Positions 1-64,000 of a stretch of 64,000 nucleotides of DNA are shown here, in pieces. The notes under the pieces were generated by a model. The model was given only the letters and a program-made list of their open reading frames with translations. It was not told where the DNA came from and made no database searches. Every line of letters starts with the position of its first letter. Positions within the stretch are counted from its first letter, which is position 1. A program made the position numbers and the translations under genes. Source of the DNA: Amphiscolops sp. MND2022 (taxonomy: Eukaryota). The stretch spans positions 61,568,001 through 61,632,000 of the forward strand of contig OZ076409.1 in NCBI GenBank assembly GCA_964187785.1, read 5' to 3'.

Positions 1-2043
1 CTTCACAACTACAAGAGCCAGCCAAAACGTCATGAACTTCATGTGTTCTCGGATGCTTCGGAGAAAGCATTTTCTGCAGTATCCTATTTACGAACAATCC
101 ACGACGACAACCACATCAGCATTGATTTTCTAATTGGTAAAGCCAGAGTTGCACCCATAAAACGACTCACGATTCCAAATTTGGAACTTCAAGCAGCAAC
201 TATTGGAAGCCGCCTTGCAGTGTACATCAAAGAAGAACTTGACATACGCATAGCTAAAACCTTCATGTGGACCGACAGTACAACCGTTTTGCACTGGATT
301 AACAATACTCATCAAAGACACAAAATCTTCGTTGCCAATCGACTTAACATTATTCTCGACTCAACAGACGCGTCCGATTGGAGATACGTTCCAACTTCAG
401 ACAACCCCGCAGATGATGGAACAAGAGGATATACTGCCAGTCAAATGAATGTCAACTCGCGATGGATTCAAGGACCACCGTTTCTCTCGCACAATGAACA
501 CTTTTGGCCTGCACAGCCTACTTCGTCTCAACAAGTTGCTGTGTCTCTTACCCACCAGCCCACCGACCAACACGAAAAACCACTCTTTGAAATTACGCGC
601 TTCAGTAATTGGAACCGCCTAATTAGGACTATTGCCTTCTGTTTCCTCGTTGCCGACAAAGCCAGAAATCGCCAAGCCACTCTAACTTTGGAGCATATTA
701 CCAAAGCTTTCAAATTTCTCATCAAGTCTTCTCAGCAACATTCTTTCCTCGCAGAAATGAAAGAGCTATCTAAGAAGAATTGCCTGCCCGCCAACTCTAG
801 AATTTCACAACTCAGCCCCTTCATCGACGAGCATGGAATCTTGCGATCGCGTGGCCGACTTGCCAAGGCCACTGTTATTTTGTGTAGCAGATTTCCTGTC
901 ATCTTGGATGCCGCATGCCCTTCAATCGAACTCTTCTTACAACACATTCACAGCACCAATGGACACTGTGGACTCGAATTCAGCCGTGCCTTAGTTCAAC
1001 AACAGTTTTGGATACTCAAAGCCCGCAAGGTGTTACGACAACTCATTCGACGTTGCATCACTTGCCGCAGACAACAGCAGGATGTCATCCAGCCCATCAT
1101 GGCTGACTTGCCGAAAGAACGACTCCCTTCCTCGATCAATTTTCCATTCCGTACAACTGGAGTTGATTACCTAGGACCATTTTTCATCAAAGCCCCGCGT
1201 GCCGAAAAACGATATATACTTCTCTTCACTTGCCTCGTCACCAGAGCTATCCATATTGAAATTACAGAGAAACTGAACACCGACGAATCAATTTTAGCTA
1301 TCCGAAGATTTATTTGCCGAAGAGGGCAGCCTCACTCCATCAGATCAGACAACGCAACTACCTTTATCTCTGCCAATAAAGACCTCAAAGCCGAACTAAA
1401 GAAACTTGAGAAAGCCTCATCTGATATATCTGCCCGTCTTGGTGTGCAGCATATCGCCTGGTATTTCAACCCACCAGCAGCCCCTCATTTCGGGGGTGCA
1501 AGGGAGCGGTTAATCCGCTCTTTCAAAGATACCTTCTACAAAATTGTTGGATCGAGAACCTTGCGCGATTCTACGCTTTACACTTTTGCCTGTGAAGTAG
1601 AGGCAATAATGAACAATCGGCCTCTCTTGCATGTTTCTTCGGACATCACCGACATGGAGCCTCTCACACCGAATCATCTACTACTCGGAAGACCTCAAGC
1701 AATCGTACCGACAGGTATCTTCGACAATCACACGGAGCCCTACAGCTGGAAGAAAGCTCAAGCTTTAGCAGACAGTTTTTGGTCAAGGTTCAGCAAAGAA
1801 TACATGCCATCTCTGCAAACAAGATCAAAGTGGACGAAACATTCCGATGAACTGAAACCTGGAGATTTAGTTTGGATCTTGGAAGATTACACAGCCCGTG
1901 GAATATGGCCGGTCGGAAAAGTCAAGTCAGTCACCAAAGGCACAGACAACGTGGCCCGCTCGTGTGACCTCATCACTTCTTTTGGAACGATTAAAAGACC
2001 TGTCATAAAACTTTCAAAACTCTTCGTCGATAATTACGACTAG
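1..2043 (+). CDS. pol: BEL/Pao LTR retrotransposon Pol, 3' part (RNase H + integrase), 5'-truncated by the window edge
   Basis: Frame open from position 1. Pao-type RNase H motifs (HVFSDAS, GKARVAP, TIPNLELQAA, WTDS, DNPAD), HHCC (H..GH...CITC), integrase core GVDYLGP / SDNAT / PHFGGARE, and BEL-typical C-terminus PLTPNHLL...WPVG. Confidence 0.95.
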   Translation, partial: LHNYKSQPKRHELHVFSDASEKAFSAVSYLRTIHDDNHISIDFLIGKARVAPIKRLTIPNLELQAATIGSRLAVYIKEELDIRIAKTFMWTDSTTVLHWINNTHQRHKIFVANRLNIILDSTDASDWRYVPTSDNPADDGTRGYTASQMNVNSRWIQGPPFLSHNEHFWPAQPTSSQQVAVSLTHQPTDQHEKPLFEITRFSNWNRLIRTIAFCFLVADKARNRQATLTLEHITKAFKFLIKSSQQHSFLAEMKELSKKNCLPANSRISQLSPFIDEHGILRSRGRLAKATVILCSRFPVILDAACPSIELFLQHIHSTNGHCGLEFSRALVQQQFWILKARKVLRQLIRRCITCRRQQQDVIQPIMADLPKERLPSSINFPFRTTGVDYLGPFFIKAPRAEKRYILLFTCLVTRAIHIEITEKLNTDESILAIRRFICRRGQPHSIRSDNATTFISANKDLKAELKKLEKASSDISARLGVQHIAWYFNPPAAPHFGGARERLIRSFKDTFYKIVGSRTLRDSTLYTFACEVEAIMNNRPLLHVSSDITDMEPLTPNHLLLGRPQAIVPTGIFDNHTEPYSWKKAQALADSFWSRFSKEYMPSLQTRSKWTKHSDELKPGDLVWILEDYTARGIWPVGKVKSVTKGTDNVARSCDLITSFGTIKRPVIKLSKLFVDNYD

Positions 2044-2108
2044 ACTTTCTCAACACTGACGTTGACTCTCAAACTTTCCTCACCAAACTCTTATTTGCCT
2101 CCTGCAAA

Positions 2109-2706
2109 TGGGGCCGGCCATGTTATGCGTTGCATTACTCATTGATGAATTTTGACTCATGAATGACTTTGACTTTGTTTTGAATGAATCATACTTGTAT
2201 TGAGTCAGCCAGTTTATGAAATTGAAGTAATGTCCCGCTCATGGATCTTCAAAAGAATGAGTTACGCTCAGAAAAGACATTCAAGGTTATGTTTTCCCAG
2301 TCCTTCTCTTTATCGCCATTTGTGAAACATTTTAACTCTTAAATAAGCCTATAGTAAATGAAGCATTTCCTAGCCTTTTCCAAACCCTAAAATTTACTAT
2401 TATGAAGTCTTTCACTAATTTTACGCTATTTTATTTCCGGTATTTGGAGACTGCCGTCTTACAGGTATCAAGTAGTCTTTGTTTTAATCTTTCTTCAGTA
2501 TTTATAATTAATAGGGAATGACATTTGATTGAATATAAACAAATGCGAATAACAATCCAATCGGAAAAAAGTTATTAAACTCGTCGAGTTCGCGTCCGAG
2601 AATACCAATCAGGGATCATTTAACTACAAGAGACAAATGTATGAGATTCATCGCCTAATATTCTCAACTGAAATTGAGAAGAGTTTTTAGACTTCGTACA
2701 TCAACA
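2109..2706 (+). repeat. BEL/Pao PPT-like tract and probable 3' LTR (start 2121; right end uncertain)
   Basis: GGGGCCGGCCA immediately followed by TGTTATG at 2121, 77 nt after the pol stop. The end at ...TCAACA (2706) is a guess because the partner LTR is outside the window. Confidence 0.5.
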
Positions 2707-2735
2707 TTTTCTTTCTCGAAATAAAACCAACCGAT

Positions 2736-3220
2736 CAGAGGTGCGACAGCGAGAGCGATAGCGGTAGCGTTAGCGACAATTCAGCATTAATTAGCGATAG
2801 CGATAGTTAGCGACAAATTAGGGCGTTAGCAAACATTTTCATCCGCTAAACAGAATACAATGCCGTTAAGGTGAGAACGATTGAAAATATGATTCTGCTG
2901 AAAAATATTGGTCCATTGGTGAGCAATCAACATTGACAATTTTGATCCAGAAAGTTTTGGCTGCCTTAACCAGTACAGCTTCGGTCGAACAGTTATTCAG
3001 TGTGGCCGGCAATGTGCAAAACCCAAGGCAGAACTAGACTTTGACCAAAAATTTTTTTTCAAAACCTTCCGAAATTTAAATGGTTATCTTGAAAATCAGT
3101 TTTTTAATTAGCGATAGCGTTAGAGATTAGCGAACCCATTTTGTTGTAGCGTTAGCGATGAAATCGACCCATTAGCGATGTTCGCGATTAGCGATAAAAC
3201 GGTTAGCGATCACACCTCTG
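2736..3220 (+). mobile_element. Non-autonomous hAT DNA transposon (internal deletion derivative)
   Basis: TIRs CAGAGGTGCGA / TCACACCTCTG, 8-bp TSD CAACCGAT / CAACAGAT (1 mismatch), many TAGCG(A) subterminal repeats. 2942-3034 encodes LIQKVLAALTSTASVEQLFSVAGNV, resembling the hAT C-terminal dimerisation motif. Confidence 0.85.
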
Positions 3221-3371
3221 CAACAGATGTTTATAATCAGCAATGAACACCCTCGTTATTTAAATAACTTGAATTTTTTTTCAAAAATTAGAAGTGATTG
3301 AGTCCTTTGAAATTGCTGGGCAACAAACGGGTTCTGTCAGCCGGGTGAAATTTTTTCAGAAGAAGACCTGG

Positions 3372-3909
3372 TTTTTAGTCGGCGCCTTTTCCCTTAAGGA
3401 AAAAAGCCCGACTATTACAGTGGGTAGTTTTTTTTCTTTTTCAGCCTACAATCTCACTCTGAATGGTCCACTTTTTACAATTTGTTCATCTGTTCTGTTG
3501 TTCATCTTCTAAATTTCTGAAGCCGGAGAGCGGGGGTTCGATTCTCGCACTAAACCATAATATTTTTATGCTTCCAAAAGTACAGCAGGTGAGACCAAAG
3601 GGTCCCCCTTTGGGTTTTTTTCGGCACTATGCGACTTTTTTTCGAAAATTTTCGGATTCTATCAAAGGGTAACCCCTTGCATTTTTTTGAAGTTTTTGGT
3701 TTGTAAAAACGTTTAATGAGCCTGAATGGCCTCTTTTTGAGTTTTTCGGCATTGTGCGACTTTCTAAAAAAATACTTTTTTTCGAAAAAAAAAAATTTTC
3801 AAAATTTTTTTTTTGAAAAACATAATTTTTCCCAAAGTTTCCAATAGTTGTTCTTTGAATATTTTTGAGCCTTAGATATGGCGCCGACTTGAGACGATCC
3901 AGTCTTGTT
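3372..3909 (+). mobile_element. Helentron-type non-autonomous element (DINE-1/HINE-like), full copy
   Basis: 5' subterminal IR AGTCGGCGC (3377-3385) with nearby partial IR CCCGACT. 3' subterminal IR GCGCCGACT (3881-3889) followed by a short stem-loop and CTTGTT. T-rich flanks. Confidence 0.75.
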
Positions 3910-4409
3910 TTGGATTGTTCCACAATACGCAGTTACGGAAAGGTTTTTCGTGCCACGGTGTGCAGTAACCGCCCTCAGAAGCCATGTAAAGTTTTTTTTT
4001 AAATTGAAGTTCTTCGCCGTGTTTGTTCTTCGCCACAAGAGAGAGTTCAAAAACAGTTCGAATTTTGTTTATGAAAAAGTATTATTGAGCAATTCATTTT
4101 TATTCAAAGCGATTGCGCTCAGAACACCCTGGTGAACAGGTTCAGTTCTTTTCAGTCAGATTTATCTACTGATCCATAAATTATGAGACTGTAACAATAA
4201 TCAGATTTTGCGAATAGGTCACAAAACTTGAACAAACAGTTATGTGAGTACATATGCTGTATTCTATATATTATATAAACTAGGTCAGAGAAATTATAAA
4301 GTTTTGTCACTATCGACTCTTCGTTTTTTAGATCTTAGGTATCTGTCAACATAGAAATCCAAAATAAGCATGCATATTTATAGGTTAGGGTATTTTCATG
4401 TGAGGTTTT

Positions 4410-5174
4410 TCACGTAAGGTTCACTAGGACGCCCATTCCCAAACGATATAGACTCAAACTACTTGTCTTTACCAAAATTGAAATTGCTCGCACCAAACCA
4501 TTCGGATAAATAATCGAACTCTCGGTGAAGTTTACCGAATTAATAAGTGAAGGGTCATCAGCAACACTTAGCATGCACTTTCTTCGAGGTTTATATTGTT
4601 GATGAGAATCCGAAAATGCCTCAAGACTCAACCTTGCGGCACCCTTGTTGCGATTTATATGATTGGTAGTTTTTCTAACGAGAAAAACATGAAACAAAAA
4701 CGTTTCTAAAAGATCGTGAATCTTTCCCCTTTGAGTCGTAGCTGTCAAGCTTAGACAATAGTACTTCGAGGTCTAAAGTATCGAACGTTTTTTGCAAGTC
4801 AATGAAGCATCCTCGTCTTTGTGCTTTTTTATCAAACTCAAAACGCATGCATTCAGTTACTGCTGCAATTGAATCAACAAAAGTTATTTTATCAGAGAAA
4901 AAGTTTTACTTAGCACAAAAGCTTGAACTTTGTACGGAAATCATTCATTTGTTTATTTTAACCTTTATAAATCTTCAATTGCGGAGCACAAAACGCCAGT
5001 CAACTGATAGTTCACGGAGTGAGCCTTGTTTCTTTTCTGGTACAGACGAAAAACTATTGCTACATTGAAAGAATGCGGAAAACCCCTTTCATCAATGCAT
5101 TTGTTGAGTGCTGACGTTAGATACTTGCCAAATACTGCGTCACCAACATAGTCATTGGTAAGTTGGACATACAT
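4410..5174 (-). pseudogene. Degenerate non-LTR (LINE) reverse transcriptase fragment
   Basis: LNKCIDERGFPHSFNVAIVFRLYQK..HSVNYQL resembles the LINE RT P..WK.A.V..K...NYRPI block. Downstream RGKIHDLLETFL and SVADD. Several stops and frameshifts. Confidence 0.65.
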
Positions 5175-5275
5175 TGTTTAGTCAAGAGCATAAAGAGTGG
5201 TGTATAATTTTTTGTCGGTAACTTTGTCGGAGTGTGGGGACTTTCCCATATTATTATCAAATTATGTACTCAGTT

Positions 5276-6000
5276 GTTAGTCAGCGCTTTCGCAAAAAGA
5301 GCAGACTAAAGTTGTGACTTTTTAGTCCGCGCTTTTCGTAGAAAACGCAGATTATAGCAGTGACTTTTATTATTAATTTCAAGACCAAGGAAGTGACAGA
5401 TTTCATAAGCTTTATAAGCTGCGTCCACTAACTGCCACACTTGTAACTTCTACTGCCACTTATCATAGAGGTTAATTAGGATAGTTTTTGATGTCTGCCA
5501 AATAGAAGGACGTGGGTTCGAGTCCCGCCCATGACCAAAAACTGTTTGTGCAGGTTTTTTTTCGGCTGGGTGAGACTTTTTTTGCAAAATTTTTAAATGT
5601 CTCCGAAGGGTCCCCCCTAATTACGATACATATGCCGCAACGAACTAGGAAGAAGTTGCTAGTTCGATTAACAGCCAATCGAAACGCGTTATTATTTCTG
5701 ATACGCGTTACGAGTTTTGCTCCTGCTTTTACGAGAAGGCTTCTTTTTTTCTATTTTGCAAAAGAATGTATGTTCAAAAACTCCTGAAGGCCCCCTTTTA
5801 ACATTTTTCGGCACTTTGCGACTTACCGGAGACCAAAAAAAGTTCCAAAAAAATTTTTCGAAAAAAATCAAAAAATTCGTTTTTTTTTTCAATTTTTTCC
5901 TCACGCGGGTACTGTAGACGAGAATACTTGACACATTGAAGTCCTTTTGCTATTTTTGAGCCTTAGATATGGCGGCGACTTGGGCCGTTCCCGGCTTGTT
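5276..6000 (+). mobile_element. HINE-like repeat copy
   Basis: Degenerate 5' TTAGTCAGCGC / TTAGTCCGCGC and the family 3' end GAGCCTTAGATATGGCGGCGACTTGGGCCGTTCCCGGCTTGTT. Confidence 0.65.
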
Positions 6001-6014
6001 ATTTCTAAGATCGA

Positions 6015-6701
6015 CGAACTGACAGATTTCATAAGTCTTATAAGCTGTTGCTCAGGAACTTGTAACTTCTGCTGCCACTTGGCACAAAACCTAATCTGGA
6101 TTTTTTTGAGGGCTGAGAAGCAGAAAGATGGGGTTTGATTCTCGCACTTGACAAAATGTTTTTGATGCTTGTTTCAACTTTGCTTGGTACTTTGCAACAA
6201 ATTAGATTTTCAAAACGCCCAAAGTGTTCCTCTTTTATAATTTTTGGCCTTGTGTGATTTTTCAAAATGAATATTTTTCGTCCCAGTGTCACAGCACACT
6301 ATATCCGACTTTCCCATTTTTTGGACCAGCGTTTTTTCTGTGCGACACTTTTATAATTTGTTTCCTTCGAAATTCTTCAATATTCATTTTGCGATCATAG
6401 AGGACTGCTTAAAACTTTCGGCACTATGCGACTTACTGGAGTCCTTCATCAAAACGTTTTTCGAATTTGCTTCCTAAATTTATCGTTTTTTGAAGTGGTT
6501 TTCGGTGGAGAAAAATGGGTTTTTGTTGCCTCCAGTTGGGAAAACGTGATTTCCGAGTTTTATGCGTATCACTTTGGGTATTTTTGGCACTGCAAGGTTG
6601 ATGCAATTTCAACCATAGTGGGGAACAACTTTTGCATATTTAAAAGCTTTACTTTTCTGAACTTTGAGCCCGGTGCCGACTTGGACCGTTCCCGGCTTTT
6701 T
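6015..6701 (+). mobile_element. HINE-like repeat copy, in tandem with the previous one
   Basis: Repeats the GACAGATTTCATAAG...CTTGTAACTTCT.CTGCCACTT block of 5395-5460 and ends GGTGCCGACTTGGACCGTTCCCGGCTTTT. Confidence 0.55.
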
Positions 6702-7765
6702 TAACCGAGGAAGTCCGCTTGGTTGACGATGTGGCATTCGTGAGTTTCTAGGGTCTTGTAAATCATTCTCGCCGACGGATTTTCACCATGTCTATAGTCA
6801 AAGTGTAAAATTTTCGAGGTTCAAGGTTATCTGATTCTTTCTGATATCTGATTCTAATTGATCCTCAAATGAAGAGTTTTTAATATACTTTACCTTAGAT
6901 TTGTTAGAACAAGGAAGAAAATTGTGTTGTATTCGGATTTCTCTGCGTGGTTACTGTGGGAATTCCCGCGCTCTACCAACACGTTTGCGTGCAAAGGTAG
7001 AAGGGAGACCAACAAGTGCCCCCTTTTTGTTTGTTTTAAGGCTGTTTCACTTTTTCTAGACTTACCGATGATCCTTATCAATTTTGTAAGCAAGACGGAC
7101 GAATTGGTTAGCGAGATGAGAGGCCTTTTCAAGTTGCGCGACTTCTCCACAAGTTTTGGTTTTTTTGCTCCGTTTGTATCTGACCACGTATTTCAGTTCT
7201 TACTACGAAAAAATTTTCCTCAAGAAATCTAAGGTGTCATCAAAAGATGTGCTCAATGTTTTGTTACTGATCGACTAGAAAGTGTTTCGAGGTGGTGTTT
7301 AAGAGGTGTTCGAATCCCCCTTAATTGTTTTGGTTCAAGTTCCACATATGATCGCAGTAAACTTTTTTACGATACCAAATTTCTGTATTTGCCAAGAATC
7401 GGCTATTTTGTGGTTTTCCGGTCTCAGGCCATGTAATAATCTGACTGTAGCTTTTTTCCAATTAAAACGCTGATTTGAATTAAAACACTATAATTATAGT
7501 GACTTTCCAATCGTTTTTTTTCAAAACTCGGGTGAAGTGACCAAAAAGTTCTACAAAACTTTTACAAAAAGCCTAATATCTAAAGAGGGCGAAAAGTTCA
7601 TTTTTTGAAATTTTTTTCCGGAGCTATGTTCTCGCTTTAAACTTTTTTGAGATTGGTTTTTAAGGATTTGTAGTATTTTGCTGTTTTTGAGCGTTGAGCG
7701 GGGCCAAAGTATGCCGTTCCGGGTTTGTTAAAAATACTGATTTGCAATGTGAAAAGTTTACATAC

Positions 7766-7972
7766 GGCTAGAAGAAGGATTATAAACTGTCACTCGTTCA
7801 ACAAAACTCGTATATTTGAAATCCAGTCTGATCCAGCCATCGGATCCGAAAGAACAGTCTCCGTATCCAAAAGTTTGCCAATCGTCGTCAGTAAAGTGAT
7901 CAAAGATGGCATCAACGTGTCCATGACATACCGATGACGCCTTACCCCCAAAAATCTTTACCATTTCGGGCT
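7766..7972 (-). CDS. Internal exon of a putative secreted protein with an F5/8-type C / galactose-binding (fucolectin-like) domain
   Basis: Acceptor tttttcAG, donor GTATGT, 207 nt phase 1-1. Peptide EPEMVKIFGGKASSVCHGHVDAIFDHFTDDDWQTFGYGDCSFGSDGWIRLDFKYTSFVERVTVYNPSSS shows the W-I-x-L-D...V-x-x-V-x-V-x-N pattern. Confidence 0.6.
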
Positions 7973-8081
7973 CTGAAAAAAACAATAGAATATTACCACC
8001 ACCTTTTCTGTCCGTTGTTACAAAAACTCAACGGTAAACAAATTCTCTTCAATTTAGTTTTTCGAAGATAATTTTGTTGAG

Positions 8082-8305
8082 TATTCTATCAGTAGAATTA
8101 GAATGAAATAAAGAAGATAATGTGTGTTCAAAAATCTATTCTGATCAGTTCAAAGATACCAATGTAAGTGAATAGATTAGCATTCTACAATGTATTGTAG
8201 TTTATGGACAGGTACCACGCTGTCAAAAGGCAAAAGCTTAATAGTAGTGTTGTGACAGGAATGATTGACATTTAGATATGTGTGTGTCAACGTATAAATT
8301 CCACA
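8082..8305 (-). repeat. 3' LTR of the 8082-13896 element
   Basis: Homologous to 13680-13896 and adjacent to the PPT. Confidence 0.85.
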
Positions 8306-11300
8306 TTCCCCCCGCAATCTAAACAAAATTTCACGCGACAAAATTAACATAAAGTTTAGCAAACGGTTTAAATAATAGCACCGAATGACAAGTGTTTGTA
8401 GACGGTAATTTTCCAAGAAAGCTAAAGCTTTTCTAGAGTTTTTTACCTCCATTCTTTTCTTCTTTGGTTGTTGACGGTATAAGACTCGTCAAAGCCGTTT
8501 TTTCTTACGGTCGTCCCTCTTCACTCTGTTAAACGGTCTTCAGCTCCTCGATTCCACTTGTCAACGGTGTTACCTGTGATAGTCAAACTGTGATCGAGTT
8601 TCCCACAGATTTATGGTCTAGAAGACTTTCGTATATTTGTTCCAGTTTGGTTTTCAGTTTCCTTCAAAGTTATGTTGTCTATTCTTTCTGTTTTTAAAGA
8701 ATCGGTATTACCGTTTCTATCGACGAACGTAATCGCGTTTGGATTTTCTTCTATTGCGTGTCTTGCCTCGTCCAGTTGTTGTTGTGTCATGTTTTCGACG
8801 TAGAATCTCATGTCGTTGTCTCTTAGGCTATGGATTGTCCTGTCCCGCATAAATTTTTTTCCGCCTCTTCAAATGCCGGGACTTGCTGGGGTGTTTTCCA
8901 TATCAATTGTCGAATTGAAGTTTGTTTCTTCTAGTATTCGGGTGCGTCCTCGTTCGATATGCATAGCGATGGTGTTTTCATCTATGGTCGTAAATCTTCT
9001 GCCTGGGCTTCTGGTATTTCCCCCTCCTTGACAGTGGACTCGCAAAGTTCATTTTCATTTGCTTGCTGATTCTTTTCCGATGTGTTATTTTATTTTCGTT
9101 TGTTGTAATTGTATGTTTGGTACTAGCATTCGCTGTTTGTGATTTTGGTCATACACACTTTCGAAGTCATCTCGATTATGTTTCTTTTCTAGACATTGGT
9201 ATGGAAAAATGTTACTATCGTCTTCTTTCAACTTCCTGGTTACTTTCATCTTCAGCTGGCCAAGAAGAATATGTAACCCTGTAGAGTCTCCGGTTTCGCT
9301 GGAACAATATTTTGTTCATTCGGAGATATGTTGAGGTAATTGTCTATCTCCGTAATGTCGTTCGAACCGAGTTTCGTTTATGCTCGATAGGACCGTTGTC
9401 TTCTTTGTATTTAGGTGATGGCTTAATTCTTCTTTCAAGTTTTTTGCCTCCTTCGGGGTTCGCTCTTTCTACAAAACCAGTTGGTGTGTGTATATACGGT
9501 GCTCCGTATATTTGTTTGATGTTTAGGAATTTGCACAAATCCCTAATGTTTTCCGGTCAAGGCTGTGCCTTTGTCCGTTCTGAGCGTTTGTGGCGGACTG
9601 TTTATTGTAATGTATTGTTCCAATGTTTTTGCTGATTTTCCGTTTGGTGTTTCGCATATGCACACGGCCGGCCACCTGCTATATCAATCTATTGAATTTA
9701 GTTCATGAAAGCGCCGTTGCTTAACTCTTATTGGTCGGCAAAATCCAATTGGATTTCTCGATTAGGTTTTTCTGCCAGTGGTAGATACTTAATTTCCGTC
9801 CTCGTATTTAATCTTTAACATTCTTGCCGACCTTTCTACGGAGGATGCGCTCTTTGCACTTTTGTTGAATATACCTTTGTAGTTTTATCCAACGGAAAGG
9901 TTTCGCTGCTGACGTCATTTTGTTTATGGCCGCATGTCCTTTTTGTGGAACCATTATGATCGTTCTTCGTAGTGTTCAGGGTATAATAGGTAGATAGTCG
10001 TAGGAAACTACTCCAAATCCGTTTGAGAGGTTCTTCTGAAATGGTTTGTATTCTTCGGGTTTTTGATCAAGTGAGTTCCGCTTCAGACAGACCAGTGGTT
10101 TTAACAACTTCTCATCATCGGTTGTTTCAGCCGGAATTGTTTTTAAAACCGTTGCGATTTTTTGTTGCGCCTGTCTGACTGTTTCTTCTAAGCCCCACGA
10201 CGGTGGTCTCTATGTGGCTCGCTTGCCCCATTTGTATGTAGCGGACTCCCCTGTAGCTCCCACGCACCGCGTTAAGATGATTGCAGGGACGTCAATGGCG
10301 TTGTTGAAGCTTGTTGACTCGGTTTCGAAATCTTCCCCCATTTTACTTTCGTCCGACTTTTCTTCGATTTGAATTGTTTTGCCCAGTCCTGGTTCGTCTT
10401 CTGGTCGTTCAATTGGGGTGTTTCTGATTCTTTGGATTACTCTGTGTAACTCCTCTATCTTTAGTGGGTCCATTTTCTCCGATATTCTCTATTCTCTGCT
10501 GTTGTAACCCATTTCGATTCTTCCTATTTCTTGTCTAGGATGTTGGGGGGGGATTATATTTCTTCCACACTCCGTTGGACATTCTCAAATCTCCAGGTTT
10601 TTTTTAGTTCTTTCCAGCGATTTGTTATCTCTAGAGTTTCTTCTGATGGGTGTTCTTTCTCTATTTGTTCGTATCTTTTACCCTCCATCTGTGTTTGTTC
10701 GTTCACGTGTTTGAATGTAGTTTGTTTTGTAAGCAACGCACCGCGCTTGGTTTGTTTGTCTTCTTTTGACTTTTGTTCGTTTTTGCATCTCGCTTCTGAT
10801 TGGCTGTTTTTCTGTTCACATGGCTCGTCCTTGTCCGTTTGTTTTCTTTTGTGTTCGGACCGGTGATGCTACCAATAGTGTTATTGAACTCCAGCAATGG
10901 TATTATGCAATTAATGACGTACTCTTCATCGTAATTTCCTATAGGTTCTGCCTTTGATATCGGATTTCAGCTCAAAAAATCAGTCTTTGCCAAATAATTT
11001 CCGGCAATGTGTTTTATCAAACTGTGCCAACCGAACCAGCAATTTTTTTTAGCTTTGCGCTGTGACTTTTGTTTGATCGGTTTCTCTTTATCACAGGCTC
11101 TAGGGCCTGAAGATCTGTTGGCAATTCAATCGGTTTTCTGTATATATGCAGACGGAGACGTTCCAACCCCAAATTACTGCTAGTAGTTCGAATTCTTTCA
11201 TTGCATATTTTTTTTGTGTATCCGATGAAAATCTGCTTGCAAAACCGAAAAATTTAAATTTCCGAGTGCTGCGCCCAGACATTTTGTACTTGCATCTGTT

Positions 11301-13679
11301 GTTAATTTATTGTCTTTTTTTGCGTTATAATGTGCTAAACATGGGATTCTTGTTACACAATTTTTCAAATTATTGAAAGATTTTGTGTGCTCTTCCGTAC
11401 AGATCCAAGCGGTCTGCTTCTTTAGTAGTTTTTGTAAAATATCTGTGTTTGTTGACAGATTTTTGATGTATTTCGATGAGTATTGTATAGCCCCGACAAT
11501 TGATTTTTTTTCGTTTTTTGGAACGTTGATCTTTGTTATTGCGTCACAAGTGTCCTGCAGTGGTCTTATTTCTTGCTGGTCTACTTTGTGCCGTACCCAT
11601 TCAGTTTCGTTTTTGAAAAAAATCAACATTTCTTCGGGTTTCATCTGTATCCAGTTTTTCTACTTTTATCATTTTTTCTCGCACCCCTGCTCCGTGTTTT
11701 TCCATGTTTCCCTTTCTTACGATAATAATGTCGTCTAGCCAAGTCTAATGTTTATGTTCTAGGGTAAGGTCTATCCGTTCTTCAAAGATTGTTGGGAAAT
11801 CGGCCAGTCCGTAGTATTCTTTCGGGAAACCGTATTAACCTATGAATTCGCCTCCTGTTACGGTAAATTTTCAGAAGATTCTCGTTTTTTCGTCCACTTT
11901 GATCTGTTCATATGCGTAATAAAAGTTTCGTTTTGTGGCTAGGATTTCGCCCTCAGTTCGCTTTTATATCTTTTGCGATATCCGTGCAATCAGTTCTTCC
12001 AAGTTCAGCATTTTTTTGTTGTTCGTTTAGTTTTCTTAGATCCAATGTGATTTTTACTGATTTATCTTTCTTCACTGTTATGACTGCTGGGCTTACAAAA
12101 CAATCTTCAGATATTTCAGTTGCATTTTCCAGGTATCCGTGGTCTATCAATCGCTTTAATTCTTTTGCTTCTTGTTCTTGGAGATTATTGGAATTGGCCT
12201 TACTTTTTGTTGAATTATTTGTGCTCCTTCTTTCAAGTTTATCTTCACAGATTGGTTCTTTATCTCCCGGTTGTTGTAAAACAAGTCATTGAAGTCATTT
12301 TAGAGTTTTATTATCCGTTTTTCCGTGCTGTCCAGTTTTATGTTGTGCGTCGTTACTTGAATTTACATTTATATCCAGCCGTTACTTCCAGTCCAATTCC
12401 ATTAACGGGAATGTTTGAGCTTTTTTAATTAATACGAGCGTTTCGTGTGTTTCGTTTTTGTTTTATCCATTGCCGTTGTTTGTCCGGTGAATTCGATCTT
12501 TTGGTTGTTTTTGTATTTGTATGTGGTTTAAAGTGGTTTTAATTCGGTTATTTAATTGAATTGGATTAGTGTTATCTGTGATCCACCTACAATGATGAAT
12601 TTGATTTGCACGTTAATACTCAATAGTGTTGCGTTGTAGAACCCCTTTTTGTGCTTTGTGTTATAGATGTTCTGAATTTTGTCATAGTGCCAATTGTCCT
12701 CTTCTGCTCATGAGGCCGCACTTTCTACGTATTGAACTCTTTTCACTCACCTGCACATCTTTTCGTAATGTATCGTTCTTTTGCAGTTTCTGCATTCTGC
12801 CGTTCTTGCTTGACATATGTGTTATCTGGTCCAAATGGGTGCCGCCATTGTCCGCATCGGTTATCACTTTGTTTGAACTTTTGATTTTCCAGTTTTCTTT
12901 TTACCTTCTCTTGACTGGTTGTTTCTGATCATTTCCCTTTGTGCAGTCTTTGTTACACATGCATGTTTTGTTTCTCTTCCGCCATTTTAATTGTTTGAAT
13001 TGTTAAGAAGGTCATACATGTGCTCGTCTATTAGGGCTGTTATGGTCTCGATGGTCATATCACTCTTTTGAATCTTTTTCTTGAGTTCGTAGTCTCCTGT
13101 TGACCTTGCAATCGCCGAGCGAAATTGTGGAGCAATTAACTCGGCCGGCGTGACGTTTTCGAATTCACAATTTTTCTCCACCTGTAATATCTTTGTCCAT
13201 ACGTCTTCGGCCGTTTCGTGTTTTTCTCTGATTTATCCGAAGAAATAAGCTCTGCTGTGAAATTTATTCCGTTCCGGTATGACGTGTAACCGGAACAGTG
13301 AATACACCTGATTTATCTCCATTTTGTTTGGATCATTGTCTCTAACGGCCCTTGTCATTCCCGTTATTGCCGACTCGCCTAACTCCCAGATAAACAGGTC
13401 CTTTATCCGGTGTTCCAGCTCGTCTCTGTGTTCCTGTAGGATCTCTCGGTCATTCGTCATTACGTTTAAATCAATGTTTTGTGTCATTTTTATGTATTGT
13501 GTGAAACTGCTCCACCTTAGTTTCGCTTTTTGTATGCCACGTTGTACGAACGTCGGCGAGTACATTTTTTGATTTAGTTTTTCAATTCTTCGCAATTTCT
13601 GGTGGGTTCTTTCCGCTCGATGACCCTGAGCCTGTGCTTTCTGCTGTTTTCGATTCTGCCATGTTGTTTTAATGCGCAA

Positions 13680-13896
13680 TGTTCAATCGGCAGAATATGA
13701 ATGAAATAAAGAAGATAATGCACGTTCAATGATCTATTTTGATCTGTTCGAAGATAACAATGTAAGATTAGCATTCTACAATGTTTTGTTGTTCAAGGAC
13801 AGGTACTACGCTGTCAAAATGCAAAAGGTTAATAGTAGTGTTGCGGCAGGAATGATTGACATTTAGATATGTGTGTGTCAACGTATACATGTCACA
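13680..13896 (-). repeat. 5' LTR of the 8082-13896 element
   Basis: TG...CA termini, homologous to 8082-8305, followed by the PBS remnant and gag ATG (MAESKTAES). Confidence 0.85.
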
Positions 13897-14239
13897 ATGA
13901 GAGATCATTTCAACCACTTTTTCTCCACTGGATAGCTTTGGGTCACTGAATAGACAATTGTAATCAAACGTTCGTTCACCTTTGCTAGTAAAAGTAGTTC
14001 CAAAACGTTCCCAACAACCTTAGATAATAGAAAAATATTATCAAACTTGTTTAAAAAACATATAGTATATATTTTCACTTCATGCAACAATGATTTCTGA
14101 GTAATATATTGAACAATATTTTTGAAGAGCTGATCTGCAATGCAACTGGAAGCTAACGGAATAAAGCCCTTTGAAAGGTGAAACTAAAATAATTCCTAAA
14201 CGTTCAATTATGAAAATTTGACAATGTTTGTTTACTCAC

Positions 14240-14330
14240 CTACTGACGCTTCCAAACCTGAATCCATAATCAGGAGAAAGATTAACTTCAAAAACGAAAA
14301 CAGCCCATAAGCATCACGAAATGCGTCCAT
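14240..14330 (-). CDS. Putative first (signal-peptide) exon of the F5/8-like gene
   Basis: MDAFRDAYGLFSFLKLIFLLIMDSGLEASV with a hydrophobic core. Strong donor G|GTGAGT in phase 1, joining the 7972 exon in frame (G+AG = Glu). Confidence 0.55.
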
Positions 14331-14433
14331 TATGTGAAATTGCCTATTCTCGTAAAGGATGAAAGATTTTTTCTTCCAGATTTCTGTTTTTCGTGAAAGT
14401 ATCGATAATCTACTTTTTTTCAGCTCGATTTTC

Positions 14434-14501
14434 TAAGATGTTGCAACTTCGTGGTAAGACTTGGTAATTACCAAGTCTTACCACGAAGTTGCAACATCTT
14501 A
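14434..14501. repeat. 68-bp perfect palindrome
   Basis: TAAGATGTTGCAACTTCGTGGTAAGACTTGGTAA|TTACCAAGTCTTACCACGAAGTTGCAACATCTTA, no spacer. Confidence 0.95.
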
Positions 14502-17414
14502 AGGGTCTTCTTAAGGGTCTTCTAGTTGGTAAGGGTTGCTGGTATTTTCATTCTGTTTTGGTTCACCATTGTAAAAAATGTTTTTATTTCAACTTTCTAA
14601 AGCCAGCAAAGTTTTGGAATGTATTTTTGCAAACTTTTTTCTGAACTATCTATTTACATTTTTGTTTGCAACTATGAAATATTTTTCAGAGTTATTATTA
14701 CGAAATTCCATGTGGATATTTCATTCAAAGCGTTGAGTAATTTTAAATTGAACCAATTGGGCATTTGATGTGCTAGAAAAAAAATCAATTTTAGAAATTG
14801 AGAACAGAAAACCTTGCAAAATTTGCGTTTTTGATAACCAAATTTTCAAATTTTGAAATCCTTTTAACAATAAATTCAATCGCAGATTTTTTCCAGATTT
14901 CTAGTCTTCGTTGTAAAGCAAAAAATGATTACAAAACACGTTGCTAAAGTCTTTTTCACAAGTCAAATTAGTGAGCTAATGACGAAACAAAAACAAAAAT
15001 ATATCTGGGGCATCCTACACATGCCCCCCCCCAAAGATTGAAAGTAACGCGTTCTGTCTGAGACAACCGAAGAAATTAGACAACATGCAAGTTAATTGTT
15101 GTATTCTGATGAAAATGTAGAGAGGCATGAGAAAGAGACTATTCTGTAAAACAAATACAACAACTGATCTACATCGAAACAGTGAAATTCCAGGTTTACA
15201 GGTCATGGCTTTCCAACAATGATTCATGGGTACTCCATGCCGAGAACCATTCCATGATCATGGAAAGATACCCTTGATTAATCGATGATAATGGACGAAA
15301 ATCCATGATGCCATGGATAATCATGGATATAAACCAGAAACATTAACCATGAAAGGCATTCTTGACTCAATTTATTTTGGTCACCACAAAAAGAGAAAGT
15401 TGGTATCTAAAACTAGTAGCTGCTCGTCTGAAAGTATCAAGTTGGTTTCAAAATACTTTTTGAAAACTTTATTGATTTTTTTGTGCTTTTCTCATATTTT
15501 CACTGGAAACAATTTTTTGAACAAACTTCGTTTCATTTTAACGCTATCTAGCTGGTTCTCGCTGAAATGCAAACTTCTCCATTGGCATTTTTAAGATTGT
15601 CATTTCGCGTTGGAGTCGATCAAACTTTTCTTCATTTTCTCGCTGAGTCTCCGCAGTATTCAAAGCGAAGGAGATCTAACTTGTCTTTGTTCGTTTGTAA
15701 AAATATTTGTATCTTCCATTTTGTTGTTGCTTTCATTTTGTGAAGAGTTTAGTTCTAAATTTGATCTACTTGGAACTATGATATTCCCGTTTTTGAGTCT
15801 TTTTGGAGAGAGATTGCTCATACGATGAGAAGATGAAGTTTGTAGGACAAAGTTGAATTGCATAAATTGAGGTCAAGTTGCTTGATTTTACGTCTAAGTG
15901 TAAGAGAAAGATAGTATTGTCTGTAACGTACAATTTGGTCTAATGGTGGTTGGTCGCTAGCCCATCGGTGGTAGTTGGTAAGACGTTTTTCTCACCATCG
16001 AACCTTCTCATTGGTTTACCAACGAGGTGTTAATTAGGATTCATGACCGATTACCGTAGTTTACAATGGAGGGCTACGAACTGCAAATTGCCCACCAAAG
16101 TAATTTCAAATTGATTTACTTGAACATATATTGAGTTTGGAGCACGTTGTGTATCTAACACCTTTGAGTCATTGAAAGGTGGTTAGATTCATCAACTGAC
16201 ATGAAAACGATGAAGTTTGAGAATTAAGATGTTATTGTGAGCTATTTCAGAAAATTGATGAATGTGAGAATTGATGAATTATTTTCAGTTTGTTAGTATA
16301 ACTGAATTGATATGGTGAACACGCTGAAATGTAGTAAAAGGGGTCTCAAGATAAAGGGTAAAAAAGTTCATCGTTGTCTCATCTTTAGTGCAGCTTGGAG
16401 AAATCGATGAAAGGACGATGAAGGAATGTCATCGTGATTCCATCGTCGAAAACAAAATGACATTATTCAACTGGGAAGATATAGAAACGATGAATTGTAA
16501 AAACAGTACTTTACTATGGGCTGTTATTCATCAACGACGAGAGGATTTCATCACTTTTACATCTTGATACTAATTGTTTGACAACTGCATCGCTCATGAG
16601 ATGGGAAAGTGATGAAATTGAGAAATAACTCACGACAGTTCGTTGTGATGCTCAATTGTCGGTCGTCTTACGTTTTTCATCGTTTTATCATCGGCTCGCC
16701 ATTTCAGAAATTGTGGCTTTCCTCTTTCTCGTGACTTAGTTTTTTCTTGCGTTGTGACACATATTTCAAACATAAATGCAAAATATTGATTCAGGAGCCT
16801 CATAATACATAATACATATCTCAAATTCAGAGTAGGTGATTAGGGTTGTAACGTAGAGTTGCGCACCACCATGAATCTTTTTATATGACTTCATGTTGCC
16901 CATAAATAATTACATAAGACATCATGCTGGCATGACAGTCACGTATTGCCGGAACCTACCAATCAAATCAAAACGGGCTCAAATTGAACAACAGGGATTA
17001 AAGTTAAATTGTTAATTGGTTAATTAAGGCGAGACGCCTTTGTAAAATTACTATGTTACAGTGAAACGAACGTAGGGAAAAAAGATTCTGCGGTGAAATG
17101 ATATGGGGTGAAGAGAATGTGGGGTGAAGTGAACGAAATGATTATCCATGATTTGATTATAATGAAAAGCACCATCGATGATGTGCTATGATTCGAATTT
17201 GATGGCGAAAAAGCTATTTTCATGGATGAGAAGCCAAAAGTGGGCCATGATGGTCTGTCTGGGATAATCTGGCTCCGTTAAAATGTGTTTGTAAACAGTT
17301 TTCCATCTTAGCTTGATTCATTGTCAATGACCTTTAGCAGCTGATGTTTGACATATTTTTTAAATAAAGAAAAATTTATCATTGAAACAAAAAAGGGAAC
17401 GAAACGAAAACATT

Positions 17415-18070
17415 TTCCCATCGTTGAGAAGTTGTTGAACACTGCTCGTGATGCCTTGAATTAAATTAAGCGTTCAACAACCAAACACTACAACATGTAA
17501 ACAATGTCATCTCAAGCTTACCTGGTCTGAGCCTCCATGGATGTTGTAAATAGAGTAAACTCTAATTCGATTGTGCAACGATCATGCCTAATTTTCAAAA
17601 GTCAGCCACTTTACCCGTAATACTATTGGTAAGATGTCATACTACGACCGACCCACGACTTGTGTGATAGTACAACCCATCGTACTTCGAAAAGCAAGAG
17701 AAAACAGTGAGACAGCAATGTTTTTTGTACCTTTTAAAAGGGTGTTTATTGAGAACATTGAATAAGCATTCAGCAGGAAATCTCTCAGCGAAAAAGCCAA
17801 GAAAAAATCTCAGTCGCAGGCGCTTCTACGAGGCCGAGAACTGGCTAATGAACATTCAGTCTCAACATTGATTTTTTTGGGGGTAACAAACTAAAACCTC
17901 CAAAAAACTCACTTCTCCACTTTTTCTGAACTACATTGGTCACAAAATGGTTTAGAGAGATTCCGTAGGAGAAACCTTTGGAAATGAAAGATAATGAACA
18001 TGCCATTGACTGGTTGCTTGAATGCACTGAGACCATTTTATGTTCCACACTCGGGTTCCATACTTCAAAC
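17415..18070 (+). pseudogene. Decayed hAT transposase fragment
   Basis: PIVEKLLNTARDALN*IKRS...MDVVNRVNS (cf. DV.TRWNS) and ...PYFK near 18055 (cf. LDPRFK). CATCG/CGATG-rich repeats upstream at 16370-16700. Confidence 0.45.
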
Positions 18071-18173
18071 AGGACAAGAAGCCCACTGATCTTTCAATTG
18101 TTGAAGCGAACAGTTGAGTGAGACGAACAGTTCAAATCAACTATCTTCTACTTAGTAAGGAATTAACTGAAAC

Positions 18174-18400
18174 ATGGTTTACAAAATAAACCACAGAAGT
18201 TATTGTTTCTTTACCGCTGGAATAAGAAAGCACGTGATTTTTAGAACTGAAAAAGTTATTCGAACATCTGTGGTGTCTTGCATTTCATTGCCTGCAGAAT
18301 CCTCAACACGTCTTATTGTCATCAATATCTACAGCCCTGATTTTGAATCTACCGACTGACGCGTCTTACAGCAAGCGTTATATCGGGTCACTCTGTATTC
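18174..18400 (+). pseudogene. Possible LINE endonuclease remnant
   Basis: LIVINIYSP resembles the APE-endonuclease I.NVYAP motif. Short and degenerate. Confidence 0.3.
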
Positions 18401-19924
18401 TTTTTGTAAAGAATTTGAAAAGCCGTTCATTATGCAAATTGCGTCAAATTTGGAAACATAGGAACCAATTCAAGCCATCTACTTCACTCATCAAGGTAAT
18501 CGTTTGCACAATTGTTTCGTATAAATCAATATCGTGGCTACAGTAAACTACGAAACCTTCATGACCTTTTCTCATTCTTAAGAACAAACGGAGGTCACTT
18601 TTGCTCGACGGGAACGGTACGCTGAGCAAAAACTTCCAAGTATACTTTGCCTGTTGCGACCGGATTGTTTCAATGCCAGATGTAAATTTTGAGTCTACCC
18701 GCCGTTTGAGTTTTCCATTAAAAATGCTAGTTGCAATTTTACAAAACGTTTTTTTCCGAAGCCTGTCTGCAAATAAGGCTTCATTTGCAATTTTGAATTT
18801 TTAAACTTGGAAATACACCGACTCTTAACATTTTCTGTTCTAGTCTACAAGACAGCATTCAAAAAATCGTTTAGATTTTTCTGTGGTAAAGGCATCACAA
18901 AATTTGTTTCCTTCATCTTTCTTCAAATCGAATTTTGACATTCTTTTCGAATGTCAATTCTTGTTTTGTCCACGCTTACTTGTCACAAACAACAAGACGC
19001 CCGCTATGCACGGGATATTTTCCGCCTTCAATTGGCTAACAATAGACACTTAATCGAAGACTTACCCCTCCTTGGTAAAACTCAATTTACTTCGGATGTA
19101 ACGTCAAAATTCGGATATAGCGCCTTTTTTTCGAACCTCGGCTTCCTCCGTAGTAAAACACAATTAACTTTGGATAAAACGTCAAAAGTTCTGATTTCGG
19201 ATATAGCTTGCTGGGACAAATTGGATAATATGTGGGCTTAAAATAATAACTTGCCAATGCTACATTGCGTAGCTATTGTGAACTCCTAACGTGTGAGAAA
19301 AAACCTGTTTAGACATGCGAGGTTTCATATCAAAGTTGACTCTCGTTCTTTGTTCCTTCACTCGTTTTGATTGAAACCAAGATATTCTAATTTCGATTTT
19401 GAACGTACAACTATTTTCAAAGTTCCAAAGATTGATCCTGTCCTTGTCTGCTGGCCAAATTTGACTCATTCCGCAGAATCATGTTTACCGCTGAAAAATT
19501 TTATAGCTAGGTTTCTGAGCCATTCAGCGTCCTATATCATGTGACTCGAGCAGCCACTGTCTTTCAACTGCTATGAAACAAGTCACCGTTGCTCTTTTGC
19601 AATGCTACTCTCATTTCGCCTCGTATCAAAGTCATTTGCTTTTAGGCAATTAAAGCGAAGTTTCTGTTTGGAACTTGTTTTCTTTTTGGGGCACTCATTT
19701 GCCTTGTACGCTGTCTCATCACATTCGTAAAAAAGGCCCGCTGAGCAGCAAGATCTTTTCCGCACCAAACGGTTCTACTACAACTACATAAACTTGAAGA
19801 TTAAGAATAACCAATGCAATCTGAAAACGCCAAAAATTTTTTAGAAAAACGCTTTGTCTCATATTAGCCCATTCTTGAAGGAAATACCTAATTTCTTAAC
19901 TCTGCGCAAGCTGGCCACTTTTCA

Positions 19925-20343
19925 TTTTTCCGACACTATGCGACTTATCGAGTGAAAAGAAAATTTCCAAAACAAAAATTCGAAAACATTTTTCGAAGTA
20001 TATTTTTTAGCAATTTTTAGATTTATTAATTTTCTGTGAAGGAAATAGGTTTCCAGAGTCTCGAGGGTGACATCTTTGTTACTTTTGATCATGTTGAACT
20101 AATGAGTTTTCCTAAAGATTGTGGAAAGTGCCGCGTTTCAGTTTTTTTGGCTCTGTGCGTCTTTCCGAAACTTTCATTGGAAATTTTGTGATTCCTGTTA
20201 GGAAAAAAGTGGTTTCTGAGTCTCAGGCGCATTTCTTGAGGTAATTTTAGGCTGTGAGAAAATGGTAAAAGATTCAATCTAGGGTCTTTTGCATGTTTAG
20301 GAAATTTTAGAGGGGCGCCAACTTGGGCCGGTCCCGGCTTGTT
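19925..20343 (+). mobile_element. HINE-like repeat, 3' part
   Basis: Family internal motif CACTATGCGACTT and 3' end GGCGCCAACTTGGGCCGGTCCCGGCTTGTT. Confidence 0.55.
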
Positions 20344-21363
20344 ATTTTGTTGCACATAGTTTCGTCAAAAATGTCAAAATTTGGAAAAATTTGATATTTT
20401 TGACAACTTTGGGGTCGAATCGAAGAACTTTTCTAACTCGAAACTACGGACGTCTCATCCAAACTAATCCTACTGGACACCGTATTTAGATGTTGTTGAA
20501 TGTTTACACTATTCTAAACCACGGAGTAGCTCGAAAAACGTAAAAAGAATTGTTAAACAACGTCGAACAATTTTAAATGTTTTGGTCAATCTCAGGTTTT
20601 CTTCCTTCGTGAGAAACTGCAAAAACAATGTATTTTGAAAGTGTACTCCATATTTAGTGGTTTTTCTGGGTGCCTATTGAATATTAAATTTTTGACTAAT
20701 AAGGTCGAGAAAGAACTTTTTGTTTTTAACAAAATTTTCGAAAATTGTGTAGTTGAACATTTCTGATATCTTTTCGAAACACCACTGGTAGGTACATGTT
20801 TCAATCCTGAACCTATGGGGTTTCCGATTGAAGTAAAGTTTTGGAAAGGGTCTAAAGTTTGGACTATGTTTTCCAAAATTGAGAAAACTCGGGAAAGTTG
20901 ACAACTTTGTTGTAAACTTAAGGAAGTTCATCCCACATTCCGTCTCCAATTGGGTTTTGGATACCCTAGTGTTTCAATGATCAGGTCAAGGGAAGTTCTT
21001 TTCCAGAAAAATTTTGGTGGTTTGTTCTACGCAACTAACTAACTACGCAACTAAATGTGAAGATAATAACGAAACAATCGAAAAATTTTAAATCACAGTT
21101 GTACTTATTTTTAAACGTGCTTATTCTCTTTTATATATGTGACAATAATAATATTGGTCTTTTTTGCAAGACTATAGCGAGAAAAACTGTGAAAATTCAT
21201 CATCGGTTCCAATCGGATAAGACTCAATTTTCTGTCACTAAATCTTATTTCCATATATGGGGACGGAAAATAAGGTCCAAATTTTCTGTTACTAAAAACG
21301 TCCAAAGAAGACATTCGTGATATGCCACAGTCACATGCCTTTACTGTCTCAAACACGGGAGCG

Positions 21364-21425
21364 TAGGTAGCGGAGCGGTAGGTGCCATTACCAATATGAC
21401 GGCTGGTTTTGAATCCCGACCTGGA
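21364..21425 (+). other. tRNA-derived (SINE-head-like) fragment
   Basis: A-box-like GGTAGCGGAGCGGTA and B-box-like GGTTTTGAATCCC at tRNA spacing. No complete cloverleaf. Confidence 0.35.
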
Positions 21426-22056
21426 ATGGCTCTAAGCGCTCCTGAAAGATGAAGTTCGCGTAATAGAACGAATTTTTCTATCGGATTTTACTTTTCAGAA
21501 AAATTAATTAGAAAACTTTTTTCGTCTTGGACGTTAACCCTTTGGACAGTAATTTCCCCCAACCTTATATAGCATTCACTTAAATAATCTTTCTCTTTCC
21601 TTTTCACTTTCCAAGGGTAGCTTGTGTAGAGAACAATTCACGCTAGCTTTTTAACAAATATAGTATTTTAGTCGTACTTCCTCCTTACAGTTTTCTTCGT
21701 CGGTGAAGTTTCAACTATTGTTAATTAACAATAGTTTATAAATTATGAACAATTTATTACAATTTATAAAACTATGCTTGGTGTTTGCTTTCAAAAGTTT
21801 TCTCAAGTTCCCGGTATTACCATGCTGAACCTGATTTCGAGTAATTTCAAAATATAGCGTACAATCCACGTCACTAAATCAGTTGAAAACGTGTATTGCT
21901 CATCTAATTAGTTAACTAAACGTGCGATCAAGCAGGTGGTTAGAATTCGAGTCTGATGCAACCTCAGAAATATGAAAGGTTAATGTGAAGAATGAAGTTA
22001 CTAGTCATGGTGGAAAAGTTGTTAGGCGGGTATGTGACTGAATGTAAGTAGCGTCA

Positions 22057-22184
22057 TTATTCTTCAGCGAGTTTCTCTCGGATGTGTTGTAAAGTTGAGA
22101 ATTGATCTTGTAGAAGCATCGTTCTTTTGATTCCGATTTGCCAACTCGTGTCTTCGTTTCTTTTCCAGCTTTGTTCGGCCATTT
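22057..22184 (-). CDS. TRPM-like channel, putative terminal exon
   Basis: Acceptor gtttcAG. Phase-1 join gives KMAEQSWKRNEDTSWQIGIKRTMLLQDQFSTLQHIREKLAEE-stop. Supported by phase only. Confidence 0.45.
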
Positions 22185-22791
22185 CTGAAACAAGAAAATG
22201 CATATAAAAAGGTCTCGGTTTTCGATCATGAAACATTCAAAAGCTTTTACATTGCGATCGTTACATATCTAGTAAATGAAGCTAACTTTTGAAGGCTTTC
22301 ATGGGTTTTTACTAAGATGAAGACATTTTTTGCAAAAATGTTCCATGTATGGTCTCTGAATTCACGTTTTTCGAATAAATTAGCCACCATACTTGCATGC
22401 AACAGACAAAAGTCAAGATTTTTCGGATGTTGCGAAAGACTCAATGTTTGGTTAACTGTTTTTGTAAGATTTCAAACTAAACGTAATTGATCTCAATTTT
22501 AAAAGAATCAGCTCTAAAAACTTGACATCAAGGATACTTGCACGTCATTTTTTGGTTATAATTTTAACAGCGGAAATTTCAAAACAGATCACCCCGTAGC
22601 GGGTCATTTAACACATATCTAATTCAGCCAACTTTGACTGCAGAAACTGACAGCTTAAGAAGTTTACACAATACTTCTACATTCCTAGAGGCTGAATCAT
22701 TTCGATTGACAATGTTGATGGAAAGGTCTAGGATTGTAAAAATTTGCAAAATTCAAATTGATTTAGAAAGTATAAGAAAATGTTTACTTAC

Positions 22792-22921
22792 TATCTGAGC
22801 TTTTCTTCATACCGGGAAGTAATTTACTGAGAAGTTTGCTCCTTCGAATTCTCTTCTTCAACCCCCAGCTGATGAGCTGATATACAATAACAGGTGCTGA
22901 AAATGGAGGCGGAACTGGGAT
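22792..22921 (-). CDS. TRPM-like channel exon (post-TRP-box PPPF motif)
   Basis: ctttAG|IPVPPPFSAPVIVYQLISWGLKKRIRR...|GTAAGT, phase 0 to 1. Confidence 0.8.
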
Positions 22922-22989
22922 CTAAAGCAATCAAATGACGACATTTGAGAGATGCGTCAGAACTATCCTAGAGTCATAAAGATCCACGC

Positions 22990-23213
22990 TAAGGTAAGTT
23001 AAAGAAACAGAAGGGATTAATACAGTGAATTAAAATGATACGATGTTAGGATAACTATTCGTATGTAGATGTCTAAGCAGTTACATCAAACTCTTTACAC
23101 AGTCTTCTTCTATCATATATGTATGGGATTGCATGACTTCAGAATAGTACCAGGTACTTGGAATGTTCTTTTTAGGCTGGCCATGAACTTCAAGTTATTC
23201 TTATCATGCCACA
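22990..23213 (-). repeat. 3' LTR of the 22990-28780 element
   Basis: Near-identical to 28565-28780. Confidence 0.9.
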
Positions 23214-26200
23214 TTCCCCCTTCTTTGGGTTCTTAGGGGAACAAGTCTCGGGTTGGCGTGTCCTTCTTTATTCGGGGGAAGGGTGTGATCGGGTACCTCT
23301 TCGGCGTAGTGAAAGTGGAAGCGTTTCCTAAAGGGACAGTGTTTTAAAAATATTCTACTCCGCCTAGCTTTACTACTCTTTGTGCCGACCTTATCCTTTC
23401 GGATCTACGTGGCTCTAATTCGGTTCTAGTTTGTTTTTTTTTCAAAGTTCATTTTTTGTTTTGACCTAAGTTTACCTGTCGATTCCTCTTCCGTCTCTAC
23501 GGTATCGTCGATTCCTTGGCCGTGTATCGGGGTGCCTGAATGGTCGGTTTGTGTCGGATTATTTGCTAACTCGGTGCTACATCTGATCGGTGACGTGAGT
23601 GTCGGGGTTTGAGCCCGTAGCCTTTCTATCTCTCGTCCGATCTCGGCCCTCAAAATGGTATCTTTTGTATTGTCTTCCATGTCTGAGCTATCTTCATCGG
23701 CACTAGCATCGGTCAAGTTGGAGTCGTGGCTGGACGAATCGTATACGGTCACGCGGTTGTAGTTTCGTTTTTTCTTCAACGGCATCGTCGGTAACATGGG
23801 CTCGTTGTCCGCAATGTTGTTGTTCGAGTCTTGAATTTGCGTCTCGGGGCGTTGGTGGGTTTCGCAGAATTCGCCAGTGCTGAATTTTCTGCAGCATTTG
23901 CGACATCGATTGACGATCCTCCTTTGTTCGTCAGTTCTTCTGGAAGTCTGAATTTTTAACGGCTTAGAAGCTAAATTTTTATGTAATATTCTTCCGTCAG
24001 AAGTAGTGATGGTATAATCAGTTTCTTTAACTGCTGTTAAAATTTTCTTTGTTTTAAAAAACCAAATTTCATTGAGTTGGGTTTGTTCTCTTTCTCGTAA
24101 AATTGGTACTTTTTGAAGTTCCGGCTTACCGAACGGCCTCTCTTCCGTGTTTTGTTCAGCACCAGATAGTCCGCCATTTTCCCCTCTGAATCATTGATGG
24201 TGACTACCTGTAGTTCCGTCGGTTGTGCTGAAATGTAATTGGTAATAGTTTTCTCCAAGTAGACAATCAGGTTTACCGATTAGGTTGGTGAGTGCGGTGC
24301 GTGGTTTCCTGCCTAAATGCATTTGGAAAGGTGTCAAGTTTAATATACTATTCTACTACATGGCGTTTGTCTTATTGTTTTGATCGCTAATTGGACGCTG
24401 TCTTCGAATATTAATCCGTCTGTCATATTAGCTCTAGTCAGTGATTTAATTGTCAGTATCGTTCGCTCGACTAAGCCGGTACCGGTGTGTAAATTCGGAG
24501 TGCATCTAATGCGTTTAATATTTTCGCTGTTGCAAAAGTTTTTGAATTCGTTGCTTTTGAAACAACTACTGGTATCGGTTCTAATACACCGTGGTGTTCC
24601 ATTATACGTAAAATACTTGGTTAACAATTTTAGGACGGTCCGAGCGTCCGTATTTTTGCACACTTGCGCGGTAGGCCATTTACTGAAGCGGTCAACTGCC
24701 ACCAGGATATATACATCGCCGCGTGTATTTGATTTGATTGGACCAGCAAAGTCCAATTGGATTTCCTGATTCGGTTCTGTTAAAATCTCTAAATTATTTT
24801 TCTCCGTTGACGGGATTTGTGTAATGATATTCTTACCTGCGGCTCTGCAGCTCGGGCATGTTTCCGCTTTCTCTTGTTTTTCCCGGTGCATGACAATCCA
24901 CCAGAAAGTTGATCCACTTTGGCTGCGGAGGTATGGCCTTGATGTAACATGGCAATGATGGTTGTGCGCATGTTCTCGGGGATTACTATTTTGTTGTTGT
25001 AAAACAACAGTCCGAATCTGGTAGAAAGGTGTTGTCGATAAGGGCGGTATGGGTAGAAAATGCTTTCCAGTTGATTCTTCTCGATTGCTGCTAATGCGTT
25101 CAGAATCTTGACATCTCGGGCTGTCTCATCCACTAGTAAAAGTAGATCTAGGGCGAAGTCCTTCTCTGCCTTCTTGATGACCTTCGATGATTTTTCGTTT
25201 TGCTCTGGGTTGAGGATGCTCATCTTCGCGGTTTGTTTGAGCCTTATCAGATTAACCGTCTCGTGTTTTCAAATTCTTCTCAAGGCGTTTGTCGGACATT
25301 TATCTTGTTTAGACTTTCTGATTTGGCTTTCTCCATCAGATTGATTATTGTTTATCCAGGACTCGTTGTTGTTCTGCTGGAATTCTTGTAGCGGTATTGT
25401 TCCAAGTGTCTCGCCATAGTGGAAGAAGCGGTTGTAAATCTCGATATTTAACTCGGCAATTCGCTTGCGGCTGCTTGATTTGGTCGGTATTCTTGGATCC
25501 GCTCACTTTCTTTGCCTTTTCCCACAATCCACAATCCGAGTCTTGTCTGGCTTCAGGATGTGGTTTCGTTCAATCCAAAGGCGTTTGGTTTCAGGGGAGT
25601 GACCCCTCTTTTTGTAGATAAACTCCATATATATACCGTTGACTTTGTCCATTTTACTATGCGGTGACTGTAAAGTTTTGTTTAATAATTTTGAATCAAT
25701 ACCGTTTGGTAACGATGAAGCTTTGAGCAAGTGAGTGTTTTGATTTCATTCGCACGTATTTTTGTCGCTTTGTGATTGGTCGAAATATTCTCTCGTGGTG
25801 GCTTGTTCGGTAAGTCTCTTTATGCTTCCGCGCTTTTGGTTAAATTCTAAAAGGCCGTACATTTGATTAATGACGAACTCTTCTTCGGCTTCCGCTTCGT
25901 TTAATCCGTCCGCTTTGTTTTCTAGTTCGGTAATCTCGGTCAGTACGATCGGATGGTGGCTCCGATATTCCGTTAGCGGAATGTTTTCATCGGCCGTGTA
26001 TTGGACATTAACATCAAAATGGCTCAATCTATGCAGCCAACGCGTTAGTCAAGCGCTATATTGCTTGAGTGCTCGGTTCTTTTTTAATAATGGCTGAAGC
26101 GCTTGGTGGTCTGTTAATAGGTTTACTCTTTTTCCGTACACAAAATACCTGAAGTATTCTAACCCCCATAGTGCCCCCAGTATTTCTAATTCATTTATCG

Positions 26201-28564
26201 CAGATTTTTTTTCGCAATCAGTTTTCCTCATCTATTTCCGGCGTCCAGTCAGTCCCATTTGACATCTTTCTTCAAAAGCTTTCTCATTCTGTCGGGTTTT
26301 TTTCGATAGATTGTTAATGAATTTCGAAAGGTGTTGTATGGAGCCCAGAAAAGACTTCAGTTCTTTTACATTTTTCGGTGCTTCCAGTTTGGTTATGGCT
26401 TCTGTTTTGTCTTTAATTGGTTTGACGCCGTTTTGATTAATGTGGTAATCAAGCCAGGTTAGTTTTTCTTGAACAATTCTGTTTTCATCTCACTGGCTGA
26501 TATCCGGCGTTTTGCAATTTTGTGAGAACTTCTCGCACCTCTTTTTCGTGATCTTCGATGTTACCGTTAGTCACACAAATAATTTAATCTAGCCAGGCCG
26601 GTGTTTTATATTCCAACACGGCGTCTATATGTTCTTGAAACACCGTGGGAATATCCGATAAGCCGTAAAAACCCTGCTTGAAACGGTAATGTCCGGTAAA
26701 GTCTCCTCCAATAGTTGAGAATACACAATGTTTAGCGGCTTCTTTGGATAGTTTTGCCTGGCCGTACGCGTAATCCAAGTCGATCTGTGACATCCAGATC
26801 TTTCCTTCGCCTTTGGTAATTTTGGCGGAGACTTTGCTAATTAGCACTTCGGTATCGCTGCCCTTCTTTTTATACATGCTTCGATTAGTTTTCTTGAATC
26901 CACTGCTATTTTGACTGACTTGTCTTTTTTGATAGTGATGACTGCGGGTGATATAAAACAATTTTCAGTAGTTTTGTCAGCTTTTTCGAGCTGTCCCTTT
27001 TCGATTACTTTTTCTAGTTCTTCGCGAACAATTTTTTGAAAGTGGATGGCTACCGGCCTTCCCTTTTGTTGTATGGGTTCGATGTCTTTTCTCAGCTGGA
27101 TGTCGATGGTGAGATCTCTGATAGTGTGGTTGTTTTTGAATAAATCTTCGTGTTCTTCGATGATTTTCTTTCTTCTTTCTTCTTCTTCCACGTAACGGAT
27201 GACGTTTGTTTTCTTGGCGCCTTGTAATCCAGTTTCCAAATTGTGAAGCCAATCTAAGCCCAATTAAGGTTGAGTGTTTTTGTTTTCTGTTATGAGAATT
27301 GGTAATATCTCTTTGCTTTTTTCCGTTTTCACTTCGACCATCGCTTCACCTTTGAATTTTCTTGGGTTTTTGTTTAAGTCCACAAAAGTTTTTGTTGTCT
27401 TCTTCGTCTCAATTGGATTGATTATCGATGGGATATTTGTCACCGGTGAGCCAGTATCAATAATAAATTCTTTGGCTGGCCGTGGACCAATAGGATTGTT
27501 TTGTAAAAATCGACTCAGTTAATACCGTTGACGGATTGAATATGATCGGTTTCCGGCCATGGCTCGGTATTGCTGTCCGATGATACTGCTTCGGTTACTC
27601 GGCTGACGGTCTTGGATTTGCACACTTTGGCAAAATGTCCCATCTTTTTACAGTTGTTGCATTGGGCTTTCCGTGCCGGATAAATATGATCTAGTGACCA
27701 GTTCGGGTTTCCGCAGAAGCGGCAGTTTCGGTTTGAAAATTTTTTCTTCTCGTTGAATTGGGTTTTCCGCTTTCGTGTTTGCTTTGTATGACCGATCAAT
27801 TCGGAGGATGTTGAGCTACTTGTTGAGTCTTTTCTGGCCTTTTCGATTTTTGGTTTCTTGTCTCCGTATTTTTGGTTGTAATTGTCGAGTTCTATGGTTT
27901 CCAGTACCAGTTGTATTTTCAATGGGCCTTTAATAAATTTGTCACGGGCTCTTTTGTCTTTGATGATGGCCGCGAATTTGTAGGTATTAATTACTTTCGC
28001 TGTGCTATTGTTGAAGTCGTATTTTTCAATGTCCACCAGTCTTTTCCAGTATTCATCCATTGTTTCATTGTCATCTTGTTTCATGTTGAAGAACTGGGCC
28101 CTACTGTGGAATACATTTCTCACTGGAAGAAATGTTTTCTTGAATAATGTCAATAGTTCTTGTAGGTTGACATCTTTCAACTCTCGACCCCATTGGCTTC
28201 TCATGATTTCGTGTTTGGCCTTTGGACCCAGTGCCCAGATGACGTCACCTTTTATGTGATTCACCGTATGTGGGTCCATATATTCGATTCCCGCGTGGAT
28301 GATTTCGTCAAGGTTTCGGTTGTATGTCAAATGAACATACTCCGTTATTTGTTCCCACCACATCTCGGGGTTGGTCTTTGTGAGATCTGTTTCCCTGTGC
28401 TATAAAATCTGGATTTTGTATTTACTTTTTCCCGCTCGTTCGGATGTTGTTTGATTGTTGGTTGTTCTTGTTGATTGTTCCGATGACATCGGTCCGCATT
28501 CCGTTGAATTGGGATCGGTTTTGTTGTTTTCCATGGTTTTTTGTTCAGATTGTTAACTGCGCCA

Positions 28565-28780
28565 TAAAGTAAGTTAAAGAAACAGAAGGGATTAATACAG
28601 TGAATTAAAATGATACGATGTTAGGATAACTATTCGTATCTAGATGTCTAAGCAGTTACATCAGTCTTTACACAGTCTTCTTCTATCATATATGTATGGG
28701 ATTGCATGACTTCAGAATAGTAGCAGGTACTTGGAATGTTCTTTTTAGGTTGGCCATGAACTTATTTTTTTCATGCCACA
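28565..28780 (-). repeat. 5' LTR of the 22990-28780 element
   Basis: Near-identical to 22990-23213 and abuts the PBS. Confidence 0.9.
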
Positions 28781-29221
28781 CACGCTAAATTTATTTTGAT
28801 TCCGAGAAAGATCCACTTTTAGATATTTAGTTTATCTGAATATTTAATTGCGGTATGCTCGTGACAAACTTTGTTTTGTTGAAGATCGAAATGAGCAATT
28901 TAATCAGTTAACGTCAACCAAGCCGGTGATAAGTTTCTCTGCGCGTCCCGTGAAGTTGGCAAGCACTCAAAATCAGTACCGAAGATGAAAAAAGAGAAAC
29001 ACCGACGACCTCGAAATTGTACAAAACCACACGAAGAGTGCAACAAGCCGGGAACGGTATAAATATGCGTCAAGTATGCTCTTCCATATAATCCAAAGGG
29101 GCCCTTTTGAGCAGAAAGTTCAAGTTTCAAGTTTACTGCGGATAAAACGTCAAAAGTTTTGATATAATGTGCTGGGAGGGACGAATGGGAGCACGTTTTT
29201 GGAACCTCCGCCTCTTTTTAG

Positions 29222-30361
29222 CCCGGGTTGACACTCTTACTAGCACAATTGCTGTCTTGGCAAGATCTGACCAAATTCTTGCTACATCTTGGCGACCATG
29301 GGACCCATGGCAAGATACTTATTAAGATCTTACTAAGATGGTAAATTTTTCCAAGATACGTTTTGGAAGAAATTTCTATTTTCAGTGAACTAAAAGCAAT
29401 AACATATTTAGTATTCTGAATTTGTCTTTTTTTGATAAAAATTTCTAGCATTTTTGGATTTCTTGAAAAAAAGTCACCAAGACGCCTCTATTTAACCAAC
29501 CCCAACCCACCGAACAAGTCCTTGGAAAGAGCTACTTTGATCAAGTTAAGTTCATGGCATAAAAATGTCTTCAAAAAAACTTTAAACCTACTGTAATCAA
29601 AGAAGATTTTACGTTGGCATGATCAGGTTATGACTGTTGAAAAACTCAATGTAGGTTATTTAGAAGGCGGGGGAAAGGTAATTGGAAAGGTGTAGGCAAT
29701 CCAATGTATATATCTATTTATTATGCCATACTTATGTGATTATTGATCAATAAATGTTATGTCGGCAGCAATTGTTAAAAACGCAATAATCAATGTTGAG
29801 GGAAAAGAAAAAACGCCTAGAAAAATTCAGTGAAATGAATAAATTATGCTACAATTGCCACGCTTTATTGTTTACTATATGTTTCTTCGAAAACACGCAT
29901 TTCGTTTTACGATTTGTAGTATGAGGTCCAAGATTGATACGAGCTTGCAACGATCTCACAACGATAGGCGAGATAGTGCTGCAAGATATGAACATTGTAT
30001 GAACCCTAGTTGAAAAAAAAAACACAAATCTTGCGGGAATCAAGACAATGCATTTTTCTGGCAGATTTCTTGCAAGATTCTTGTAAGATATGCAATTTCT
30101 AGATTGTTGTGTTCAGCATTTTCCAAAAAGTCCTCGTAGTATGCTTCAGCCTCGTACCTTTGAAGTTCTAGTTTGACAGAAAAACAACCGTGTTGGTCAT
30201 TTTTAGTGAATTTTTTGACAAAAAATGTTTGCTCTTGGTTTGATGTATTTCTTGCAAGAATCTGACAGTAAAAGTATTTCTTGCAAGAATCTTACAAGAT
30301 TTGCATTTTTGTCAAGATCTTGCAAGAATCTTGATAGAATTGTATTCATTTTCAACCAGGG
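29222..30361. mobile_element. Non-autonomous TIR DNA element (superfamily unassigned)
   Basis: Ends CCCGGGTTGA / TCAACCAGGG. Clusters of CTTGCAAGA / CAAGATCTT subterminal repeats at both ends. No clear TSD. Confidence 0.55.
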
Positions 30362-30380
30362 AAGATATAAATAGTGTTAC

Positions 30381-30629
30381 CCGTCTGAGGATGAAGTTTG
30401 ACTGGAATATGTATCGGTGGTACTTGAACAACATAATGCTCTGGTCCTGGATCTTCTCGAAGGTGAAAGAGTAAACAGCGATGAGCAAATTTAGTAGTAT
30501 GATGTTGGTCTGCAAGATGAAAGCGAAGAAGAATAAAAGGCCCACTACACTGTTGACAGAAGAGAAAAAGTCGTCAAACTGTTCCGCATATTGGGTACCA
30601 TTTGCCATCCAGATGTTGGAATCCACCAC
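30381..30629 (-). CDS. TRPM-like channel exon (S6 helix and TRP domain)
   Basis: VVDSNIW...LFFFAFILQTNIILLNLLIAVYSFTFEKIQDQSIMLFKYHRYIFQSNFILRR matches the TRPM NILL.NLLIA.F..TF..V......WKFQRY pattern. AG/GT bounded, phase 0-0. Confidence 0.9.
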
Positions 30630-30900
30630 CTGAAGCAAAATATTGCCTTCCGTTTTTGAAACGTTTTTCTGGGAGAAAATAACATGACGTCATTGGCTTC
30701 ATTTGATTAAAAACCTTTTTGGCCGGAAATGTTCAGGATCTGAGAAATGAGAAAAACACGTAACATACTCCACAAATTTTGCAGTAAAAATTGTTAAACC
30801 TGTGTTAAGGTGCAATTCGATAAACCATGAATTTCGAACAAAATGACATTCCAATTCTAAGTCTGAATGAAACGTTGAAATAGAAAATGTGAAACACTTC

Positions 30901-32385
30901 CGTCGTGATTGCTCTCACTTCGTAGGGAATCAATTGAACTGTGCCTGCGGTTGTGATTCCAATCACGGGAGCTAAAATCTATTCTAGAACGATTTCCGAA
31001 GTCCTTTTTACTATTATCAGCTCCTAGGCTCCTGCTCAGTCTACTGGACTTAAGGTCCACATCTTCCCGCAATTATGGTCTCTGACTTCCCAAAGTATTC
31101 TGAATGCTAGATAGTATTTTCTCATTATTTGCAGAATGTATTGAATCAGTTATCTGGGAGTTTAGGTCTCTCTTTAGCTCATCAATTCTTTTAGAGACCT
31201 CTAAGTTAACCAATCTCACATTTTCTAAGGTGGTTTCACTATTCTCACTATTCTTTTTACTATTTGAATTTTAAAAGTGACCTAAAATCTTCACTTTTCT
31301 GAACTACGTCCTGTCTAGGTCCTTTTGACTCAACGTCCACTTCAACATTTCTGTCTTCAGAATTGCTTTCTAATTCATTTCTCGCATACGATCCTAACAT
31401 TACGTCCAAATTATCTACGTCAGACATCTGGTTTGCTTGTCTGGAACGTCTTTTCTTTGCTTTTTCTTTCCTTCTTGAACACATTGAAAATGAAGGCTCG
31501 AGTAAAATTATATTATTGAGCGTGATATTTTATCAACAATGGGAAGTAATCAAAAGCAACAAGGCAAATTGAATTGTCATTAAATTGTGACAGTTATAAA
31601 GAGCTTAAACTCAATTTGAGTGATGGTTGTATCGATTGTGTCCCCTGACCTTGAGTCCTTACAGTTTATATGTGTAGCAGCATGACACTCAAAATATTGC
31701 TGATCATACTACTAAAAATAGCATCAAAGTTGGGCAAATGGACCCTGGGGACTGTCGCCATTATTGCATCACAATGACTTCATACTAAAAATAGCATCGT
31801 TACTAAAATCAGGGATCGTAATGGGACGGGGGGCGTAAAGGCGGCACGCCTATCATGTCCTAAAATCTAAAAGTAGCACATTACATGACGTTTGTTTACA
31901 TACGAGTAGATAACTGTAAATATTAGCTTCATTTTATGGACCAGCGGTCCAAGCGTCTAAGCACAGCTAATTGTATAAATGCATGAACGATTGAATGATT
32001 GAACAAATGCTGAACGCCGGTTGGTTAATCAGGAAAAGGACCACACGTCGAATTGACTAGTACAGGCGTCAATTCGAACGCGTTTCATTTCACTGTATCA
32101 GTTGATCATATTAATCTAATTGCATAATTCATCTAATCTGCACTTCAACAATACTGGTTTACATGGTATCTATACTATAAATCAAACAATATAGAAAAGA
32201 ATAAAAATAGTGAAGTTTTTGAACAACATAAGGCAATAATATTAGCAGGGGGAAACGTTTGTAGTTTATAGGACCACGGGTCCAGTTGACTTAGAGCGGT
32301 AAAACTCCTGGGGGAAGAGGCAGGCTACCCCGATCGTCTGAAGGTACTTGATATCGGTTTTCATCGCAGGCGGCAGTCTGCGACA
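30901..32385 (-). mobile_element. Solo LTR (~1485 bp) of a family related to the 41734-54528 element
   Basis: Minus strand starts TGTCGCAGACTGCCGCCTGCGA (cf. TGTCGCAGGCTGCCGCCTGTGA) and ends ...AATCACGACG (cf. CATGACA). TSD ACTTC/ACTTG. Contains a gag N-terminus homolog MCSRRKEKAKKRRSRQANQMSDVDNLDVMLG. Confidence 0.85.
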
Positions 32386-32989
32386 ACTTGCTTATGCTTC
32401 TACTCATTCGAAAGGTAACCGCTTTTTCACAGTGACTATCAGATGCAACAGATGTTTTTCATCAAATGCCGCAATCAAGAACTTCAGCGGTTGATGTAAA
32501 TCCAGGCATATCCGATTGCCTCCCGGTGAACCATCAGGGAAATCTCTGATCTCCAGAGCTTAGTTACTCGTATTTATCGGTATTAAGTGCTAATCCATTA
32601 TGGGTGTTCATGAAAACGAGACACATTAGAGTGCATAGGCAAGCTAAATTTGCTCAAAGCACAATTTTGTGCCTTCAATACCTCGGAATCCACGACCATA
32701 ACTTTAACCGTGCAAAATCGGCAAATTACGTCATAAGTCCAGGATTCCACGGACAAGCATGCCACGGACAACCAACTGAATTTTCGTGTCCCGGATTCCA
32801 TGACAAGCAGCAAAATAGCTTGCCTATGCACTGTAATGCAAAATTTTTGTTCCGCTCTGATTCCAAACTTATAAAAAGAAGCATAAACAGTGTTTCTTTT
32901 TTCCTACTATCTTCGATACATTCCGACAGACTCTTGATGGAGGAAAAGCACTTCTGGATACTGAAAACGTGCATGAGCTTCTAATATTT

Positions 32990-33319
32990 TCCAAAAAGTT
33001 TCCCTTCATTTTTTGATATTTTTGAATGTTCTTTGGATATTGTTGGATTCGAAAAAGTGTTTTTCATATACCCAGATGGTCTCCCTTTGGGTTTTTTGGC
33101 AATGTGAGACTTTTGTTGAAAGAATTTCTCATTAATTCGATTTTTATTTGATGTTTTCAGTTATAGAAAAGCGTTTCATGAGCACGAAAGCTTCCTTTGT
33201 GTGTTTTAGGTACTCCTTTATCCAAGAGATTTAACTCAGACACGCCATGATCACATTTTTAAAACTTTCGCTCTTTGCGCTTTGAGCCGAGTGCCGACTT
33301 GAGACGTTTCTGTCTTGTT
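32990..33319 (+). mobile_element. HINE-like repeat, 3' part
   Basis: Ends GAGTGCCGACTTGAGACGTTTCTGTCTTGTT. Confidence 0.5.
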
Positions 33320-33386
33320 GATACTTGTTAAAGAACACGAATCGCTGTTGATTAAATTGATTGATTCTTGGCTTTCATGCACTCAC

Positions 33387-33477
33387 CTGAAGCATACCAC
33401 CTATATCTCCGAGCATGGGCCAGTAGGTGTGATCGAACGCCGCCTTGATTGTTTTCTCTTCGCTCGTTTCTCCATAC
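33387..33477 (-). CDS. TRPM-like channel exon (pore helix / selectivity filter)
   Basis: (R)YGETSEEKTIKAAFDHTYWPMLGDIGGMLQ resembles the TRPM F..PYW..FGE pore motif. Acceptor cacAG (phase 2), donor GTGAGT (phase 0). Confidence 0.8.
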
Positions 33478-34827
33478 CTGTGATGAAACATTGCCTGTAG
33501 AGAACAACAACTTTTTGAATTTAAACATTTTCTTACTCTTGCAAACGAAGTTTGGGTTTTTGCAAGGTCGATGCTGAATTTCAATGGATAAATCAATTAA
33601 CTCTTCTTCCGAGTCAGAAAAAGAGAAAAGAAGAAAGGAAAGTTTTCTCCTTGTGATAAAATACTATCCAAGTAGTTCGAAGGAAAATGAGAGGACATGA
33701 AAACGAGTTTTTATGCTTGGCGTTTTTTGCCCTCGAGAACGTGTTCACGTTGAAATTGAGCATTCAATTCGAAAAATTCCTTTTTAGTCGGCGCTTTTCC
33801 ATTAGGAAAAGAAAGAAAAATTTTTCCATAAGGAAAACTTTTTGTGCACTGTTACTGTGGCACTGTGCACTTTTGTCATAAGCACTTAGTACTTGATTTT
33901 GAACACATCCAAAGTTTACATGAAATACGAAACCATTTCAAAGCAGAAGGGTTGCCCTTTTCCACTTTTTATCGTCATAATGAGACTTTTCCCCTTTTTC
34001 GCCTTTCTAAGATTTTTTCTCCAAACATTTTAATGTCTCCGAAAGATCTTGCGTCTACTACGAGTAGTTTTTAAACATGTCGGAGGTTCACATTCCATGA
34101 TAATTCAAGTTCATCGACACATTTTCGAATAAAGACGGAAACTCAATGATCTTCGGTTACATGGACTTTGGGTCTCTTCTTGTGGGCTCTTACCCTGTCG
34201 AGATGAAAAGGGTACACAGAGGACTTTCTCATCCGAAGATACTGCGAAATTCACATTCTCAACGAACATTTTTCTACATGTTTCTCCAAAAGTGGAATAA
34301 ATAATACGATTGAGGCCTTCAATGCCTGGGAGGATTTTTGGCACCATACAAATTCCCATATGCCGAAATGTCGACTCTTAGGGTTATTGATAGCCGAGCT
34401 ACCCGATTTACGCAATGTTTGTTCACTTGATAGATTCACTTGAAAGGCGCATAGATTACAGAAGCACCTGTGCATCAATCGACAACTTTGATTATTGTGA
34501 TCCGTTTGAGGTATACCAAGCCAGGGTCAAACGCTTTTTTTCACCGAGCCAGCGTACCTGAAGTAAACAATACTACTCGCTCGTTGGACCGATGGATATT
34601 AGTTGCTTGTATTTTATTTGGGATTGGTAGGTGAGAATTCTATATAGCTGCCTAATAGAAGGATGGACTGGTGAAGACGTAAATAACATTCTGATTTTAA
34701 TTTCATAGGGTCCGCCCATTCTCTTCACGCACCCTATTGCCGCAAAGGTACGCAAATAGCTATTCGTTCAATATGCTATCGATTCCATATATGACATACC
34801 TCAATTCGGAACGTGCCAACGCGCCCG

Positions 34828-35334
34828 TTTTTTAGTCGGCGCTTTTCTAGTGAAAAGTGCCCGACTCTTACAGTGGCTAGTTTTTTTTCTTTTTTTTTTC
34901 GTCAGACTACAATCTCACTCTGATTGGTCCACTTTTCTTACAATCGAAACTACTAAAACTACTACCATAAGGCCAAGTCCGGTCAGCGGAAATTGGTGCA
35001 AAAGGGTCCCCCTTTTCATTTTTTACTTTTTTAACGTAACCTACAAAACCGGACGAGACCAAAGGGTCCCCCTTTCGATTTTTTTCGGCATTGTGCGACT
35101 TTTTTCCCAAAATTTTTTAATGTCTCAAAAGAGTCCCCCTTTCGAGTTTTTTGATATTTTGCAACAGAAAAAATGTTAAGAAAGCCCAAAGGGTCCCTCT
35201 TTTACGTTTTTTGGCACTATGCGACATTTTCTGAAAGAAAAAAATCAAAAATTTCAAGTTTTTTTTCAAAAAAAAGTCTTTTGCGCTTTTTGAGCCTTAG
35301 ATATGGTGCCGACTTTAGACGTTCCCGTCTTGTT
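34828..35334 (+). mobile_element. HINE-like repeat, full copy
   Basis: TTTTTAGTCGGCGC...GCCCGACT at the 5' end, and GGTGCCGACTTTAGACGTTCCCGTCTTGTT at the 3' end (stem AGACG/CGTCT). Confidence 0.75.
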
Positions 35335-35479
35335 TGGCCAACCTACGGTACTTTCATTGCTATCAGCTCAGGGCCTCTAAATAGGCATACCTAAGTTTCT
35401 TGTGTATATGTGCGAAATTTCATATCTCGTGACACTTTTCGACTCTGCTTAAAACTGAAGGGCCTGAGATGCCAAAGTA

Positions 35480-36126
35480 CGAGGTTTCGAGTCCCGCACT
35501 AAGCCAAATTGTTATTCTTGCAAACGTTGAGGAAAGTTTTGGGGTTTTTTCGGCACTATGCGACTTTTTTCTGATTTTTTAAACTGTAACCCATAACCCC
35601 ATCTTTAGCAGAAACAAAACGTTTGGCGAGCATAGAGGACCATCTTTTTCTCGGCACTATGAGACTCACTGAAGAATTTTTCAATTTTGATTTTCTGACA
35701 TTTTTTGTTTTCCGAGCCCTACGGTGACTTCTTTGAATATTTTTGATCATGTGGAACTTTTTTGATCGTGCGACTTTTCTCAAAAATACTCTTTCTCAAA
35801 AACTTTCAATTGGCCAAAGGGTACGCCCTTCACATTTAAAAACGTTTTCGGCTGGAACAAAGCGTTTTGCGAACTTTCTTTTTGTTCTGTCTCTTTCTGT
35901 TTGGATTTGTTGGCACTATGAGACTTTTTCCAAAGCGAATAGTTACGAATTTTTTCCAAATAAAATCGGTTTCTCTGTGTTTCCACTTGAGGAAAAAGCG
36001 GTTTCGAGTCTGGTGGATACTTTTTGGGTAATTTTGATTTTCACAAAAGTGTTTCTTAGCACATTCAGAAAGCTTCGCTTTTTTAACCTTGAGCGGCTTG
36101 CCGACTTCGGTCGTTTGCGGCCTGTT
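35480..36126 (+). mobile_element. HINE-like repeat, diverged copy
   Basis: Internal CGGCACTATGCGACTTTTT motifs and 3' end TGCCGACTTCGGTCGTTTGCGGCCTGTT. Confidence 0.5.
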
Positions 36127-37712
36127 ATATTTTTTTTTCGAAAAGTTCTCACAAAACTTTCTTCTAGTTTAGTAAGTTTCCGGTGCGAGCCGGTAGAAGC
36201 ACACTATAAAAACGTTTCAATTCTACACCTTAGTCAATTACAAACGCGTATTGGTGATCAGTGCTACACAACTTTTGATTCAGCAACTTTCGATTTGAAA
36301 AGAGAAAAATTTTCAGGAACTTTTAGACCTTATAATCTTCCTTTTCGGTTTATTTTGTCATCATTTCCAAAATTGCAAATTGCAAAAGTAGCGGACCGAA
36401 ATGAAGATCCATTTCCACAAAGAAATGTTGAGGCCAGTTTGTGGGTTTTGGCATCCACAAGACATCATGTATGTATTTAGTCGCATTTTCAGTCGAATAG
36501 TAAAGAGTGATTGATTTAATCTCTAGCTTTATCATTAAACTTCGTTGAAGGTAAATGCTCCGTTTCAGAAAGGAATCGTGTGTTGAAAAATTTCACGCAG
36601 GCAAGAACTTAGACTGCAAATAGCTGTAATGAAAAGCGCTTAGCGTTTGTTCGCTACACAGGGTGGAGGAACTGATGCCATGGATTAAGATTCGGGACCA
36701 ATCACCATAACACCAGCTCATTTTGCCTCCTAAGGACTGCCGGTCCCGAGGAGGGGGAACTGTCTCGAAGGATGCTCTCCGGCTTGTTCCAGTCTGTAAC
36801 TGCTGAGAATAACGGGCTTCCGTCTCGGACTTACCTCGGAACACCGTCTAGACAGCTTTTAAAAACAATGACAAGGAAAATCAGTGTAAATTTCCATCTT
36901 CAGAGTGATACATCGGAACAAGATCTAAAGTTCGGAATAACGTCTAAATTGCACTGACTAGCGCTCGAGCTAGAAAATACGGCTAAATCCAGTGAAAATA
37001 CATTACGGCACGGCTAAACCACGCAGCTACAAGCTGGGGCACAGGGACTATAAGCACCAAACAAGGATAATTAAGCTACAGGACTCATTTTGCTGGTTTC
37101 CGCTACTTAAGGTAACATAATGTTAAAATCAATGAAAACCGGGGTTAGCACCTCAAAAAGAGTCTATTTTCAGATGTTCTTGCCGTCTGTGGCTTCTATC
37201 ATGGCGGCGCACCCATGTTTTTGCTCGTTCTTGCTCTTTTTTGTCGAAGTACCTGCCAATTTTGTAGAAACCGCGAAAAGAGCAATCACATGCTCAGTGC
37301 CACGTCAGACATCGGATTAGAATTTTTGACAAAATTTCTGAACATGTCAAAACTCCAAAACCTTCAAATTCGGTATATCACAGGGTCCCGGTACAAGCTC
37401 TATCGATGATTCATTGGTGGTAGACACTATCGACAAACATCCTTGACTTTACCTCTAACCAAGAGTGTAACTTTTCTTTAAACAGCTTTTTCTGTGATGT
37501 CTGTCTCCCGCTGTTTTTTTACGATCACTGCTTTTCTAAGAATTTAAAATCACAGTCAAAATTTTCTCCTGAAAAGCTTTTTCATTTTATTCTGGGTAAT
37601 AAACGATCTTTATAGTGTTTTTACTCCTGCGACAATTCTGGCGACTATTCTCTGATTGAATTTGTGAGGTTATTCTTCTCACTTCAAAGTCGACTGAAAA
37701 GCACTGAAGTCT

Positions 37713-37828
37713 TACATTTTGAAAATCTGTTTTGCAATTTACAGAACTAAAAGTCCAAAGTGTTGGAGAATTCTCCAGCACTTTGGACTTTTAGTTCTGT
37801 AAATTACAAAATAGATTTTCAAAATGTA
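37713..37828. repeat. 116-bp near-perfect palindrome
   Basis: 58-bp arms centred on GAGAA|TTCTC, 3 mismatches. Confidence 0.9.
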
Positions 37829-37902
37829 GCATTAAATCATTCTTTTCAAATAATATATAAAGGAGTTTATGGAAATTTTTAGCGATATTGTTCTCCTCGA
37901 GG

Positions 37903-37975
37903 ACGTTGCTGAACTGAAGTATGAAAATTAGAAGAGGATCCTGCTTCTAATTTCCATACTTCAGTTCAGCAACGT
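37903..37975. repeat. 73-bp near-perfect palindrome
   Basis: ACGTTGCTGAACTGAAGTATG...GGATCC...CATACTTCAGTTCAGCAACGT. Confidence 0.9.
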
Positions 37976-38381
37976 TCATTTTTAGTTTACTTTGAACCTT
38001 TGTAACATAAAATCAACACTTTGATTCAATTCTTCTATGCGCAGACACTGTTACTGTTGCTCGGGAGCCTAGGTGATCGTGTTTTGACTGTCTAATTTGT
38101 TAAGTAACTCAAAGTTTTTCCCTGTATAAAATCAGGAAAACATGATTGGGGAAAAGACAGTTTCTCGATTTGTTTGGCAAAGTTATAGCCGAGCTGACTT
38201 TCTCAACAATTCTGCAGCTTTCAGCAAAAACGGCATCCCAACTATCGGTTTCTGGCTGGCCCCGTCAACAAAGTGGAATGAAAATTATTTCTGTGAATGG
38301 GTGAGTTGGCTCACAGCTTACGGTGTTCTTTTCAAAAAAAAGTAAAGGCACTTTTATTAAAAAGTTGGTTTATGTATGTAC

Positions 38382-38611
38382 CTTTTTTGTAGGAGTAGGA
38401 ACTCGGCTCCAACCCCGAAGCCACAGCATGTGATGAGGATGATGAGGAGAAAGGAGAGAGTATCCTTGATCATCTCAATCAACATGAGCACCTTGGGTCC
38501 GAGGGCCTCCACCACACTGAATGTATGGAGTAACTTGAAGTAGTTAGTCAGAATGCAAAGTCCGTAGAACAACTTCGCTGCTGTCATCCAGTTGCTGTTT
38601 TCTGTCGCACT
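38382..38611 (-). CDS. TRPM-like channel exon (S4, S4-S5 linker, S5)
   Basis: AAKLFYGLCILTNYFKLLHTFSVVEALGPKVLMLIEMIKDTLSFLLII matches the TRPM LL.IF.V...LGPK..M...M..D motif. AG/GT bounded, phase 0 to 2. Confidence 0.92.
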
Positions 38612-38810
38612 CTGCATAAAAATCATAGAAAACATAAAGTTATAACTTGGTAAATTTAGAGTCGCAGTGTCGAAAAAGTTCCCAAGAGGGGACTCGTGCG
38701 TCTCATACAGCTGTGTAGATGAAGTAAATATAGCATTTTCAAAGGGGGACCCTTTGGCCCCTTTAATGCTCCTTAAATATTTCCATATTCCACAATGAGT
38801 TAAAACTAAC

Positions 38811-38942
38811 ATCAGGAGTGAAGCCTCGAAGAACTCCCGCAACGAGCATGAACAGGGTGGTGACGAGTTCACTCGAATTCCACACGTCCGAAAAGTACCT
38901 CCTGTACTTCTGGAGAATGTTGCCGACTCCTGTCTTGGAACC
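38811..38942 (-). CDS. TRPM-like channel exon (S2-S3 linker, S3)
   Basis: GSKTGVGNILQKYRRYFSDVWNSSELVTTLFMLVAGVLR (Y..D.WN motif), phase 0-0. Confidence 0.9.
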
Positions 38943-39083
38943 CTGCAAAACGAATGAGGATAAAAAACAAACTGTTTGCCAGAAACTTATTGATGTCAAT
39001 GCTATTCTACACTACGTTTCATTCGTATTTCACAATGTGGAAAAGTTTGCTAGCCTACCCTGAGGGTAACCCTTATCGTACAA

Positions 39084-39293
39084 CGGCTACCAGACAAAGG
39101 CGCCCCAGTCAAAGACGACTGGCGGTTTGATAACTCCATCCCCCTCCAGTTAAGTAATCATCAGTTTTTATTTCTAAGAAATAAAAACGGTTCTAATTGA
39201 AAATTGGCCAGGTGCTTTGCATTGGGGCGCTTGTGACTGGTTTCGCTTATGCTTCTAAAATGATTTTGACTGGCACGCTTTTGTCTGTACACG
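39084..39293. mobile_element. Short MITE-like element
   Basis: Imperfect TIRs CGGCTACCAGACAAAGGCG / CGCTTTTGTCTGTACACG, flanked by CGTACAA / AGTACAA. Confidence 0.5.
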
Positions 39294-39958
39294 AGTACAA
39301 TTCTGCTACTATGATTATAGAAAACTAATTATTCTTTAATCATAGTGGAAGTTGGATGGAAATTTAGTCAAGCATTTCTTCTGCCTATAAGACATTTGCC
39401 AAGTCTCGATAGCTTAATATCTTTTCCGAGATGAAAAGCCATGGGCTTAACTTATTTGAGAAAACTATTCCAAGACGTCTCAGAGTCGAAACACGAAAGC
39501 GGCTTTCTGCATCTCCAAGTTTTGTAACTCGCATATAACAATCAACAACAAGGAACAATTCACGAAAATAGTAGCATTTAAGAATCGGACACTTCTGCTT
39601 ACAAACAGTGATGAATGAAAGACAGACCATAATTTTATTGTTGCCATTTTCATTTTAAATTGTGAAAGTGAGTTAAACGTTAACAGTGCAGTAATGAAAA
39701 AACTGAAAGTGCTTAAAAGGGTGTACAGAAAATTCAACATAAGTACTGAAAATTTCTCTAAAAAATACAAAAATTTACTTCCAGTTCAATAGTGATCTAA
39801 CTGCAAGTTATTGTTTGACCAATTATCCGTTTCAAACTTTTTAAACATTGGATGTAAACACAAATGGTTTATCCAACCTCTGAATGAGGGAGCGAAAGAT
39901 CTGAGTTTCAGGAAGTGGTATTTTCCTCAAGTTTGTGTAGTTTAAGAATAGATCTGAC

Positions 39959-40466
39959 CTGATAAATGACCTCTCCGAAAAGGTTAAACTGCCAGTACCA
40001 CAAAACCACCTCCATAATAGCGTGATCAGACCACCAATGAATCCTGTCATCGTAGAAGAACAACAGAAATGCCGAAAAGTACAACACAAACCAAATCTTG
40101 CTAAACGCGTACCACCAAAAGGTCGAAAAGGGGGTGTAGTAAGCGAACAATCTCAGATACTCGAAAGGATACTTAGCCCGGTGCAAAAACCCGATATCTT
40201 TCTCTGGTTTTTTCTCCCCCGCTCCGGCCAGTTTCGCAGCCTTAATTCTTTGTGAGTCGTTTTTGAGTTCGACAATTTGCCGGTCTTTAACGTAATCAAT
40301 GTTGAGATACAGAAAAGGAATGAACTGCGCCATGTTAAGCAGAGCTAGACTGTTGTTGATTCTCATTTCGCCATACCATTCTTTCATCAGAATATCTTCG
40401 CAACCAGGAGCAGCTGCAAATTCTTTGAAACCGATTCTTTGAGCGAAACTGATCGCCGTGCAGCCA
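39959..40466 (-). CDS. TRPM-like channel exon (end of MHR4, pre-S1, S1, S2)
   Basis: GCTAISFAQRIGFKEFAAAPGCEDILMKEWYGEM (cf. F.AH...Q.LL...W.G) through YYTPFSTFWW...EVVLWYWQFNLFGEVIYQ, phase 2 to 0. Confidence 0.9.
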
Positions 40467-40649
40467 CTGCAAACAACACGTCTCATAAAGTTCATCCATA
40501 AATGTATACAAGAAAAGTATATCATAGAATAAAAATGAAACACATGGAACAAAAAGCAGTAAAGTTTTGAAAGGAATAAAATACCTGATAAAAAATTAAA
40601 TTTTGTTGAATATAGTTAGTGATATCTACTGAATAGACCTCAGCGATGT

Positions 40650-41077
40650 TTTTAACGGGCCTATTTTCCTTTTAAGGAAAAAAGCCCGACTATTACAGTG
40701 ACAAGTTTTTTTCTTTTTTTTTTCGTCAGATAAAAGAATGCGTAGTTGACACTTTTTACAGAACTACTGAACTACTGGACCGGCAAATGGAAACGCATCT
40801 AAGTCAGTGCTAAGGGTCCCCCTCTCATTTATTCCATTTTTAACGTAAGATACAAAACCAGACGAGACTGTAGAGTCCCCCCTTTGACTTTTTCGGCACT
40901 GGGCGACTTTTTTCCGAATTTTTTTTGTCTCCAAAGGATCCCCCTTCAAATTTTTTGATGTTTTGCAACAAACTGAATTTTCAAAAAGCCCAAAGAGTTT
41001 CCCTTTTAACAATTTTGAAAGTTTTGCGCTTTTTGAGCCTTAGATATAGCGCCGACTCTAGACGTTCCCGTCTTGTT
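40650..41077 (+). mobile_element. HINE-like repeat copy
   Basis: AAAAAAGCCCGACTATTACAGTG at the 5' side and GCGCCGACTCTAGACGTTCCCGTCTTGTT at the 3' end. Confidence 0.7.
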
Positions 41078-41733
41078 ATGTTTTCATAACTGTAGTGGCA
41101 TCCTTAAAGAATGTGACTCAGATGTCACAAGTTGAAACTATTCTCAATTCTAATTGGTTGAGCAGGGACAGCTTTTCAAAACCTTATCTTTTCAAGATGT
41201 TTCAAGATCATTTCGAAGGGAGCATGGTCCAAACTTGGAAAAACTAACATTTCAATAGTTTTGTTCATAAGTTCAAGATTCCACTGTGCGCTGTATCTTC
41301 ACTTATAAGTATACGCATACGGCACTGTCAATGGGAAATCGTTCAAAAGTTAACAAATGACGTATATCTTTTAAATTAAAAAGTCTGATCTACAGAAACA
41401 TTTTTAAAACGTTTTCCATATGGTAAAAACGAAAATCAATCTGTCAGCCGCTGTTTTTTTTTTCAAATTTTGTTATGTTCAAATTTTACATTTTAAAAGA
41501 GGGGTTTTCCACAGGTTTTAAGATCAAAGATATTTGAACTGTTTTTAAATAAAAGAACTTAAAATGGAAAATGTTTCAGCCTGAGGAAACCAAGTTTCTA
41601 CCATTTTCGGTTTTCATTCTACCAAATTTTGTACAATTTCCTACGACTGAACATTTACCTGCCAAGCATATATTTTCATAGAATGATTTAAAGTCTTCTA
41701 AATGAATTAACCAAACAAAATATCTAAGGTTAC

Positions 41734-43465
41734 TGTCGCAGGCTGCCGCCTGTGACGGTACATTAATAACGACGTCAGCGGAAAATCAGGAAATCGTCCC
41801 AGGTACCCTACCCACGTTTTAAACTTTCCCTTACTGAAACTTATATTTACTAGTTGATCACATTCATTTTACTTATTCAAGTGCATTTTCACATAATTGT
41901 TCATGATATTAGTCTGTTAAAATTACGATTTGGAGCTATCCAAATCAAGTTGTGATTGAAATTGTAAAAGGTAGTTGTTGAAATTAATCAAAGCGGTAAC
42001 GTACAATAAGCAAGTTAATCGCGAGAAGGAAACGTGTTCAAGTAAGAAAACGTCCCTTCTCGGCGATGTAACTTTCAGCACGGTTATTAGCCAATCAGAG
42101 CTCTCCTTTTTACTAATTATGAGTGCTTTATTTATGGTGGCCGGATATGGCCAATTGACTAAGCGGCGCTAATTTGAATCAGTCCCACAGTCAAATGGAC
42201 AGCTCCGGCCAATTCGAGCTTAATGATGCTTTTGTTACATAATTGGATCAGTACTTACGCGGAGCTATTAGAATCATGTTTTTAGACTAAATGAATACGG
42301 TTGTGACGTTTTGATGTTTGTATACCTTTGATTTGGATAAAGGGACGATTATGGCCTTTTACCATGTTCTTCATATGTGCAATACATGTTATGAATTTGG
42401 GCCTATTCTGGCTTTGATATGCGAGTGTATTTTCGTGAATACCAATGCAATATTAGGATTCCATACATAGTAATACATTCCGTTTTTAGCTTAACATGCA
42501 GTAAACTTGTGCCGGCACGTGCCTTCATTTTACGTTACTATAAAATATGCAAATTGTGGTATTTGTTTACATCACACATTAAGCGGTCTTAACCGATAAA
42601 TTGTTTGAAGTTGCTACTTAAGATGATGACTCTGAATTCCATTCCTTAAATGTCCCCCGGAAATATGTAGTTGTCGGGGATTTTCTTATGATGATTGTAA
42701 AATCCTATGATTTGTCTTGATCAAACTATGTAAAAAATGTGTGTGTCATCCCTTTAGGGGTATAAATACCCGTACCCCTGCAGGAAGACTCATACTTTGT
42801 ATTTCTCTTCATTTGATAAAGACGTTCATAATACAAACGGTTTCACTGTTAACATTTCGGAATTGATAATTCAAGTATTCAATCCGGTTCGGTCTTAATG
42901 CCTACTACAAGAAAGCAAAAGAAAACAAGGAAATCTAGAGGATTAGAGATTCTCTCTGACATTGAAAACCTTGACATAATGTTAGGTGAAAATCACTTCA
43001 ATGACATGGGGAGAGACGAAAGTCTCGATGGAACTTCCATTAGAAGACAGGAAAGTGTTACAAGCAATAACTTAGAAAATGAGGAAATGAATCTCCATTC
43101 TGATCATAGAAATCCCGAAACTGGGACTAGTGCCGGTTACGACCGAATCACAGCAAGTATAGATTCTCAAGCTGAGATCAATAAGTTATCGTGTGAACTA
43201 AACTCTAGAATATCTAGAGAGATGGATGAGATGATGAACAGTGTTAGTTCTCAAATCCAGAGAGCCATAAGTGATGCCATCAATAACCAAGTTTTGCCAC
43301 AAATTCAAAACGTTATTATGGCCGGTTCAGGACAGGAGACTAGAAGGGGATGGGAGAGATCTGACGAGAGACCGGAAAGTTATTCCGAAGTTCAACACAA
43401 CGCGAAAACTAGAACTACTCTCAATAATGAACATGGTGATAAAACACAACGTAATGTTCATGACA
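41734..43465 (+). repeat. 5' LTR (1732 bp)
   Basis: Direct repeat of 52797-54528. About 9 substitutions spotted by eye, no indels. Confidence 0.97.
42761..42768 (+). promoter_or_regulatory. Putative LTR TATA box
   Basis: TATAAATA within GGGGTATAAATACCC, about 135 nt upstream of the gag ATG. Copy at 53824. Confidence 0.6.
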
Positions 43466-44592
43466 TGGTGACAGGAGACAACGAATCTCCAAATCCAGTT
43501 CCTGAGTTTCTCACAGGACGCATCTCATCCCGAAATCATCTCGACAGGTCCTTCGAGGACGTCAACCTCAACACGACGATCCCAGCACAACAGAGAATCG
43601 CTACGGCTATTGACTCCGACCCTATCACTCGACTGGCAGACGTCTTGACTACAATGCAGAATAGACCGACAGCCCAACAACTTACCATACGCCCAGTCAA
43701 CTCAAATACCATGACATTCGATGGCAAAAGTGAGAAATTCGATTTGTTCGAAGACCTATTTCACACTATGATCAAGATGCAGCCAGAAATGACTGAGCAA
43801 ATGAAGATCAATCACTTCCACTCTTTATTGAGGAAGAACGCTCTTCAAACGTTCAGAAATATCAGCTCAAGCAACCGACAAACTCTAGAGGACGTATTAG
43901 TCATCTTTAGACGGAAATACGTCAAGCCCGAGTCACAGGCGACTGCCAAACATAAATGGCACCGTCTGGTCTTCGATCCCAACACGATGAAACTGCCTGA
44001 CTTTCTCGAAGAATTAAACCAAGGAGCCGAGAAGGCGTTTGGTGATCATGCGCAGAAAATGATTGACAGCTTGCTTTACGCAAAACTGCCACCAAAACTG
44101 AAGCGGTCCGTCAACATGGCCAGATTAGAAAATGGCTCATACGATGAGATAGTTGCTCATTTGGAGAGAGAATTAGAGCTTAACGCCCTCGAGGAGTCAG
44201 ATGACCTACCGATGGCCACAATGACCTCCTCGACTACGAAACCTAAAACCCCTCTGTCCACAGGGCAACTGTCCGATATCACTTGCAATTATTGCAAGGA
44301 AAAGGGCCACATGGTCAAGGACTGCGAAAAACTGAAAAAGAAAAAAGAAAAGGATGCCCAACAAGGCAAGTCGACGCAGAAGAAAACATATCCGGAGTGT
44401 GGCATTTGTGGGAAAAATAACCACCCGGAGGAGAGATGTTGGCAAGGCGCTGGTGCACATCTTAAACCCAAACGCACTAGACCTGAGGACTCAACTGACA
44501 ACAAGCCCAATCCCAAGGCTCAGAAACCTCAGACCAAACCGACATCATCGGGCTCCCAATCCTCATATTCTGATGACGAGTCAAAAAACTAA
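42898..44592 (+). CDS. gag: Gag (564 aa), initiating inside the 5' LTR
   Basis: Intact ORF. Capsid-like region from TFDGKSEKF, two knuckles CNYCKEKGHMVKDC and CGICGKNNHPEERC. Confidence 0.92.
   Translation: MPTTRKQKKTRKSRGLEILSDIENLDIMLGENHFNDMGRDESLDGTSIRRQESVTSNNLENEEMNLHSDHRNPETGTSAGYDRITASIDSQAEINKLSCELNSRISREMDEMMNSVSSQIQRAISDAINNQVLPQIQNVIMAGSGQETRRGWERSDERPESYSEVQHNAKTRTTLNNEHGDKTQRNVHDMVTGDNESPNPVPEFLTGRISSRNHLDRSFEDVNLNTTIPAQQRIATAIDSDPITRLADVLTTMQNRPTAQQLTIRPVNSNTMTFDGKSEKFDLFEDLFHTMIKMQPEMTEQMKINHFHSLLRKNALQTFRNISSSNRQTLEDVLVIFRRKYVKPESQATAKHKWHRLVFDPNTMKLPDFLEELNQGAEKAFGDHAQKMIDSLLYAKLPPKLKRSVNMARLENGSYDEIVAHLERELELNALEESDDLPMATMTSSTTKPKTPLSTGQLSDITCNYCKEKGHMVKDCEKLKKKKEKDAQQGKSTQKKTYPECGICGKNNHPEERCWQGAGAHLKPKRTRPEDSTDNKPNPKAQKPQTKPTSSGSQSSYSDDESKN
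43466..43477 (+). promoter_or_regulatory. Primer binding site, embedded in the gag reading frame
   Basis: TGGTGACAGGAG directly after the LTR-terminal CA. Close to the tRNA-Leu-type PBS TGGTGTCAGGAG; tRNA identity not verified. Confidence 0.8.
44583..44589 (+). promoter_or_regulatory. Putative -1 ribosomal frameshift heptamer A_AAA_AAC
   Basis: Immediately before the gag stop. The downstream protease frame is -1 relative to gag. Confidence 0.7.
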
Positions 44593-47500
44593 CTTCGCCA
44601 CGACTCCAATATAACGAATTAATATCTGTCCGACAATACATCAGATCGGACCCTCCAACACAAACTTTCCACCAATACAATTAACAATTGATGGGCTATC
44701 CCTCTGTTGTCTGGCAGCAGCAGATGGAAAAAGCCACCATCATCACCTACAATAACACCCATTTGTTCCAGAAACCAATTCCTGTTTGGGACCCTGATCA
44801 CACCACCACCTTCACTACCCGATTCAGGCCCATTCCACTAATCGATGATTACAACCCGACATACATCGACCCAGACTATGGCAGAGATCCCTACTGGGAG
44901 ACCGAGCTTTACAACCAAGATTTACTGCAATTCCAATATGTCCTAGACGATATTGAACATTATAATAGAACAGCCCACGAGAACCCTCCAATTACCCATA
45001 ACAAGAAAACAAGAGCGCTAATTGAAAACTGGCAAATGAATGATGGCACAAACCATCCAGTGTTCCCAAACCCATTGGGGACCGAGACCCATGACAGCAA
45101 TGTTGAACCCATACCACAATCATTGCTAGACGAGAAACAGTTCCAGAATGTCTTAATCACTAGAGACGGTGAACCAGACTGTTTACCCCTGTCGACTAAC
45201 ATCAATCTCAAATGCAAGAAACGCATGTTGTACTTCCTAATGGACTTTGGGGAATTGACCATAGATGGACTTATTGACACTGGAGCGCTGTCCAGTGCAA
45301 TTCCCGAAATGGACCTCCGGAAAATTCGACTTTTATCTCCACAATCTGTTATCCGGGAAGGTCCGCCTCCGAATTTCCAAATAATGGTCGCTAATGGGCA
45401 ATTGGAAACTCCTAAGAGTACAATAGAGCTCAAATTCGAAGTTGGTGACATTGAGTTCCATGAAATCTTCATAGTGATGGAACATCTGACAGGTCCGATC
45501 ATTGGACTAATGTTCCTTCAAAGAAACCATACAGTGCTGGACATGAGACAAGGGATACTGAATTTCCCGTTCTTTTCGATGCAGCTCAAAACAGCTGATC
45601 ACAAGTATTCAAATGTATTAGAGCCAATTCTCAACCCTATTGAGATAACCATTCCACCAAATGATAAAGTCCTAATTAGGACCAATTCCCTACTCTACCC
45701 TGAGAATGCTGTCACTGGAATTTTGCAACCGAGCGACCTTCTACATGAAGAAGGCGACATCACATTTTGCCCAGCTTTGGTCACTCTGAATGACGGCAAT
45801 ATACTGATACCAGTGAACAACTTCACAGACCACCCTTATAAACTCAAAAAGGGACTTCATATTGCCAATTTCTCTGTCATGACGCCAGAACAGATGAAGT
45901 ACGTCAAACCGATAGATCCGGCATCAACCTGGCACCTTCTACAGAATGACCAGGAGCAGGCAGCCCACTATGTCAGCAGTCTCATCAAGACCAATAGAAA
46001 TCCGCAAAACTCTGAAAATTATTGGTTCCCAACTCCAGAAAACCCCTGGAAATCCGGAGGAACACACACCTATACAAAAACGAATCCTTCGAGAATTACA
46101 GGCCTTACAAGACCTAGAGACACTTGACCCCACCAAAGATGAAGACTCACGTGCATAATTCTTAGAAAACTTCGATTGGAAAGATTCCACCCTTACTCCT
46201 GAAGAGAAGGAGAAAATAGAGGAATTGTTAGTGGAATTCCATGACATCTTTGCACGACACCGATTTGATATAGGCATGAACGAGGACTTCAAGGTGAAAC
46301 TGACGCCTAAAGACGATTCCCCAGCCTATAGCCAAAGCCTTCCAGCTCCTATCAATCTGAAGGAGGACATCCTAGTCGAATTAGCCATGTTACACAAATA
46401 TGGCATCATCACCACCCTACCGTTCTCGAAATATGCGAGCCCAATATTCGCACAAAAGAAACCGAACGGAAAACTCCGACTCTTGGTTGACTTGAGAAAA
46501 ATCAACAACCTCATCTCGGATGATTATATCAACAACAATCATCCCGTCAGTACGCTAGTTGATGCCGCCCAACACTTGGCAGGCAAAAAACTGTTCTGTA
46601 AATTAGACTGTTCGCAGGCATACCACTGCCTACCAATGGCTGACCAACGTTCAATCGAAATGTTGGCTTTCAATTTTGCCAGTCGCACATTCGCCTACAG
46701 ACGTTTGGCACAAATCCTTAGTCGGTCACTATCCGCATTCTCGAGTTTCATGAGGGAATACCTCGACAAAGTCATCAAAGCGGATCAGTGTGCCCAGTAT
46801 GTGGACGATATCGGCATCGCAGCCAATGATGTTGACCACCTCATGACGAACCTGAGAGCTACATTCAAATGCATTCAGGAAGCAGGCCTTAAGTTAACAA
46901 TGCACAAATGTCATTTCGGTGCAAAAGAAATCGATTTTCTCGGACGGACTATTACCCCACAAGGCGTCAAACCCCAGAAACAGAATGTGCAAAACTTTCT
47001 GGAAAAGACCAAATTCCCGAAGTCGAAAAAGGCTTTACAGCGCTATTTGGGATTCCTAAACTACTACAGGAATTATGTCCCAAGACTTTCAGAACGCCTT
47101 GCTCCATTCTACAAGATGCTGAAGAGTGACGAAAAGGTCCTAGTATCGAAGGAATTAGTCCAGCAATTTGAAGAAATCAATAGGGCGCTAGACAAATGTT
47201 GCGACTTGGCCCTACAACAACCCATTCCGAACAAACAAATAGCACTAATGACTGATGCAAGTTTTGGTGCAGCCGGATACGCGGTCCTAATCGAAGACGA
47301 CCCAAGCCAGAAATTTACGTCACACAGAAAATCGTATGCACCAGTCGCATATGGATCAAAAACTTTCACCCCAGCGCAGATAAAGATGTCAATTTATGCC
47401 AAAGAATTCCTTGCAATTTATTTTGCATTCAAAGAATTCGGACATATATTTTGGGGTGCGCCGAAACCGGTCATCATCCTTACAGACAATAAAGCTGTCA

Positions 47501-49790
47501 CGAGATTTTTCCAAACAAAAATAATACCCCCAGCCCTGTGGAACGCGTGTGATTATGTCATTCAGTTCAACTTTGTCATAGCACACATCCCAGGAGCACA
47601 AAATACAGCTGCCGACTATTTGTCCCGATTGGAAGCAGATCCAACGGACAAATTGGTGATGAAAATTCGTGAAGATTTACAAACACTACCCATCGAAATC
47701 AATGTCCAATCCGCAGGGGTATCGCAAGAAGAACAAATCTTCTACACCAATGACGACGATGAGACAGAAGAACAGTTGTGGGCAAGAAAAGAAGCAATCA
47801 GGAAAAATCCAGCAACTGATGAACCCACTGTTACTATACAAACTCTGTCAACAAATCTAGTCAAGCAACACCCCGATATACAAGTCCGATTGAGGAAAAC
47901 GAACCAGATCATTATCGAGCAATCCAAAGATGCGGTACTACAACAATTGAAAGCAAAATTGCTTCATGAAGAGTATTCAGAAAATCTACTGCACCAGGAT
48001 GCCCGATATAGACATTACGCAAACAATCTGGAACGAATTGTACTAAAGGACGAAATCCTGACAAGGCAATATTTCGATGAAACAGGGAATGTTAAATACC
48101 ATCAAATTTTACTCCCGCAACATTTACTCCAGGAATTGCTCCAATCTCTTCACGAGACAGCGCATAAACATCCTGGGATTTCAAAAATGCTGCAGGAAAT
48201 TCGACAGAGGTATTACTACCCTAGCATGGCTAAACACGTCAAAAAGTGGGTAGAAGGGTGCGAACAATGTGCCAGAGACAAAAGAGTCCCTAACGCAACG
48301 ATCACACCTGAGCTGCTTAACTTGCCCGAATGGGACCTCGGACCTGAAGACGCCATGCAAATAGACCTATTGCCGAATCTTCCCCCAAGTGGTGGGTATG
48401 AAAACGTCTTAACAGCAATTGATGTATTCTCCAGATATTTGTTCGCCTATCCCCTTACGGACGCATCAGCGATCAATGTAGCAAAAGCGATCATTGACAT
48501 CATGACTAAACACTCATATCTACCAACGACTCTTATCACTGATAAAGGTACTGCATTTACTTCTACAATTATTGCGGAGGTTACGCAGATTTTGGGCATC
48601 ACACTCAAAAGTGCAACAACAAAACACCCGCAGACAATTGGGAAATTGGAGCGAACTCATGCCTCATTGAAAACAAATATCAAAATGGCATGTGGAGAAT
48701 ATCGCCGACAATGGCACAAATACTTGCCATTAGCAGTACTAAATCATAATACTACCTACCACGCCAGCATCGGTTGCGAGCCAACGAGGGTATTTCATGG
48801 AAGAATTCCATTTAATATTTTAGATCACAAGCTTGGAAATAATCCAAACGAGCAAATTAACCCCACAACCGAATTTGCTGAAGAAATCCAAAACCGGACA
48901 AAAATCCTGATTGACAAAACGAAGCAAAACATTATGCAATCGTATATCAAGTACAAAGAATATTACGACCGCAAAGCAAAAGCCGCTCCACTAAAGGAGA
49001 ACGAATACTGTTTTGTCTTACAGCCGAAAGCGGACAATCAAGGATCGAAAATTCCATTCCGCGATTATCGTTGGGTTGGACCATTTGTAGTCCAAAAGGT
49101 TTTGCCAAATGAAAACTATATAGTACGACGAATCAATACGAACAAAACTCAAATTTTGCATCGCATTCGTCTTAGAAGGTTTGTCCCCTATCAACCGCTT
49201 GAGGACAATTCCCGAGAACAACAGTTGCAGACAGATGAAGAAATTGTCATTCCGCAAGATGATTTATACGTCATAACGTGGGAAACCGACTTTGGCGAGC
49301 AACTAGTTACACGAGGCAACGAGACTATTCCGACCAGCATGCCGAACGGCCGAACGTGCCAGAAGCGAATACAAATGACGTAACCGAGAATGAACCGGAT
49401 TACATAATCACGAGTGACGAAACAAGTTACGCTGACCACGCGGCGCGGAACCGGATTGAAAGATTAAATCATGACGTCACAAAAAGGAATGAAGCTAGTG
49501 AAGCGGCTACCAATGACAAATCTGATTGGACGAATCCGACCGTTTCCCCAAAAAACCAAGAAAAATCATTGCCGAATACGGCAGATAGACCGGAAAACGA
49601 TGAAAATTTTACAGAAAGAAACTTGACGAATGAAAACGATACACAAAAATCTCCAAACAGGGGGGATGATATTATCGTGCCCGAAATATCCGAAAACGAT
49701 GCTAGAAATGAGAGTCTGAGCCCTAGAGGAGGGAAATATAACCTCAGACCTAACCCTAACCCAAACTACTCAGAAGACTTCAGATACTAG
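44589..49790 (+). pseudogene. pol: Pol (protease, dUTPase-like segment, RT, RNase H, integrase, acidic tail) with few lesions
   Basis: LIDTGA, KLDCSQAY, YVDD, MTDAS, ILTDN, HHCC, QIDLL / ITDKG / LERTH, WVGPF, C-terminal KYNLRP. Stops at 44682 and 46156, frameshifts near 46045 and 49350. Confidence 0.93.
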
Positions 49791-50025
49791 GGAAGACTGA
49801 ATTCAGTTCAGGAGATGAGTCCCGATTTGGATTTTCTTTTCTTTTATCCTTTAGCCCCTTGAGAGTCAGTATCTTTTGAATAAATAATGGGACGTATGAA
49901 AGATGCCTTACAGAGGTAACAATACGGGATCAAGAAATCAAAAGAAGGAAAGTATATAAATAAAGGCAACAAAACAAAAAATCAACAAAGTTTACAGTTC
50001 AAAGTACATACATACATATGTACAG

Positions 50026-51226
50026 TTAGTCTTTAGATGAACCAGGCTCACTGACTCCAGCAGTGGATGACGAAGAGGCGCGAGAAGCGCGACGTTCCAT
50101 TTTCCTTCGCTTAGTGCTAGTAGGGGCTTTCACAGCAGACATATCAGCTACGGAACATTGATCTTCTGGCGCACCACGGACCAGAGATTTTTGAGGGGTG
50201 GAAAGAGCTGCCCGGTAGGAAGCCAACAATGACTTATAAATCTTCGAACGCCCGAAATTGTCCACGTACGTCCAAGGATCATAATCGGGAGCAAATGCAG
50301 AACGCCCGAAAGAAGAAGAGAAGTCAATGAACTTGGCCAGATTCCCATCATCACTACAGAAAGCAACTGCGTCACGCACGGTAGCTACGTAACTTTGACT
50401 GGGAAGAATGACGTCTGTCAATCTGCTATGACGTCCAGAAGTGGAAACTGTCCCGAAAGTGACATCAGGATACGTGGGGCTAACAGACGTAGCGCACAAG
50501 CAACACAACTTGAACAAATAGAATAGGCAGCTACGATTACGGAGGAATTCCAGCTCGGACAGGAACTCAATTCAGGTAGCTGAGACTCAGAGGCCTCGAT
50601 GACCTTCAAGGCAGACTCTAAAGCTGACAAGTCAGCTTCTTGGACTTCCTCGTCATCAGACTGGATGGGCGTACTCGACCTTCGGTTCTCAGCAGTCGTC
50701 AATACTAATTCAGGAGGGTCATTGACTTGTTCTTGGCTCTGCAGCAGGGCAGACGCAGGATGTTTCTCTTCGTGTGTAACGATGCGTTGTGTCTGTTGCA
50801 TCCGTTGGAGCATAGATTCAGCATATGATGTTACATCTGGGTCACTGTCAGCACTGTGAGTAGAGGTGATATCATCAGTACGGCTTCGAGACAACTCTTG
50901 GGACACACTCGGATTTTGGATTTGTGGTCCAGCTTCGGTCGGTGGATTAGCCGCTGAAGTAGTGGTAGCAGGTCTGACTGGTACATCGGCAACTTCAGTT
51001 GTTTGATTCTCTAAATAAAAAGAGATAAAGTTTGGCGGTATGCTTCCTCGAAAAGAATCCATTCTACCGCATTAGAAACCTTCCGGAAGTACTTGAGAAT
51101 TTGAACAAAATGTGCTGTCACGCGCTTATTAGTGGAAACAGGAAGCTTATTGTGAACGTATTTAGCCCTGATCAAGCTAAGCTAGTTCAATATACGAAAA
51201 CCAGACCAACCTGTGCTTGAAGACAT
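50026..51226 (-). pseudogene. Antisense accessory gene of the element (putatively spliced, ~335 aa, one frameshift)
   Basis: Exon 1 ATGTCTTCAAGCACAG (51226-51211), GT-AG intron 51210-51011, then the 214-aa frame, switching near 50572 into the 163-aa frame ending at 50026. Confidence 0.6.
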
Positions 51227-52099
51227 GTTTTTCCCGGGTTGTTGCTCCAAAAAGAGTTGTTTTGAACTGACGATTGTGAGATGTGGATGGTGGCCTTTCA
51301 CGGTCGAGGATGAAGGGGAATAAGGATACTCCGAAGAGAATGCGTTGGACGTAGACAAATAGATGGCAATTGGGAGATTGCAGATAAAGAAAACAAATGT
51401 AAGGTGATCGGAATTAAATAGAATTGGAATTGGATGAAGCAATTGAAAAGTTGGAGTTCGTGGCTGAAGAAATTACCAGACTAATATTATTTGATTATTT
51501 ACATATTTAAAATGTACACGGAGTCTGCCAGCGAAGTGTACAAAGGACTTTGTTATTTACAGCTTATTTAGTTAGAGGCCAGTTATGGCCGTTTGCCCTG
51601 TTTTGTTTTACCGTTTGGTCCAGTTACCCTTAGTTAGAATTTTCGCCATCTTGAATTACTTAGATTTATTATTTTCGCCATTTTTATTATTTAATTTTAC
51701 AATTTATCGAAGCTTAACGCTGATTGGATGAAGCCATTACGAGAAGTTTTGGTGACGCGTGCCGCTAATTGTTTACAAGCGACCCGACCTGTTAATTACC
51801 CACTTGAGACGGATGTAGTTGATATTCATAAGTCGAGCGCCATTCACACCTCTTCTAGTGATGACACTGATGAGGGGTAAACATCAGGCTATCAAAGGGA
51901 ACCGACCAATTAAAGAATTCCATTCAGAAAAGTTTACGACGAATCGGGACGATTAACCTAAGATTCTCCCGCCGAACTGGGAAGTTCGGAAAAAGGCCCG
52001 ATTCGACTAAATTCTTGAAACTGATAAATTCATTCTACTACAAACGTCTCTTCAATACAGTCGCTACGAGCAGCTTCAAAAATAGCAAAAAAGATAATC

Positions 52100-52885
52100 A
52101 TGAGCAAATACAACTTAGCTAGAAGATTGTTCGATCTGGAGGAATACGACTCAGATGAGTCTGAAAAATCAGTAATATACATTTTCAGCAGCGAGGGAGA
52201 GTCTTCGGACTAGGAAACCGACTGCTCCACGGACACGGAGCAACTTTTTGCAAGAATCGAAAGGAAAGTCACCTCCAGCCCCATGTTAATCGGGGGCCGC
52301 ATAATGACTGTGGAGGAACCCTCAGAAGATGAACCAGAAGCTGGCCCCAGCTCTTCCCAGACGCAAACAGATGTAACTCCAAAATTTGACCACAGGTACT
52401 TTGACCAGGAGATGTGTTATGCTCCCCCAAAGAAGTTGGGAAAGTCAAGGATAGAAATTTGCAAGACTCTATTACCAGTGCCTGAGTCACCCATGTCACC
52501 GCCTGACCATGAGAGAGGACCAAGTTTGGACACCCCCCTGATGCAGCCTACAATGGGTGGTTCTCACGCGTCGTTTCATGTACAGAACACAAGGCCGTAC
52601 GAAGACGTGAGCAATAAACTGTACTCTGGTTGTATGGTGTGTGGCAGATCCTCAGAAGCAATAAAGAAAGAGAAAGTAGAATGGTATGTTGCAAGGTCCA
52701 AGCCGCGAGGAGAGCCCGAGTACATCATGAAAATCAGAAGGGAGGCATATGAGAACGGTCTCAACGCCGGGGCATTCCTCTTCATAACACCCGCAGTGTC
52801 GCAGGCTGCCGCCTGTGATGGTACATTAATAACGACGTCAGCGGAAAATCAGGAAATCGTCCCAGGTACCCTACCCACGTTTTAA
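52100..52885 (+). pseudogene. Accessory ORF-X (~261 aa, one internal TAG at 52211), ending 89 nt inside the 3' LTR
   Basis: ATG at 52100 is in frame with the 200-aa ORF. Acidic N-terminus, CMVC motif, C-terminal VSQAAACDG...PGTLPTF. The C-terminal peptide is conserved in the solo LTR. Confidence 0.7.
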
Positions 52886-54528
52886 ACTTTCCCTTACTGA
52901 AACTTATATTTACTAGTTGATCACATTCATTTTACTTATTCAAGTTCATTTTCACATAATTGTTCATGATATTAGTCTGTTAAAATTACGATTTGGAGCT
53001 ATCCAAATCAAGTTGTGATTGAAATTGTAAAAGGTAGTTGTTGAAATTAATCAAAGCGGTAACGTACAATAAGCAAGTTAATCGCGAGAAGGAAACGTGT
53101 TCAAGTAAGAAAACGTCCCTTCTCGGCGATGTAACTTTCAGCACGGTTATTAGCCAATCAGAGCTCTCCTTTTTACTAATTATGAGTGCTTTATTTATGG
53201 TGGCCGGATATGGCCAATTGACTAAGCGGCGCTAATTTGAATCAGTCCCACAGTCAAATGGACGGCTCCGGCCAATTCGAGCTTAATGATGCTTTTGTTA
53301 CATAATTGGATCAGTACTTACGCGGAGCTATTAGAATCATGTTTTTAGACTAAATGAATACGGTTGTGACGTTTTGATGTTTGTATACCTTTGATTTGGA
53401 TAAAGGGACGATTATGGCCTTTTACCATGTTCTTCATATGTGCAATACATGTTATGAATTTGGGCCTATTCTGGCTTTGATATGCGAGTGTATTTTCGTG
53501 AATATCAATGCAATATTAGGATTCCATACATAGTAATACATTCCGATTTTAGCTTAACATGCAGTAAACTTGTGCCGGCACGTGCCTTCATTTTACGTTA
53601 CTATAAAATATGCAAATTGTGGTATTTGTTTACATCACACATTAAGCGGTCTTAACCGATAAATTGTTTGAAGTTGCTACTTAAGATGATGACTCTGAAT
53701 TCCATTCCTTAAATGTCCCCCGGAAATATGTAGTTGTCGGGGATTTTCTTATGATGATTGTAAAATCCTATGATTTGTCTTGATCAAACTATGTAAAAAA
53801 TGTGTGTGTCATCCCTTTAGGGGTATAAATACCCGTACCCCTGCAGGAAGACTCATACTTTGTATTTCTCTTCATTTGATAAAGACGTTCATAATACAAA
53901 CGGTTTCACTGTTAACATTTCGGAATTGATAATTCAAGTATTCAATCCGGTTCGGTCTTAATGCCTACTACAAGAAAGCAAAAGAAAACAAGGAAATCTA
54001 GAGGATTAGAGATTCTCTCTGACATTGGAAACCTTGACATAATGTTAGGTGAAAATCACTTCAATGACATGGGAAGAGACGAAAGTCTCGATGGAACTTC
54101 CATTAGAAGACAGGAAAGTGTTACAAGCAATAACTTAGAAAATGAGGAAATGAATCTCCATTCTGATCATAGAAATCCCGAAACTGGGACTAGTGCCGGT
54201 TACGACCGAATCACAGCAAGTATAGATTCTCAAGCTGAGATCAATAAGTTATCGTGTGAACTAAACTCTAGAATATCTAGAGAGATGGATGAGATGATGA
54301 ACAGTGTTAGTTCTCTAATCCAGAGAGCCATAAGTGATGCCATCAATAACCAAGTTTTGCCACAAATTCAAAACGTTATTATGGCCGGTTCAGGACAGGA
54401 GACTAGAAGGGGATGAGAGAGATCTGACGAGAGACCGGAAAGTTATTCCGAAGTTCAACACAACGCGAAAACTAGAACTACTCTCAATAATGAACATGGT
54501 GATAAAACACAACGTAATGTTCATGACA
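52797..54528 (+). repeat. 3' LTR (1732 bp), carrying a second copy of the gag 5' end (53961-54528, stop at 54414)
   Basis: Direct repeat of 41734-43465. Confidence 0.97.
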
Positions 54529-54824
54529 GTTACATACTTTGTATTAGTTCTTTTATTGCCATCTCCGTAGTGTATTGGCTACGCTTGAGCCTTAAAGATG
54601 TGTTTTGAGTAATATCAGAGCATAAAATATCCGGTGCTCAAAAAATTTAAAACTCGAAATTGAAACATTTACACAGTCAACTGTCATTTTCATCATTGTT
54701 TTGACGAACCATCCAAGTACCATCAAAAGGCTGTCTATGGGAAGTTTTCTCAATAAAAAAAGTTGTTCCATCGCTGGGCCATGGGATGAAATGCAGTCTA
54801 TTGGATCTTTAAGAGATTACTCAC

Positions 54825-54961
54825 AGGAACACACCAGCAAAGTTTCCGCGATCCTGCTTAACCACTTCTCGTATTTGCTCAAAACTCGTTCTTTTCACCG
54901 AACACTCCTGCATGAGTTCCAAGGTCCTCGTCTTGTACAGCTCAATTTGCTCCACCAGTGA
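54825..54961 (-). CDS. TRPM-like channel exon (MHR4 region)
   Basis: tttcAG|SLVEQIELYKTRTLELMQECSVKRTSFEQIREVVKQDRGNFAGVF|GTGAGT. Its phase-2 end joins the 40466 exon in frame across a 14.4 kb intron. Confidence 0.75.
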
Positions 54962-56402
54962 CTGAAATGTTTCGAAAATCTGTTTTGAGAACTATATTCA
55001 ACAAATCATGGAACAAGAGTTAGCTGGTCGGCCATCTTCTACTCAATATGAGCTTTTATCAATCGCTGTTTGATGGAGCAAAGATGAAAATGCTCACTTA
55101 GTTTTTACTATGTTTTCGATGACTGTAGTTTTTCATACCCACATAAAAGTTCGAAAACACTAAGAAATTTGACTGTCACGGTTTGAATTGGAGAAAAGTA
55201 GATATTTCAGGTCTGTTTGGGTTTTTTTTCTGAGAAATTTTTTACCTTTCTTTCTCTCTGAAAACGTACTGGATAATTGTTTTGTTCCTCGTCCGAAAAA
55301 AAAACAACAAAACATGCCACTAAATTGTCAAAAATTGAAAGTTTTGGTTGTTTAGCACTTTCGGGATCTTTTTTAAGGCTCTTTTGAATTACTTTTCTGT
55401 CCCAAAGTGTATACTGCATAGATACTCAATTGATTTCTGAACATTGTGTGTCGTAATAACTACCAAAATATCCCTGAAGGTGGACAGAAGTTGCATCGAA
55501 GTTTCAAGAAATGAAAGCAGGCCTTTTTGTTATTTTTGAGCATTCAAAAGCTTTTATAATGAATAAACTGCTACTTGCCCTATCGAAGGTGTCTCAACTC
55601 AATTAATGTATGTTTTTGAAATTGGTAGACCCATAAAAACAATGGAAATTTCTACAGAACATGCTTGTAAAGGTTTTTTGAGAGGTATCATTGCATTTTT
55701 GACCAAACAGCTTGAAATATCTCTCCCATGGAGCTTGCTGGATAGTTCATGTAAACTTTGAACTCACTGTATGTTCTAACCCTTGGAAAAATTGAAAAAT
55801 TGAACAACAGCATTGACAGAATGATCAAGCTTGAGATTGTTTGTCTTTTTAGATATCATTTCATGGCTTTTTGTTCATAAAATCCAAGTTACTCGTCGTA
55901 TAGGGCGTACAAGATGACACAGTTTACATAGTCTTTGAAAGAAATCTGTGGGTATTTCAAACCATTGAGGCTGTAAAAAACCGTTAGGAAACTGCCCGAA
56001 AACACAAGGAACATCAGATTGCACTTCCAAAAAATCCAAAAAACTACATATACTCAACGCACGAAACTAAGTTCATTTCAATTTTATTCCATGGGCACAC
56101 TTTTTCAAATTGGATACGACATAGGAACATGGCAAACTTGGAAAAAGAATTGAAAATGTCGCTTAGTCAGTAATTATCTTTTCCCTTATAGAAATAATGG
56201 CGGAAAATAATAAGTTTATTGACAGTTTTATTTGAGTTTGCTGTCTGTCAACTCCACTTCACTGTTCGTCAAATGGAAAACTGACATTTTCAATACATGA
56301 ATCCAGTTTTACTAAGCAGAAAGAAAAAAATCCCCCTGTCTTCATGAAGCTATTGAACCAGAGTAGCTGTCTTGTAAAAAAAGATTCAGCCAACAATTTC
56401 AG

Positions 56403-56636
56403 TGTTATATACGGTTCAATCCGATTCTTACGACCTCTACCGAGATTCGGTTCACTTACATGAAAACTGTCTAGTGTCTACATACCAGCTGGGGTTGTTT
56501 ACAAACAAACTCAATCAAACGTTAAATTACATTAGATACATTTATACGAAGTGAAAAGCTGAGATATAGATTTGAACTAGAGATCTTTATTTTACAATAT
56601 TCTTTTCTCTTAAACTTAGATTACCAGAATACAACA
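56403..56636 (+). repeat. 5' LTR
   Basis: Direct repeat of 62089-62322. Confidence 0.95.
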
Positions 56637-56689
56637 TGGCGCAGTCAGCCAATTTTTAAAACAATTGAACAAAAACTTCTTAATACAGA

Positions 56690-59600
56690 ATGGCGGAGAA
56701 AAACATAGTCCCGAACCTCGAAGCGAAAGCCAGAGACGGGAATCCGGTATTCACACCGAGACAATGGCTAGAGAGGTTCCGGCAGTTCTGTAAACGGGAA
56801 CACAAAATAGACATCGCACCGCTACTGAAAGGAGAAGATATAACAGACACCGGGTGGACCGGAAAAGAACAATTGATTCGAGATTTTCTGTGGGGAGTGG
56901 GACCGGAAGCACTCTACCAAATAACTAGGGCCGAATATAAAACAGAACCCGACAGTATAAAAGTGAAATACTTAATCCGATTGTTCACCGAATTTTACAT
57001 GCCGAAAAGAAACACGTACCATAACCGCGGAGACTTCTTCTGGGCAAAACAGACAGAAGAGGAAACACCCGAGGAATTTTGGAGACGGTTGATCGAAATC
57101 GAAAAAGAATGTAACTTCAATACCATCTCGGCAGAAGAATTGTTGATATCAAAATACATGACCGCAATCACCGATAAAAAAAATTACGGGATGAAATAAT
57201 GAAAGAGAAAACATTGGAACTGAAGAAAGTAATCAAATTGATCAAACAAAACACATACGAGAAGAAAAATAAAAAGAACACAATACCGGAAGCTTTGATA
57301 TCAACAAAAGAAAAACAAATAATAAAGGAAGAACCGATACAAAGAATGGAACGATTCGGTGTCAGACCGAAAAGTAAAAACTTCGGAAACCGAACATGCA
57401 GATTCTGCGCCGCACCAAACTGGACACCGATGCACAAATGCCCCGCACTAGATGTTAACTGTAACAAATGCGGTAAGAAAGGACATTATGCGAAAGCATG
57501 CAGACAGAAGACAAACAGCAACCGAACCGTGAAAAGACTAACCGAAGACGAACCGAACGAATCAGACAGATCATCAAGTGAATCCGAAGAGAGCATTCAC
57601 CACATTAAAGAGATAAAGAAAATCGACGAAACAAATAAACACTTCACCACAACGCTCATAATCAATGGAGTAACAAAAGAATTTATAACAGACACCGGAT
57701 CACCAATATCACTAATGCCACCGGATGAAAGAATTAAAAAATCAACCGAAATACAGAAAATAACAAACCGATACCAAGATGTGAATAAAAACGAAGTAAT
57801 GTTTCGGAGAAAAATTCCGGTAAATGTCGAATACGAAAATAACAAACAAAAAATGGAGATTTTTATAACCGAAAGAACAGATATGACACCATTACTCGGA
57901 ATGGATTGGATGAAGAAATTCAAACTAACGATCAGCAAAATACAATTGGCCGACAACAACCAATCAGAACGCGAGAAAATATTCAACAAATTTCCGGACC
58001 TATTTTAAAACAACGAAACGATAAAGGACACCGAAATAAATATTCAATTAAAACCAGGACACTATCCGGTAAAACAAAAAGCAAGACCGATACCATTACA
58101 CCTTCAAGAAGACGTCGGACGTGAACTAGGAAAACAAATAAAATCCGGACACTTAGAAAAGATAAAAGACGTAGACGAAGATTGTTTTGTATCTCCGGTA
58201 GTCAAAACCGTGAAAAGTGACAAATCAGTGAAGATAGCACTAGACTCAAGAAAAATGAACGATAGTTGCATTAAAATGAGACCTCACATGCCGAATATGG
58301 AGGAACTACTAAACCAAATTTCGGTAGAAATTTCACGCGACCGAACGGTACAACTATTTATATCAAAAATTGAATTAGACTATGCGTACGGACAAATGAA
58401 ACTATCCAAAGAAACAAGCCGACAATGCGTATTTGCCTTAACCGGAGGAAAATTTAGCGGATATTACCGATTAAAAAAGGGTTTTACGGACTTGCCGACA
58501 TACCCACGATATTCCTAGAAAAGATCGACCGAACACTCGCATATTGCACATCGGCGTGGCTGGACGATATAATTGTAGTAACACGGGGAAATAAACAAGA
58601 CCACGAGAAGAAATTATTTGACGTATTGAATAAACTGGAAAAAGCCGGCTACCGAGCAAGCAAAAAGAAATCAGAATTCTTCATGAACCGAATAAAATGG
58701 CTGGGACACGAAATCTACGAAAACGGAATTAAACCGAACGAAGAAAAAATAGAAGCCAAACAAAAATTAAAACCACCGGAGAACACAAAAGAACTGAAAT
58801 TTCTCGGGGCGATACAATACATGGCAAAATTTTTACCGAAACTTTCGGAACAAACCGACCGATTACGAAAATTACTGAAAAAGAATGAGCCATGGATATG
58901 GGGAGATGAACAACAAAAAGATTTCAAAAAAATAAAACAAATGTTAACCGAAGGCCCATGCTTGGCACACTACGCAAAAACAAAGATAATTCAGTAACAA
59001 CGGATGCCAGCACCACCGGACTGCGGATAACACTATGGCAGAAACAAGATGACGGATATACGAAACCGATAGCATTCGGGAGCAGATACTTGAACGATAC
59101 CGAAAAGGAATATTCTATCGGTGAATTAGAATTACTAGCAGTAGTGTGGGGACTCGAAAAATTCCGATTTTTTTATACGGTAAGAAGGTGTATCTTTATA
59201 CCGATCATCAAGCACTAGAGCCATTAATCAAGAGAAACCGGAGCAACAGACAGTATAGCGCGCAATTAACAAGATGGTTAGACCGTCTAACTCACTTTGA
59301 TATATCAATACAGCATATCGCAGGCAGTAATTTGAAATTCACCGACTACCTCAGTAGAAATCCGGTAGGGGGAGCCAAACCCGAAGAAATCTACGACGAA
59401 GAATACGTCATCAACATACTTACCGAACAAGCAAAATTGAATATAAAATACGGACCAATATTCGCTGCCCAATCAGAATGTAAGAAAGTGAAAACCGAAA
59501 TAAAGAATGATACGGCCGAAGAACAAATTGAGAAATGCGGTAGCCAATCACACACGAATAGAACATTCGAGAACAAATACGGCGTGAACAAAAATAAACG

Positions 59601-61917
59601 AAACGAAGAAGCTACATCCGGGCAGTCCGAAATTAGCGCGCTAGAGCCAAGTTATTCAAAGAAAGAGAGTCAAAATGCAAATCGAATTACAAAAGTTCAA
59701 AATTCAATTACGGAAATTACCGAAATGGATCGCGAAAATTTTTACCACTGGGGCGCCACACGCGAAATTATGGAGATTATTCGCAGACGGAATAATAGCA
59801 CAGAGACACGCCGACTAGTAGAGCAACGAAATGGATTATCCCGACCAGGAACATTACGACGTCGGTATGACCACTACACTCAAAGAACGGTATTCGCTCC
59901 AACGAGACCCAACAAAAGAAGCCGAGAGGAAATTGCCGAGATAGACGCAGAGATCATGAGGAGAGCCAATCGATTGGGCGGCGGATACCGACCAATAGCC
60001 GAGGAAGAAGAAGAACCGGAAGAAATACGGGAAGAAGGCGAACTAGAAATCGAAAATGCCGAGACGGAAGAAGACAGCGTCATAATGCGGGGCGACAATC
60101 TACCAATAGTAGATCTTAGCAAATACAATACAGAAGGAAAACGGGCGCATTATATACAAATAAACCACATCGTGGGAAAATTAACAAGCAACAAAAAGAT
60201 TACCGAAGAACATATCAAAAAAGCAGAATTTGAGTTCATGATGGACTTAAAAACACTCATCGCAAAAACCGATGCAATCGATCCGGAACTAACCCGCGTC
60301 AGAACCAGCATGCGGAGAGAAGATCGAGAGACAATTCCGGATGGCTACCGAAATGCATTCGACAAACTATCAATCAGATGGGGATTGATCTTCGTCGATG
60401 ACCAAATCGTGATACCCATCGACTTGAGACGAAGACTCCTGGACATCCTTCATTTCGGTCACTCCGGTATAACAAAAATGATGTCAGAAGCACGCATATT
60501 CTGGTGGCCCAGAATGAAACAGGATATCGAGAACAAAGTAAAAGATTGCACAGCCTGCTTTGCATCAGGTAAAAACCTTAAATATCAATCACCGAAAAAA
60601 CACTACGGAAAATTAGAAAAACTAACCGAACCCGGCCAAGAATTACAAATTGATTTTACCGGAAAATTACATAACAAAAATATACACGGAGAAGTACAGA
60701 TACTAATAGCGGTAGATAGATTCAGTAAATGGCCGACCGTAAAAATATGTAAAACGGCGGAGACCAAAGAAGTCACAAATTTTCTATCGAGTAATTTTAA
60801 CTTATACGGAATACCGGAAAAGATCAAATCCGATAAAGGAGGAGCGTTTGTTTCGAAAAATTACCGAGAATTTTGCAAGAACCGAAATATTGAAATTGAA
60901 TATTGCACCCCCCGAGTACATACGGGAAACGGAGTAGTAGAAAGAGCAATACAATCATTGAAAAACTTAATAATAGCAAGTTTGGAAGACGGTATAAGTT
61001 TAACCGAAAGTGTAAACAGAGCACTACATGTAATGCAATTTCACAATACATACCGGACTAAAGTTAACGCCATTCGAACTACACCACGGTAGAAAACCGA
61101 GAACCGAATTAACGAATATCGTTAAGGACGGAAAATCATACCTATCTAATTGGTCAGAACTGACTGTTTCAGCGCCGAACAGACCAAAGATTCCCATATA
61201 CGTTGGCCGTGATGCGGACGAGGATATTACAAACCACATATTTATGGCGCGAACCAAAACAGAGGAGAAACACCTCGCCGAAAGATCGAAATCACCGAAG
61301 AAGAAAAATTCGTTTAGATACCCTTTTTACTTTGTTGAAAAGAATCATAACAAAAAATCATTGGAAGGAAAATCTCAAAAAAAATACAAACCGCTATAAG
61401 CGGAACCGAAAGTACTATAAAAACAGACTCCGGGAAAATAACTAACCGAAAATTCATTTCGGAACCACTGTTTCAGACCGAGAGGAAAAGCAGAAAAGAA
61501 CCGGTAACAAACGCAACCGGTGAAATCAACCCCAAAAATTGACACTGCCTACGCGGACTGGACGGGAAATACGGCCGTTGGGATGAAATCCTTCGGGACA
61601 TCCTGAACGGTAAATTGAAAATCGTCCAAAATAAAAAGCGGGCAGAAAGCGAAACCGACGATGACGACGAGGATGAAGACGATGAAGAAACGCCGGAAGA
61701 AACCGGAACACCGATAGTATATGACACATCCAAAAGAGACTGGAGATACGTGCCAATACGGACTAACCCAGAGGAAGACACGCTACAACTACACACCGAC
61801 AGCGAAATGCCGGGTGAGAATTCAGAATTACAAAAAGACGCTCTAACCGAAATAGTAAAAAACCGAATAGATACGGTAGCATACCCTATACGGAAAACTT
61901 CTGGGGATGAAAATTAA
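56690..61917 (+). pseudogene. Gag-Pol polyprotein of the 56403-62322 element
   Basis: Twin knuckle CRFC..H.CPA...CNKCGKKGHYAKAC, TDTGSP, ELDYAYGQ, WLDD, TTDAS, ELELLAVVWG, LHFGHSG...CTAC, QIDFTG / KSDKG / VVER. Several stops and frameshifts. Confidence 0.92.
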
Positions 61918-62088
61918 ATGTCTAAAACACATTGTATATATTACAGGTCCAATGTGGAACAGACACAAAGAGACGCCAAAGCCGGAGACAATCCAGAAGC
62001 CAGCAGACTTCCTACCCGAGGAAGAATCAACACCAGGCCCCTCAAACCGAATGTAGAAAACTACACGAGAAAAGAATAGAGGGGGAAA

Positions 62089-62322
62089 TGTTATATACGG
62101 TTCAATCCGATTCTTACGACCTCTACCGAGATTCGGTTCACTTACATGAAAACTGTCTAGTGTCTACATACCAGCTGGAGTTGTTTACAAACAAACTCAA
62201 TCAAACGTTAAATTACATTAGATACATTTATACGAAGTGAAAAGCTGAGATCTAGATTTGAACTAGAGACCTTTATTTTACAATATTCTTTTCTCTTAAA
62301 ATTAGATTACCAGAATACAACA
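62089..62322 (+). repeat. 3' LTR
   Basis: Direct repeat of 56403-56636. Confidence 0.95.
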
Positions 62323-63167
62323 TTCAGAAATTCACTTGAAATAATTGACAAAACTGGAGAAAAAGACCCCGTCTGTAGAAATGAATGAAAAACGTCAAAA
62401 GTAGGTAAATGTCTAAATCTAATAAGGTAACTACTTGCAAGATAATACCTCCCATCTCCTAAATGAAAAAATGAAAAAAAAGACTCCTAAATGAAATGAA
62501 GTCAAAATATTTCTATCCAGGTAGGCATTATAGATAGAAAGCAGCGTCAAAACCAGCTGCTGGACCAGTAGTGACACTTTGCCTCGCTCCAATTAGGACA
62601 CTATCTGCTCTCTAAGTTAGGAAATTTAAAAATAGTTCATTTAAAACTGTACATTATTTTACTTTTTTGTTAGTCGACTCTGTTTTAAGACTAGATATTT
62701 CCTTAAGTTTGAATATGTTTCTCCAGTAAAATGTAGGAACGAACATTTGACAAAGTGGATGTAGTGCGTGACTGTAAGGCAAGGGTGCGTGGGTTCGAAT
62801 CAAGGATGAACATTCTTTTCGGATTTTCACAAACGTAAACGACCTTGTTTTTTTTCAGCGCTGAGCGACTTTTTTTCGAAACATTTACTAAATTTCATCA
62901 AAGTGCACCCCATTCACTTTTTTGAAATTTCACCTTCGAAAAAAGCGTTTAGCGAGCCTAAAGGGTCTCATTTTGTGTATTTAGGCTTTCTTTAAAGCAA
63001 AAAAAAATTTTAAAAAAATGAAATTTTGTGGTTTTTCTGATGCTTCCAGTTCAGAAAAAGCTGTTTTTGAGTCTCAAGGGGAACACTTTCGGGGATTTTT
63101 TGGCACTGTATGATAATTAAAAAGTTTCACAATAACTGTCCTTTGAATATTTCAAACACTTTGCTCT

Positions 63168-63545
63168 TTTTAGTCGGCGAGTTTTTTCTCCTTTTTTTCG
63201 TCAGATAACAGAATGTATGCGTATTGAACACTTTTTCTTCAGAAGTACTAAACTACTGGTCCGGCAAGCGGAAACGCATTCAAGTTAAGGGTCCCTTCTT
63301 TCGTGTACTCATTTTTTAACGTAAGATACAAAACCGGACGGGACTACAGGGGACTACATTCAAAATTCCCCCCTTTGAATTTTTTTCGTCACTGTGCGAC
63401 TTTTTTTCGAAATTTTTTTGTTGCCAAAGTTGAGGCGACAACCCTTCAAGTTTGTTGATATTTTGCAGCAAACTGAAGTTTCAAAAAGCTCAAAGGGTCT
63501 CCTCTTCTTAGTTTTGTGGCATTATGAGACTGTTTCAAAATTCTC
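63168..63545 (+). mobile_element. HINE-like repeat, 3'-truncated or diverged
   Basis: TTTTAGTCGGCG start. Internal sequence is closely similar to 40720-41000. Confidence 0.6.
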
Positions 63546-64000
63546 ATTTTTCGTGCAAAACAGTTCATGATCCATATACTGGGAGAAACCAAAATAAATT
63601 TTGAGCGCTTAATCATTGAAACGTTTGTCAACAGATTTTCCTAAACAGCTTTTCAAAAACGATTTTGACAATTTGTTGTGCAAGGAAAATAACTTTCACT
63701 TATCAAAAGTGAGAACGAGTTGACTTGTCATTTTTTTCTTCTGAAGGTTTAAACTTTCAATCCTTTGTTGGAGATTTGATCATTGCGTCTACGTAAACAG
63801 AGCTTCATTTCAAATGACGGACAGAAAAATTGAAAGGTCTCCAGTGACTTGTTTGAAAGTATTACAATTTTGAAGAGTGCAAAAAAAACTATTTCCATGG
63901 AAGTAGTTTTTTTTAGTTTTCCTAGTATGAGCATAGCTGATCTTTCATTATCTTTCACGTTACAAAGATGTTGGTGGGCCTACCTGTTCGTCCTTCCAAC

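What the first reader, a model, noticed from the sequence alone, without database searches (positions are those of the whole stretch)
30901..32385. Diverged solo LTR preserves both LTR-encoded peptides
Its non-coding middle shows no obvious similarity to the 1732-bp LTR. It still starts with the ORF-X tail and ends with a gag N-terminus (SDVDNLDVMLG vs SDIENLDIMLG, and ...NHD vs ...VHD at the LTR end), in the same codon phases. This is an independent insertion supporting a family-wide coding-LTR design.
Basis: seen in the sequence. Interest (0 to 1): 0.7.

Follow-up and report, generated by a model that had tools for sequence, protein, structure and literature searches.

The report
Retrotransposon repeat coding at both ends
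This is the decayed leftover end-repeat of a jumping gene from a very large group whose repeats carry protein code at both ends and open with a conserved hairpin, which may help start the second DNA strand where the usual purine primer is short or missing.

Summary
Real solo LTR at 30901-32385 (minus strand, 5-bp target duplication matching 4 of 5), old and broken. Its family has a full-length parent with the same ends (1479/1470-bp LTRs, perfect duplication). The coding-LTR layout is clade-wide. In 29 of 40 elements sampled by their tRNA-Leu primer site, a frame of at least 100 codons runs out of the LTR into gag (0 of 40 in the other frames). In 13 of 17, a long separate ORF ends inside the 3' LTR. 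Both LTR-coded parts show purifying selection; the solo's gag remnant keeps the codon pattern (0.81/0.83/0.67). Corrections: the shared start is largely a conserved stem-loop (24 of 27 LTR starts), the terminal 'HD' is not conserved, and the solo's family keeps a 6-8-nt purine tract. The neighbour's family lacks one (13 of 1324 junctions have 7 purines; 1120 end CCCGCWG). Each half has a precedent: Ty1 for gag starting in the LTR, plant CRM for an ORF entering the 3' LTR.

The parts
30901..32385 (-). Solo LTR, 1485 bp, of an old family ('family B')
   Evidence: Ends match family copies; 52 matches among the 40 of 513 candidates scored, 67-87% identity excluding itself; parent LTRs 1479/1470 bp
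30896..30900 (.). Target-site duplication, left copy
   Evidence: 4 of 5 bases match 32386-32390
32386..32390 (.). Target-site duplication, right copy
32363..32384 (-). Predicted stem-loop at the very start of U3
   Evidence: RNA fold -10.1 kcal/mol, z -3.8, 0 of 200 shuffles as stable; conserved with compensatory changes across lineages
32291..32385 (-). Last 30 codons and stop of ORF-X, carried in U3
   Evidence: Same frame continues ORF-X homology in parents L037, L039, L041, L043
31665..31670 (-). TATA-like box, 186 nt before the gag ATG (inferred promoter)
   Evidence: a TATA-like hexamer lies 122-167 nt upstream in most other lineages listed there
30901..31484 (-). Broken 5' part of gag (about 195 codons): one frameshift, one internal stop
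   Evidence: tblastx E 7e-28 to L119 LTR, 1e-8 to the neighbour LTR; codon-position identity 0.81/0.83/0.67 against 10 family copies; breaks
41734..54528 (+). Neighbouring near-full-length Ty3/gypsy-type element ('family A'), perfect 5-bp duplication; LTRs 41734-43465 and 52797-54528 differ at 9 of 1732 bases
42898..44592 (+). gag, 564 codons, first 189 inside the 5' LTR; two CCHC-type knuckles
   Evidence: full-length homologs of 564-570 aa
43466..43477 (+). Primer-binding site, 12 nt, directly abutting the LTR, read as Met-Val-Thr-Gly in the gag frame
   Evidence: Complementary to the 3' end of tRNA-Leu(CAG) at L082 plus CCA; 7993 exact 12-mer hits vs 65 control
44685..49790 (+). pol in the order protease, RT, RNase H, integrase; in three frames in this copy
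50026..51071 (-). Remnant of the antisense cargo gene (this copy has about 3 kb less internal DNA than the near-identical copy at L086/L050)
52100..52885 (+). ORF-X, 261 codons (one internal stop here), last 28 codons inside the 3' LTR
52790..52796 (+). CCCGCAG motif at the place of the polypurine tract
   Evidence: 1120 of 1324 junctions end CCCGCWG; 13 have 7 purines

Best explanation
The stretch is a decayed solo LTR, likely left by LTR-LTR recombination, of a large Ty3/gypsy-type clade whose LTRs hold the first 100-216 codons of gag at their 3' end and the last 13-34 codons of a separate ORF at their 5' end, and whose first 23 or so bases are predicted to fold into a conserved hairpin. Inferred mechanism: RNA starts about 100-150 nt before the gag ATG inside the 5' LTR, so Gag is translated through R/U5, the LTR end and the tRNA-Leu primer site. 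ORF-X is likely made from an internal promoter and ends in U3. Reverse transcription copies U5 from the RNA 5' end and U3 from the 3' end, which are the two copies where each coding piece is used, so selection keeps both pieces and every LTR inherits both. The second copies, and all solo LTRs, are passengers that decay. The plus strand is likely primed by a short GC-rich RNA piece next to the LTR: a 5-14-nt purine run in some lineages (6-8 in the solo's family), a conserved C-rich CCCGCWG in the neighbour's family, where coding for ORF-X constrains the site. The adjacent hairpin is my best candidate for helping to fix the cut. Shown: anatomy, frames, selection, hairpin conservation, purine counts. 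Inferred: transcription start, translation, ORF-X promoter, priming role of the hairpin.
For: Parent with the same ends and a perfect duplication (L043/L044). In-frame D|MVTG junction in five family-B 5' LTRs, and ORF-X-like sequence before the 3' LTR in five family-B loci. 29 of 40 primer-site loci open for at least 100 codons upstream in the gag frame, 0 and 0 in the other frames; 26 of 40 open on both sides. 13 of 17 paired elements have an ORF of at least 150 codons entering the 3' LTR in one register, 0 in the other frames; 11 of 11 with both ends held have a perfect 5-bp duplication. LTR-coded gag dN/dS 0.13-0.33 in the five pairs with dS below 1.2, against 0.01-0.06 for the next 230 codons. 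ORF-X codons 9-28 inside U3: identity 0.78/0.80/0.32 by codon position in six family-A LTRs. Hairpin: 24 of 27 distinct LTR starts lie in the top 5% of their own LTR's windows; 93% of cells paired, 6 cells changed on both sides, 0 of 500 shuffles, slid controls 26-59%. PPT sequence is proposed to co-evolve with its RT (PMC3185511, passages).
Against: No RNA, protein or cDNA-end data. The junction creates its own in-frame ATG, so a shorter Gag starting at the primer site is possible. dN/dS is higher in the LTR part than in the internal part. 4 of 17 paired elements lack a long entering ORF: L083, L085 and L122 appear not to have one, and L088 has an interrupted frame. 3 of 27 starts are not in the top 5%. 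Only 2 of 9 pairs change on both sides (171 of 500 shuffles reach that); the structure was derived from these sequences, and copies are related. G-U pairs fall largely on third codon positions, so the folding strand is not settled. The junction pattern was built from ORF-X residues and favours family A.
Confidence: 0.72

Rival explanations
1. The LTR part of 'gag' is a non-coding leader or a decaying relic; Gag starts at the ATG formed by the LTR's last base and the primer site.
For: That ATG is present in all 40 sampled loci; the LTR part evolves faster than internal gag; N-termini differ greatly between lineages.
Against: Frame open upstream in 29 of 40 against 0 in the other frames; dN/dS 0.13-0.33; third positions most variable even for the solo.
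Confidence: 0.06
2. Plus-strand priming is conventional: even family A uses a degenerate purine-type primer read by its own co-evolved RNase H, and the U3 hairpin serves something else (RNA 3' structure, packaging, strand transfer, ORF-X mRNA, or integrase end recognition).
For: PPTs have no common consensus and are proposed to co-evolve with RT (PMC3185511); CRM PPTs can be 4 bp (PMC3059260); the hairpin is also present in L083, which has a canonical 14-nt purine tract.
Against: The family-A site is pyrimidine-rich (at most AG touches the LTR), yet LTR starts are precise and recent copies exist (9 of 1732 LTR differences). The Pro codon is CCC in at least 1120 junctions against 114 for the three other Pro codons, which points to a nucleotide-level signal.
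Confidence: 0.45
3. The shared 5' start is kept for the peptide alone; the hairpin is a by-product.
For: Ser-Gln-x-Ala-Ala-Cys-Asp is nearly invariant in 30 ORF-X homologs; variation sits partly on third positions.
Against: Lineages with different peptides (SHPSRCD, SRPQRCD, SRPAPGR) and lineages with no entering ORF still fold there; two pairs change on both sides.
Confidence: 0.12
4. The stretch is a truncated internal fragment or a chance match rather than a solo LTR.
For: The duplication has one mismatch and the end reads GACG, not GACA.
Against: Both ends coincide with family termini; for ten other or same solo-like copies the flanks match at 3-5 of 5 bases; the parent has the same ends.
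Confidence: 0.02

Closest known systems
Ty1 of Saccharomyces cerevisiae (Ty1/copia)
   Same: gag begins in the 5' LTR (PMC3522557, figure legend); 5' UTR of 53 nt and primer site inside the GAG coding sequence (PMC5454406, passages).
   Different: Ty1 has integrase before RT and only about a dozen gag codons in the LTR (both recalled); here 103-216 codons, gypsy domain order, tRNA-Leu primer, and a second ORF in U3.
Plant centromeric chromoviruses, CRM group A (also Beta Bingo1-4, 7)
   Same: Ty3/gypsy elements whose coding region crosses the PPT into the 3' LTR; PPT 4-13 bp (PMC3059260; PMC3605345; passages).
   Different: There it is the pol C-terminus with the CR motif. Here pol stops kilobases earlier and a separate ORF-X with no Pfam match enters U3; gag also starts in the LTR.
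Plant and fungal gypsy elements with extra ORFs between pol and the 3' LTR (Grande, RIRE2, Retand, Boty)
   Same: Conserved antisense and sense accessory ORFs in that position (PMC7264820, part 1 of 3 read).
   Different: Here the antisense gene has a conserved splice donor and a weak Hermes-like fold match; ORF-X overlaps U3.
HIV nef and MMTV sag (recalled, not checked by a call)
   Same: Accessory ORF overlapping the PPT and U3.
   Different: Retroviruses with env and a canonical PPT; gag starts after the primer site.
Tor elements of Oikopleura
   Same: Animal gypsy-like elements with a third gene driven by an internal promoter (PMC4402516, passages).
   Different: The third gene is env; the passages read say nothing of coding LTRs. 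Relationship by RT not tested.

Membership tests
Solo LTR | One LTR with both family termini | tested here: met
   last base differs from the family's GACA
Solo LTR | Flanked directly by a target-site duplication, no primer site or internal DNA | tested here: met
   4 of 5 match; flanks unrelated to PBS or ORF-X
Solo LTR | Full-length parent with the same LTR | tested here: met
   L043/L044: gag, pol, two LTRs 86% identical, perfect 5-bp duplication
Ty3/gypsy (Metaviridae-type) | pol order protease-RT-RNase H-integrase | tested here: met
   neighbour element; family-B parents by tblastn order
Ty3/gypsy (Metaviridae-type) | TG...CA LTRs with a 4-6-bp duplication | tested here: met
   39 of 40 end ACA before the PBS; 11 of 11 perfect 5-bp duplications
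Ty3/gypsy (Metaviridae-type) | tRNA primer-binding site after the 5' LTR | tested here: met
   12 nt to tRNA-Leu(CAG)
Ty3/gypsy (Metaviridae-type) | Polypurine tract before the 3' LTR: solo's family (B) | tested here: met
   6-8 purines in L037, L039, L041, L043, within the 4-13 bp of CRM
Ty3/gypsy (Metaviridae-type) | Polypurine tract before the 3' LTR: neighbour's family (A) | tested here: not met
   1120 of 1324 junctions end CCCGCWG; 13 have 7 purines. Family A works like a gypsy element but departs here.
Ty3/gypsy (Metaviridae-type) | RT groups with a named gypsy clade in a tree | not tested
   No named reference set at hand; best solved-structure matches are spumavirus-type Pol (E 7e-30, family read from recall), Ty3 RT and a pararetroviral polyprotein (E about 1e-22)
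Ty1/copia (Ty1-type coding U5) | gag start inside the 5' LTR, PBS inside gag | tested here: met
   (sequence only; translation not shown)
Ty1/copia (Ty1-type coding U5) | Integrase upstream of RT | tested here: not met
CRM chromoviruses | [quoted passage not shown] | tested here: not met
   pol ends at 49790, 3 kb before the LTR; the entering ORF is separate
env-bearing gypsy elements (errantivirus, Tor) | Third ORF is a membrane glycoprotein | tested here: inconclusive
   ORF-X has no Pfam or Atlas match and a low-confidence model; no membrane predictor was run; by eye it is acidic, Ser/Pro-rich and has no signal peptide
hAT transposase (antisense cargo of the parents) | Hermes-like fold and catalytic residues | tested here: inconclusive
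   One exon folded: no Foldseek hit; Hermes rank 2, Z 5.5, rmsd 4.1, 149 aligned, tied with unrelated rows; catalytic residues not examined

The most novel reading that the evidence does not exclude
The most numerous lineage of this clade starts its plus strand without a polypurine tract: a C-rich CCCGCWG piece that also codes for ORF-X serves as primer, and the hairpin in the first 23 bases of U3 sets the RNase H cut that defines the LTR's left end. That freed the site to become coding and gave an LTR that codes at both ends.
Probability: 0.25. Interest if true: 0.82.

Novelty: new variant of a known kind. Interest (0 to 1): 0.55.

Why it matters
The solo itself is an ordinary fossil. The clade it points to is unusual in three ways. 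A third of gag lies in R/U5, which implies a minus-strand strong-stop DNA of roughly 400-750 nt (inferred from the TATA position). An accessory ORF crosses the plus-strand primer site. And more than a thousand copies have precise LTR starts with no purine tract. Textbook reverse transcription treats the purine tract as required, so these copies give a natural, testable case of how RNase H chooses the primer. Practically, tools that need a PPT or look for gag only after the primer site would mis-annotate thousands of elements in this genome.

Tried and rejected
RNA evidence: no RNA holder was listed for 41734-44600. ORF-X function: no Pfam family, no usable Atlas hit, model with mean pLDDT 52 not searched further. 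An acidic motif SVIYISSDEE resembles a SUMO-interacting motif and a CxxC is conserved, but the labels are recalled and untested. Antisense exon: no Atlas hit, no Foldseek hit, weak Hermes match only; 1403 relatives at E 0.001, and the 10 of 150 looked up carry no names. A global DNA alignment of solo vs neighbour LTR was uninformative. No consistent AATAAA-type signal was found between the TATA box and the LTR end, so R is not placed. A likeness between the LTR start and the tRNA-Leu anticodon arm was dropped as too short. The family-A junction resembles a splice acceptor, but many copies read CTG instead of CAG, so I rejected that as the reason for conservation. Folding of 85-nt 3' junctions gave no common upstream structure. 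Within family B the gag part is no more conserved than the middle (0.75-0.79 vs 0.75-0.86), as expected for old decayed copies; only the codon pattern remains. Two of 21 rows in alignment A3 lack their first six bases. Literature: ten searches found Ty1 and CRM as precedents and no paper on a gypsy LTR coding at both ends or on PPT-less priming; the library lacks most subscription papers, and one paper on C. elegans Cer elements that I recall as a possible precedent was not held. Passages of PMC6844567, PMC5408684, PMC4202319, PMC11381356 and PMC10085805 gave nothing on coding LTRs; the last notes T-rich boxes upstream of PPTs. No supplements were read.

Full report
Observation. The stretch 30901-32385 is an LTR on the minus strand. 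It starts TGTCGCAG and ends GACG, and its flanks are a 5-bp duplication with one mismatch. Against the neighbour's 1732-bp LTR, blastn finds only the first 22 nt (E 0.023) and a 32-nt patch (E 0.96). Translated, two gag blocks score 76 and 74 against shuffle maxima of 60 and 71, and tblastx gives E 1.1e-8. The gag remnant begins at an ATG at 31484, shifts frame once and has one internal stop.

Its family. A search of the own genome gave 52 matches among the 40 of 513 candidates scored; full-length copies are 68-79% identical to the solo. Copies share both termini; for ten with both ends in host-like flanks, the 5-base flanks match at 5, 4 and 3 positions in 3, 6 and 1 cases. Of 18 stretches fetched around candidate parents, five show a family-B 5' LTR followed directly by the primer site, with gag in frame as D|MVT, and four show a 3' LTR preceded by an ORF-X-like frame and a 6-8-nt purine run (L045 has ORF-X but a damaged LTR start). 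One parent (L043/L044) has gag, pol, both LTRs (1479 and 1470 bp, 86% identical) and a perfect duplication. Between the solo and ten family copies, gag-part identity by codon position is 0.81, 0.83 and 0.67.

The clade. The 12-nt primer site occurs 7993 times exactly (control 65) and matches tRNA-Leu(CAG) (1 of 4 loci scanned was called a tRNA). I took 40 of the first 44 listed sites. In 29 of 40 the gag frame is open for at least 100 codons upstream of the site, against 0 and 0 in the other frames. Starts in apparently intact frames lie 103-216 codons inside the LTR and fall into several unrelated N-terminal types. For 20 of the 40, picked by hand for diversity and open frames and holding no family-A copy, I fetched the 3' side; 17 had the second LTR in range, 1.08-2.5 kb long. 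In 13 of 17 an ORF of at least 150 codons enters the 3' LTR in one register and ends after 14-34 codons. The three elements of the L083/L085/L122 type lack it, and L088 is interrupted. LTR-coded gag has dN/dS 0.13-0.33 in the five pairs with dS between 0.6 and 1.2 (of 66 pairs; most are saturated), against 0.01-0.06 just downstream. ORF-X is 255-264 aa in most of the 30 aligned homologs, 52-91% identical to the query; its codons 9-28 inside U3 show 0.78/0.80/0.32 identity by position in six family-A LTRs. A TATA-like hexamer lies 122-167 nt before the gag ATG in most lineages and 186 nt in the solo; none was found in that range in the L083, L085, L099, L108 and L122 types.

First, the shared start is mainly a stem-loop. 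The first 32 nt rank in the top 5% of their own LTR's windows in 24 of 27 distinct starts; the solo's has z -3.8. On 18 distinct rows, 93% of cells pair, 6 cells change on both sides and 0 of 500 shuffles reach this, but only 2 of 9 pairs change on both sides, which 171 of 500 shuffles match. The fold persists in lineages with other peptides or no entering ORF. Second, purine-tract loss is lineage-specific. Among 17 paired elements, the purine run touching the LTR is 14 nt in one, 5-8 in eight and 0 in eight. Genome-wide, of 1324 junctions matching an ORF-X-based pattern, 13 have seven purines, 1120 end CCCGCWG and 114 use another Pro codon. Related copies are not independent, and the pattern favours family A.

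Mechanism. Shown: anatomy, frames, selection, hairpin conservation and purine counts. Inferred from the standard scheme of LTR reverse transcription (established knowledge): U5 of both LTRs is copied from the RNA 5' end and U3 from the 3' end, which are exactly the places where gag and ORF-X are read, so both pieces stay under selection and pass into every LTR. A solo inherits both and then decays, as here; it is a witness to the design, not a working gene. Family A has precise LTR starts and recent copies (9 of 1732 LTR differences; 4204 exact matches to a start motif shared by families A and B), so its plus strand must begin at a pyrimidine-rich site. I think a short GC-rich primer, helped by the adjacent hairpin, is the best single account, but a co-evolved RNase H with the hairpin doing another job is about as likely, and nothing here tests it.

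Comparison. Ty1's gag begins in the 5' LTR (PMC3522557, figure legend) after a 53-nt leader, with the primer site in coding sequence (PMC5454406, passages). Plant CRM elements run pol into the 3' LTR over PPTs of 4-13 bp (PMC3059260 and PMC3605345, passages). PPTs lack a consensus and may co-evolve with RT (PMC3185511, passages). Extra ORFs between pol and the 3' LTR are known in plants and fungi (PMC7264820, first third read). Ten searches found no gypsy element coding at both LTR ends or lacking a PPT; the library is incomplete. Earlier notes of this scan already describe gag-in-LTR and the antisense transposase-like gene on other pieces of this genome, and gag-in-LTR in another genome. Look-ups for the PPT and for ORF-X returned no note on them.

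Verdict. The feature is real; the solo is ordinary, and the clade design it supports is a new variant of known layouts. Interest 0.55, carried by the two-ended coding LTR, the U3 hairpin and the missing purine tract.

Noticed in passing
window 30312-30689, 38357-38986 and 39908-40615, minus strand: Exon-like frames of a host cation-channel gene (Pfam Ion_trans E 1.5e-4 and 1.2e-3, PKD_channel E 1.3e-3, all below the curated cut-offs). The solo lies between them, apparently in an intron and in the gene's own direction.
   Followed up: partly
L123-L142 (between pol and ORF-X); remnant at window 50026-51071: Antisense multi-ORF gene with a CxxC..H..H finger; homology ends at a GT donor-like site at the same position in 12 or more loci across lineages; weak Hermes transposase fold match. 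Also present in family-B parents.
   Followed up: partly
window 51072-52099: About 1 kb of non-coding DNA between the head-to-head antisense gene and ORF-X, with CCAAT-like boxes by eye; likely a two-way internal promoter.
   Followed up: no
L099, L101, L108, L112: One lineage's LTR-coded Gag begins MGNKRS, which fits the recalled myristoylation pattern MGxxxS; the others begin with basic MPTTRK or MTTRSQ types.
   Followed up: no
window 8084-13896, 22990-28763, 56403-62323: Three other, shorter LTR elements of about 5.8-5.9 kb with 200-240-bp LTRs and gag/pol remnants; their LTRs were not checked for coding.
   Followed up: no
G000:C1:47790289-47797137: Five tandem copies, period 1545 bp, holding ORF-X and the 3' LTR junction.
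   Followed up: no
G000:C8:35587099 onward: Large tandem array of tRNA-Leu-like 3' ends; 942 of 956 pattern hits genome-wide are on one strand.
   Followed up: no
window 37713-37828: Inverted repeat with 58-bp arms and no spacer, 95% complementary.
   Followed up: no
window 3387-6701, 33264-36126, 40665-41077, 62825-63499: Dispersed modular repeat family with several short shared blocks, possibly a SINE or MITE.
   Followed up: no

Follow-up and report, generated by a model that had tools for sequence, protein, structure and literature searches.

In the yeast element Ty3, the long terminal repeats (LTRs) are short and non-coding, a purine tract is present and accessory genes are not known. In Ty1, gag begins inside the 5' LTR with an overlap of a few tens of bases, and accessory ORFs running into U3 are known from HIV (nef) and foamy viruses (bel). 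Plant Retand (Tat) elements, a lineage with an additional archaeal-type RNase H that includes Grande and RIRE2, are the closest precedent for the element analysed here. Their region between pol and the 3' LTR spans 2.9-6.6 kb and carries conserved antisense ORFs, with TRP28, a domain named after transposases and predicted to bind DNA, in 97 % of clusters (PMC11963269, in part); a promoter of its own and a nuclear product are described for gene23 of Grande (PMC7264820, in part). Passages of the latter source call the origin and function of plant antisense additional ORFs unknown and urge a search for spliced antisense transcripts. Among retroviruses, HBZ of HTLV-1 is an antisense regulatory gene (PMC11963269, in part) driven from the 3' LTR (PMC7264820, in part). 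Among animals, Gypsy-type elements that have captured additional ORFs or domains include bdelloid Vesta, Juno and Mag and planarian Burro (PMC5408684, PMC6431247, both in part), and further animal Gypsy elements with extra ORFs appear in parts of PMC8220671.

Here, we analysed a window of 64,000 nt from the genome of the animal Amphiscolops sp. MND2022 (positions refer to this window; genes and cis-elements lie on its forward strand unless stated otherwise). As a whole, and with a probability of about 0.72, its element is best explained as a young, decayed member of a high-copy Ty3/Gypsy clade of ~15-17 kb, which would follow an LTR cycle with coding cis-elements and carry a spliced antisense gene, probably derived from a hAT transposase. 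The element is bounded by 5-bp target-site duplications (TSDs), GTTAC (41729..41733 and 54529..54533), and by two LTRs of 1,732 nt with TGTC...GACA ends, i.e. the 5' LTR (41734..43465) and the 3' LTR (52797..54528), the latter holding the tail of a sense gene, ORF-X, and a second, truncated gag start (53961-54527). These LTRs differ by 9 substitutions and 0 indels over 1,732 nt, a divergence of 0.52 % from which an age follows only with a substitution rate. Directly 3' of the 5' LTR lies the 12-nt primer-binding site (PBS; 43466..43477), TGGTGACAGGAG, complementary at 12/12 nt to the 3' end of host tRNA-Leu(CAG) plus CCA. The tRNA-Leu pattern matched the genome 855 times, against 0 for the control; of five loci fetched, one contained a gene according to ARAGORN.

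Pfam matches placed pol (44583..49790) in the Ty3/Gypsy order PR-RT-RH-IN, with Gypsy-type RT, RNase H and H2C2/DDE integrase; the Gmr1 order (IN before RT) was not seen among them. Gag-Pol is probably produced by -1 frameshifting at a slippery heptamer, A-AAA-AAC (44583..44589), which directly precedes the gag stop and from which pol overlaps gag in the -1 frame. In the window copy, pol is broken near 44682, at 46127-46159 and at 49330-49383. Yeast Ty3 Gag-Pol is the best solved relative of this Pol (E 1.2e-45), and the family shares with Ty3 the PR-RT-RH-IN order, 5-bp TSDs, TG...CA ends, a tRNA primer and a frameshifted pol; it differs from Ty3, as generally described, in its long coding LTRs, its accessory genes and its degenerate or absent purine tract. 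The same window also holds a BEL/Pao element, of a type not known outside animals, and TRPM-like exons, both of which point to an animal host.

For comparison, 31 further copies were collected, i.e. 15 close copies, 10 selected because their accessory region diverges, and 6 from two sister families (B and C). The original prediction had defined the LTRs by GTTAC, the TGTC/GACA ends and the adjacent PBS, and this definition held family-wide: as in the window, TG...CA LTRs with exact 5-bp duplications (within the 4-6 bp of Ty3/Gypsy elements) were found at the same ends in 25 of the 31 copies (10/15 close, 9/10 divergent-accessory and 6/6 sister-family copies), the exceptions being one copy with a single mismatch and five unscorable copies (nested, tandem or rearranged). 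The coding 1,732-nt repeat is thus no one-off, since the same ends recur across copies and in two sister families. The window family (family A) has LTRs of ~1.73-1.95 kb; those of family B are shorter (~1.52 kb) and those of family C longer (2.2-2.35 kb). Full-length elements are ~16 kb in the window family and ~15-17 kb across the clade. Exact matches in the genome (1.07 Gb) numbered 4,397 for the family LTR start and 7,449 for the LTR-end/PBS junction. LTR pairs were 99.9-100 % identical in 4 of the 10 divergent copies, which indicates that the clade was recently active. Nesting of family members in one another was frequent. Families B and C, whose Pol is 58-65 % identical over the query, have the layout in common: their LTRs contain about 193 and 126 gag codons, respectively, and a sense ORF continues for about 14 and 31 codons into the 3' LTR. 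A homologue of ORF-X is recognisable in family B; the sense ORF of family C is not recognisably homologous.

As had been proposed, the LTR ends with the first ~189 codons of gag (42898..44592, 564 aa), whose frame is open from the ATG at 42898 through the PBS to 44592 and whose DUF1759 capsid-like region and CCHC knuckles lie downstream of the LTR; in the 3' LTR of the window copy, the repeated gag start contains a stop (54414-54416). The suggested check of dN/dS on the LTR-encoded codons, carried out on 13 representatives, gave a median of 0.19 (0.08-0.31; 70 pairs with dS>0.1), against 0.09 for the next 120 codons (63 pairs; range up to 1.22 from one frameshifted representative); pairs share ancestry and these figures are descriptive. 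Indels in the LTR-coded part are whole codons, and blocks of conservation cover, among others, its basic N-terminus and a helical segment. This purifying selection identifies the first 189 codons as genuine coding sequence. The attachment ends and PBS double as coding sequence as well, also in agreement with the prediction: the LTR end and the PBS (in frame, M-V-T-G) together read D-M-V-T-G, and the LTR start lies within V-S-Q. Ty1 differs in being Copia-type and in its short overlap, compared with 126-198 LTR gag codons in the present clade.

Upstream of gag, a TATA box (42761..42768) is found in a stem loop 137 nt 5' of the ATG; judging from its position, U3 would extend from 41734 to ~42790 and R-U5, mostly gag-coding, from ~42790 to 43465. 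Of 9 promoters scanned, 7 have a TATA-like box at 121-146 nt 5' of the ATG, among them those of sublineages with non-aligning U3; in one of the other two the first match had been wrongly picked, and family B yielded no box. The box lies in a stem loop in six family-A promoters (z -2.0 to -4.7 versus mononucleotide shuffles), and the fold of the family C promoter was non-significant against such shuffles. These data also bear on whether functional Gag starts at the AUG that arises where LTR end and PBS meet, the LTR-coded frame being a separate peptide or incidental. This AUG is common to all three families and the capsid-like and CCHC domains are all downstream of it, but it is forced by the attachment and PBS sequence alone, and the 189 upstream codons are in frame, stop-free, under purifying selection and preceded at 121-146 nt by the TATA-like box in the 7 promoters; we consider a start at this AUG improbable.

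ORF-X (52100..52885, ~261 codons) is acidic at its N-terminus and conserved in a C-terminal region, C-x2-C...C-D-G. Its last 29 codons lie in the 3' LTR and its stop codon (52883-52885) 89 nt inside it, which matches the claim that the LTR starts with the last ~29 codons of this ORF; the window copy carries a premature stop at 52211-52213. ORF-X is under purifying selection (dN/dS 0.14; 11 usable of 28 pairs). Within its LTR-coded tail, the first ~20 nt hardly change, and the remainder shows third-position variation. The plus-strand primer position (52777..52796) is read as ORF-X codons and holds no purine tract in the window's sublineage: the sequence 5' of the window 3' LTR, ...CATAACACCCGCAG, lacks a polypurine tract, a typical and not a classifying feature of Ty3/Gypsy elements. 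The original prediction had not remarked on this absence. Sampling of 20 LTR starts yielded 17 ORF-X-type junctions and 3 host flanks; a purine run of 6-8 nt ended at or adjoined the border in 7 of the 17, and runs were at most 4 nt in the other 10. In family C the run is 8 nt long, and in family B it is interrupted. The window's exact upstream motif occurred at 735 of the 4,397 LTR starts, and every junction variant reads in frame as ORF-X. LTR pairs of 99.9-100 % identity belong to copies of the purine-free type, which suggests that plus-strand priming is precise without a tract, or with a primer that is not recognisable as such.

The region between pol and the 3' LTR, first described as about 3 kb with two accessory genes, proved to be the remnant of a ~6.2-kb region. 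Close copies have ~3.17 kb more at the point where the window copy shows the junction (50566..50572) of a 3,173-nt deletion via 7-nt microhomology; the junction sequence occurs once in the genome, i.e. no other copy has the deletion. From an antisense gene, this event took away the greater part of exon 1, all of exons 2-4 and of the four introns, and the beginning of exon 5. The antisense ORF visible in the window is accordingly only a fragment, in which the start of exon 1 (50566..51062, reverse strand, ATG at 51062) is joined, in a different frame, to what is left of exon 5, the last exon (50026..50572, reverse strand). Of the compact, virus-like organisation then envisaged, compactness does not apply to an element of ~16 kb, and likeness to viruses holds for the layout only, no env family having been matched by Pfam in ORF-X or the antisense exons.

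The full antisense gene spans ~4.2 kb and comprises ~1,280 codons in five exons (~660, 162, ~45, ~27 and ~386 codons for exons 1 to 5) separated by four GT-AG introns. Across 12 aligned copies, exons vary at third positions and the four introns (~70-110 nt) show free divergence of all but their GT and AG ends; intron 3 is exactly missing in two copies of one sublineage. Introns 1 and 2 interrupt the same codons in family B, and three exon profiles matched the antisense strand in 6/6 sister-family copies. Values of dN/dS were 0.13 for exon 2 (14/45 pairs; 31 saturated) and 0.10 for exon 5 (15/21 pairs), and the C-terminus of exon 1 gave pN 0.17 vs pS 0.86. The rearranged state of the window copy might raise the suspicion that its long coding repeat arose by a single duplication event, or that the antisense gene came in passively as a nested DNA transposon, but the same ends and TSDs in the 25 copies, the same gene in the same orientation and position in three families, and purifying selection make this extremely improbable.

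As a real accessory gene, the antisense gene is also widespread and variable. Exon 5 has 5,276 candidate places in the same genome, and its relatives form 580 clusters at 50 % identity (best 150 of 580 examined). Identity across sublineages is 90-97 % for pol, 52-55 % for exon 5, 33-49 % for exon 1, 57-92 % for ORF-X and 52-88 % for LTR-coded gag, and element modules reassort among sublineages. The 1,037-nt spacer (51063..52099) between the head-to-head antisense gene and ORF-X contains strongly conserved non-coding blocks and is a putative bidirectional promoter; presumably, its motifs resemble ETS, YY1 and CCAAT sites, as in bidirectional promoters.

The antisense protein is predicted to consist of a long disordered N-terminus, a BED-type finger, an alpha/beta segment and a helical C-terminal part. 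The BED-type zinc-finger motif is invariant in 11/11 proteins (PF02892 weak, E 0.63 in 2/11), and weak likeness to hAT transposases was seen both in structure, where the C-terminal helical part aligns to residues 367-583 of Hermes, and in language-model (Atlas) features. The protein would resemble hAT proteins (Hermes and domesticated FAM200/GTF2IRD2-like proteins) in its putative BED-type finger, alpha/beta segment and helical C-terminal part, and differs in its long disordered N-terminus, its location in a retroelement and the lack of conserved catalytic acidic residues: the three families share no conserved acidic column where, by eye, a DDE triad of hAT type would be expected in exon 2, and none within exon-5 positions 232-246. 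On these predicted features, the protein is probably hAT-derived and would be catalytically dead. Capture of a host zinc-finger gene, or an orphan origin, would equally make it a real accessory gene, and appears rather doubtful in view of three separate hAT hints (the finger motif, the Atlas features and the Hermes alignment) and of a domain order that also fits hAT.

If hAT-derived, the product could tentatively be a nuclear, oligomeric DNA-binding activator or anti-silencing factor for the element. Old accessory variants are kept on a near-uniform pol, which suggests conflict with host defence, and such conflict favours this role over that of a self-limiting repressor or an integration-targeting tether with the same architecture, which we find somewhat unlikely. 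A dead DNA-binding transposase body could serve as either repressor or tether, the frequent nesting is compatible with targeting, and Ty1 limits itself by a truncated Gag and antisense RNAs (PMC7175516, in part); however, the clade grew to thousands of copies, and old antisense variants on a near-uniform pol would fit host conflict better than self-restraint.

The window family shares with Retand elements a long pol-to-3' LTR region (~6.2 kb) with conserved antisense ORFs. It differs in its animal host, in an antisense protein without a Pfam match to TRP28 (PF04195), in gag and ORF-X overlapping the LTRs, in a degenerate or absent purine tract and in the four spliceosomal introns of the antisense gene, the word 'intron' being absent from the main text of PMC11963269. 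With complex retroviruses, it shares an accessory ORF running into U3 (as nef and bel do) and an antisense gene (as is HBZ); unlike them, it matched no env family, and its antisense gene starts ~1.7 kb inside the element, whereas HBZ is driven from the 3' LTR. In the parts of PMC5408684, PMC6431247 and PMC8220671 covered here, neither a coding U5 nor an antisense multi-intron gene is described, the extras of Vesta, Juno, Mag and Burro being env, GDSL, DEDDy, dUTPase, MATH and BIR. A search limited to the literature found no published description of the combination of features, just as the prediction could match it to no described lineage. The tree comprised 92 relatives without clade names. 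Judged by the published descriptions, the element is a variant of Ty3/Gypsy that seems new, and it may or may not fall within a named metazoan clade such as Mag, CsRN1, Cer, Tor, Burro or the errantiviruses.

We propose an ordinary LTR cycle in which cis-elements would overlap genes; transcript ends and expression of the antisense gene are here predicted from sequence. Transcription would start ~30 nt 3' of the TATA box, with gag ~110 nt further. tRNA-Leu would prime 189 codons inside gag, making U5 ~600 nt of gag sequence, and minus-strand strong-stop DNA (~680 nt) would copy the gag start into both LTRs. ORF-X would cross the plus-strand priming site into U3, which would thereby carry its tail; reduction of this site may have left 6-8 nt of purines in some sublineages and no purine run in the window's. 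The coding LTR would thus be the automatic outcome of the positions of promoter, primer site and two ORFs. The antisense gene is probably transcribed from the head-to-head spacer, and its introns may outlast retrotransposition because the packaged RNA would read them backwards; the spliceosome does not recognise such introns in the packaged strand, a principle known from retrotransposition-indicator cassettes. Exact loss of intron 3 would be the expected result of recombination with spliced antisense cDNA.

A bolder reading, which we hold to be less likely, is that of an undescribed animal Gypsy clade with a domesticated transposase as an intron-bearing antisense anti-silencing gene, all cis-elements fused into coding sequence and one active branch priming without a polypurine tract. 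If true, it would provide a retrotransposon analogue of DNA-transposon anti-silencing factors and an exception to purine-tract priming. Irrespective of this reading, the retroelement keeps a four-intron protein gene through antisense orientation, with exact intron loss as internal proof, and the likely donor of this gene is a class II transposase. With thousands of copies and saturated synonymous divergence, questions on the origin, function and splicing of antisense ORFs become testable. The exact LTR ends of young purine-free copies question how the plus-strand primer is specified, and the ~600-nt coding U5 violates the assumption of annotation tools that LTRs are non-coding. Each 3' LTR or solo LTR would amount to a promoter plus an N-terminal piece of Gag that reads on into the host sequence, and the ~7,400 LTR/PBS junctions in 1.07 Gb mean that the clade may make up as much as ~1/10 of the genome, an upper bound if all were full length.

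The main Ty3/Gypsy element (41734-54528) lies immediately to the right of host ORFs or exons on the minus strand (38357-40615), within which 38360-38986 matched TRPM-type channels. Further to the left, a palindrome was found at 37713-37828, with arms of 58 nt that are 95% complementary and not separated by a spacer. A dispersed family of short repeats, which may be a SINE or MITE and carries tRNA-like motifs, occupies 3387-6701, 33264-36126, 40665-41077 and 62825-63499; no tRNA gene was called in the window by ARAGORN. The 3' part of a BEL/Pao pol (1-2043) was recognised by its Peptidase_A17, integrase and DUF5641 domains. Three other LTR elements of about 5.8-5.9 kb were located at 8084-13896, 22990-28763 and 56403-62323, the last two with gag/integrase matches in a scan that covered these two of the three. 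Their repeats are short (200-300 nt) and contrast locally with the 1.7-kb coding LTR of the main element.

Members of the clade were frequently inserted within or beside each other (copies L053, L058, L066, L085 and L148), and L062-L063 form a head-to-tail pair with one LTR in common. The ORF-X/LTR junction also occurs in one 1,545-nt tandem array (G000:C1:47790863-47797071). A dUTPase domain (PF00692) was present in two sister-family Pol proteins, P0006 and P0026. Regarding the antisense gene, intron 3 is precisely missing in L047 and L069, which belong to one sublineage, and the family B copy L142 carries a short tandem repeat between exons (1337-1936) of its antisense gene region; Retand elements also hold tandem arrays there.

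Within the LTR, the TATA box lies in the loop of a stem (42745-42800), with equivalent sites in copies L048, L076, L083, L087 and L036, and the stem is maintained among copies although their sequences differ. We speculate that this stem could form solely in the 3'-LTR transcript and may there expose UAUAAA for use as a poly(A) signal.

The 3'-end motif of tRNA-Leu was found in a long tandem array (period about 235-300 nt) on G000:C8 from about 35.59 Mb, which holds most of the listed genomic matches to this motif (855 in total); the repeated unit is the primer tRNA of the main element or a derivative. At the LTR/PBS junction, the final LTR base and PBS bases 1-2 compose an in-frame ATG (43465-43467), present in all three families. 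A second, shorter Gag could possibly start from this codon, and copy-number control in Ty1, as described in PMC7175516, offers a parallel for such a putative product.

What the first reader, a model, noticed from the sequence alone, without database searches (positions are those of the whole stretch)
42898..43480. Gag initiates 568 nt inside the LTR and translates through the PBS
The ATG at 42898 follows a TATA box at 42761. The frame is open across the LTR end and PBS (CAT GAC A|TG GTG ACA GGA = HDMVTG). Every 3' LTR and solo LTR therefore carries a promoter plus an open ~190-aa basic/coiled-coil-like N-terminus that runs into flanking host DNA. This could yield truncated Gag or fusion proteins. 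In this 3' LTR a TGG>TGA change stops it at 151 aa.
Basis: partly seen in the sequence, partly recalled or inferred. Interest (0 to 1): 0.75.

Follow-up and report, generated by a model that had tools for sequence, protein, structure and literature searches.

The report
Swappable Gag head inside retrotransposon LTR
In a large family of animal jumping genes, the first third of the capsid-protein (Gag) gene lies inside the terminal repeat, where it is conserved as protein-coding sequence and is swapped between related subfamilies, likely during reverse transcription, while the spare copies left in downstream and solitary repeats mutate like junk DNA and so are likely by-products rather than host fusion genes.

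Summary
Confirmed. A young Ty3/gypsy element (1,732-bp LTRs, 99.5% identical) has a 564-codon Gag frame starting 568 nt inside the 5' LTR and reading through a tRNA-Leu primer site. The layout is lineage-wide. Of 30 copies picked on the capsid core alone, 25 are open from the same Met, and all 30 keep the junction phase. Subfamilies only about 37% identical in the head share it. LTR codons are under purifying selection (dN/dS 0.05-0.24). A TATA box and an ATG-poor leader precede the start. The head holds a 60-residue helix predicted to self-associate (0.75 versus control 0.01). Heads are exchanged between subfamilies, with breakpoints in the first codons and at or just past the primer site, as template switching in reverse transcription would give. 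The host-fusion idea gets no support: 5'/3' LTR differences are neutral (ratio 1.1), and flank tails (median 13 codons) equal chance. No RNA run was listed, so the start sites are inferred. Yeast Ty1 has the same layout with about 13 codons. The scan already noted this layout on other DNA of this genome (e1-8580103, e1-9174308) and short versions in other genomes.

The parts
41729..41733 (.). target-site duplication GTTAC, left copy
41734..43465 (+). 5' LTR, 1,732 bp, TG...CA
   Evidence: (1723/1732 identical to the 3' LTR)
42761..42767 (+). TATA box, 137 nt upstream of the Gag ATG
   Evidence: TATA 122-158 nt upstream in 8 of 8 subfamily representatives and in 25 of 25 open core-selected copies
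42791..42897 (+). predicted 5' leader, no ATG (start site inferred from TATA spacing)
   Evidence: 1 ATG in 8 leaders against 12.5 expected
42898..44592 (+). Gag ORF, 564 aa; first 568 nt inside the LTR
42898..43002 (+). conserved head block, codons 1-35: basic start (7 K/R in 15 residues) and LSD.EN.D.MLG motif; also the zone where heads switch between promoter types
43144..43326 (+). residues 83-143, single long helix, predicted self-associating coiled coil
   Evidence: (pLDDT 79-89 over residues 91-140), dN/dS 0-0.11 within the A/D group
43465..43467 (+). junction ATG made of the last LTR base and the first two primer-site bases; internal Met190
   Evidence: same phase in 30 of 30 copies
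43466..43477 (+). primer binding site, 12 nt complementary to tRNA-Leu(CAG), directly abutting the LTR and read as codons
43735..44196 (+). helical capsid-like core, 98-99% identical in 8 of 8 relatives whose head linkers fall to 30-70%
   Evidence: DUF1759; low confidence model
44281..44325 (+). CCHC zinc knuckle
   Evidence: weak; MLV nucleocapsid, E 5e-4
44583..44589 (+). A AAA AAC slippery-type heptamer just before the Gag stop; pol lies in the -1 frame
   Evidence: present in 7 of 7 representatives; frameshifting inferred
44691..49383 (+). pol region (protease, RT, RNase H, integrase), interrupted in this copy
50418..51062 (-). remnant of an antisense accessory gene; this copy lacks about 3.2 kb that three siblings carry (junction near 50566-50586)
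52283..52885 (+). 3' sense ORF (part of a 261-aa ORF in three siblings) whose last 89 nt lie inside the start of the 3' LTR
52797..54528 (+). 3' LTR
53961..54416 (+). 3' LTR copy of the Gag head, stopped after 151 codons
54529..54533 (.). target-site duplication GTTAC, right copy

Best explanation
This is a Ty3/gypsy retrotransposon lineage whose Gag gene starts 560-650 nt inside the LTR, so the 3' third of the LTR and the tRNA primer site are conserved coding sequence for a Gag head that is predicted to self-associate through a long helix and is swapped between subfamilies, likely by template switching during reverse transcription. Inferred steps: transcription begins about 100 nt upstream of the ATG, behind the TATA box. 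Ribosomes start at the first AUG (42898) and read basic motif - acidic linker - 60-residue helix - linker, then the primer site, capsid core and zinc knuckle, with a -1 shift giving Gag-Pol. The part of the LTR downstream of the start site is copied from the RNA 5' end as strong-stop DNA and duplicated into both new LTRs. Selection on Gag therefore keeps the head open in each new 3' and solo LTR, where it then decays neutrally. When two different RNAs are co-packaged, switches in the conserved first codons and at or just after the primer site move the head as a cassette onto another promoter and another capsid core. The junction is always in frame. Shown by sequence: layout, conservation, selection, mosaics, neutral decay, short tails. 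Inferred: transcription and translation starts, oligomer state, recombination mechanism.
For: Layout. Thirty loci fetched on the internal core only (the window's copy among them): 25 open from M-P-T-T-R as first Met, 568-592 nt inside the LTR; 5 interrupted upstream; junction phase equal in 30 of 30. Fourteen 5'/3' LTR pairs, 12 from subfamilies whose head proteins are 37-43% identical to the window's and 2 closer, put 562-650 nt of ORF inside LTRs of 1.4-1.9 kb. dN/dS of LTR codons 0.21, 0.21, 0.24, 0.22, 0.05, 0.07, 0.09, 0.08 in 8 unsaturated pairs, upper bootstrap bounds at most 0.43. TATA in 8 of 8 representatives (2.5% chance per 40-nt window) and 1 leader ATG against 12.5 expected. Helix 83-143. 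Three-copy model ipSAE 0.75, best of 3 controls 0.01, at least 97% contact agreement, pLDDT at least 83. The mark was reached by 21 of 30 solved pairs and 0 of 23 single chains; in eukaryotes by 17 of 29 (animals 7 of 16) and 0 of 30. Mosaics: synonymous distances correlate 0.74 between the two LTR-coded halves but 0.16-0.43 across the primer site. 42 of 83 significant change points among 153 pairs fall in codons 140-219. Among 58 5' copies, two promoter types each occur with two head types and one head type occurs with five promoter types. Intermolecular first-strand transfer that joins R/U5 of one RNA to U3 of another is described in PMC6894440 (passages).
Against: No RNA, ribosome or protein data (one search listed no run). 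The first ATG has a weak vertebrate-type context (T at -3 in 6 of 8 representatives), and 7 of 25 core-selected copies carry one leader ATG. No poly(A) hexamer sits at a shared position, so the R/U5 border is unknown. Only one element (2 of 10 triplets) switches exactly at the primer site. The other 8 triplets follow the head parent 13-37 nt past it and then switch or are mixed. 41 of 83 change points lie elsewhere in Gag, and the pairs are not independent. Homology-driven DNA recombination could give the same mosaics. The complex job used three copies, unlike its calibration, and ignored the alignment; long amphipathic helices may score from memory, and the copy number was not tested. The full-Gag model is poor (mean pLDDT 44.8).
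Confidence: 0.8

Rival explanations
1. 3' and solo LTRs make truncated Gag heads that act in trans: they co-assemble with full-length Gag through the helix and damp transposition as copy number rises, like Ty1 p22. Head swapping would then be escape from that control.
For: 38 of 43 sampled 3'/solo copies are open through the LTR and keep the promoter; one clean solo LTR with a target duplication and a 221-codon frame was seen (L027). The helix is predicted to self-associate. Heads diverge far more than cores. Ty1 p22 is a dominant-negative Gag fragment (PMC4599808, start of abstract in listing).
Against: No expression data. Post-insertion change is neutral, although a collective effect would not select single copies. 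dN/dS in the helix is low (0-0.11 in the A/D group), not the high value of an arms race.
Confidence: 0.15
2. One reading: LTR heads fused to flanking host sequence are a source of functional chimeric host proteins.
For: The frames do run into flanks, up to 60 codons in the sample, and the family has many copies (150 of 150 scored candidates matched, from 15,929 first-look candidates).
Against: Tails have median 13 codons, equal to random DNA (median 13, p = 0.52). 5'/3' differences are neutral, stops included. A search for proteins of 1,048-2,990 aa with the Gag alignment found none (weak evidence, as the tool notes). Splicing into host exons was not examined.
Confidence: 0.07
3. The functional Gag starts at the junction Met (43465) or another internal Met, and the LTR frame is a separate or minor product.
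For: The junction ATG has a G at -3 and +4 in the window copy, and the capsid core and zinc knuckle all lie downstream of it. The first ATG has a weak context.
Against: No stop separates head and core in 25 of 25 copies that carry the start motif, and the phase is kept in 30 of 30. 17 ATGs lie upstream of the junction Met. Head codons are under purifying selection. The junction ATG follows from any CA + TGG join.
Confidence: 0.08
4. The coding layout is as described, but the mosaics come from DNA-level gene conversion or unequal exchange between inserted copies, not from reverse transcription.
For: Breakpoints lie in the most conserved DNA blocks, where any homology-driven process would cross. 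Other breakpoints occur inside the core.
Against: Mosaic types occur as multi-copy groups, e.g. 3-7 copies of promoter/head combinations. In two mosaic elements checked, both LTRs carry the same new combination (L111/L112 and L113/L114, 99% identical), so they passed through reverse transcription after or during the swap.
Confidence: 0.2

Closest known systems
Ty1 of Saccharomyces cerevisiae (Ty1/copia)
   Same: GAG begins inside the 5' LTR and the primer site lies in the GAG frame: 5' UTR of 53 nt (PMC3592414, passages), primer site at RNA nt 94-104 'localized in GAG ORF' (PMC4974528, passages).
   Different: By subtraction only about 40 nt (13 codons) of GAG precede the Ty1 primer site. Here it is 187-216 codons with a predicted folded helix. 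Different superfamily (integrase after RT), Leu rather than initiator-Met primer, LTR of 1.4-1.9 kb.
Ty3 and other Ty3/gypsy elements (Metaviridae)
   Same: PR-RT-RH-IN order, CCHC knuckle, best solved relative Ty3 Gag-Pol (E 7.6e-46), Gag and pol in separate frames.
   Different: In Ty3 the 5' primer-site segment is adjacent to the 5' UTR, contrasted there with Ty1's place in GAG (PMC4974528, passages). Here a third of Gag is in the LTR. Siblings are about 14.2-14.4 kb with extra sense and antisense ORFs.
Metaviral Gag N-terminal domains, including the coiled coil of mammalian ARC
   Same: A variable, helical domain in front of the capsid; metaviral N-terminal domains are widely divergent and not matrix-like (PMC10516033, passages).
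   Different: No sequence, Atlas or fold match to any of them. That paper's passages do not place such domains inside an LTR.
LTR mosaics made by intermolecular first-strand transfer
   Same: R/U5 of one RNA joined to U3 of another (PMC6894440, passages).
   Different: There the outcome described is mixing of regulatory sequence; here the exchanged segment encodes about 190 residues of a structural protein.
LTR-overlapping ORFs of retroviruses (MMTV sag, HIV nef); recalled, no call
   Same: Protein-coding sequence inside an LTR. The 3' sense ORF here likewise runs 89 nt into the LTR start.
   Different: Those lie in U3 and are accessory genes read from the 3' LTR. The head here is the start of Gag, read from the 5' LTR.

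Membership tests
Ty3/gypsy (Metaviridae) | pol order protease - RT - RNase H - integrase | tested here: met
Ty3/gypsy (Metaviridae) | RT/RNase H closest to Ty3-type enzymes | tested here: met
   best PDB hit Ty3-G Gag-Pol, E 7.6e-46
Ty3/gypsy (Metaviridae) | direct LTRs with TG...CA ends and a short target duplication | tested here: met
Ty3/gypsy (Metaviridae) | tRNA primer site after the 5' LTR | tested here: met
   12 nt to tRNA-Leu(CAG)
Ty3/gypsy (Metaviridae) | polypurine tract before the 3' LTR | tested here: inconclusive
   short G-rich run in subfamilies B and C; none evident in the window's subfamily
Ty3/gypsy (Metaviridae) | placement in a named clade by RT phylogeny | not tested
   no reference RT set was fetched
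Errantivirus-type (env-bearing) gypsy | env ORF after pol | tested here: inconclusive
   no env family hit in the extra ORFs scanned against Pfam; sensitivity limited
Ty1/copia (Pseudoviridae) | integrase upstream of RT | tested here: not met
   RT precedes integrase
Ty1-type layout (works like Ty1) | Gag start inside the LTR with the primer site in the frame | tested here: met
   Ty1
Ty1-type layout (works like Ty1) | transcription start upstream of the ATG, and translation from it | not testable with these tools
   no RNA run listed; indirect support from TATA, ATG-poor leader and dN/dS
BEL/Pao | DUF5641 after integrase and Pao-type RT | tested here: not met
   absent from this pol, present in a different element at window 265-2043; Gag has only a marginal DUF1759 hit

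The most novel reading that the evidence does not exclude
The LTR is an interchangeable cassette of promoter plus Gag oligomerisation domain. Reverse transcription shuffles heads among subfamilies in frame, and the thousands of 3' and solo LTRs express truncated heads that poison capsid assembly of their own head type. That gives a built-in, self-scaling copy-number control, which subfamilies escape by taking a different head.
Probability: 0.15. Interest if true: 0.8.

Novelty: new variant of a known kind. Interest (0 to 1): 0.5.

Why it matters
LTRs are treated as non-coding regulatory ends. In this lineage about a third of the LTR encodes a selected protein domain, and its first 89 nt encode the end of another ORF. 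Ordinary strand transfer, known to mix promoters, here also mixes a structural domain of Gag, which gives a natural set of head/core/promoter combinations for asking what metaviral N-terminal domains do. In practice, LTR dating and annotation that assume neutral, non-coding LTRs will misread such families, and gene callers will report many spurious 190-250-aa 'genes' at 3' and solo LTRs (many such products appear). The dramatic reading, host fusion proteins, is not supported.

Tried and rejected
RNA evidence: no RNA holder listed, so no reads were laid; this is no evidence either way. Naming the head domain: Pfam gave only a sub-threshold YpjP hit, the Atlas gave best 0.77, the PDB profile search matched only the zinc knuckle, and the Foldseek search on a low-confidence model gave nothing at E <= 0.001. 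Longer fused forms of Gag: none scored among 7,429 candidates (weak). Locating the R/U5 border by poly(A) hexamers: no shared position in 8 representatives. I considered reading the breakpoints just after the ATG as proof that R extends into the coding sequence, and rejected it: a switch between two RNA 5' ends during strong-stop synthesis gives the same mosaic. dN/dS for the three most distant pairs was saturated or near it (0.26, not computable, 0.32) and is not used. Literature: four phrase searches for a Gag frame starting in a gypsy LTR gave 0, 4, 0 and 0 papers. Of the 4, one was read (PMC11117352 passage: pol, not gag, overlapping an LTR) and three were seen as listings only. The library lacks most subscription papers and Repbase-type records, so this does not show absence from print. 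PMC11258251 (passages) did not address the point. Searches gave only listings that were not used. A structure job on an antisense ORF never finished. The profile of the antisense protein found no PDB match. Loci for a fourth distant head type could not be cut out. No supplements were read.

Full report
Observation. The window holds an LTR element from 41734 to 54528. Its LTRs are 1,732 bp, 1723 of 1732 bases identical, with TG...CA ends and a GTTAC target duplication. An ATG at 42898, 137 nt after a TATAAAT at 42761, opens 564 codons to 44592. Of these 568 nt lie inside the LTR. The frame crosses the LTR end and the primer site as HDMVTG. The 12 nt that follow the LTR are the exact complement of the 3' end of a tRNA-Leu(CAG) gene of this genome once CCA is added. 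The 3' LTR copy of the frame stops after 151 codons.

What the element is. Pfam places protease, RT, RNase H and integrase in that order, and the best solved relative is Ty3 Gag-Pol: Ty3/gypsy. Pol is interrupted in this copy. Three siblings are about 14.2 kb between LTR starts against 11.06 kb here; the missing 3.2 kb belongs to an antisense gene. The host is an unnamed animal genome of 1.07 Gb. All of the 120 closest Gag homologues listed come from one source class without names, so I cannot say whether the layout exists in other species.

Is 42898 the real start? Four tests say very likely. (1) Thirty loci were fetched with the internal capsid core alone as query (the window's own copy is one). 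In 25 the frame is open from M-P-T-T-R as first Met, 568-592 nt inside the LTR; 5 are interrupted upstream; the phase of the primer site is the same in all 30. (2) Head proteins down to 37% identity start at the same motif. Fourteen 5'/3' LTR pairs, 12 from such distant subfamilies, put 562-650 nt of ORF inside LTRs of 1.4-1.9 kb; one pair's upstream border was not a clean TG. (3) Pairwise dN/dS over LTR codons is 0.21, 0.21, 0.24, 0.22, 0.05, 0.07, 0.09 and 0.08 in eight pairs, upper bootstrap bounds at most 0.43, against 0.04-0.14 for the internal part; three further pairs were saturated. Constraint sits in codons 1-35 and 86-145; the linkers are looser (0.23-0.44 in the A/D group). (4) Eight subfamily representatives, mostly unalignable upstream of the ATG, all have a TATA box 122-158 nt before it (2.5% chance per 40-nt window), and their leaders hold 1 ATG against 12.5 expected. 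Against this: 7 of 25 core-selected copies have one leader ATG, the start context is weak by vertebrate rules, and no RNA run was listed. The Met at 43465 arises from any CA + TGG join, and 17 ATGs lie before it.

What the head is. It has a basic start (7 K/R in 15 residues), a conserved LSD.EN.D.MLG motif, a variable linker, and one long helix at 83-143, one of only two confident parts, with the zinc-knuckle region, of an otherwise poor model (mean pLDDT 44.8). Three copies of residues 80-148 scored ipSAE 0.75 against a best control of 0.01, with at least 97% contact agreement and pLDDT of at least 83. The mark was reached by 21 of 30 solved pairs and 0 of 23 single chains, in eukaryotes by 17 of 29 (animals 7 of 16) and 0 of 30. 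The calibration used two copies, the alignment was not used, and a pass may be from memory, so this supports self-association without showing it or its stoichiometry. No known domain matched. Metaviral N-terminal domains are described as widely divergent, ARC's being a coiled coil (PMC10516033, passages).

The head moves as a cassette. Among 28 Gag copies, third-position distances correlate 0.74 between the two LTR-coded halves and 0.16-0.43 between LTR-coded and internal parts. Among 18 dereplicated copies, 83 of 153 pairs have a significant change point, 42 of them in codons 140-219; 41 lie elsewhere, and the pairs are not independent. Examples: L111 and L113 are 94-100% identical from promoter to LTR end and 80-90% after it, while L113 and L153 are 48-81% before and 98-100% after. 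A second border lies at the start: L138 and L142 are 42-66% identical upstream of the ATG and 88-100% downstream. Among 58 5' copies there are 10 promoter types and 6 head types. Two promoter types each occur with two heads, and one head occurs with five promoter types. The switch lies within about the first 30 nt of the ORF in three combinations and near nt 65-70 in one. On the primer-site side one element switches exactly at the site (2 of 10 triplets); the other 8 follow the head parent 13-37 nt further. Intermolecular first-strand transfer is known to join R/U5 of one RNA to U3 of another (PMC6894440, passages). Here that segment is coding, so the same step would shuffle a protein domain in frame. 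This mechanism is inferred; DNA-level exchange in conserved blocks is a rival. The R/U5 border could not be placed.

The 3' and solo copies. In 23 5'/3' LTR pairs the head copies differ by 35 synonymous, 123 nonsynonymous and 3 stop changes. That matches neutral expectation (23%, 73%, 4%; ratio 1.11, p = 0.78), at a rate like that of the upstream non-coding LTR (1.26% against 1.06%). The differences are not polarised to one LTR. Of 43 distinct 3'/solo copies (2 duplicates and 2 unclassified loci dropped; all were best-scoring hits, so biased to intact), 38 are open through the LTR, and their tails into the flank are 1-60 codons, median 13, the same as random window DNA (p = 0.52). One clean solo LTR with an open 221-codon frame was seen. 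So open heads in 3'/solo LTRs are what duplication of a selected segment predicts, and nothing marks them as host genes. A collective dominant-negative effect like Ty1 p22 (PMC4599808, start of abstract) is not excluded, as it would not select single copies, but it needs expression data.

Comparison and novelty. Yeast Ty1 has the same layout: a 53-nt 5' UTR (PMC3592414, passages) and a primer site at nt 94-104 inside GAG (PMC4974528, passages), about 13 codons. The present case is in the other superfamily and about 15 times longer, enough for a folded domain. Four phrase searches found no paper describing this in a gypsy element, within a library that lacks most subscription papers. The scan itself noted the layout on other DNA of this genome, one note also reporting head swapping, and short versions in other genomes. 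My selection, swapping and neutrality tests were run before I saw those notes and agree with them; they are not independent support from outside. Verdict: real, a new variant of a known kind; the fusion-protein reading is not supported; interest 0.5.

Noticed in passing
window 50418-51062 (-); L032:928-2973 (-), L031:8755-9930 (-): Siblings carry a conserved antisense gene between pol and the 3' LTR (678-aa first ORF; 220 homologues). It has a zinc-finger-like segment with BED/hAT-type Atlas leads at 0.83-0.84, a lead only. The window copy has lost about 3.2 kb of it at a short direct repeat. Earlier scan notes call it a disarmed hAT transposase; I could not confirm that.
   Followed up: partly
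window 52283-52885: A sense ORF before the 3' LTR (261 aa in three siblings) ends 89 nt inside the LTR. The first 15 or so LTR bases are shared by subfamilies whose other U3 sequence is largely unalignable, so both LTR ends appear to be coding.
   Followed up: partly
window 44583-44592: A AAA AAC directly before the Gag stop in 7 of 7 representatives, with pol in the -1 frame: likely programmed frameshift site; no strong stem right after it.
   Followed up: partly
window 52772-52796: No clear polypurine tract before the 3' LTR in this subfamily, whereas subfamilies B and C have a short G-rich run.
   Followed up: no
window 51600-51850: Between the antisense gene and the sense ORF lie motifs resembling YY1/initiator and CCAAT boxes (names recalled, read), a possible internal two-way promoter.
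   Followed up: no
G000:C6:27815988 and 27830332; G000:C5:67762594 and 67776939: Complete Gag frames about 14.3 kb apart on the same strand, suggesting tandem elements that share an LTR.
   Followed up: no
G000:C8:35587798-35638761: A tandem array of tRNA-Leu-like 3' ends, mostly about 240-300 bp apart; 855 matches genome-wide to the primer tRNA motif. ARAGORN called a tRNA in 2 of the 6 dispersed loci tested.
   Followed up: partly
window 265-2043, about 8084-13896 (-), 22990-28763 (-), 56403-62323 (+): Other LTR elements in the window: a BEL/Pao-type integrase with DUF5641, and three repeat pairs about 5.6-5.7 kb apart, two with gag or integrase hits.
   Followed up: no
window 45600-45900: A segment between protease and RT that by eye resembles a dUTPase-like insert (recalled likeness; no Pfam hit).
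   Followed up: no

Follow-up and report, generated by a model that had tools for sequence, protein, structure and literature searches.

The window analyzed here, a continuous stretch of 64,000 nucleotides from Amphiscolops sp. MND2022, contains a complete Ty3/gypsy LTR retrotransposon on the plus strand (positions 41734 to 54528), which carries an additional gene in antisense orientation. The element shows direct LTRs with TG..CA ends, a 5-bp target duplication (GTTAC), and the succession of gag, protease, reverse transcriptase (RT), RNase H, and integrase; the last three were recognized as Pfam matches in the gypsy order, and the protease is likewise part of pol. The 5' LTR (41734 to 43465, 1,732 bp) differs from the 3' LTR (52797 to 54528) by nine mismatches (99.5% identity) and includes the start of gag, about 600 nt of which lie within the repeat. 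It is followed by a likely primer-binding site beginning with TGGTGACAGGAG (43466 to 43483), which is common to other clades. The gag and pol region (42853 to 49790), ending with a low-complexity tail after the integrase, is divided into four reading-frame pieces in the window copy. Behind pol follow the antisense gene, a second extra ORF, and the 3' LTR. This second ORF, termed ORF4 (52100 to 52885, plus strand, about 260 amino acids), diverges from the antisense gene and runs into the 3' LTR; in the window copy, it starts with an ATG at 52100 and is stopped at codon 38. ORF4 yielded no Pfam match. It shows an acidic start and a CxxC motif (window 52100 to 52885; 2329 to 3186 in the sibling locus L039), is conserved across clades at 27-96% identity, and is a candidate rival DNA binder. 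The sequence upstream of the 3' LTR in the window's clade ends with CCGCAG and contains no clear polypurine tract, while GGGGAG-like runs are present in other clades.

Several other features were observed in the window. Exons of a TRP-type ion channel are located on the minus strand, which they share with the antisense gene, at 30315-30689, 38360-39011, and 39911-40615 (Ion_trans, E 1e-4 to 1e-3), and no further exon was recognized past 54528. Three repeat-bounded elements of about 5.8 kb with direct repeats of 220-235 bp are found at 8084-13896, 22990-28780, and 56403-62323; pol ORFs were seen in the last of them, and all three served as controls for the motif counts. An abundant dispersed repeat with the cores TTTTTCGGCACTATGCGACTT and GGCGCCGACTTGGGCCGTTCCCG occurs at 3400-7000, 33000-36200, 40660-41080, and 62800-63500, and near-perfect hairpins with arms of 32-58 bp, possibly MITE remnants, occur at 14434-14501, 37713-37828, and 37903-37975.

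The initial annotation of the antisense gene described two exons on the minus strand whose frames are joined after a single frameshift near 50572. Its individual elements can all be read in the window. Exon 1 (51226 to 51211) starts with ATG and contributes 16 coding nt (MSSST), and a 16-nt exon followed by an intron of 195-203 nt recurs in 40 of 40 sibling loci. The donor AG/GTTGGT opens a GT-AG intron of 200 nt in phase 1 (51210 to 51011), which ends in TTTATTTAG and is probably spliced, as judged from its conservation. The 5' part of exon 2 (51010 to 50573) continues in frame as ENQTTEV and encodes an acidic, Ser/Thr/Pro-rich sequence. The frame proposed for 50571 to 50026 belongs to the 3' part of exon 6 (50572 to 50026), which contains a CCLC motif, a YDPW motif, the basic KRRK tail, and the stop codon. 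The supposed frameshift, however, is actually a deletion. Compared to L039, the 3,173 nt separating one AATTGAG word from a second are missing, and the window retains a 7-nt microhomology at the junction (50572 to 50566); the deletion removed the zinc finger and exons 3-5. All of the 20 siblings examined carry about 3.17 kb of extra sequence at the break point. When 40 of 2,624 candidates from a DNA search of the same genome were scored, only the window's own match spanned the query, the other 39 stopping or starting at query positions 667-687, and the 30-mer across the junction is found in none of the loci compared except that of the window itself. A two-exon gene of about 330 amino acids with one frameshift, for which the presence of exon 1, intron 1, and both frames in the window could be cited, is refuted by these break points and by the deletion relative to L039, and thus deserves practically no credence. 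The deletion most likely arose from a template jump of the reverse transcriptase or from end-joining at the microhomology. It fuses exon 2 to exon 6 out of frame, leaving 202 amino acids up to the first stop if intron 1 is spliced. The window copy of the gene is therefore broken, and with its finger lost it would rely on protein supplied by other copies.

The siblings possess six coding exons and five introns and encode about 1,270 amino acids, so that the two-exon anatomy turns out to be that of a deletion derivative. In L039, exons of 16, 1934, 486, 135, 82, and 1160 nt are separated by GT-AG introns of 200, 71, 96, 121, and 70 nt, and the spliced product comprises 1,270 amino acids with a single terminal stop. 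A count by eye across 40 loci gave GT for 194 of 200 donors and AG for 195 of 200 acceptors; exon 1 has 16 nt in all 40 loci, exons 4 and 5 have 135 and 82 nt in 39 each, and exon 3 has 486 nt in 32, with intron lengths drifting. In a set of 44 loci, including 38 new ones with 25-59% identity in exon 6, the exon boundaries were projected from protein matches and gave GT in 160 and AG in 167 of 168 cases, and canonical splice sites extend across 78 loci, down to about 30% identity. Precise intron losses were found for intron 5 in three loci and for intron 3 in one, and the database relatives P0009, P0088, and P0064 are continuous across the predicted junctions. An independent scan for a first exon of 16 nt with an intron of 180-205 nt (346 nt in one case) identified it in 12 of 32 loci from two clades, with the peptides MSSST/MSSNT/MSSKA and MEMTS/MDSTS/MESAS; the other 20 loci, many with broken frames, gave no candidate. 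Since the splice sites are conserved, we infer that the antisense gene is spliced. The earlier proposal of an antisense, intron-containing gene inside the retrotransposon is supported by these six-exon siblings, and its explanation for the survival of the introns is accepted as established logic: the genomic RNA of the element would represent the opposite strand, so the introns would be copied along through the RNA stage. Intron 1 (window 51011-51210 and its siblings) is 77-97% conserved between subfamilies, compared to 35-79% for introns 2-5 in distant pairs, which suggests a regulatory element or recent exchange.

The frame of the gene is conserved in siblings, the loss of which had been named as a refutation of the initial annotation: the projected spliced product reads through in 10 of 40 loci, and the other 30 are broken by a stop or a frameshift. 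As judged from the pairs in which dS could be computed (it is saturated in many others), dN/dS amounts to 0.02-0.16 for the finger and core exons, 0.10-0.22 for the N-terminal half, and 0.10-0.46 for the tail, with control values of 1.4-4.3 in shifted frames and 0.10-0.18 in the mirrored frame, as expected.

The encoded protein begins with an acidic, Ser/Thr/Pro-rich part of about 430-480 residues. A basic run leads to the C2H2 finger, whose region of about 190 amino acids is encoded by the end of exon 2; an alpha/beta exon and a helical region follow, and the tail is basic. The finger (C-x2-C...H-x5-H) is invariant in 27 of 27 sequences, 19 of which give weak Pfam matches to C2H2 families, including U1-like and KIN17-like ones and no zf-BED. 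Pfam and PDB sequence searches with the exons and alignments retrieved nothing at the cut-off. A profile of exon 6 found 500 proteins at E<=0.001 (50%-identity representatives); none of the ten that were looked up is named, and at least one is encoded in the source genome. The homologue search returned no longer proteins containing exon 6, which is weak evidence. The order of finger, helix, three strands, helix, strand, and helical region fits hAT transposases, and we treat a descent from such a transposase as a lead that is slightly more probable than not. In the Atlas, the feature neighbors of two separate exons belong to the hAT group (Tip100/ZMYM1, ZBED5/FAM200, and ZNF862 types), at values below the marks for strong evidence: 23 of 30 matches carry PF05699 at 0.91-0.92, with a recognition of 1861 under the mark of 2300, and the Atlas value bearing on a BED-type finger is 0.84, which is a lead only. 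The predicted model of exon 3 (pLDDT 55) shows a helix, three strands, a helix, and a strand, and when the sequence is compared by eye with Tip100-type transposases, the stretches VRG and G[ND]F/L and the spacing of 30 residues to the first core strand line up. Against this, or neutral to it, is the lack of any significant sequence, profile, or fold match to hAT transposases. The PF05699 C-terminal dimerization domain is not matched in Pfam; Foldseek retrieved nothing at E<=0.001 with the weak exon 3 model, whose best fold match (Z 4.8, rmsd 7.6, 90 residues aligned) is unrelated, with no RNase H match; and these fold searches cover exon 3, the model of exon 6 (pLDDT 34) being unusable. Neither hhalign nor a custom profile aligner scored above shuffles against Tip100-type and Ac-type hAT alignments, 25 of 150 shuffles reaching the score of the custom aligner compared to 0 of 150 in a hAT-hAT positive control, and the accessory profiles gave no match to 34 hAT loci of the source genome. 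No free-standing catalytic donor was found among the best 100-150 of several thousand candidates, and no terminal inverted repeats were seen around the gene. As judged by eye, the protein does not show the catalytic features of a hAT transposase: the DDE triad and the CxxH and RW motifs, invariant in the hAT alignment A5, have no evident conserved equivalent in the alignments A4, A7, and A8.

The gene runs antisense, with pol on one side and ORF4 or the LTR on the other, in 20 of 20 and in 35 of 38 divergent loci, the other three being borne by a CACTA transposon. Integrase, ORF4, and exon 6 (50, 48, and 50 loci) separate into four identical clades, and no locus has its nearest neighbor in another clade. 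Cassettes were swapped freely within the window's clade, with, for example, 99% identity in the integrase and 59% in exon 6, while no swap between clades was seen in 50 loci. A further family with 21-27% identity and at least 150 copies also possesses a divergent ORF4-like neighbor. One such relative (L270, 5974-10000) contains GACG/GTCA palindromes with a 9-nt spacer, five times each in 5.5 kb, which possibly represent a fourth motif besides those described below.

The CACTA carrier is an element of 35.3 kb (L217 510 to L201 5812; G000:C2, about 29.299-29.334 Mb) with a 37-bp terminal inverted repeat starting with CCCCAG and 2-bp target duplications in four of four copies. CCC ends together with duplications of 2 bp are features of animal EnSpm elements. 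Its transposase matches DUF1258 above the Pfam cut-off (E 4e-9) and Transposase_21 (E 0.002) and DUF4218 (E 0.003) below it, and 12 transposase sequences are at least 91% identical. Two further ORFs of the carrier are SET-like (Pfam E 0.015 and 0.075), and pieces resembling BEN were seen by eye, with no Pfam match; seven CACTA relatives likewise contain SET-like and BEN-like ORFs, each with its own tandem arrays. A gypsy-like element with an env-like ORF after the integrase is located beside the CACTA insertion (L219 544 to L218 4292). The CACTA-borne gene retains introns 2-5 and is 72-76% identical to that of gypsy clade C, and the carriers gave no match to ORF4 or integrase. In the first of two variants only, a remnant of the clade-C pol tail was seen to adjoin the gene on the opposite strand (60% over 78 amino acids, E 7e-18), which indicates that gypsy was the donor and CACTA the recipient, and that the transfer took place as DNA. 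Between the two variants, identity is 75% and synonymous sites are saturated, and they go back to one or two captures (support 0.63). Arrays of 88 bp in the CACTA carriers are similar to the pol tail of clade C (68-74% over 110-160 nt), and it was this resemblance that prompted a scan for repeated motifs.

The scan covered all 4-mer palindromes with spacers of 0-12 nt, without bias. GGAC-N5-GTCC occurred 117 times in 30 loci, compared to a mean of 5.5 for other spacers; the loci are related to each other, and this count and the following ones are not independent. The clades differ sharply in their motifs. The window's clade W (13 loci) contains GGCC-N6-GGCC 44 times against 0.4, and GGAC-N5-GTCC not at all; clade Y (14 loci) contains GGAC-N5-GTCC 73 times against 1.8, and GGCC-N6-GGCC not at all; and clade X (8 loci) contains both, GGAC-N5-GTCC 49 and GGCC-N6-GGCC 14 times. 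Clade C has neither palindrome and instead shows the direct repeat GGAC-N7-RGAC six times against 0.33 expected, with a p of about 1e-6 that is insufficient given the number of patterns scanned. Whole elements, counted with exclusion of a ninth stretch that is a tandem array, contain 9, 12, and 10 GGAC-N5-GTCC sites (about 0.4 expected; 0, 0, and 1 in the flanks), and those of the window's clade 5, 3, and 2 GGCC-N6-GGCC sites (0 in the flanks). The three plain gypsies in the window contain none of the palindromes. In all, the case for a lineage-specific repeated motif is strong for clades X, Y, and pooled W and weak for clade C alone. Half-sites are fixed and spacer letters vary. The LTR, the spacer ahead of the gene, and the pol tail repeatedly contain sites, some of which lie inside the pol coding sequence. 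The pol tail also shows short tandem duplications, 66-96 bp long (L152-L164, L177-L196), which often contain the clade's motif in each unit.

In the window, GGCC-N6-GGCC sites are located at 42139-42152 in the 5' LTR (with one-mismatch sites at 42197, 42343, 42400, and 43320), at 53202-53215 in the 3' LTR, and at 51577-51590 in the spacer between the antisense gene and ORF4, likely a divergent promoter. The signal in this element is modest, with two perfect sites and eight with at most one mismatch scored, compared to a mean of 1.2 and a maximum of 6 in 200 shuffles; GGCC-N6-GGCC is not among the top patterns of this element taken alone, and its repeated 12-mers do not exceed those of shuffles. 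The CACTA carriers contain 23 and 40 copies of GGAC-N7-RGAC, the motif of the donor clade C, compared to 0-6 in the 20-30 kb covered of each of seven CACTA relatives that lack the gene; two of these reach 6, and most have tandem arrays of their own, indicating that this CACTA group tends to form arrays in general. The sequence of the finger helix changes along with the motif: it is G[AS]REI in the two clades that have a motif in common, GP[YE]EI or GTMEI in the window's clade, and [GA][AV]AEV in the third. Because integrase, ORF4, and the antisense gene share the same four clades and the motif follows the whole element, this correspondence amounts to only about three independent contrasts, and the gypsy data agree just as well with ORF4 or a host factor.

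By its position, the gene is a member of the antisense aORFs of gypsy elements, represented by aORF-3R (PMC7264820, PMC11963269). In the passages of these papers considered here, aORF-3R is similarly placed antisense between pol and the 3' LTR and kept in most copies, and its own upstream promoter and a nuclear or DNA-binding role have been proposed. The gene described here differs by its animal host and its five introns (the word "intron" being absent from the considered text of PMC11963269), by its size of about 1,270 amino acids with a C2H2 finger, and by the divergent second ORF and the clade-specific motifs; moreover, it is shared with a DNA transposon, whereas the plant aORFs are described as lacking similarity to other elements in the respective part of PMC7264820. 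Membership in the TRP28 ORFs of Retand is rejected, as PF04195 (Transposase_28) was not matched when all exons and 62 relatives were scanned with Pfam, and the passages available from PMC5408684 and PMC8220671 mention no gene of the kind described here. VANC of the Arabidopsis VANDAL (Mutator) transposons, as far as described in the sections used of PMC5735166, resembles the antisense gene in that an accessory gene varies much more than the core enzyme and has family-specific target motifs multiplied through tandem repeats; here, however, the carrier is an LTR retrotransposon, the motifs are spaced and two-part, some lie in coding sequence, and binding and relief from silencing are predicted roles. 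The Pfam domains of VANC (DUF1985, DUF287) and TnpA are not matched in the antisense protein. TnpA of Spm/CACTA is likewise an element-encoded regulator with lineage-specific motif clusters, for which an origin from a transposase that lost its catalytic activity has been proposed (bioRxiv 10.64898/2026.08.24.746577, in the portion considered). It differs in having tandem HTH domains, in its reported restriction to flowering plants, and in serving its own element class, and the words "LTR" and "retrotransposon" do not occur in that portion of the text; the gene described here encodes a C2H2 finger and moved from a retrotransposon into CACTA. HBZ of HTLV-1 and the related APH-2/3/4 are nuclear regulators also made from a spliced antisense transcript of a reverse-transcribing element, but HBZ starts in the 3' LTR and is a small bZIP protein acting through host factors (PMC10186651, in the passages considered), whereas the gene described here begins at a distance of about 1.6 kb from the LTR, ahead of it, and contains five introns.

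Starting from the observed anatomy, conservation, and purifying selection of the gene, its clade-specific motifs, and its capture by CACTA, we consider it an even matter whether the antisense protein, as a predicted dimer, binds the two-part motif of its own clade and thereby activates its element or shields it from silencing by the host. The gene would be transcribed from the spacer common with ORF4 and then spliced, the basic tails would direct the protein to the nucleus, the fingers of the dimer may read the two half-sites, and the acidic N-terminal half may bring the machinery of transcription or chromatin to the LTR and the gene's own promoter, similarly to the mode of action described for plant VANC (PMC5735166) and TnpA (bioRxiv 10.64898/2026.08.24.746577) in the parts of these papers cited above. 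That a DNA transposon retained the gene speaks against a function limited to reverse transcription. Activation and repression would leave the same traces in the sequence. An extended version of this proposal, in which a disarmed, hAT-derived dimer forms a sequence-specific self-recognition and anti-silencing system whose finger and motif co-diverge by clade, thereby confining cassette swaps to compatible lineages, and which was stolen by CACTA, is conceivable but rather doubtful.

It appears unlikely that the motif is instead read by ORF4 or a host transcription factor, with the antisense protein serving in RNA export, nuclear import, or the steering of integration. The coincidence of the ORF4 and integrase clades with those of the antisense gene would agree with such a division of labor, as would the U1-like and KIN17-like families among the weak matches of the finger and the RNA-export role possible for accessory proteins of animal gypsy elements (Cer1 CERV, PMC10309623, in the passage considered); yet the CACTA carriers kept the antisense gene together with the donor-clade motif and without ORF4 or pol, export of genomic RNA would be useless to a DNA transposon, and both the plain gypsies in the window and the flanking DNA lack the motifs. 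A protein that binds the motif but dampens its element, in copy-number control or in a latency like that of HTLV-1 under HBZ, or that tethers DNA during integration, would draw on the same motif evidence, including the sites within the pol coding sequence, and HBZ is a precedent as a spliced antisense nuclear protein which lowers expression from the 5' LTR (PMC10186651, as far as considered). We regard this as quite unlikely, since, as we would argue, cheaters could discard a pure repressor, whereas all clade members examined retain the gene and another transposon class took it up, and since the sites cluster in the LTR and the spacer. The notion of a dead nested DNA transposon or host gene that is passively carried along might invoke the stops and frameshifts in 30 of 40 siblings and the possible hAT resemblance, but it is largely refuted and highly improbable in view of dN/dS values far below 1 between subfamilies with saturated synonymous sites, fixed exon lengths next to drifting intron lengths, conserved splice sites, and a position and orientation that are constant in 55 of 58 divergent loci.

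The literature cited here, as far as considered, leaves open what antisense extra genes do in LTR retrotransposons (PMC7264820, PMC11963269), and in it sequence-specific regulators encoded by the elements themselves have been shown only for plant DNA transposons (VANC, TnpA). Literature searches, with most subscription journals and Repbase outside their coverage, yielded no description of a gene like the present one. The antisense family provides a candidate for such a regulator in an animal retrotransposon; its protein domain can be named, and three target motifs are predicted for it. It also represents a multi-intron gene that persists in an element copied through RNA and that was passed, introns included, from a retrotransposon to a DNA transposon. 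If the more doubtful self-recognition proposal were true, a giant CACTA element would have taken over a portable gene and multiplied the matching target sites.

What the first reader, a model, noticed from the sequence alone, without database searches (positions are those of the whole stretch)
52100..52885. ORF-X: unknown ~261-aa accessory protein in the env position, not env-like
It has an acidic, Ser/Pro-rich N-half, then YSGCMVCGRS and a likely helical segment. There is no signal peptide or clear transmembrane anchor. Its C-terminus lies in the LTR. The diverged solo LTR encodes SQTAACD...PGVLPL-stop (across one frameshift) against SQAAACD...PGTLPTF-stop here, which argues for a real protein. 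A trans-activator or anti-silencing role is speculation.
Basis: partly seen in the sequence, partly recalled or inferred. Interest (0 to 1): 0.72.

Follow-up and report, generated by a model that had tools for sequence, protein, structure and literature searches.

The report
Retrotransposon accessory gene with non-AUG start
A large family of retrovirus-like jumping genes carries an extra gene, kept by selection, that runs into its terminal repeat and matches no named protein family; it likely starts at an unusual non-AUG codon and likely makes a nuclear regulator of the element, but the copy in this window is broken by a stop codon.

Summary
Real gene, broken copy. ORF-X lies between pol and the 3' LTR of a young Ty3/gypsy element, with 29 codons inside the LTR. 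Homologues down to about 25% identity hold the same position. dN/dS is 0.125 outside the LTR, so the gene is no LTR by-product. No transmembrane segment and no Pfam, PDB or fold match.

New here: in 21 of 21 representative copies, coding conservation begins 6-13 codons upstream of the first ATG, at ATT/ATA/ATC in an A(-3)/G(+4) context. An outside relative has ACG there. This points to conserved non-AUG initiation. The protein has a SUMO-interacting-like motif, an acidic Ser/Pro region and a CxxCG plus helical-hairpin core, and it faces an antisense hAT-like gene across a conserved promoter-like spacer. Best guess is a low-dose nuclear trans-activator or anti-silencer (about 0.5, untested). 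The scan noted a probably identical 'ORF Z' elsewhere in this genome.

The parts
41734..43465 (+). 5' LTR, 1,732 bp, TG...CA; preceded by target-site copy GTTAC (41729-41733); holds the first 189 codons of gag
   Evidence: 99.5% identical to the 3' LTR
43466..43477 (+). primer-binding-site-like TGGTGACAGGAG, same in all families examined
   Evidence: 7,993 genome matches against 65 for the control pattern; the priming tRNA was not identified
42898..44592 (+). gag, starting inside the LTR
   Evidence: DUF1759, weak zf-CCHC
44685..49790 (+). pol (protease, RT, RNase H, integrase), split over three frames in this copy; one frame of 1,577-1,690 codons in five other copies
   Evidence: best solved relative of a sister pol is Ty3 Gag-Pol
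50026..51062 (-). remnant of the antisense hAT-like gene: start of its first long frame joined to the end of its last frame by a deletion of about 3.15 kb at about 50565-50585
51063..52081 (.). about 1-kb spacer between the head-to-head antisense gene and ORF-X; positionally conserved motifs CTGCCAG (51525), TGATTGG (51721), CCACTTGA (51800), ATCAAAG (51891), TCATTC (52030); inferred internal promoter
52082..52099 (+). inferred non-AUG start (ATA at 52082-52084 in AAA-ATA-G context) and 6-codon in-frame extension before the first ATG
52100..52885 (+). ORF-X from first ATG to stop (261 codons); interrupted in this copy by a stop at 52211-52213
52172..52201 (+). SIM-like motif position (hydrophobic core followed by Ser and acidic residues, residues 25-34); this copy deviates from the family at one position
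52631..52765 (+). conserved folded core: CxxCG followed by two helices (residues 178-222)
52797..52820 (+). LTR-terminal 24 nt, able to form a 9-bp hairpin, nearly invariant across families; encodes SQ-AACD
   Evidence: 4,867 genome matches against 0 for the control
52797..54528 (+). 3' LTR, followed by target-site copy GTTAC (54529-54533)
30901..32385 (-). solo LTR of a distant ORF-X family, carrying the ORF-X C-terminal 30 codons and a decayed gag head; flanks CAAGT and GAAGT

Best explanation
ORF-X is a conserved, non-envelope accessory gene of a large Ty3/gypsy clade, broken by a stop in this copy, that is likely transcribed from an internal promoter, likely translated from a non-AUG codon, and likely acts in the nucleus as a trans-activator or anti-silencing factor for its element. 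Shown: position, family-wide conservation, purifying selection, absence of a membrane anchor, and the point where coding conservation starts. Inferred, step 1 (about 0.8): a short subgenomic RNA starts 50-60 nt upstream, from the 1-kb spacer shared head-to-head with the antisense hAT-like gene, because ORF-X lies about 12 kb into the genomic RNA, behind an antisense gene. Inferred, step 2 (about 0.85): scanning ribosomes start inefficiently at ATT/ATA/ATC/ACG in a strong context, giving a form with a short basic-hydrophobic N-terminal extension; ribosomes that leak past it would start at the AUG 6-13 codons later. Inferred, step 3 (about 0.5 overall): the disordered acidic N-half would dock on SUMO through its SIM-like motif and be tuned by proline-directed phosphorylation (the conserved S/T-P-x-S-P motif), while the CxxCG plus helical-hairpin core would bind metal and a protein or nucleic-acid partner, so that LTR transcription is raised or SUMO-dependent silencing is blunted.
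For: Selection: dN/dS 0.125 (0.10-0.15) over 1,442 codon pairs outside the LTR in 6 independent subfamily pairs, 0.06 in the core, 0.14 in residues 1-100. Family: 192 database proteins from a single query, full-length relatives at 31-37% identity, 140 and 143 genome matches for two distant families, same architecture in all 10 element loci examined, gag head in the LTR and three antisense frames before ORF-X. Start codon: 21 of 21 representatives have an in-frame I-A-K/R-K motif 6, 10 or 13 codons before the first ATG; the codon is ATT 11, ATA 9, ATC 1; the codon before it is AAA in 20 and ACA in 1, never AAG, while the next two Lys positions use AAG 6 and 7 times; the next codon is GCN with all four third bases. 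In-frame stops lie 3-10 codons upstream in 10 of 21, and there is no AG between stop and motif in 4 of 21. Differences between 8 pairs sit mainly at third positions inside the extension (10/6/20 of 69 per position) but not in the 10 codons upstream (29/43/31 of 80). No ATG within 84 nt upstream in 17 of 17. Outside loci: L138 has AAA ATT GCA in frame, L139 has AAA ACG GCG in frame. Prospective check: 13 of 20 genome hits to the start pattern lead in frame into ORF-X homologues. The same kind of evidence identified luteovirid ORF3a (PMC4422679, passages). Promoter-like spacer: CCACTTGA 13 of 18, ATCAAAG 16 of 18, CTGCCAG 16 of 18, TGATTGG 10 of 18, at near-fixed distances, against 0.2, 2.6, 0.4 and 1.7 expected. 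SIM-like motif: 16 of 28 proteins match a hydrophobic core plus Ser/acidic pattern against 0.1 expected; consensus from PMC8616421 and the PML motif from PMC10705990 (passages). CxxCG in 28 of 28, S/T-P-x-S-P in 27 of 28.
Against: No functional data at all. The SIM consensus is degenerate (PMC8616421 says so), my pattern was tuned on this family, and 12 of 28 proteins fail the strict form, including the whole P0263-type clade. A K/R-K/R-x-K/R nuclear-signal pattern occurs in only 3 of 28 proteins read from the first ATG. Only two close Cys are certain; the C-terminal Cys lies in the nucleotide-frozen hairpin, so its conservation says nothing about metal binding, and the models give no confident packing with the other conserved Cys and His (pTM 0.27 and 0.39). 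Spacer motifs were chosen from the same sequences and relatives share them by descent; an initiator-like hexamer at -51 to -58 is present in only 8 of 17 and no TATA box in any. The upstream control was ungapped, which inflates its differences. 8 of 90 copies lack the strict start motif, and 7 of 20 pattern hits did not lead into a recognisable ORF-X. Representatives fall into a handful of clades and are not independent.
Confidence: 0.5

Rival explanations
1. ORF-X is a Rev/CERV-like factor that binds the element's unspliced RNA and licenses its nuclear export or packaging, switched by phosphorylation.
For: CERV of C. elegans Cer1 is a nuclear LTR-retrotransposon protein with a Cys-rich loop and a required S/T-P phosphosite (PMC10309623, passages); ORF-X has CxxCG and a conserved S/T-P-x-S-P motif.
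Against: CERV is 517 aa and spliced from gag exons with three folded domains. ORF-X is about 270 aa, largely disordered, strongly acidic (net charge -6 to -17 in residues 1-60) and has no Arg-rich RNA-binding stretch. No sequence comparison with CERV was run.
Confidence: 0.2
2. ORF-X is the partner of the antisense hAT-like protein: the two are co-expressed from the shared spacer and form one chromatin-binding complex, for example to steer integration or protect new copies.
For: Head-to-head arrangement about 1 kb apart in all families examined; the antisense frames carry a BED-like CxxC...H...H finger and resemble hAT dimerisation-domain clusters by features (score 0.91, a lead only).
Against: Gene neighbourhood alone is weak evidence; some copies duplicate ORF-X without the antisense gene (L050, five tandem units). 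This is compatible with the best explanation rather than exclusive.
Confidence: 0.15
3. The non-AUG extension is a targeting signal that sends the long form to an organelle or membrane, where it alters host physiology; the short form stays soluble.
For: The first 15 residues after the start are basic (+3 to +5) and hydrophobic in 11 of 11 representatives.
Against: The hydrophobic moment varies from 0.06 to 0.54, acidic residues appear as early as position 8, and a strongly acidic tract follows. No targeting predictor was run.
Confidence: 0.08
4. ORF-X is an envelope-like or FAST-like protein for cell-to-cell spread.
For: Sense frame between pol and the 3' LTR.
Against: No transmembrane segment or signal-like leader in 21 of 21; the one weakly apolar stretch contains Pro, and Arg in the P0263-type clade; 256-285 aa against 60-210 aa with a transmembrane segment for sORF2 (bioRxiv 2025.03.14.642691, passages).
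Confidence: 0.03
5. The frame is a by-product of LTR-end (att) conservation and of recent copying, with no protein function.
For: The SQ-AA codons are nucleotide-invariant (one codon each in 17 of 17); the youngest pairs show dN/dS 0.48; the window copy is broken.
Against: dN/dS 0.125 outside the LTR and 0.094 in the LTR part after the hairpin; conserved residues elsewhere use 2-6 synonymous codons; frames stay open at about 25-35% protein identity.
Confidence: 0.01

Closest known systems
Foamy virus Tas (Bel1) expressed from the internal promoter (PMC8670036, passages; PMC13220597, search listing)
   Same: Small regulatory gene between the main genes and the 3' LTR, expressed from an internal promoter (inferred here); proposed role as activator of the LTR, opposed by host chromatin silencing.
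   Different: No sequence or fold link was found or tested directly; the host element is a Ty3/gypsy without env; DNA binding and activation by ORF-X are untested; non-AUG start and head-to-head antisense partner have no counterpart in the passages read.
CERV of C. elegans Cer1 (PMC10309623, passages)
   Same: Lineage-restricted accessory protein of an animal Ty3/gypsy element with a Cys-rich segment and an S/T-P site.
   Different: CERV is 517 aa, spliced, shares exons with gag and has three folded domains; ORF-X is about 270 aa, stand-alone, 3'-terminal, overlaps U3 and is mostly disordered.
Additional 3' ORFs of plant LTR retrotransposons: sense env-like aORF-3S and antisense aORF-3R such as Grande gene23 and Retand TRP28 (PMC7264820, parts 1-2 of 3; PMC11963269, abstract)
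   Same: Extra conserved ORFs between pol and the 3' LTR, function unknown; gene23 is nuclear and has its own promoter.
   Different: The sense aORFs described there are env-like with transmembrane segments; ORF-X has none, has no Pfam match, runs into the LTR and coexists with a separate antisense gene in an animal element.
sORF1 and sORF2 of Drosophila MDG1-group elements (bioRxiv 10.1101/2025.03.14.642691, passages and section 7)
   Same: Accessory ORFs under purifying selection in env-less gypsy elements; sORF1 is subnuclear and of unknown function.
   Different: Both lie upstream of gag and are 70-110 aa; sORF2 is a membrane protein.
Luteovirid ORF3a (PMC4422679, passages)
   Same: Mode of initiation only: start codon varying among AUU, ACG, AUA (and CUG) in an A(-3)/G(+4) context, with in-frame stops just upstream, on a subgenomic RNA.
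   Different: Unrelated protein and virus; there the start was confirmed by experiment and there is no in-frame AUG alternative, here it is inferred and extends an AUG frame.

Membership tests
Ty3/gypsy LTR retrotransposon (host element) | Two LTRs with TG...CA ends and a target-site duplication | tested here: met
   1,732-bp LTRs, 99.5% identical, GTTAC on both sides
Ty3/gypsy LTR retrotransposon (host element) | gag, then pol in the order protease, RT, RNase H, integrase | tested here: met
   Pfam scan; best PDB relative of a sister pol is Ty3 Gag-Pol, E 2e-45
Ty3/gypsy LTR retrotransposon (host element) | Polypurine tract next to the 3' LTR | tested here: inconclusive
   8 of 10 purines in the P0201-type clade, 4-5 of 10 in the window's clade, 5-6 of 10 in the P0263-type clade; priming itself not testable
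Retroviral or errantiviral env | Sense ORF between pol and the 3' LTR | tested here: met
Retroviral or errantiviral env | Signal peptide and transmembrane anchor | tested here: not met
   maximum 19-residue hydropathy 0.77-1.35 in 21 of 21 representatives; hydropathy scan only, no dedicated predictor
sORF2 / FAST-like fusogens | 60-210 aa with one transmembrane segment and an N-myristoylation motif | tested here: not met
   256-285 aa, no transmembrane segment, no MGxxxS/T start
CERV / Rev-like export factor | Spliced product sharing gag exons, with H, M and G domains | tested here: not met
   stand-alone frame with stops just upstream and no universal splice acceptor; one small folded core
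CERV / Rev-like export factor | Binds and exports unspliced element RNA | not testable with these tools
   needs CLIP and fractionation
Foamy-virus Tas-like trans-activator | Expressed from an internal promoter | tested here: inconclusive
   conserved spacer motifs; no transcript data available
Foamy-virus Tas-like trans-activator | Binds promoter DNA and activates the LTR | not testable with these tools
   needs reporter and binding assays
Foamy-virus Tas-like trans-activator | Sequence or fold homology to a known trans-activator | tested here: inconclusive
   no significant match in Pfam, PDB or viral structure libraries; absence from these lists does not exclude a family
SIM-bearing proteins (PML/Daxx-type phospho-SIM) | hXhh or hhXh core flanked by acidic or phosphorylatable residues | tested here: met
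   16 of 28 strict matches against 0.1 expected; 12 of 28 fail the strict pattern; consensus from PMC8616421
SIM-bearing proteins (PML/Daxx-type phospho-SIM) | Binds SUMO | not testable with these tools
   needs a binding assay
Non-AUG-initiated genes | Near-cognate codon in A(-3)/G(+4) context at the 5' edge of coding conservation, with upstream in-frame stops | tested here: met
   criteria as in PMC4422679
Non-AUG-initiated genes | Initiation shown by profiling, proteomics or reporter | not testable with these tools
   no expression data were available

The most novel reading that the evidence does not exclude
An animal Ty3/gypsy clade with thousands of copies behaves like a complex retrovirus: from one bidirectional internal promoter it makes a domesticated hAT-like protein and ORF-X, a new family of SUMO-engaging anti-silencing factors whose dose and isoform are set by a non-AUG start kept across lineages at 25-35% identity, and whose tail is co-encoded with the LTR-terminal hairpin and the plus-strand priming region. 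It would be a retrotransposon-encoded counter-defence against SUMO-dependent transposon silencing, of which the paper searches here listed no example.
Probability: 0.3. Interest if true: 0.85.

Novelty: new variant of a known kind. Interest (0 to 1): 0.62.

Why it matters
How LTR retrotransposons escape host silencing well enough to fill genomes is an open question, and few element-encoded regulators are characterised in animals (CERV and the MDG1 sORFs are the ones read here). This clade has at least several thousand LTRs in a 1.07-Gb genome (4,867 matches to its LTR end) and keeps ORF-X under selection as strong as a core gene. The protein is small, soluble and testable on its own. The inferred non-AUG start also matters for annotation: ATG-based gene calls miss the conserved N-terminus, and a search for non-AUG starts in LTR retrotransposons listed only three papers, none on such an accessory gene by title or abstract.

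Tried and rejected
Pfam: no family for ORF-X; best member-wise hits weak and inconsistent. PDB by profile: one hit at E 7.6 and none. Foldseek against PDB and viral models: nothing at E 0.001 or below. VIA-align: best Z 5.4 and 4.5, generic two-helix matches; this shows neither a new fold nor a known one. ESM Atlas on residues 150-261: best score 0.81, within shuffle range. Search among longer proteins (497-2000 aa): none, weak evidence. Viral contigs: 49 pattern hits, 0 confirmed; metagenome contigs: 2 of 197 confirmed. Cluster look-up of 10 proteins: no names, ENA only. Expression: no RNA holder listed, so no reads were laid. Complex prediction of the N-terminal segment with a host SUMO-like first exon (65 aa, lacking its second exon): no verdict. 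A conserved splice acceptor before ORF-X was considered and rejected as a general explanation (no AG in 4 of 21, phases inconsistent). An RxL-F cyclin-docking-like motif (name recalled) is in only 6 of 28 and an LxCxE motif in 0 of 28: dropped. The C-terminal Cys as a metal ligand: set aside because its codon lies in the frozen hairpin. No tRNA gene in the window; the priming tRNA was not identified. Paper searches that listed nothing describing this gene; the library lacks most subscription journals and Repbase reports, and no supplements were read, so a prior description cannot be excluded. Earlier scan notes by sequence and relatives: nothing.

Full report
Observation. The element spans 41734-54528. 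Its LTRs are 1,732 bp, 99.5% identical, end in TG...CA and are flanked by GTTAC on both sides. gag begins at 42898, 189 codons inside the LTR; pol has the Ty3/gypsy order and is split over three frames in this copy. ORF-X runs from ATG 52100 to the stop at 52883-52885, its last 29 codons inside the 3' LTR. Translation shows an in-frame TAG at codon 38, so the 261-aa protein does not exist in this copy. Among sister loci, 24 of 28 scored are open from ATG to stop and none has a stop at codon 38 (29 given, one not scored). These were top-scoring hits, which favours open copies.

The family. A search of the own genome (G000, 1.07 Gb) scored 150 of 8,133 candidates, all at 82% identity or more. 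A protein search found 192 relatives, full-length down to 52%, and an exhaustive search gave full-length relatives at 31-37%. All are unnamed. Two distant ones occur at 100% in G000, with 143 and 140 matches. Ten element loci from these families share one plan: LTR with the gag head, the same primer-binding-like 12-mer (seen in 9 of the 10), gag, pol, three antisense frames, a spacer of about 1 kb, then ORF-X ending in the LTR. The antisense frames carry a BED-like finger (name recalled) and resemble hAT dimerisation-domain clusters by features, a lead at score 0.91. The window copy has lost about 3.15 kb of this antisense gene. Two JGI metagenome contigs encode relatives at 36% and 38% identity (2 of 197 candidates), so the family is not confined to the copies in G000; whether they come from other species was not determined. 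The LTR-end pattern has 4,867 genome matches against 0 for the control.

Selection. From fetched loci I took 90 distinct natural open copies and compared them pairwise (Nei-Gojobori type counts, transition weight 2, Jukes-Cantor correction; no tree model). dN/dS falls from 0.48 in the youngest pairs to 0.11 in the most distant, as expected when recent neutral decay is diluted. Six independent subfamily pairs give 0.14 for residues 1-100, 0.15 for 101-170, 0.06 for 171-232 and 0.13 for the LTR part. Outside the LTR the value is 0.125 (bootstrap 0.10-0.15; 0.098-0.152 for weights 1-4), and after the terminal hairpin 0.094. The first 24 nt of the LTR fold into a 7-9-bp hairpin (z -2.2 to -4.8 in five 30-nt windows; -0.3 in one 81-nt window), and the Cys and Asp third positions vary only between C and T opposite G. 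No compensatory double change was seen, so att-site sequence constraint alone could also explain it. The PG-LP tail does show synonymous variation.

The start codon. Upstream of the first ATG, 21 of 21 representative copies carry an in-frame I-A-K/R-K-hydrophobic motif at 6, 10 or 13 codons from the ATG. The Ile codon is ATT in 11, ATA in 9, ATC in 1. The codon before is AAA in 20 and ACA in 1, never AAG, whereas the two Lys positions after it use AAG 6 and 7 times. The codon after is GCN with all four third bases. This is what a start context (A at -3, G at +4) followed by coding sequence would give. In-frame stops lie 3-10 codons upstream in 10 of 21, and 4 of 21 have no AG between stop and motif, which rules out a general splice acceptor. 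In 8 pairs, differences inside the extension fall 10/6/20 on codon positions 1/2/3 (69 each; 11 synonymous, 16 not), against 29/43/31 of 80 (6 and 50) in the ten codons upstream, an ungapped and so lenient control. No ATG lies within 84 nt upstream in 17 of 17. Of all 90 copies, 82 keep the motif. The two outside loci were not used to find the motif: L138 has AAA ATT GCA AAG AAA in frame and L139 has AAA ACG GCG in frame, a different near-cognate codon at the same place. The pattern has 1,090 genome matches against 18 for the control; of 20 hand-picked matches outside the earlier lists, 13 lead in frame into ORF-X homologues, some from new subfamilies, and 7 do not. Luteovirid ORF3a was found by the same signs: AUU, ACG, AUA or CUG in an A(-3)/G(+4) context with stops just upstream, with near-cognate starts typically at 2-15% of AUG level (PMC4422679, passages; general review PMC5666671, passages). 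In the window the codon is ATA at 52082-52084. Representatives are related, so these counts are not independent trials. I put the non-AUG start at about 0.85.

Expression route. ORF-X lies about 12 kb into the genomic RNA of intact copies, behind an antisense gene, so it needs its own RNA (inference). The spacer keeps motifs at near-fixed distances: CCACTTGA 13 of 18, ATCAAAG 16 of 18, CTGCCAG 16 of 18 and TGATTGG 10 of 18, against 0.2, 2.6, 0.4 and 1.7 expected from shuffles; L138 has two of the four and L139 all four. They resemble NK-homeodomain, TCF and CCAAT-box sites (names recalled, no call). An initiator-like TCATTC/T sits 51-58 nt upstream in 8 of 17; no TATA box was found. The motifs were picked from these same sequences. 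The antisense ATG lies 1,017-1,066 nt from the ORF-X start in six representatives.

The protein. No 19-residue window exceeds hydropathy 1.35 in 21 of 21. AlphaFold gives a disordered N-half and one confident unit, CxxCG plus two helices (residues about 175-224, block pLDDT 75-96; pTM 0.27 and 0.39). Conserved in 27-28 of 28 proteins: I-x-x-C-x-x-L, S/T-P-x-S-P, CxxCG and A-F/Y-x-x-G; a His is nearly invariant too. Near the N-terminus 16 of 28 match a hydrophobic core followed by Ser and acidic residues (0.1 expected), for example IIYLSSDDEE in P0186. This fits the SIM consensus (PMC8616421, passages) and resembles the PML segment VVVISSSEDSD (PMC10705990, one passage). The P0263-type clade fails the strict pattern, and SIM matches are often false. 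The extension is basic and hydrophobic (+3 to +5 in 15 residues).

How it most likely works. Shown: a selected, soluble accessory gene in a fixed 3' position, with coding conservation starting at a near-cognate codon. Inferred: a subgenomic RNA from the spacer; weak non-AUG initiation with a leaky AUG behind it, giving a low dose and two N-termini; a nuclear protein whose acidic, phosphorylatable, SIM-like half engages host chromatin machinery while the small Cys/helix core binds a partner. I commit to a trans-activator or anti-silencing role at about 0.5. Rivals: CERV-like RNA export 0.2, partner of the antisense hAT-like protein 0.15, organelle or membrane targeting 0.08, env-like 0.03, by-product 0.01.

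Known systems. By arrangement it would work like foamy-virus Tas, a regulator made from an internal promoter that activates the LTR against Trim28 repression (PMC8670036, passages); it is not shown to be a homologue. CERV (PMC10309623, passages), MDG1 sORF1/2 (bioRxiv 2025.03.14.642691, passages and section 7) and plant additional ORFs (PMC7264820, parts 1-2 of 3; PMC11963269, abstract) are the nearest retrotransposon cases; ORF-X differs from each in position, size or membrane anchor. It fails the env and FAST-like tests. Six paper searches listed nothing on this gene; subscription papers, Repbase reports and supplements were not seen.

Earlier scan notes. e1-9852443 describes an unnamed accessory gene elsewhere in this genome with a similar reading; it is probably this family, but I could not compare sequences, and it gave me PMC7264820. 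Several notes describe the antisense gene as a catalytically dead hAT transposase, and gag starting in the LTR.

Verdict. Observation partly confirmed; real gene, broken copy; a new variant of the known kind 'accessory gene of a complex LTR retrotransposon', with an unnamed protein family and a well-supported non-AUG start. Function remains inferred. Interest 0.62.

Noticed in passing
window 52783-52796 and equivalent junctions: No clear polypurine tract before the 3' LTR in the window's clade (4-5 of 10 purines; codons P-A-V), whereas the P0201-type clade has AGGGGGAG (codons G-G-V). The junction is inside ORF-X, yet the clade is young and abundant with precise LTR ends, so plus-strand priming here is unexplained.
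   Followed up: partly
window 52797-52820 and 41734-41757: The first 24 nt of the LTR are nearly invariant across families and in both outside loci, and can fold into a hairpin whose variable positions keep G-C or G-U pairs.
   Followed up: partly
window 42898-43465: gag starts 189 codons inside the LTR, so every LTR and solo LTR carries a gag head; same in all families examined. Already noted by the scan (e1-9174308, e1-8580103).
   Followed up: partly
window 50026-51062 (-); L089, L086, L088, L081: Antisense gene of three long frames (about 600-680, 200 and 400 codons) with a BED-like finger and an hAT-like last frame; about 3.15 kb deleted in the window copy with about 20 nt of overlap at the junction. 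Already noted by the scan.
   Followed up: partly
L050 (G000:C1:47789000-47798900), L040, L053/L054: Local tandem duplications that include ORF-X: five units of 1,545 bp in L050, each starting about 30 nt upstream of the start motif and ending about 790 nt into the LTR; 2.7-2.9-kb repeats elsewhere. The L050 copies have lost the strict start motif.
   Followed up: partly
window 49730-49790: pol ends in GGKYNLRPNPNP, which resembles the chromatin-binding motif of foamy-virus Gag (resemblance recalled, no call).
   Followed up: no
window 43466-43477: The primer-binding-like 12-mer occurs 7,993 times in the genome (control 65), more than the ORF-X-type LTR end would account for, so other clades probably share it.
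   Followed up: no
window 51470-51530 (-): A conserved block in the spacer, including CTGCCAG and a possible splice acceptor on the minus strand, may be a first exon or leader of the antisense gene.
   Followed up: no
window 8084-13896, 22990-28780, 56403-62323: Three further elements of about 5.8-5.9 kb with direct repeats of about 220-235 bp (85%, 93% and 98% identical); the last has gag- and protease-like frames.
   Followed up: no
window 3372-3910, 34829-35335, 40677-41077, 63182-63536: Dispersed repeat family with T-rich subrepeats, also seen in flanks of other loci.
   Followed up: no
window 37713-37828: Palindrome of 2 x 58 nt, 95% complementary, no spacer.
   Followed up: no
L149 (G000:C6:22761300-22763300): Host SUMO-like gene in two exons (assignment by a partial Rad60-SLD match and by eye).
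   Followed up: partly
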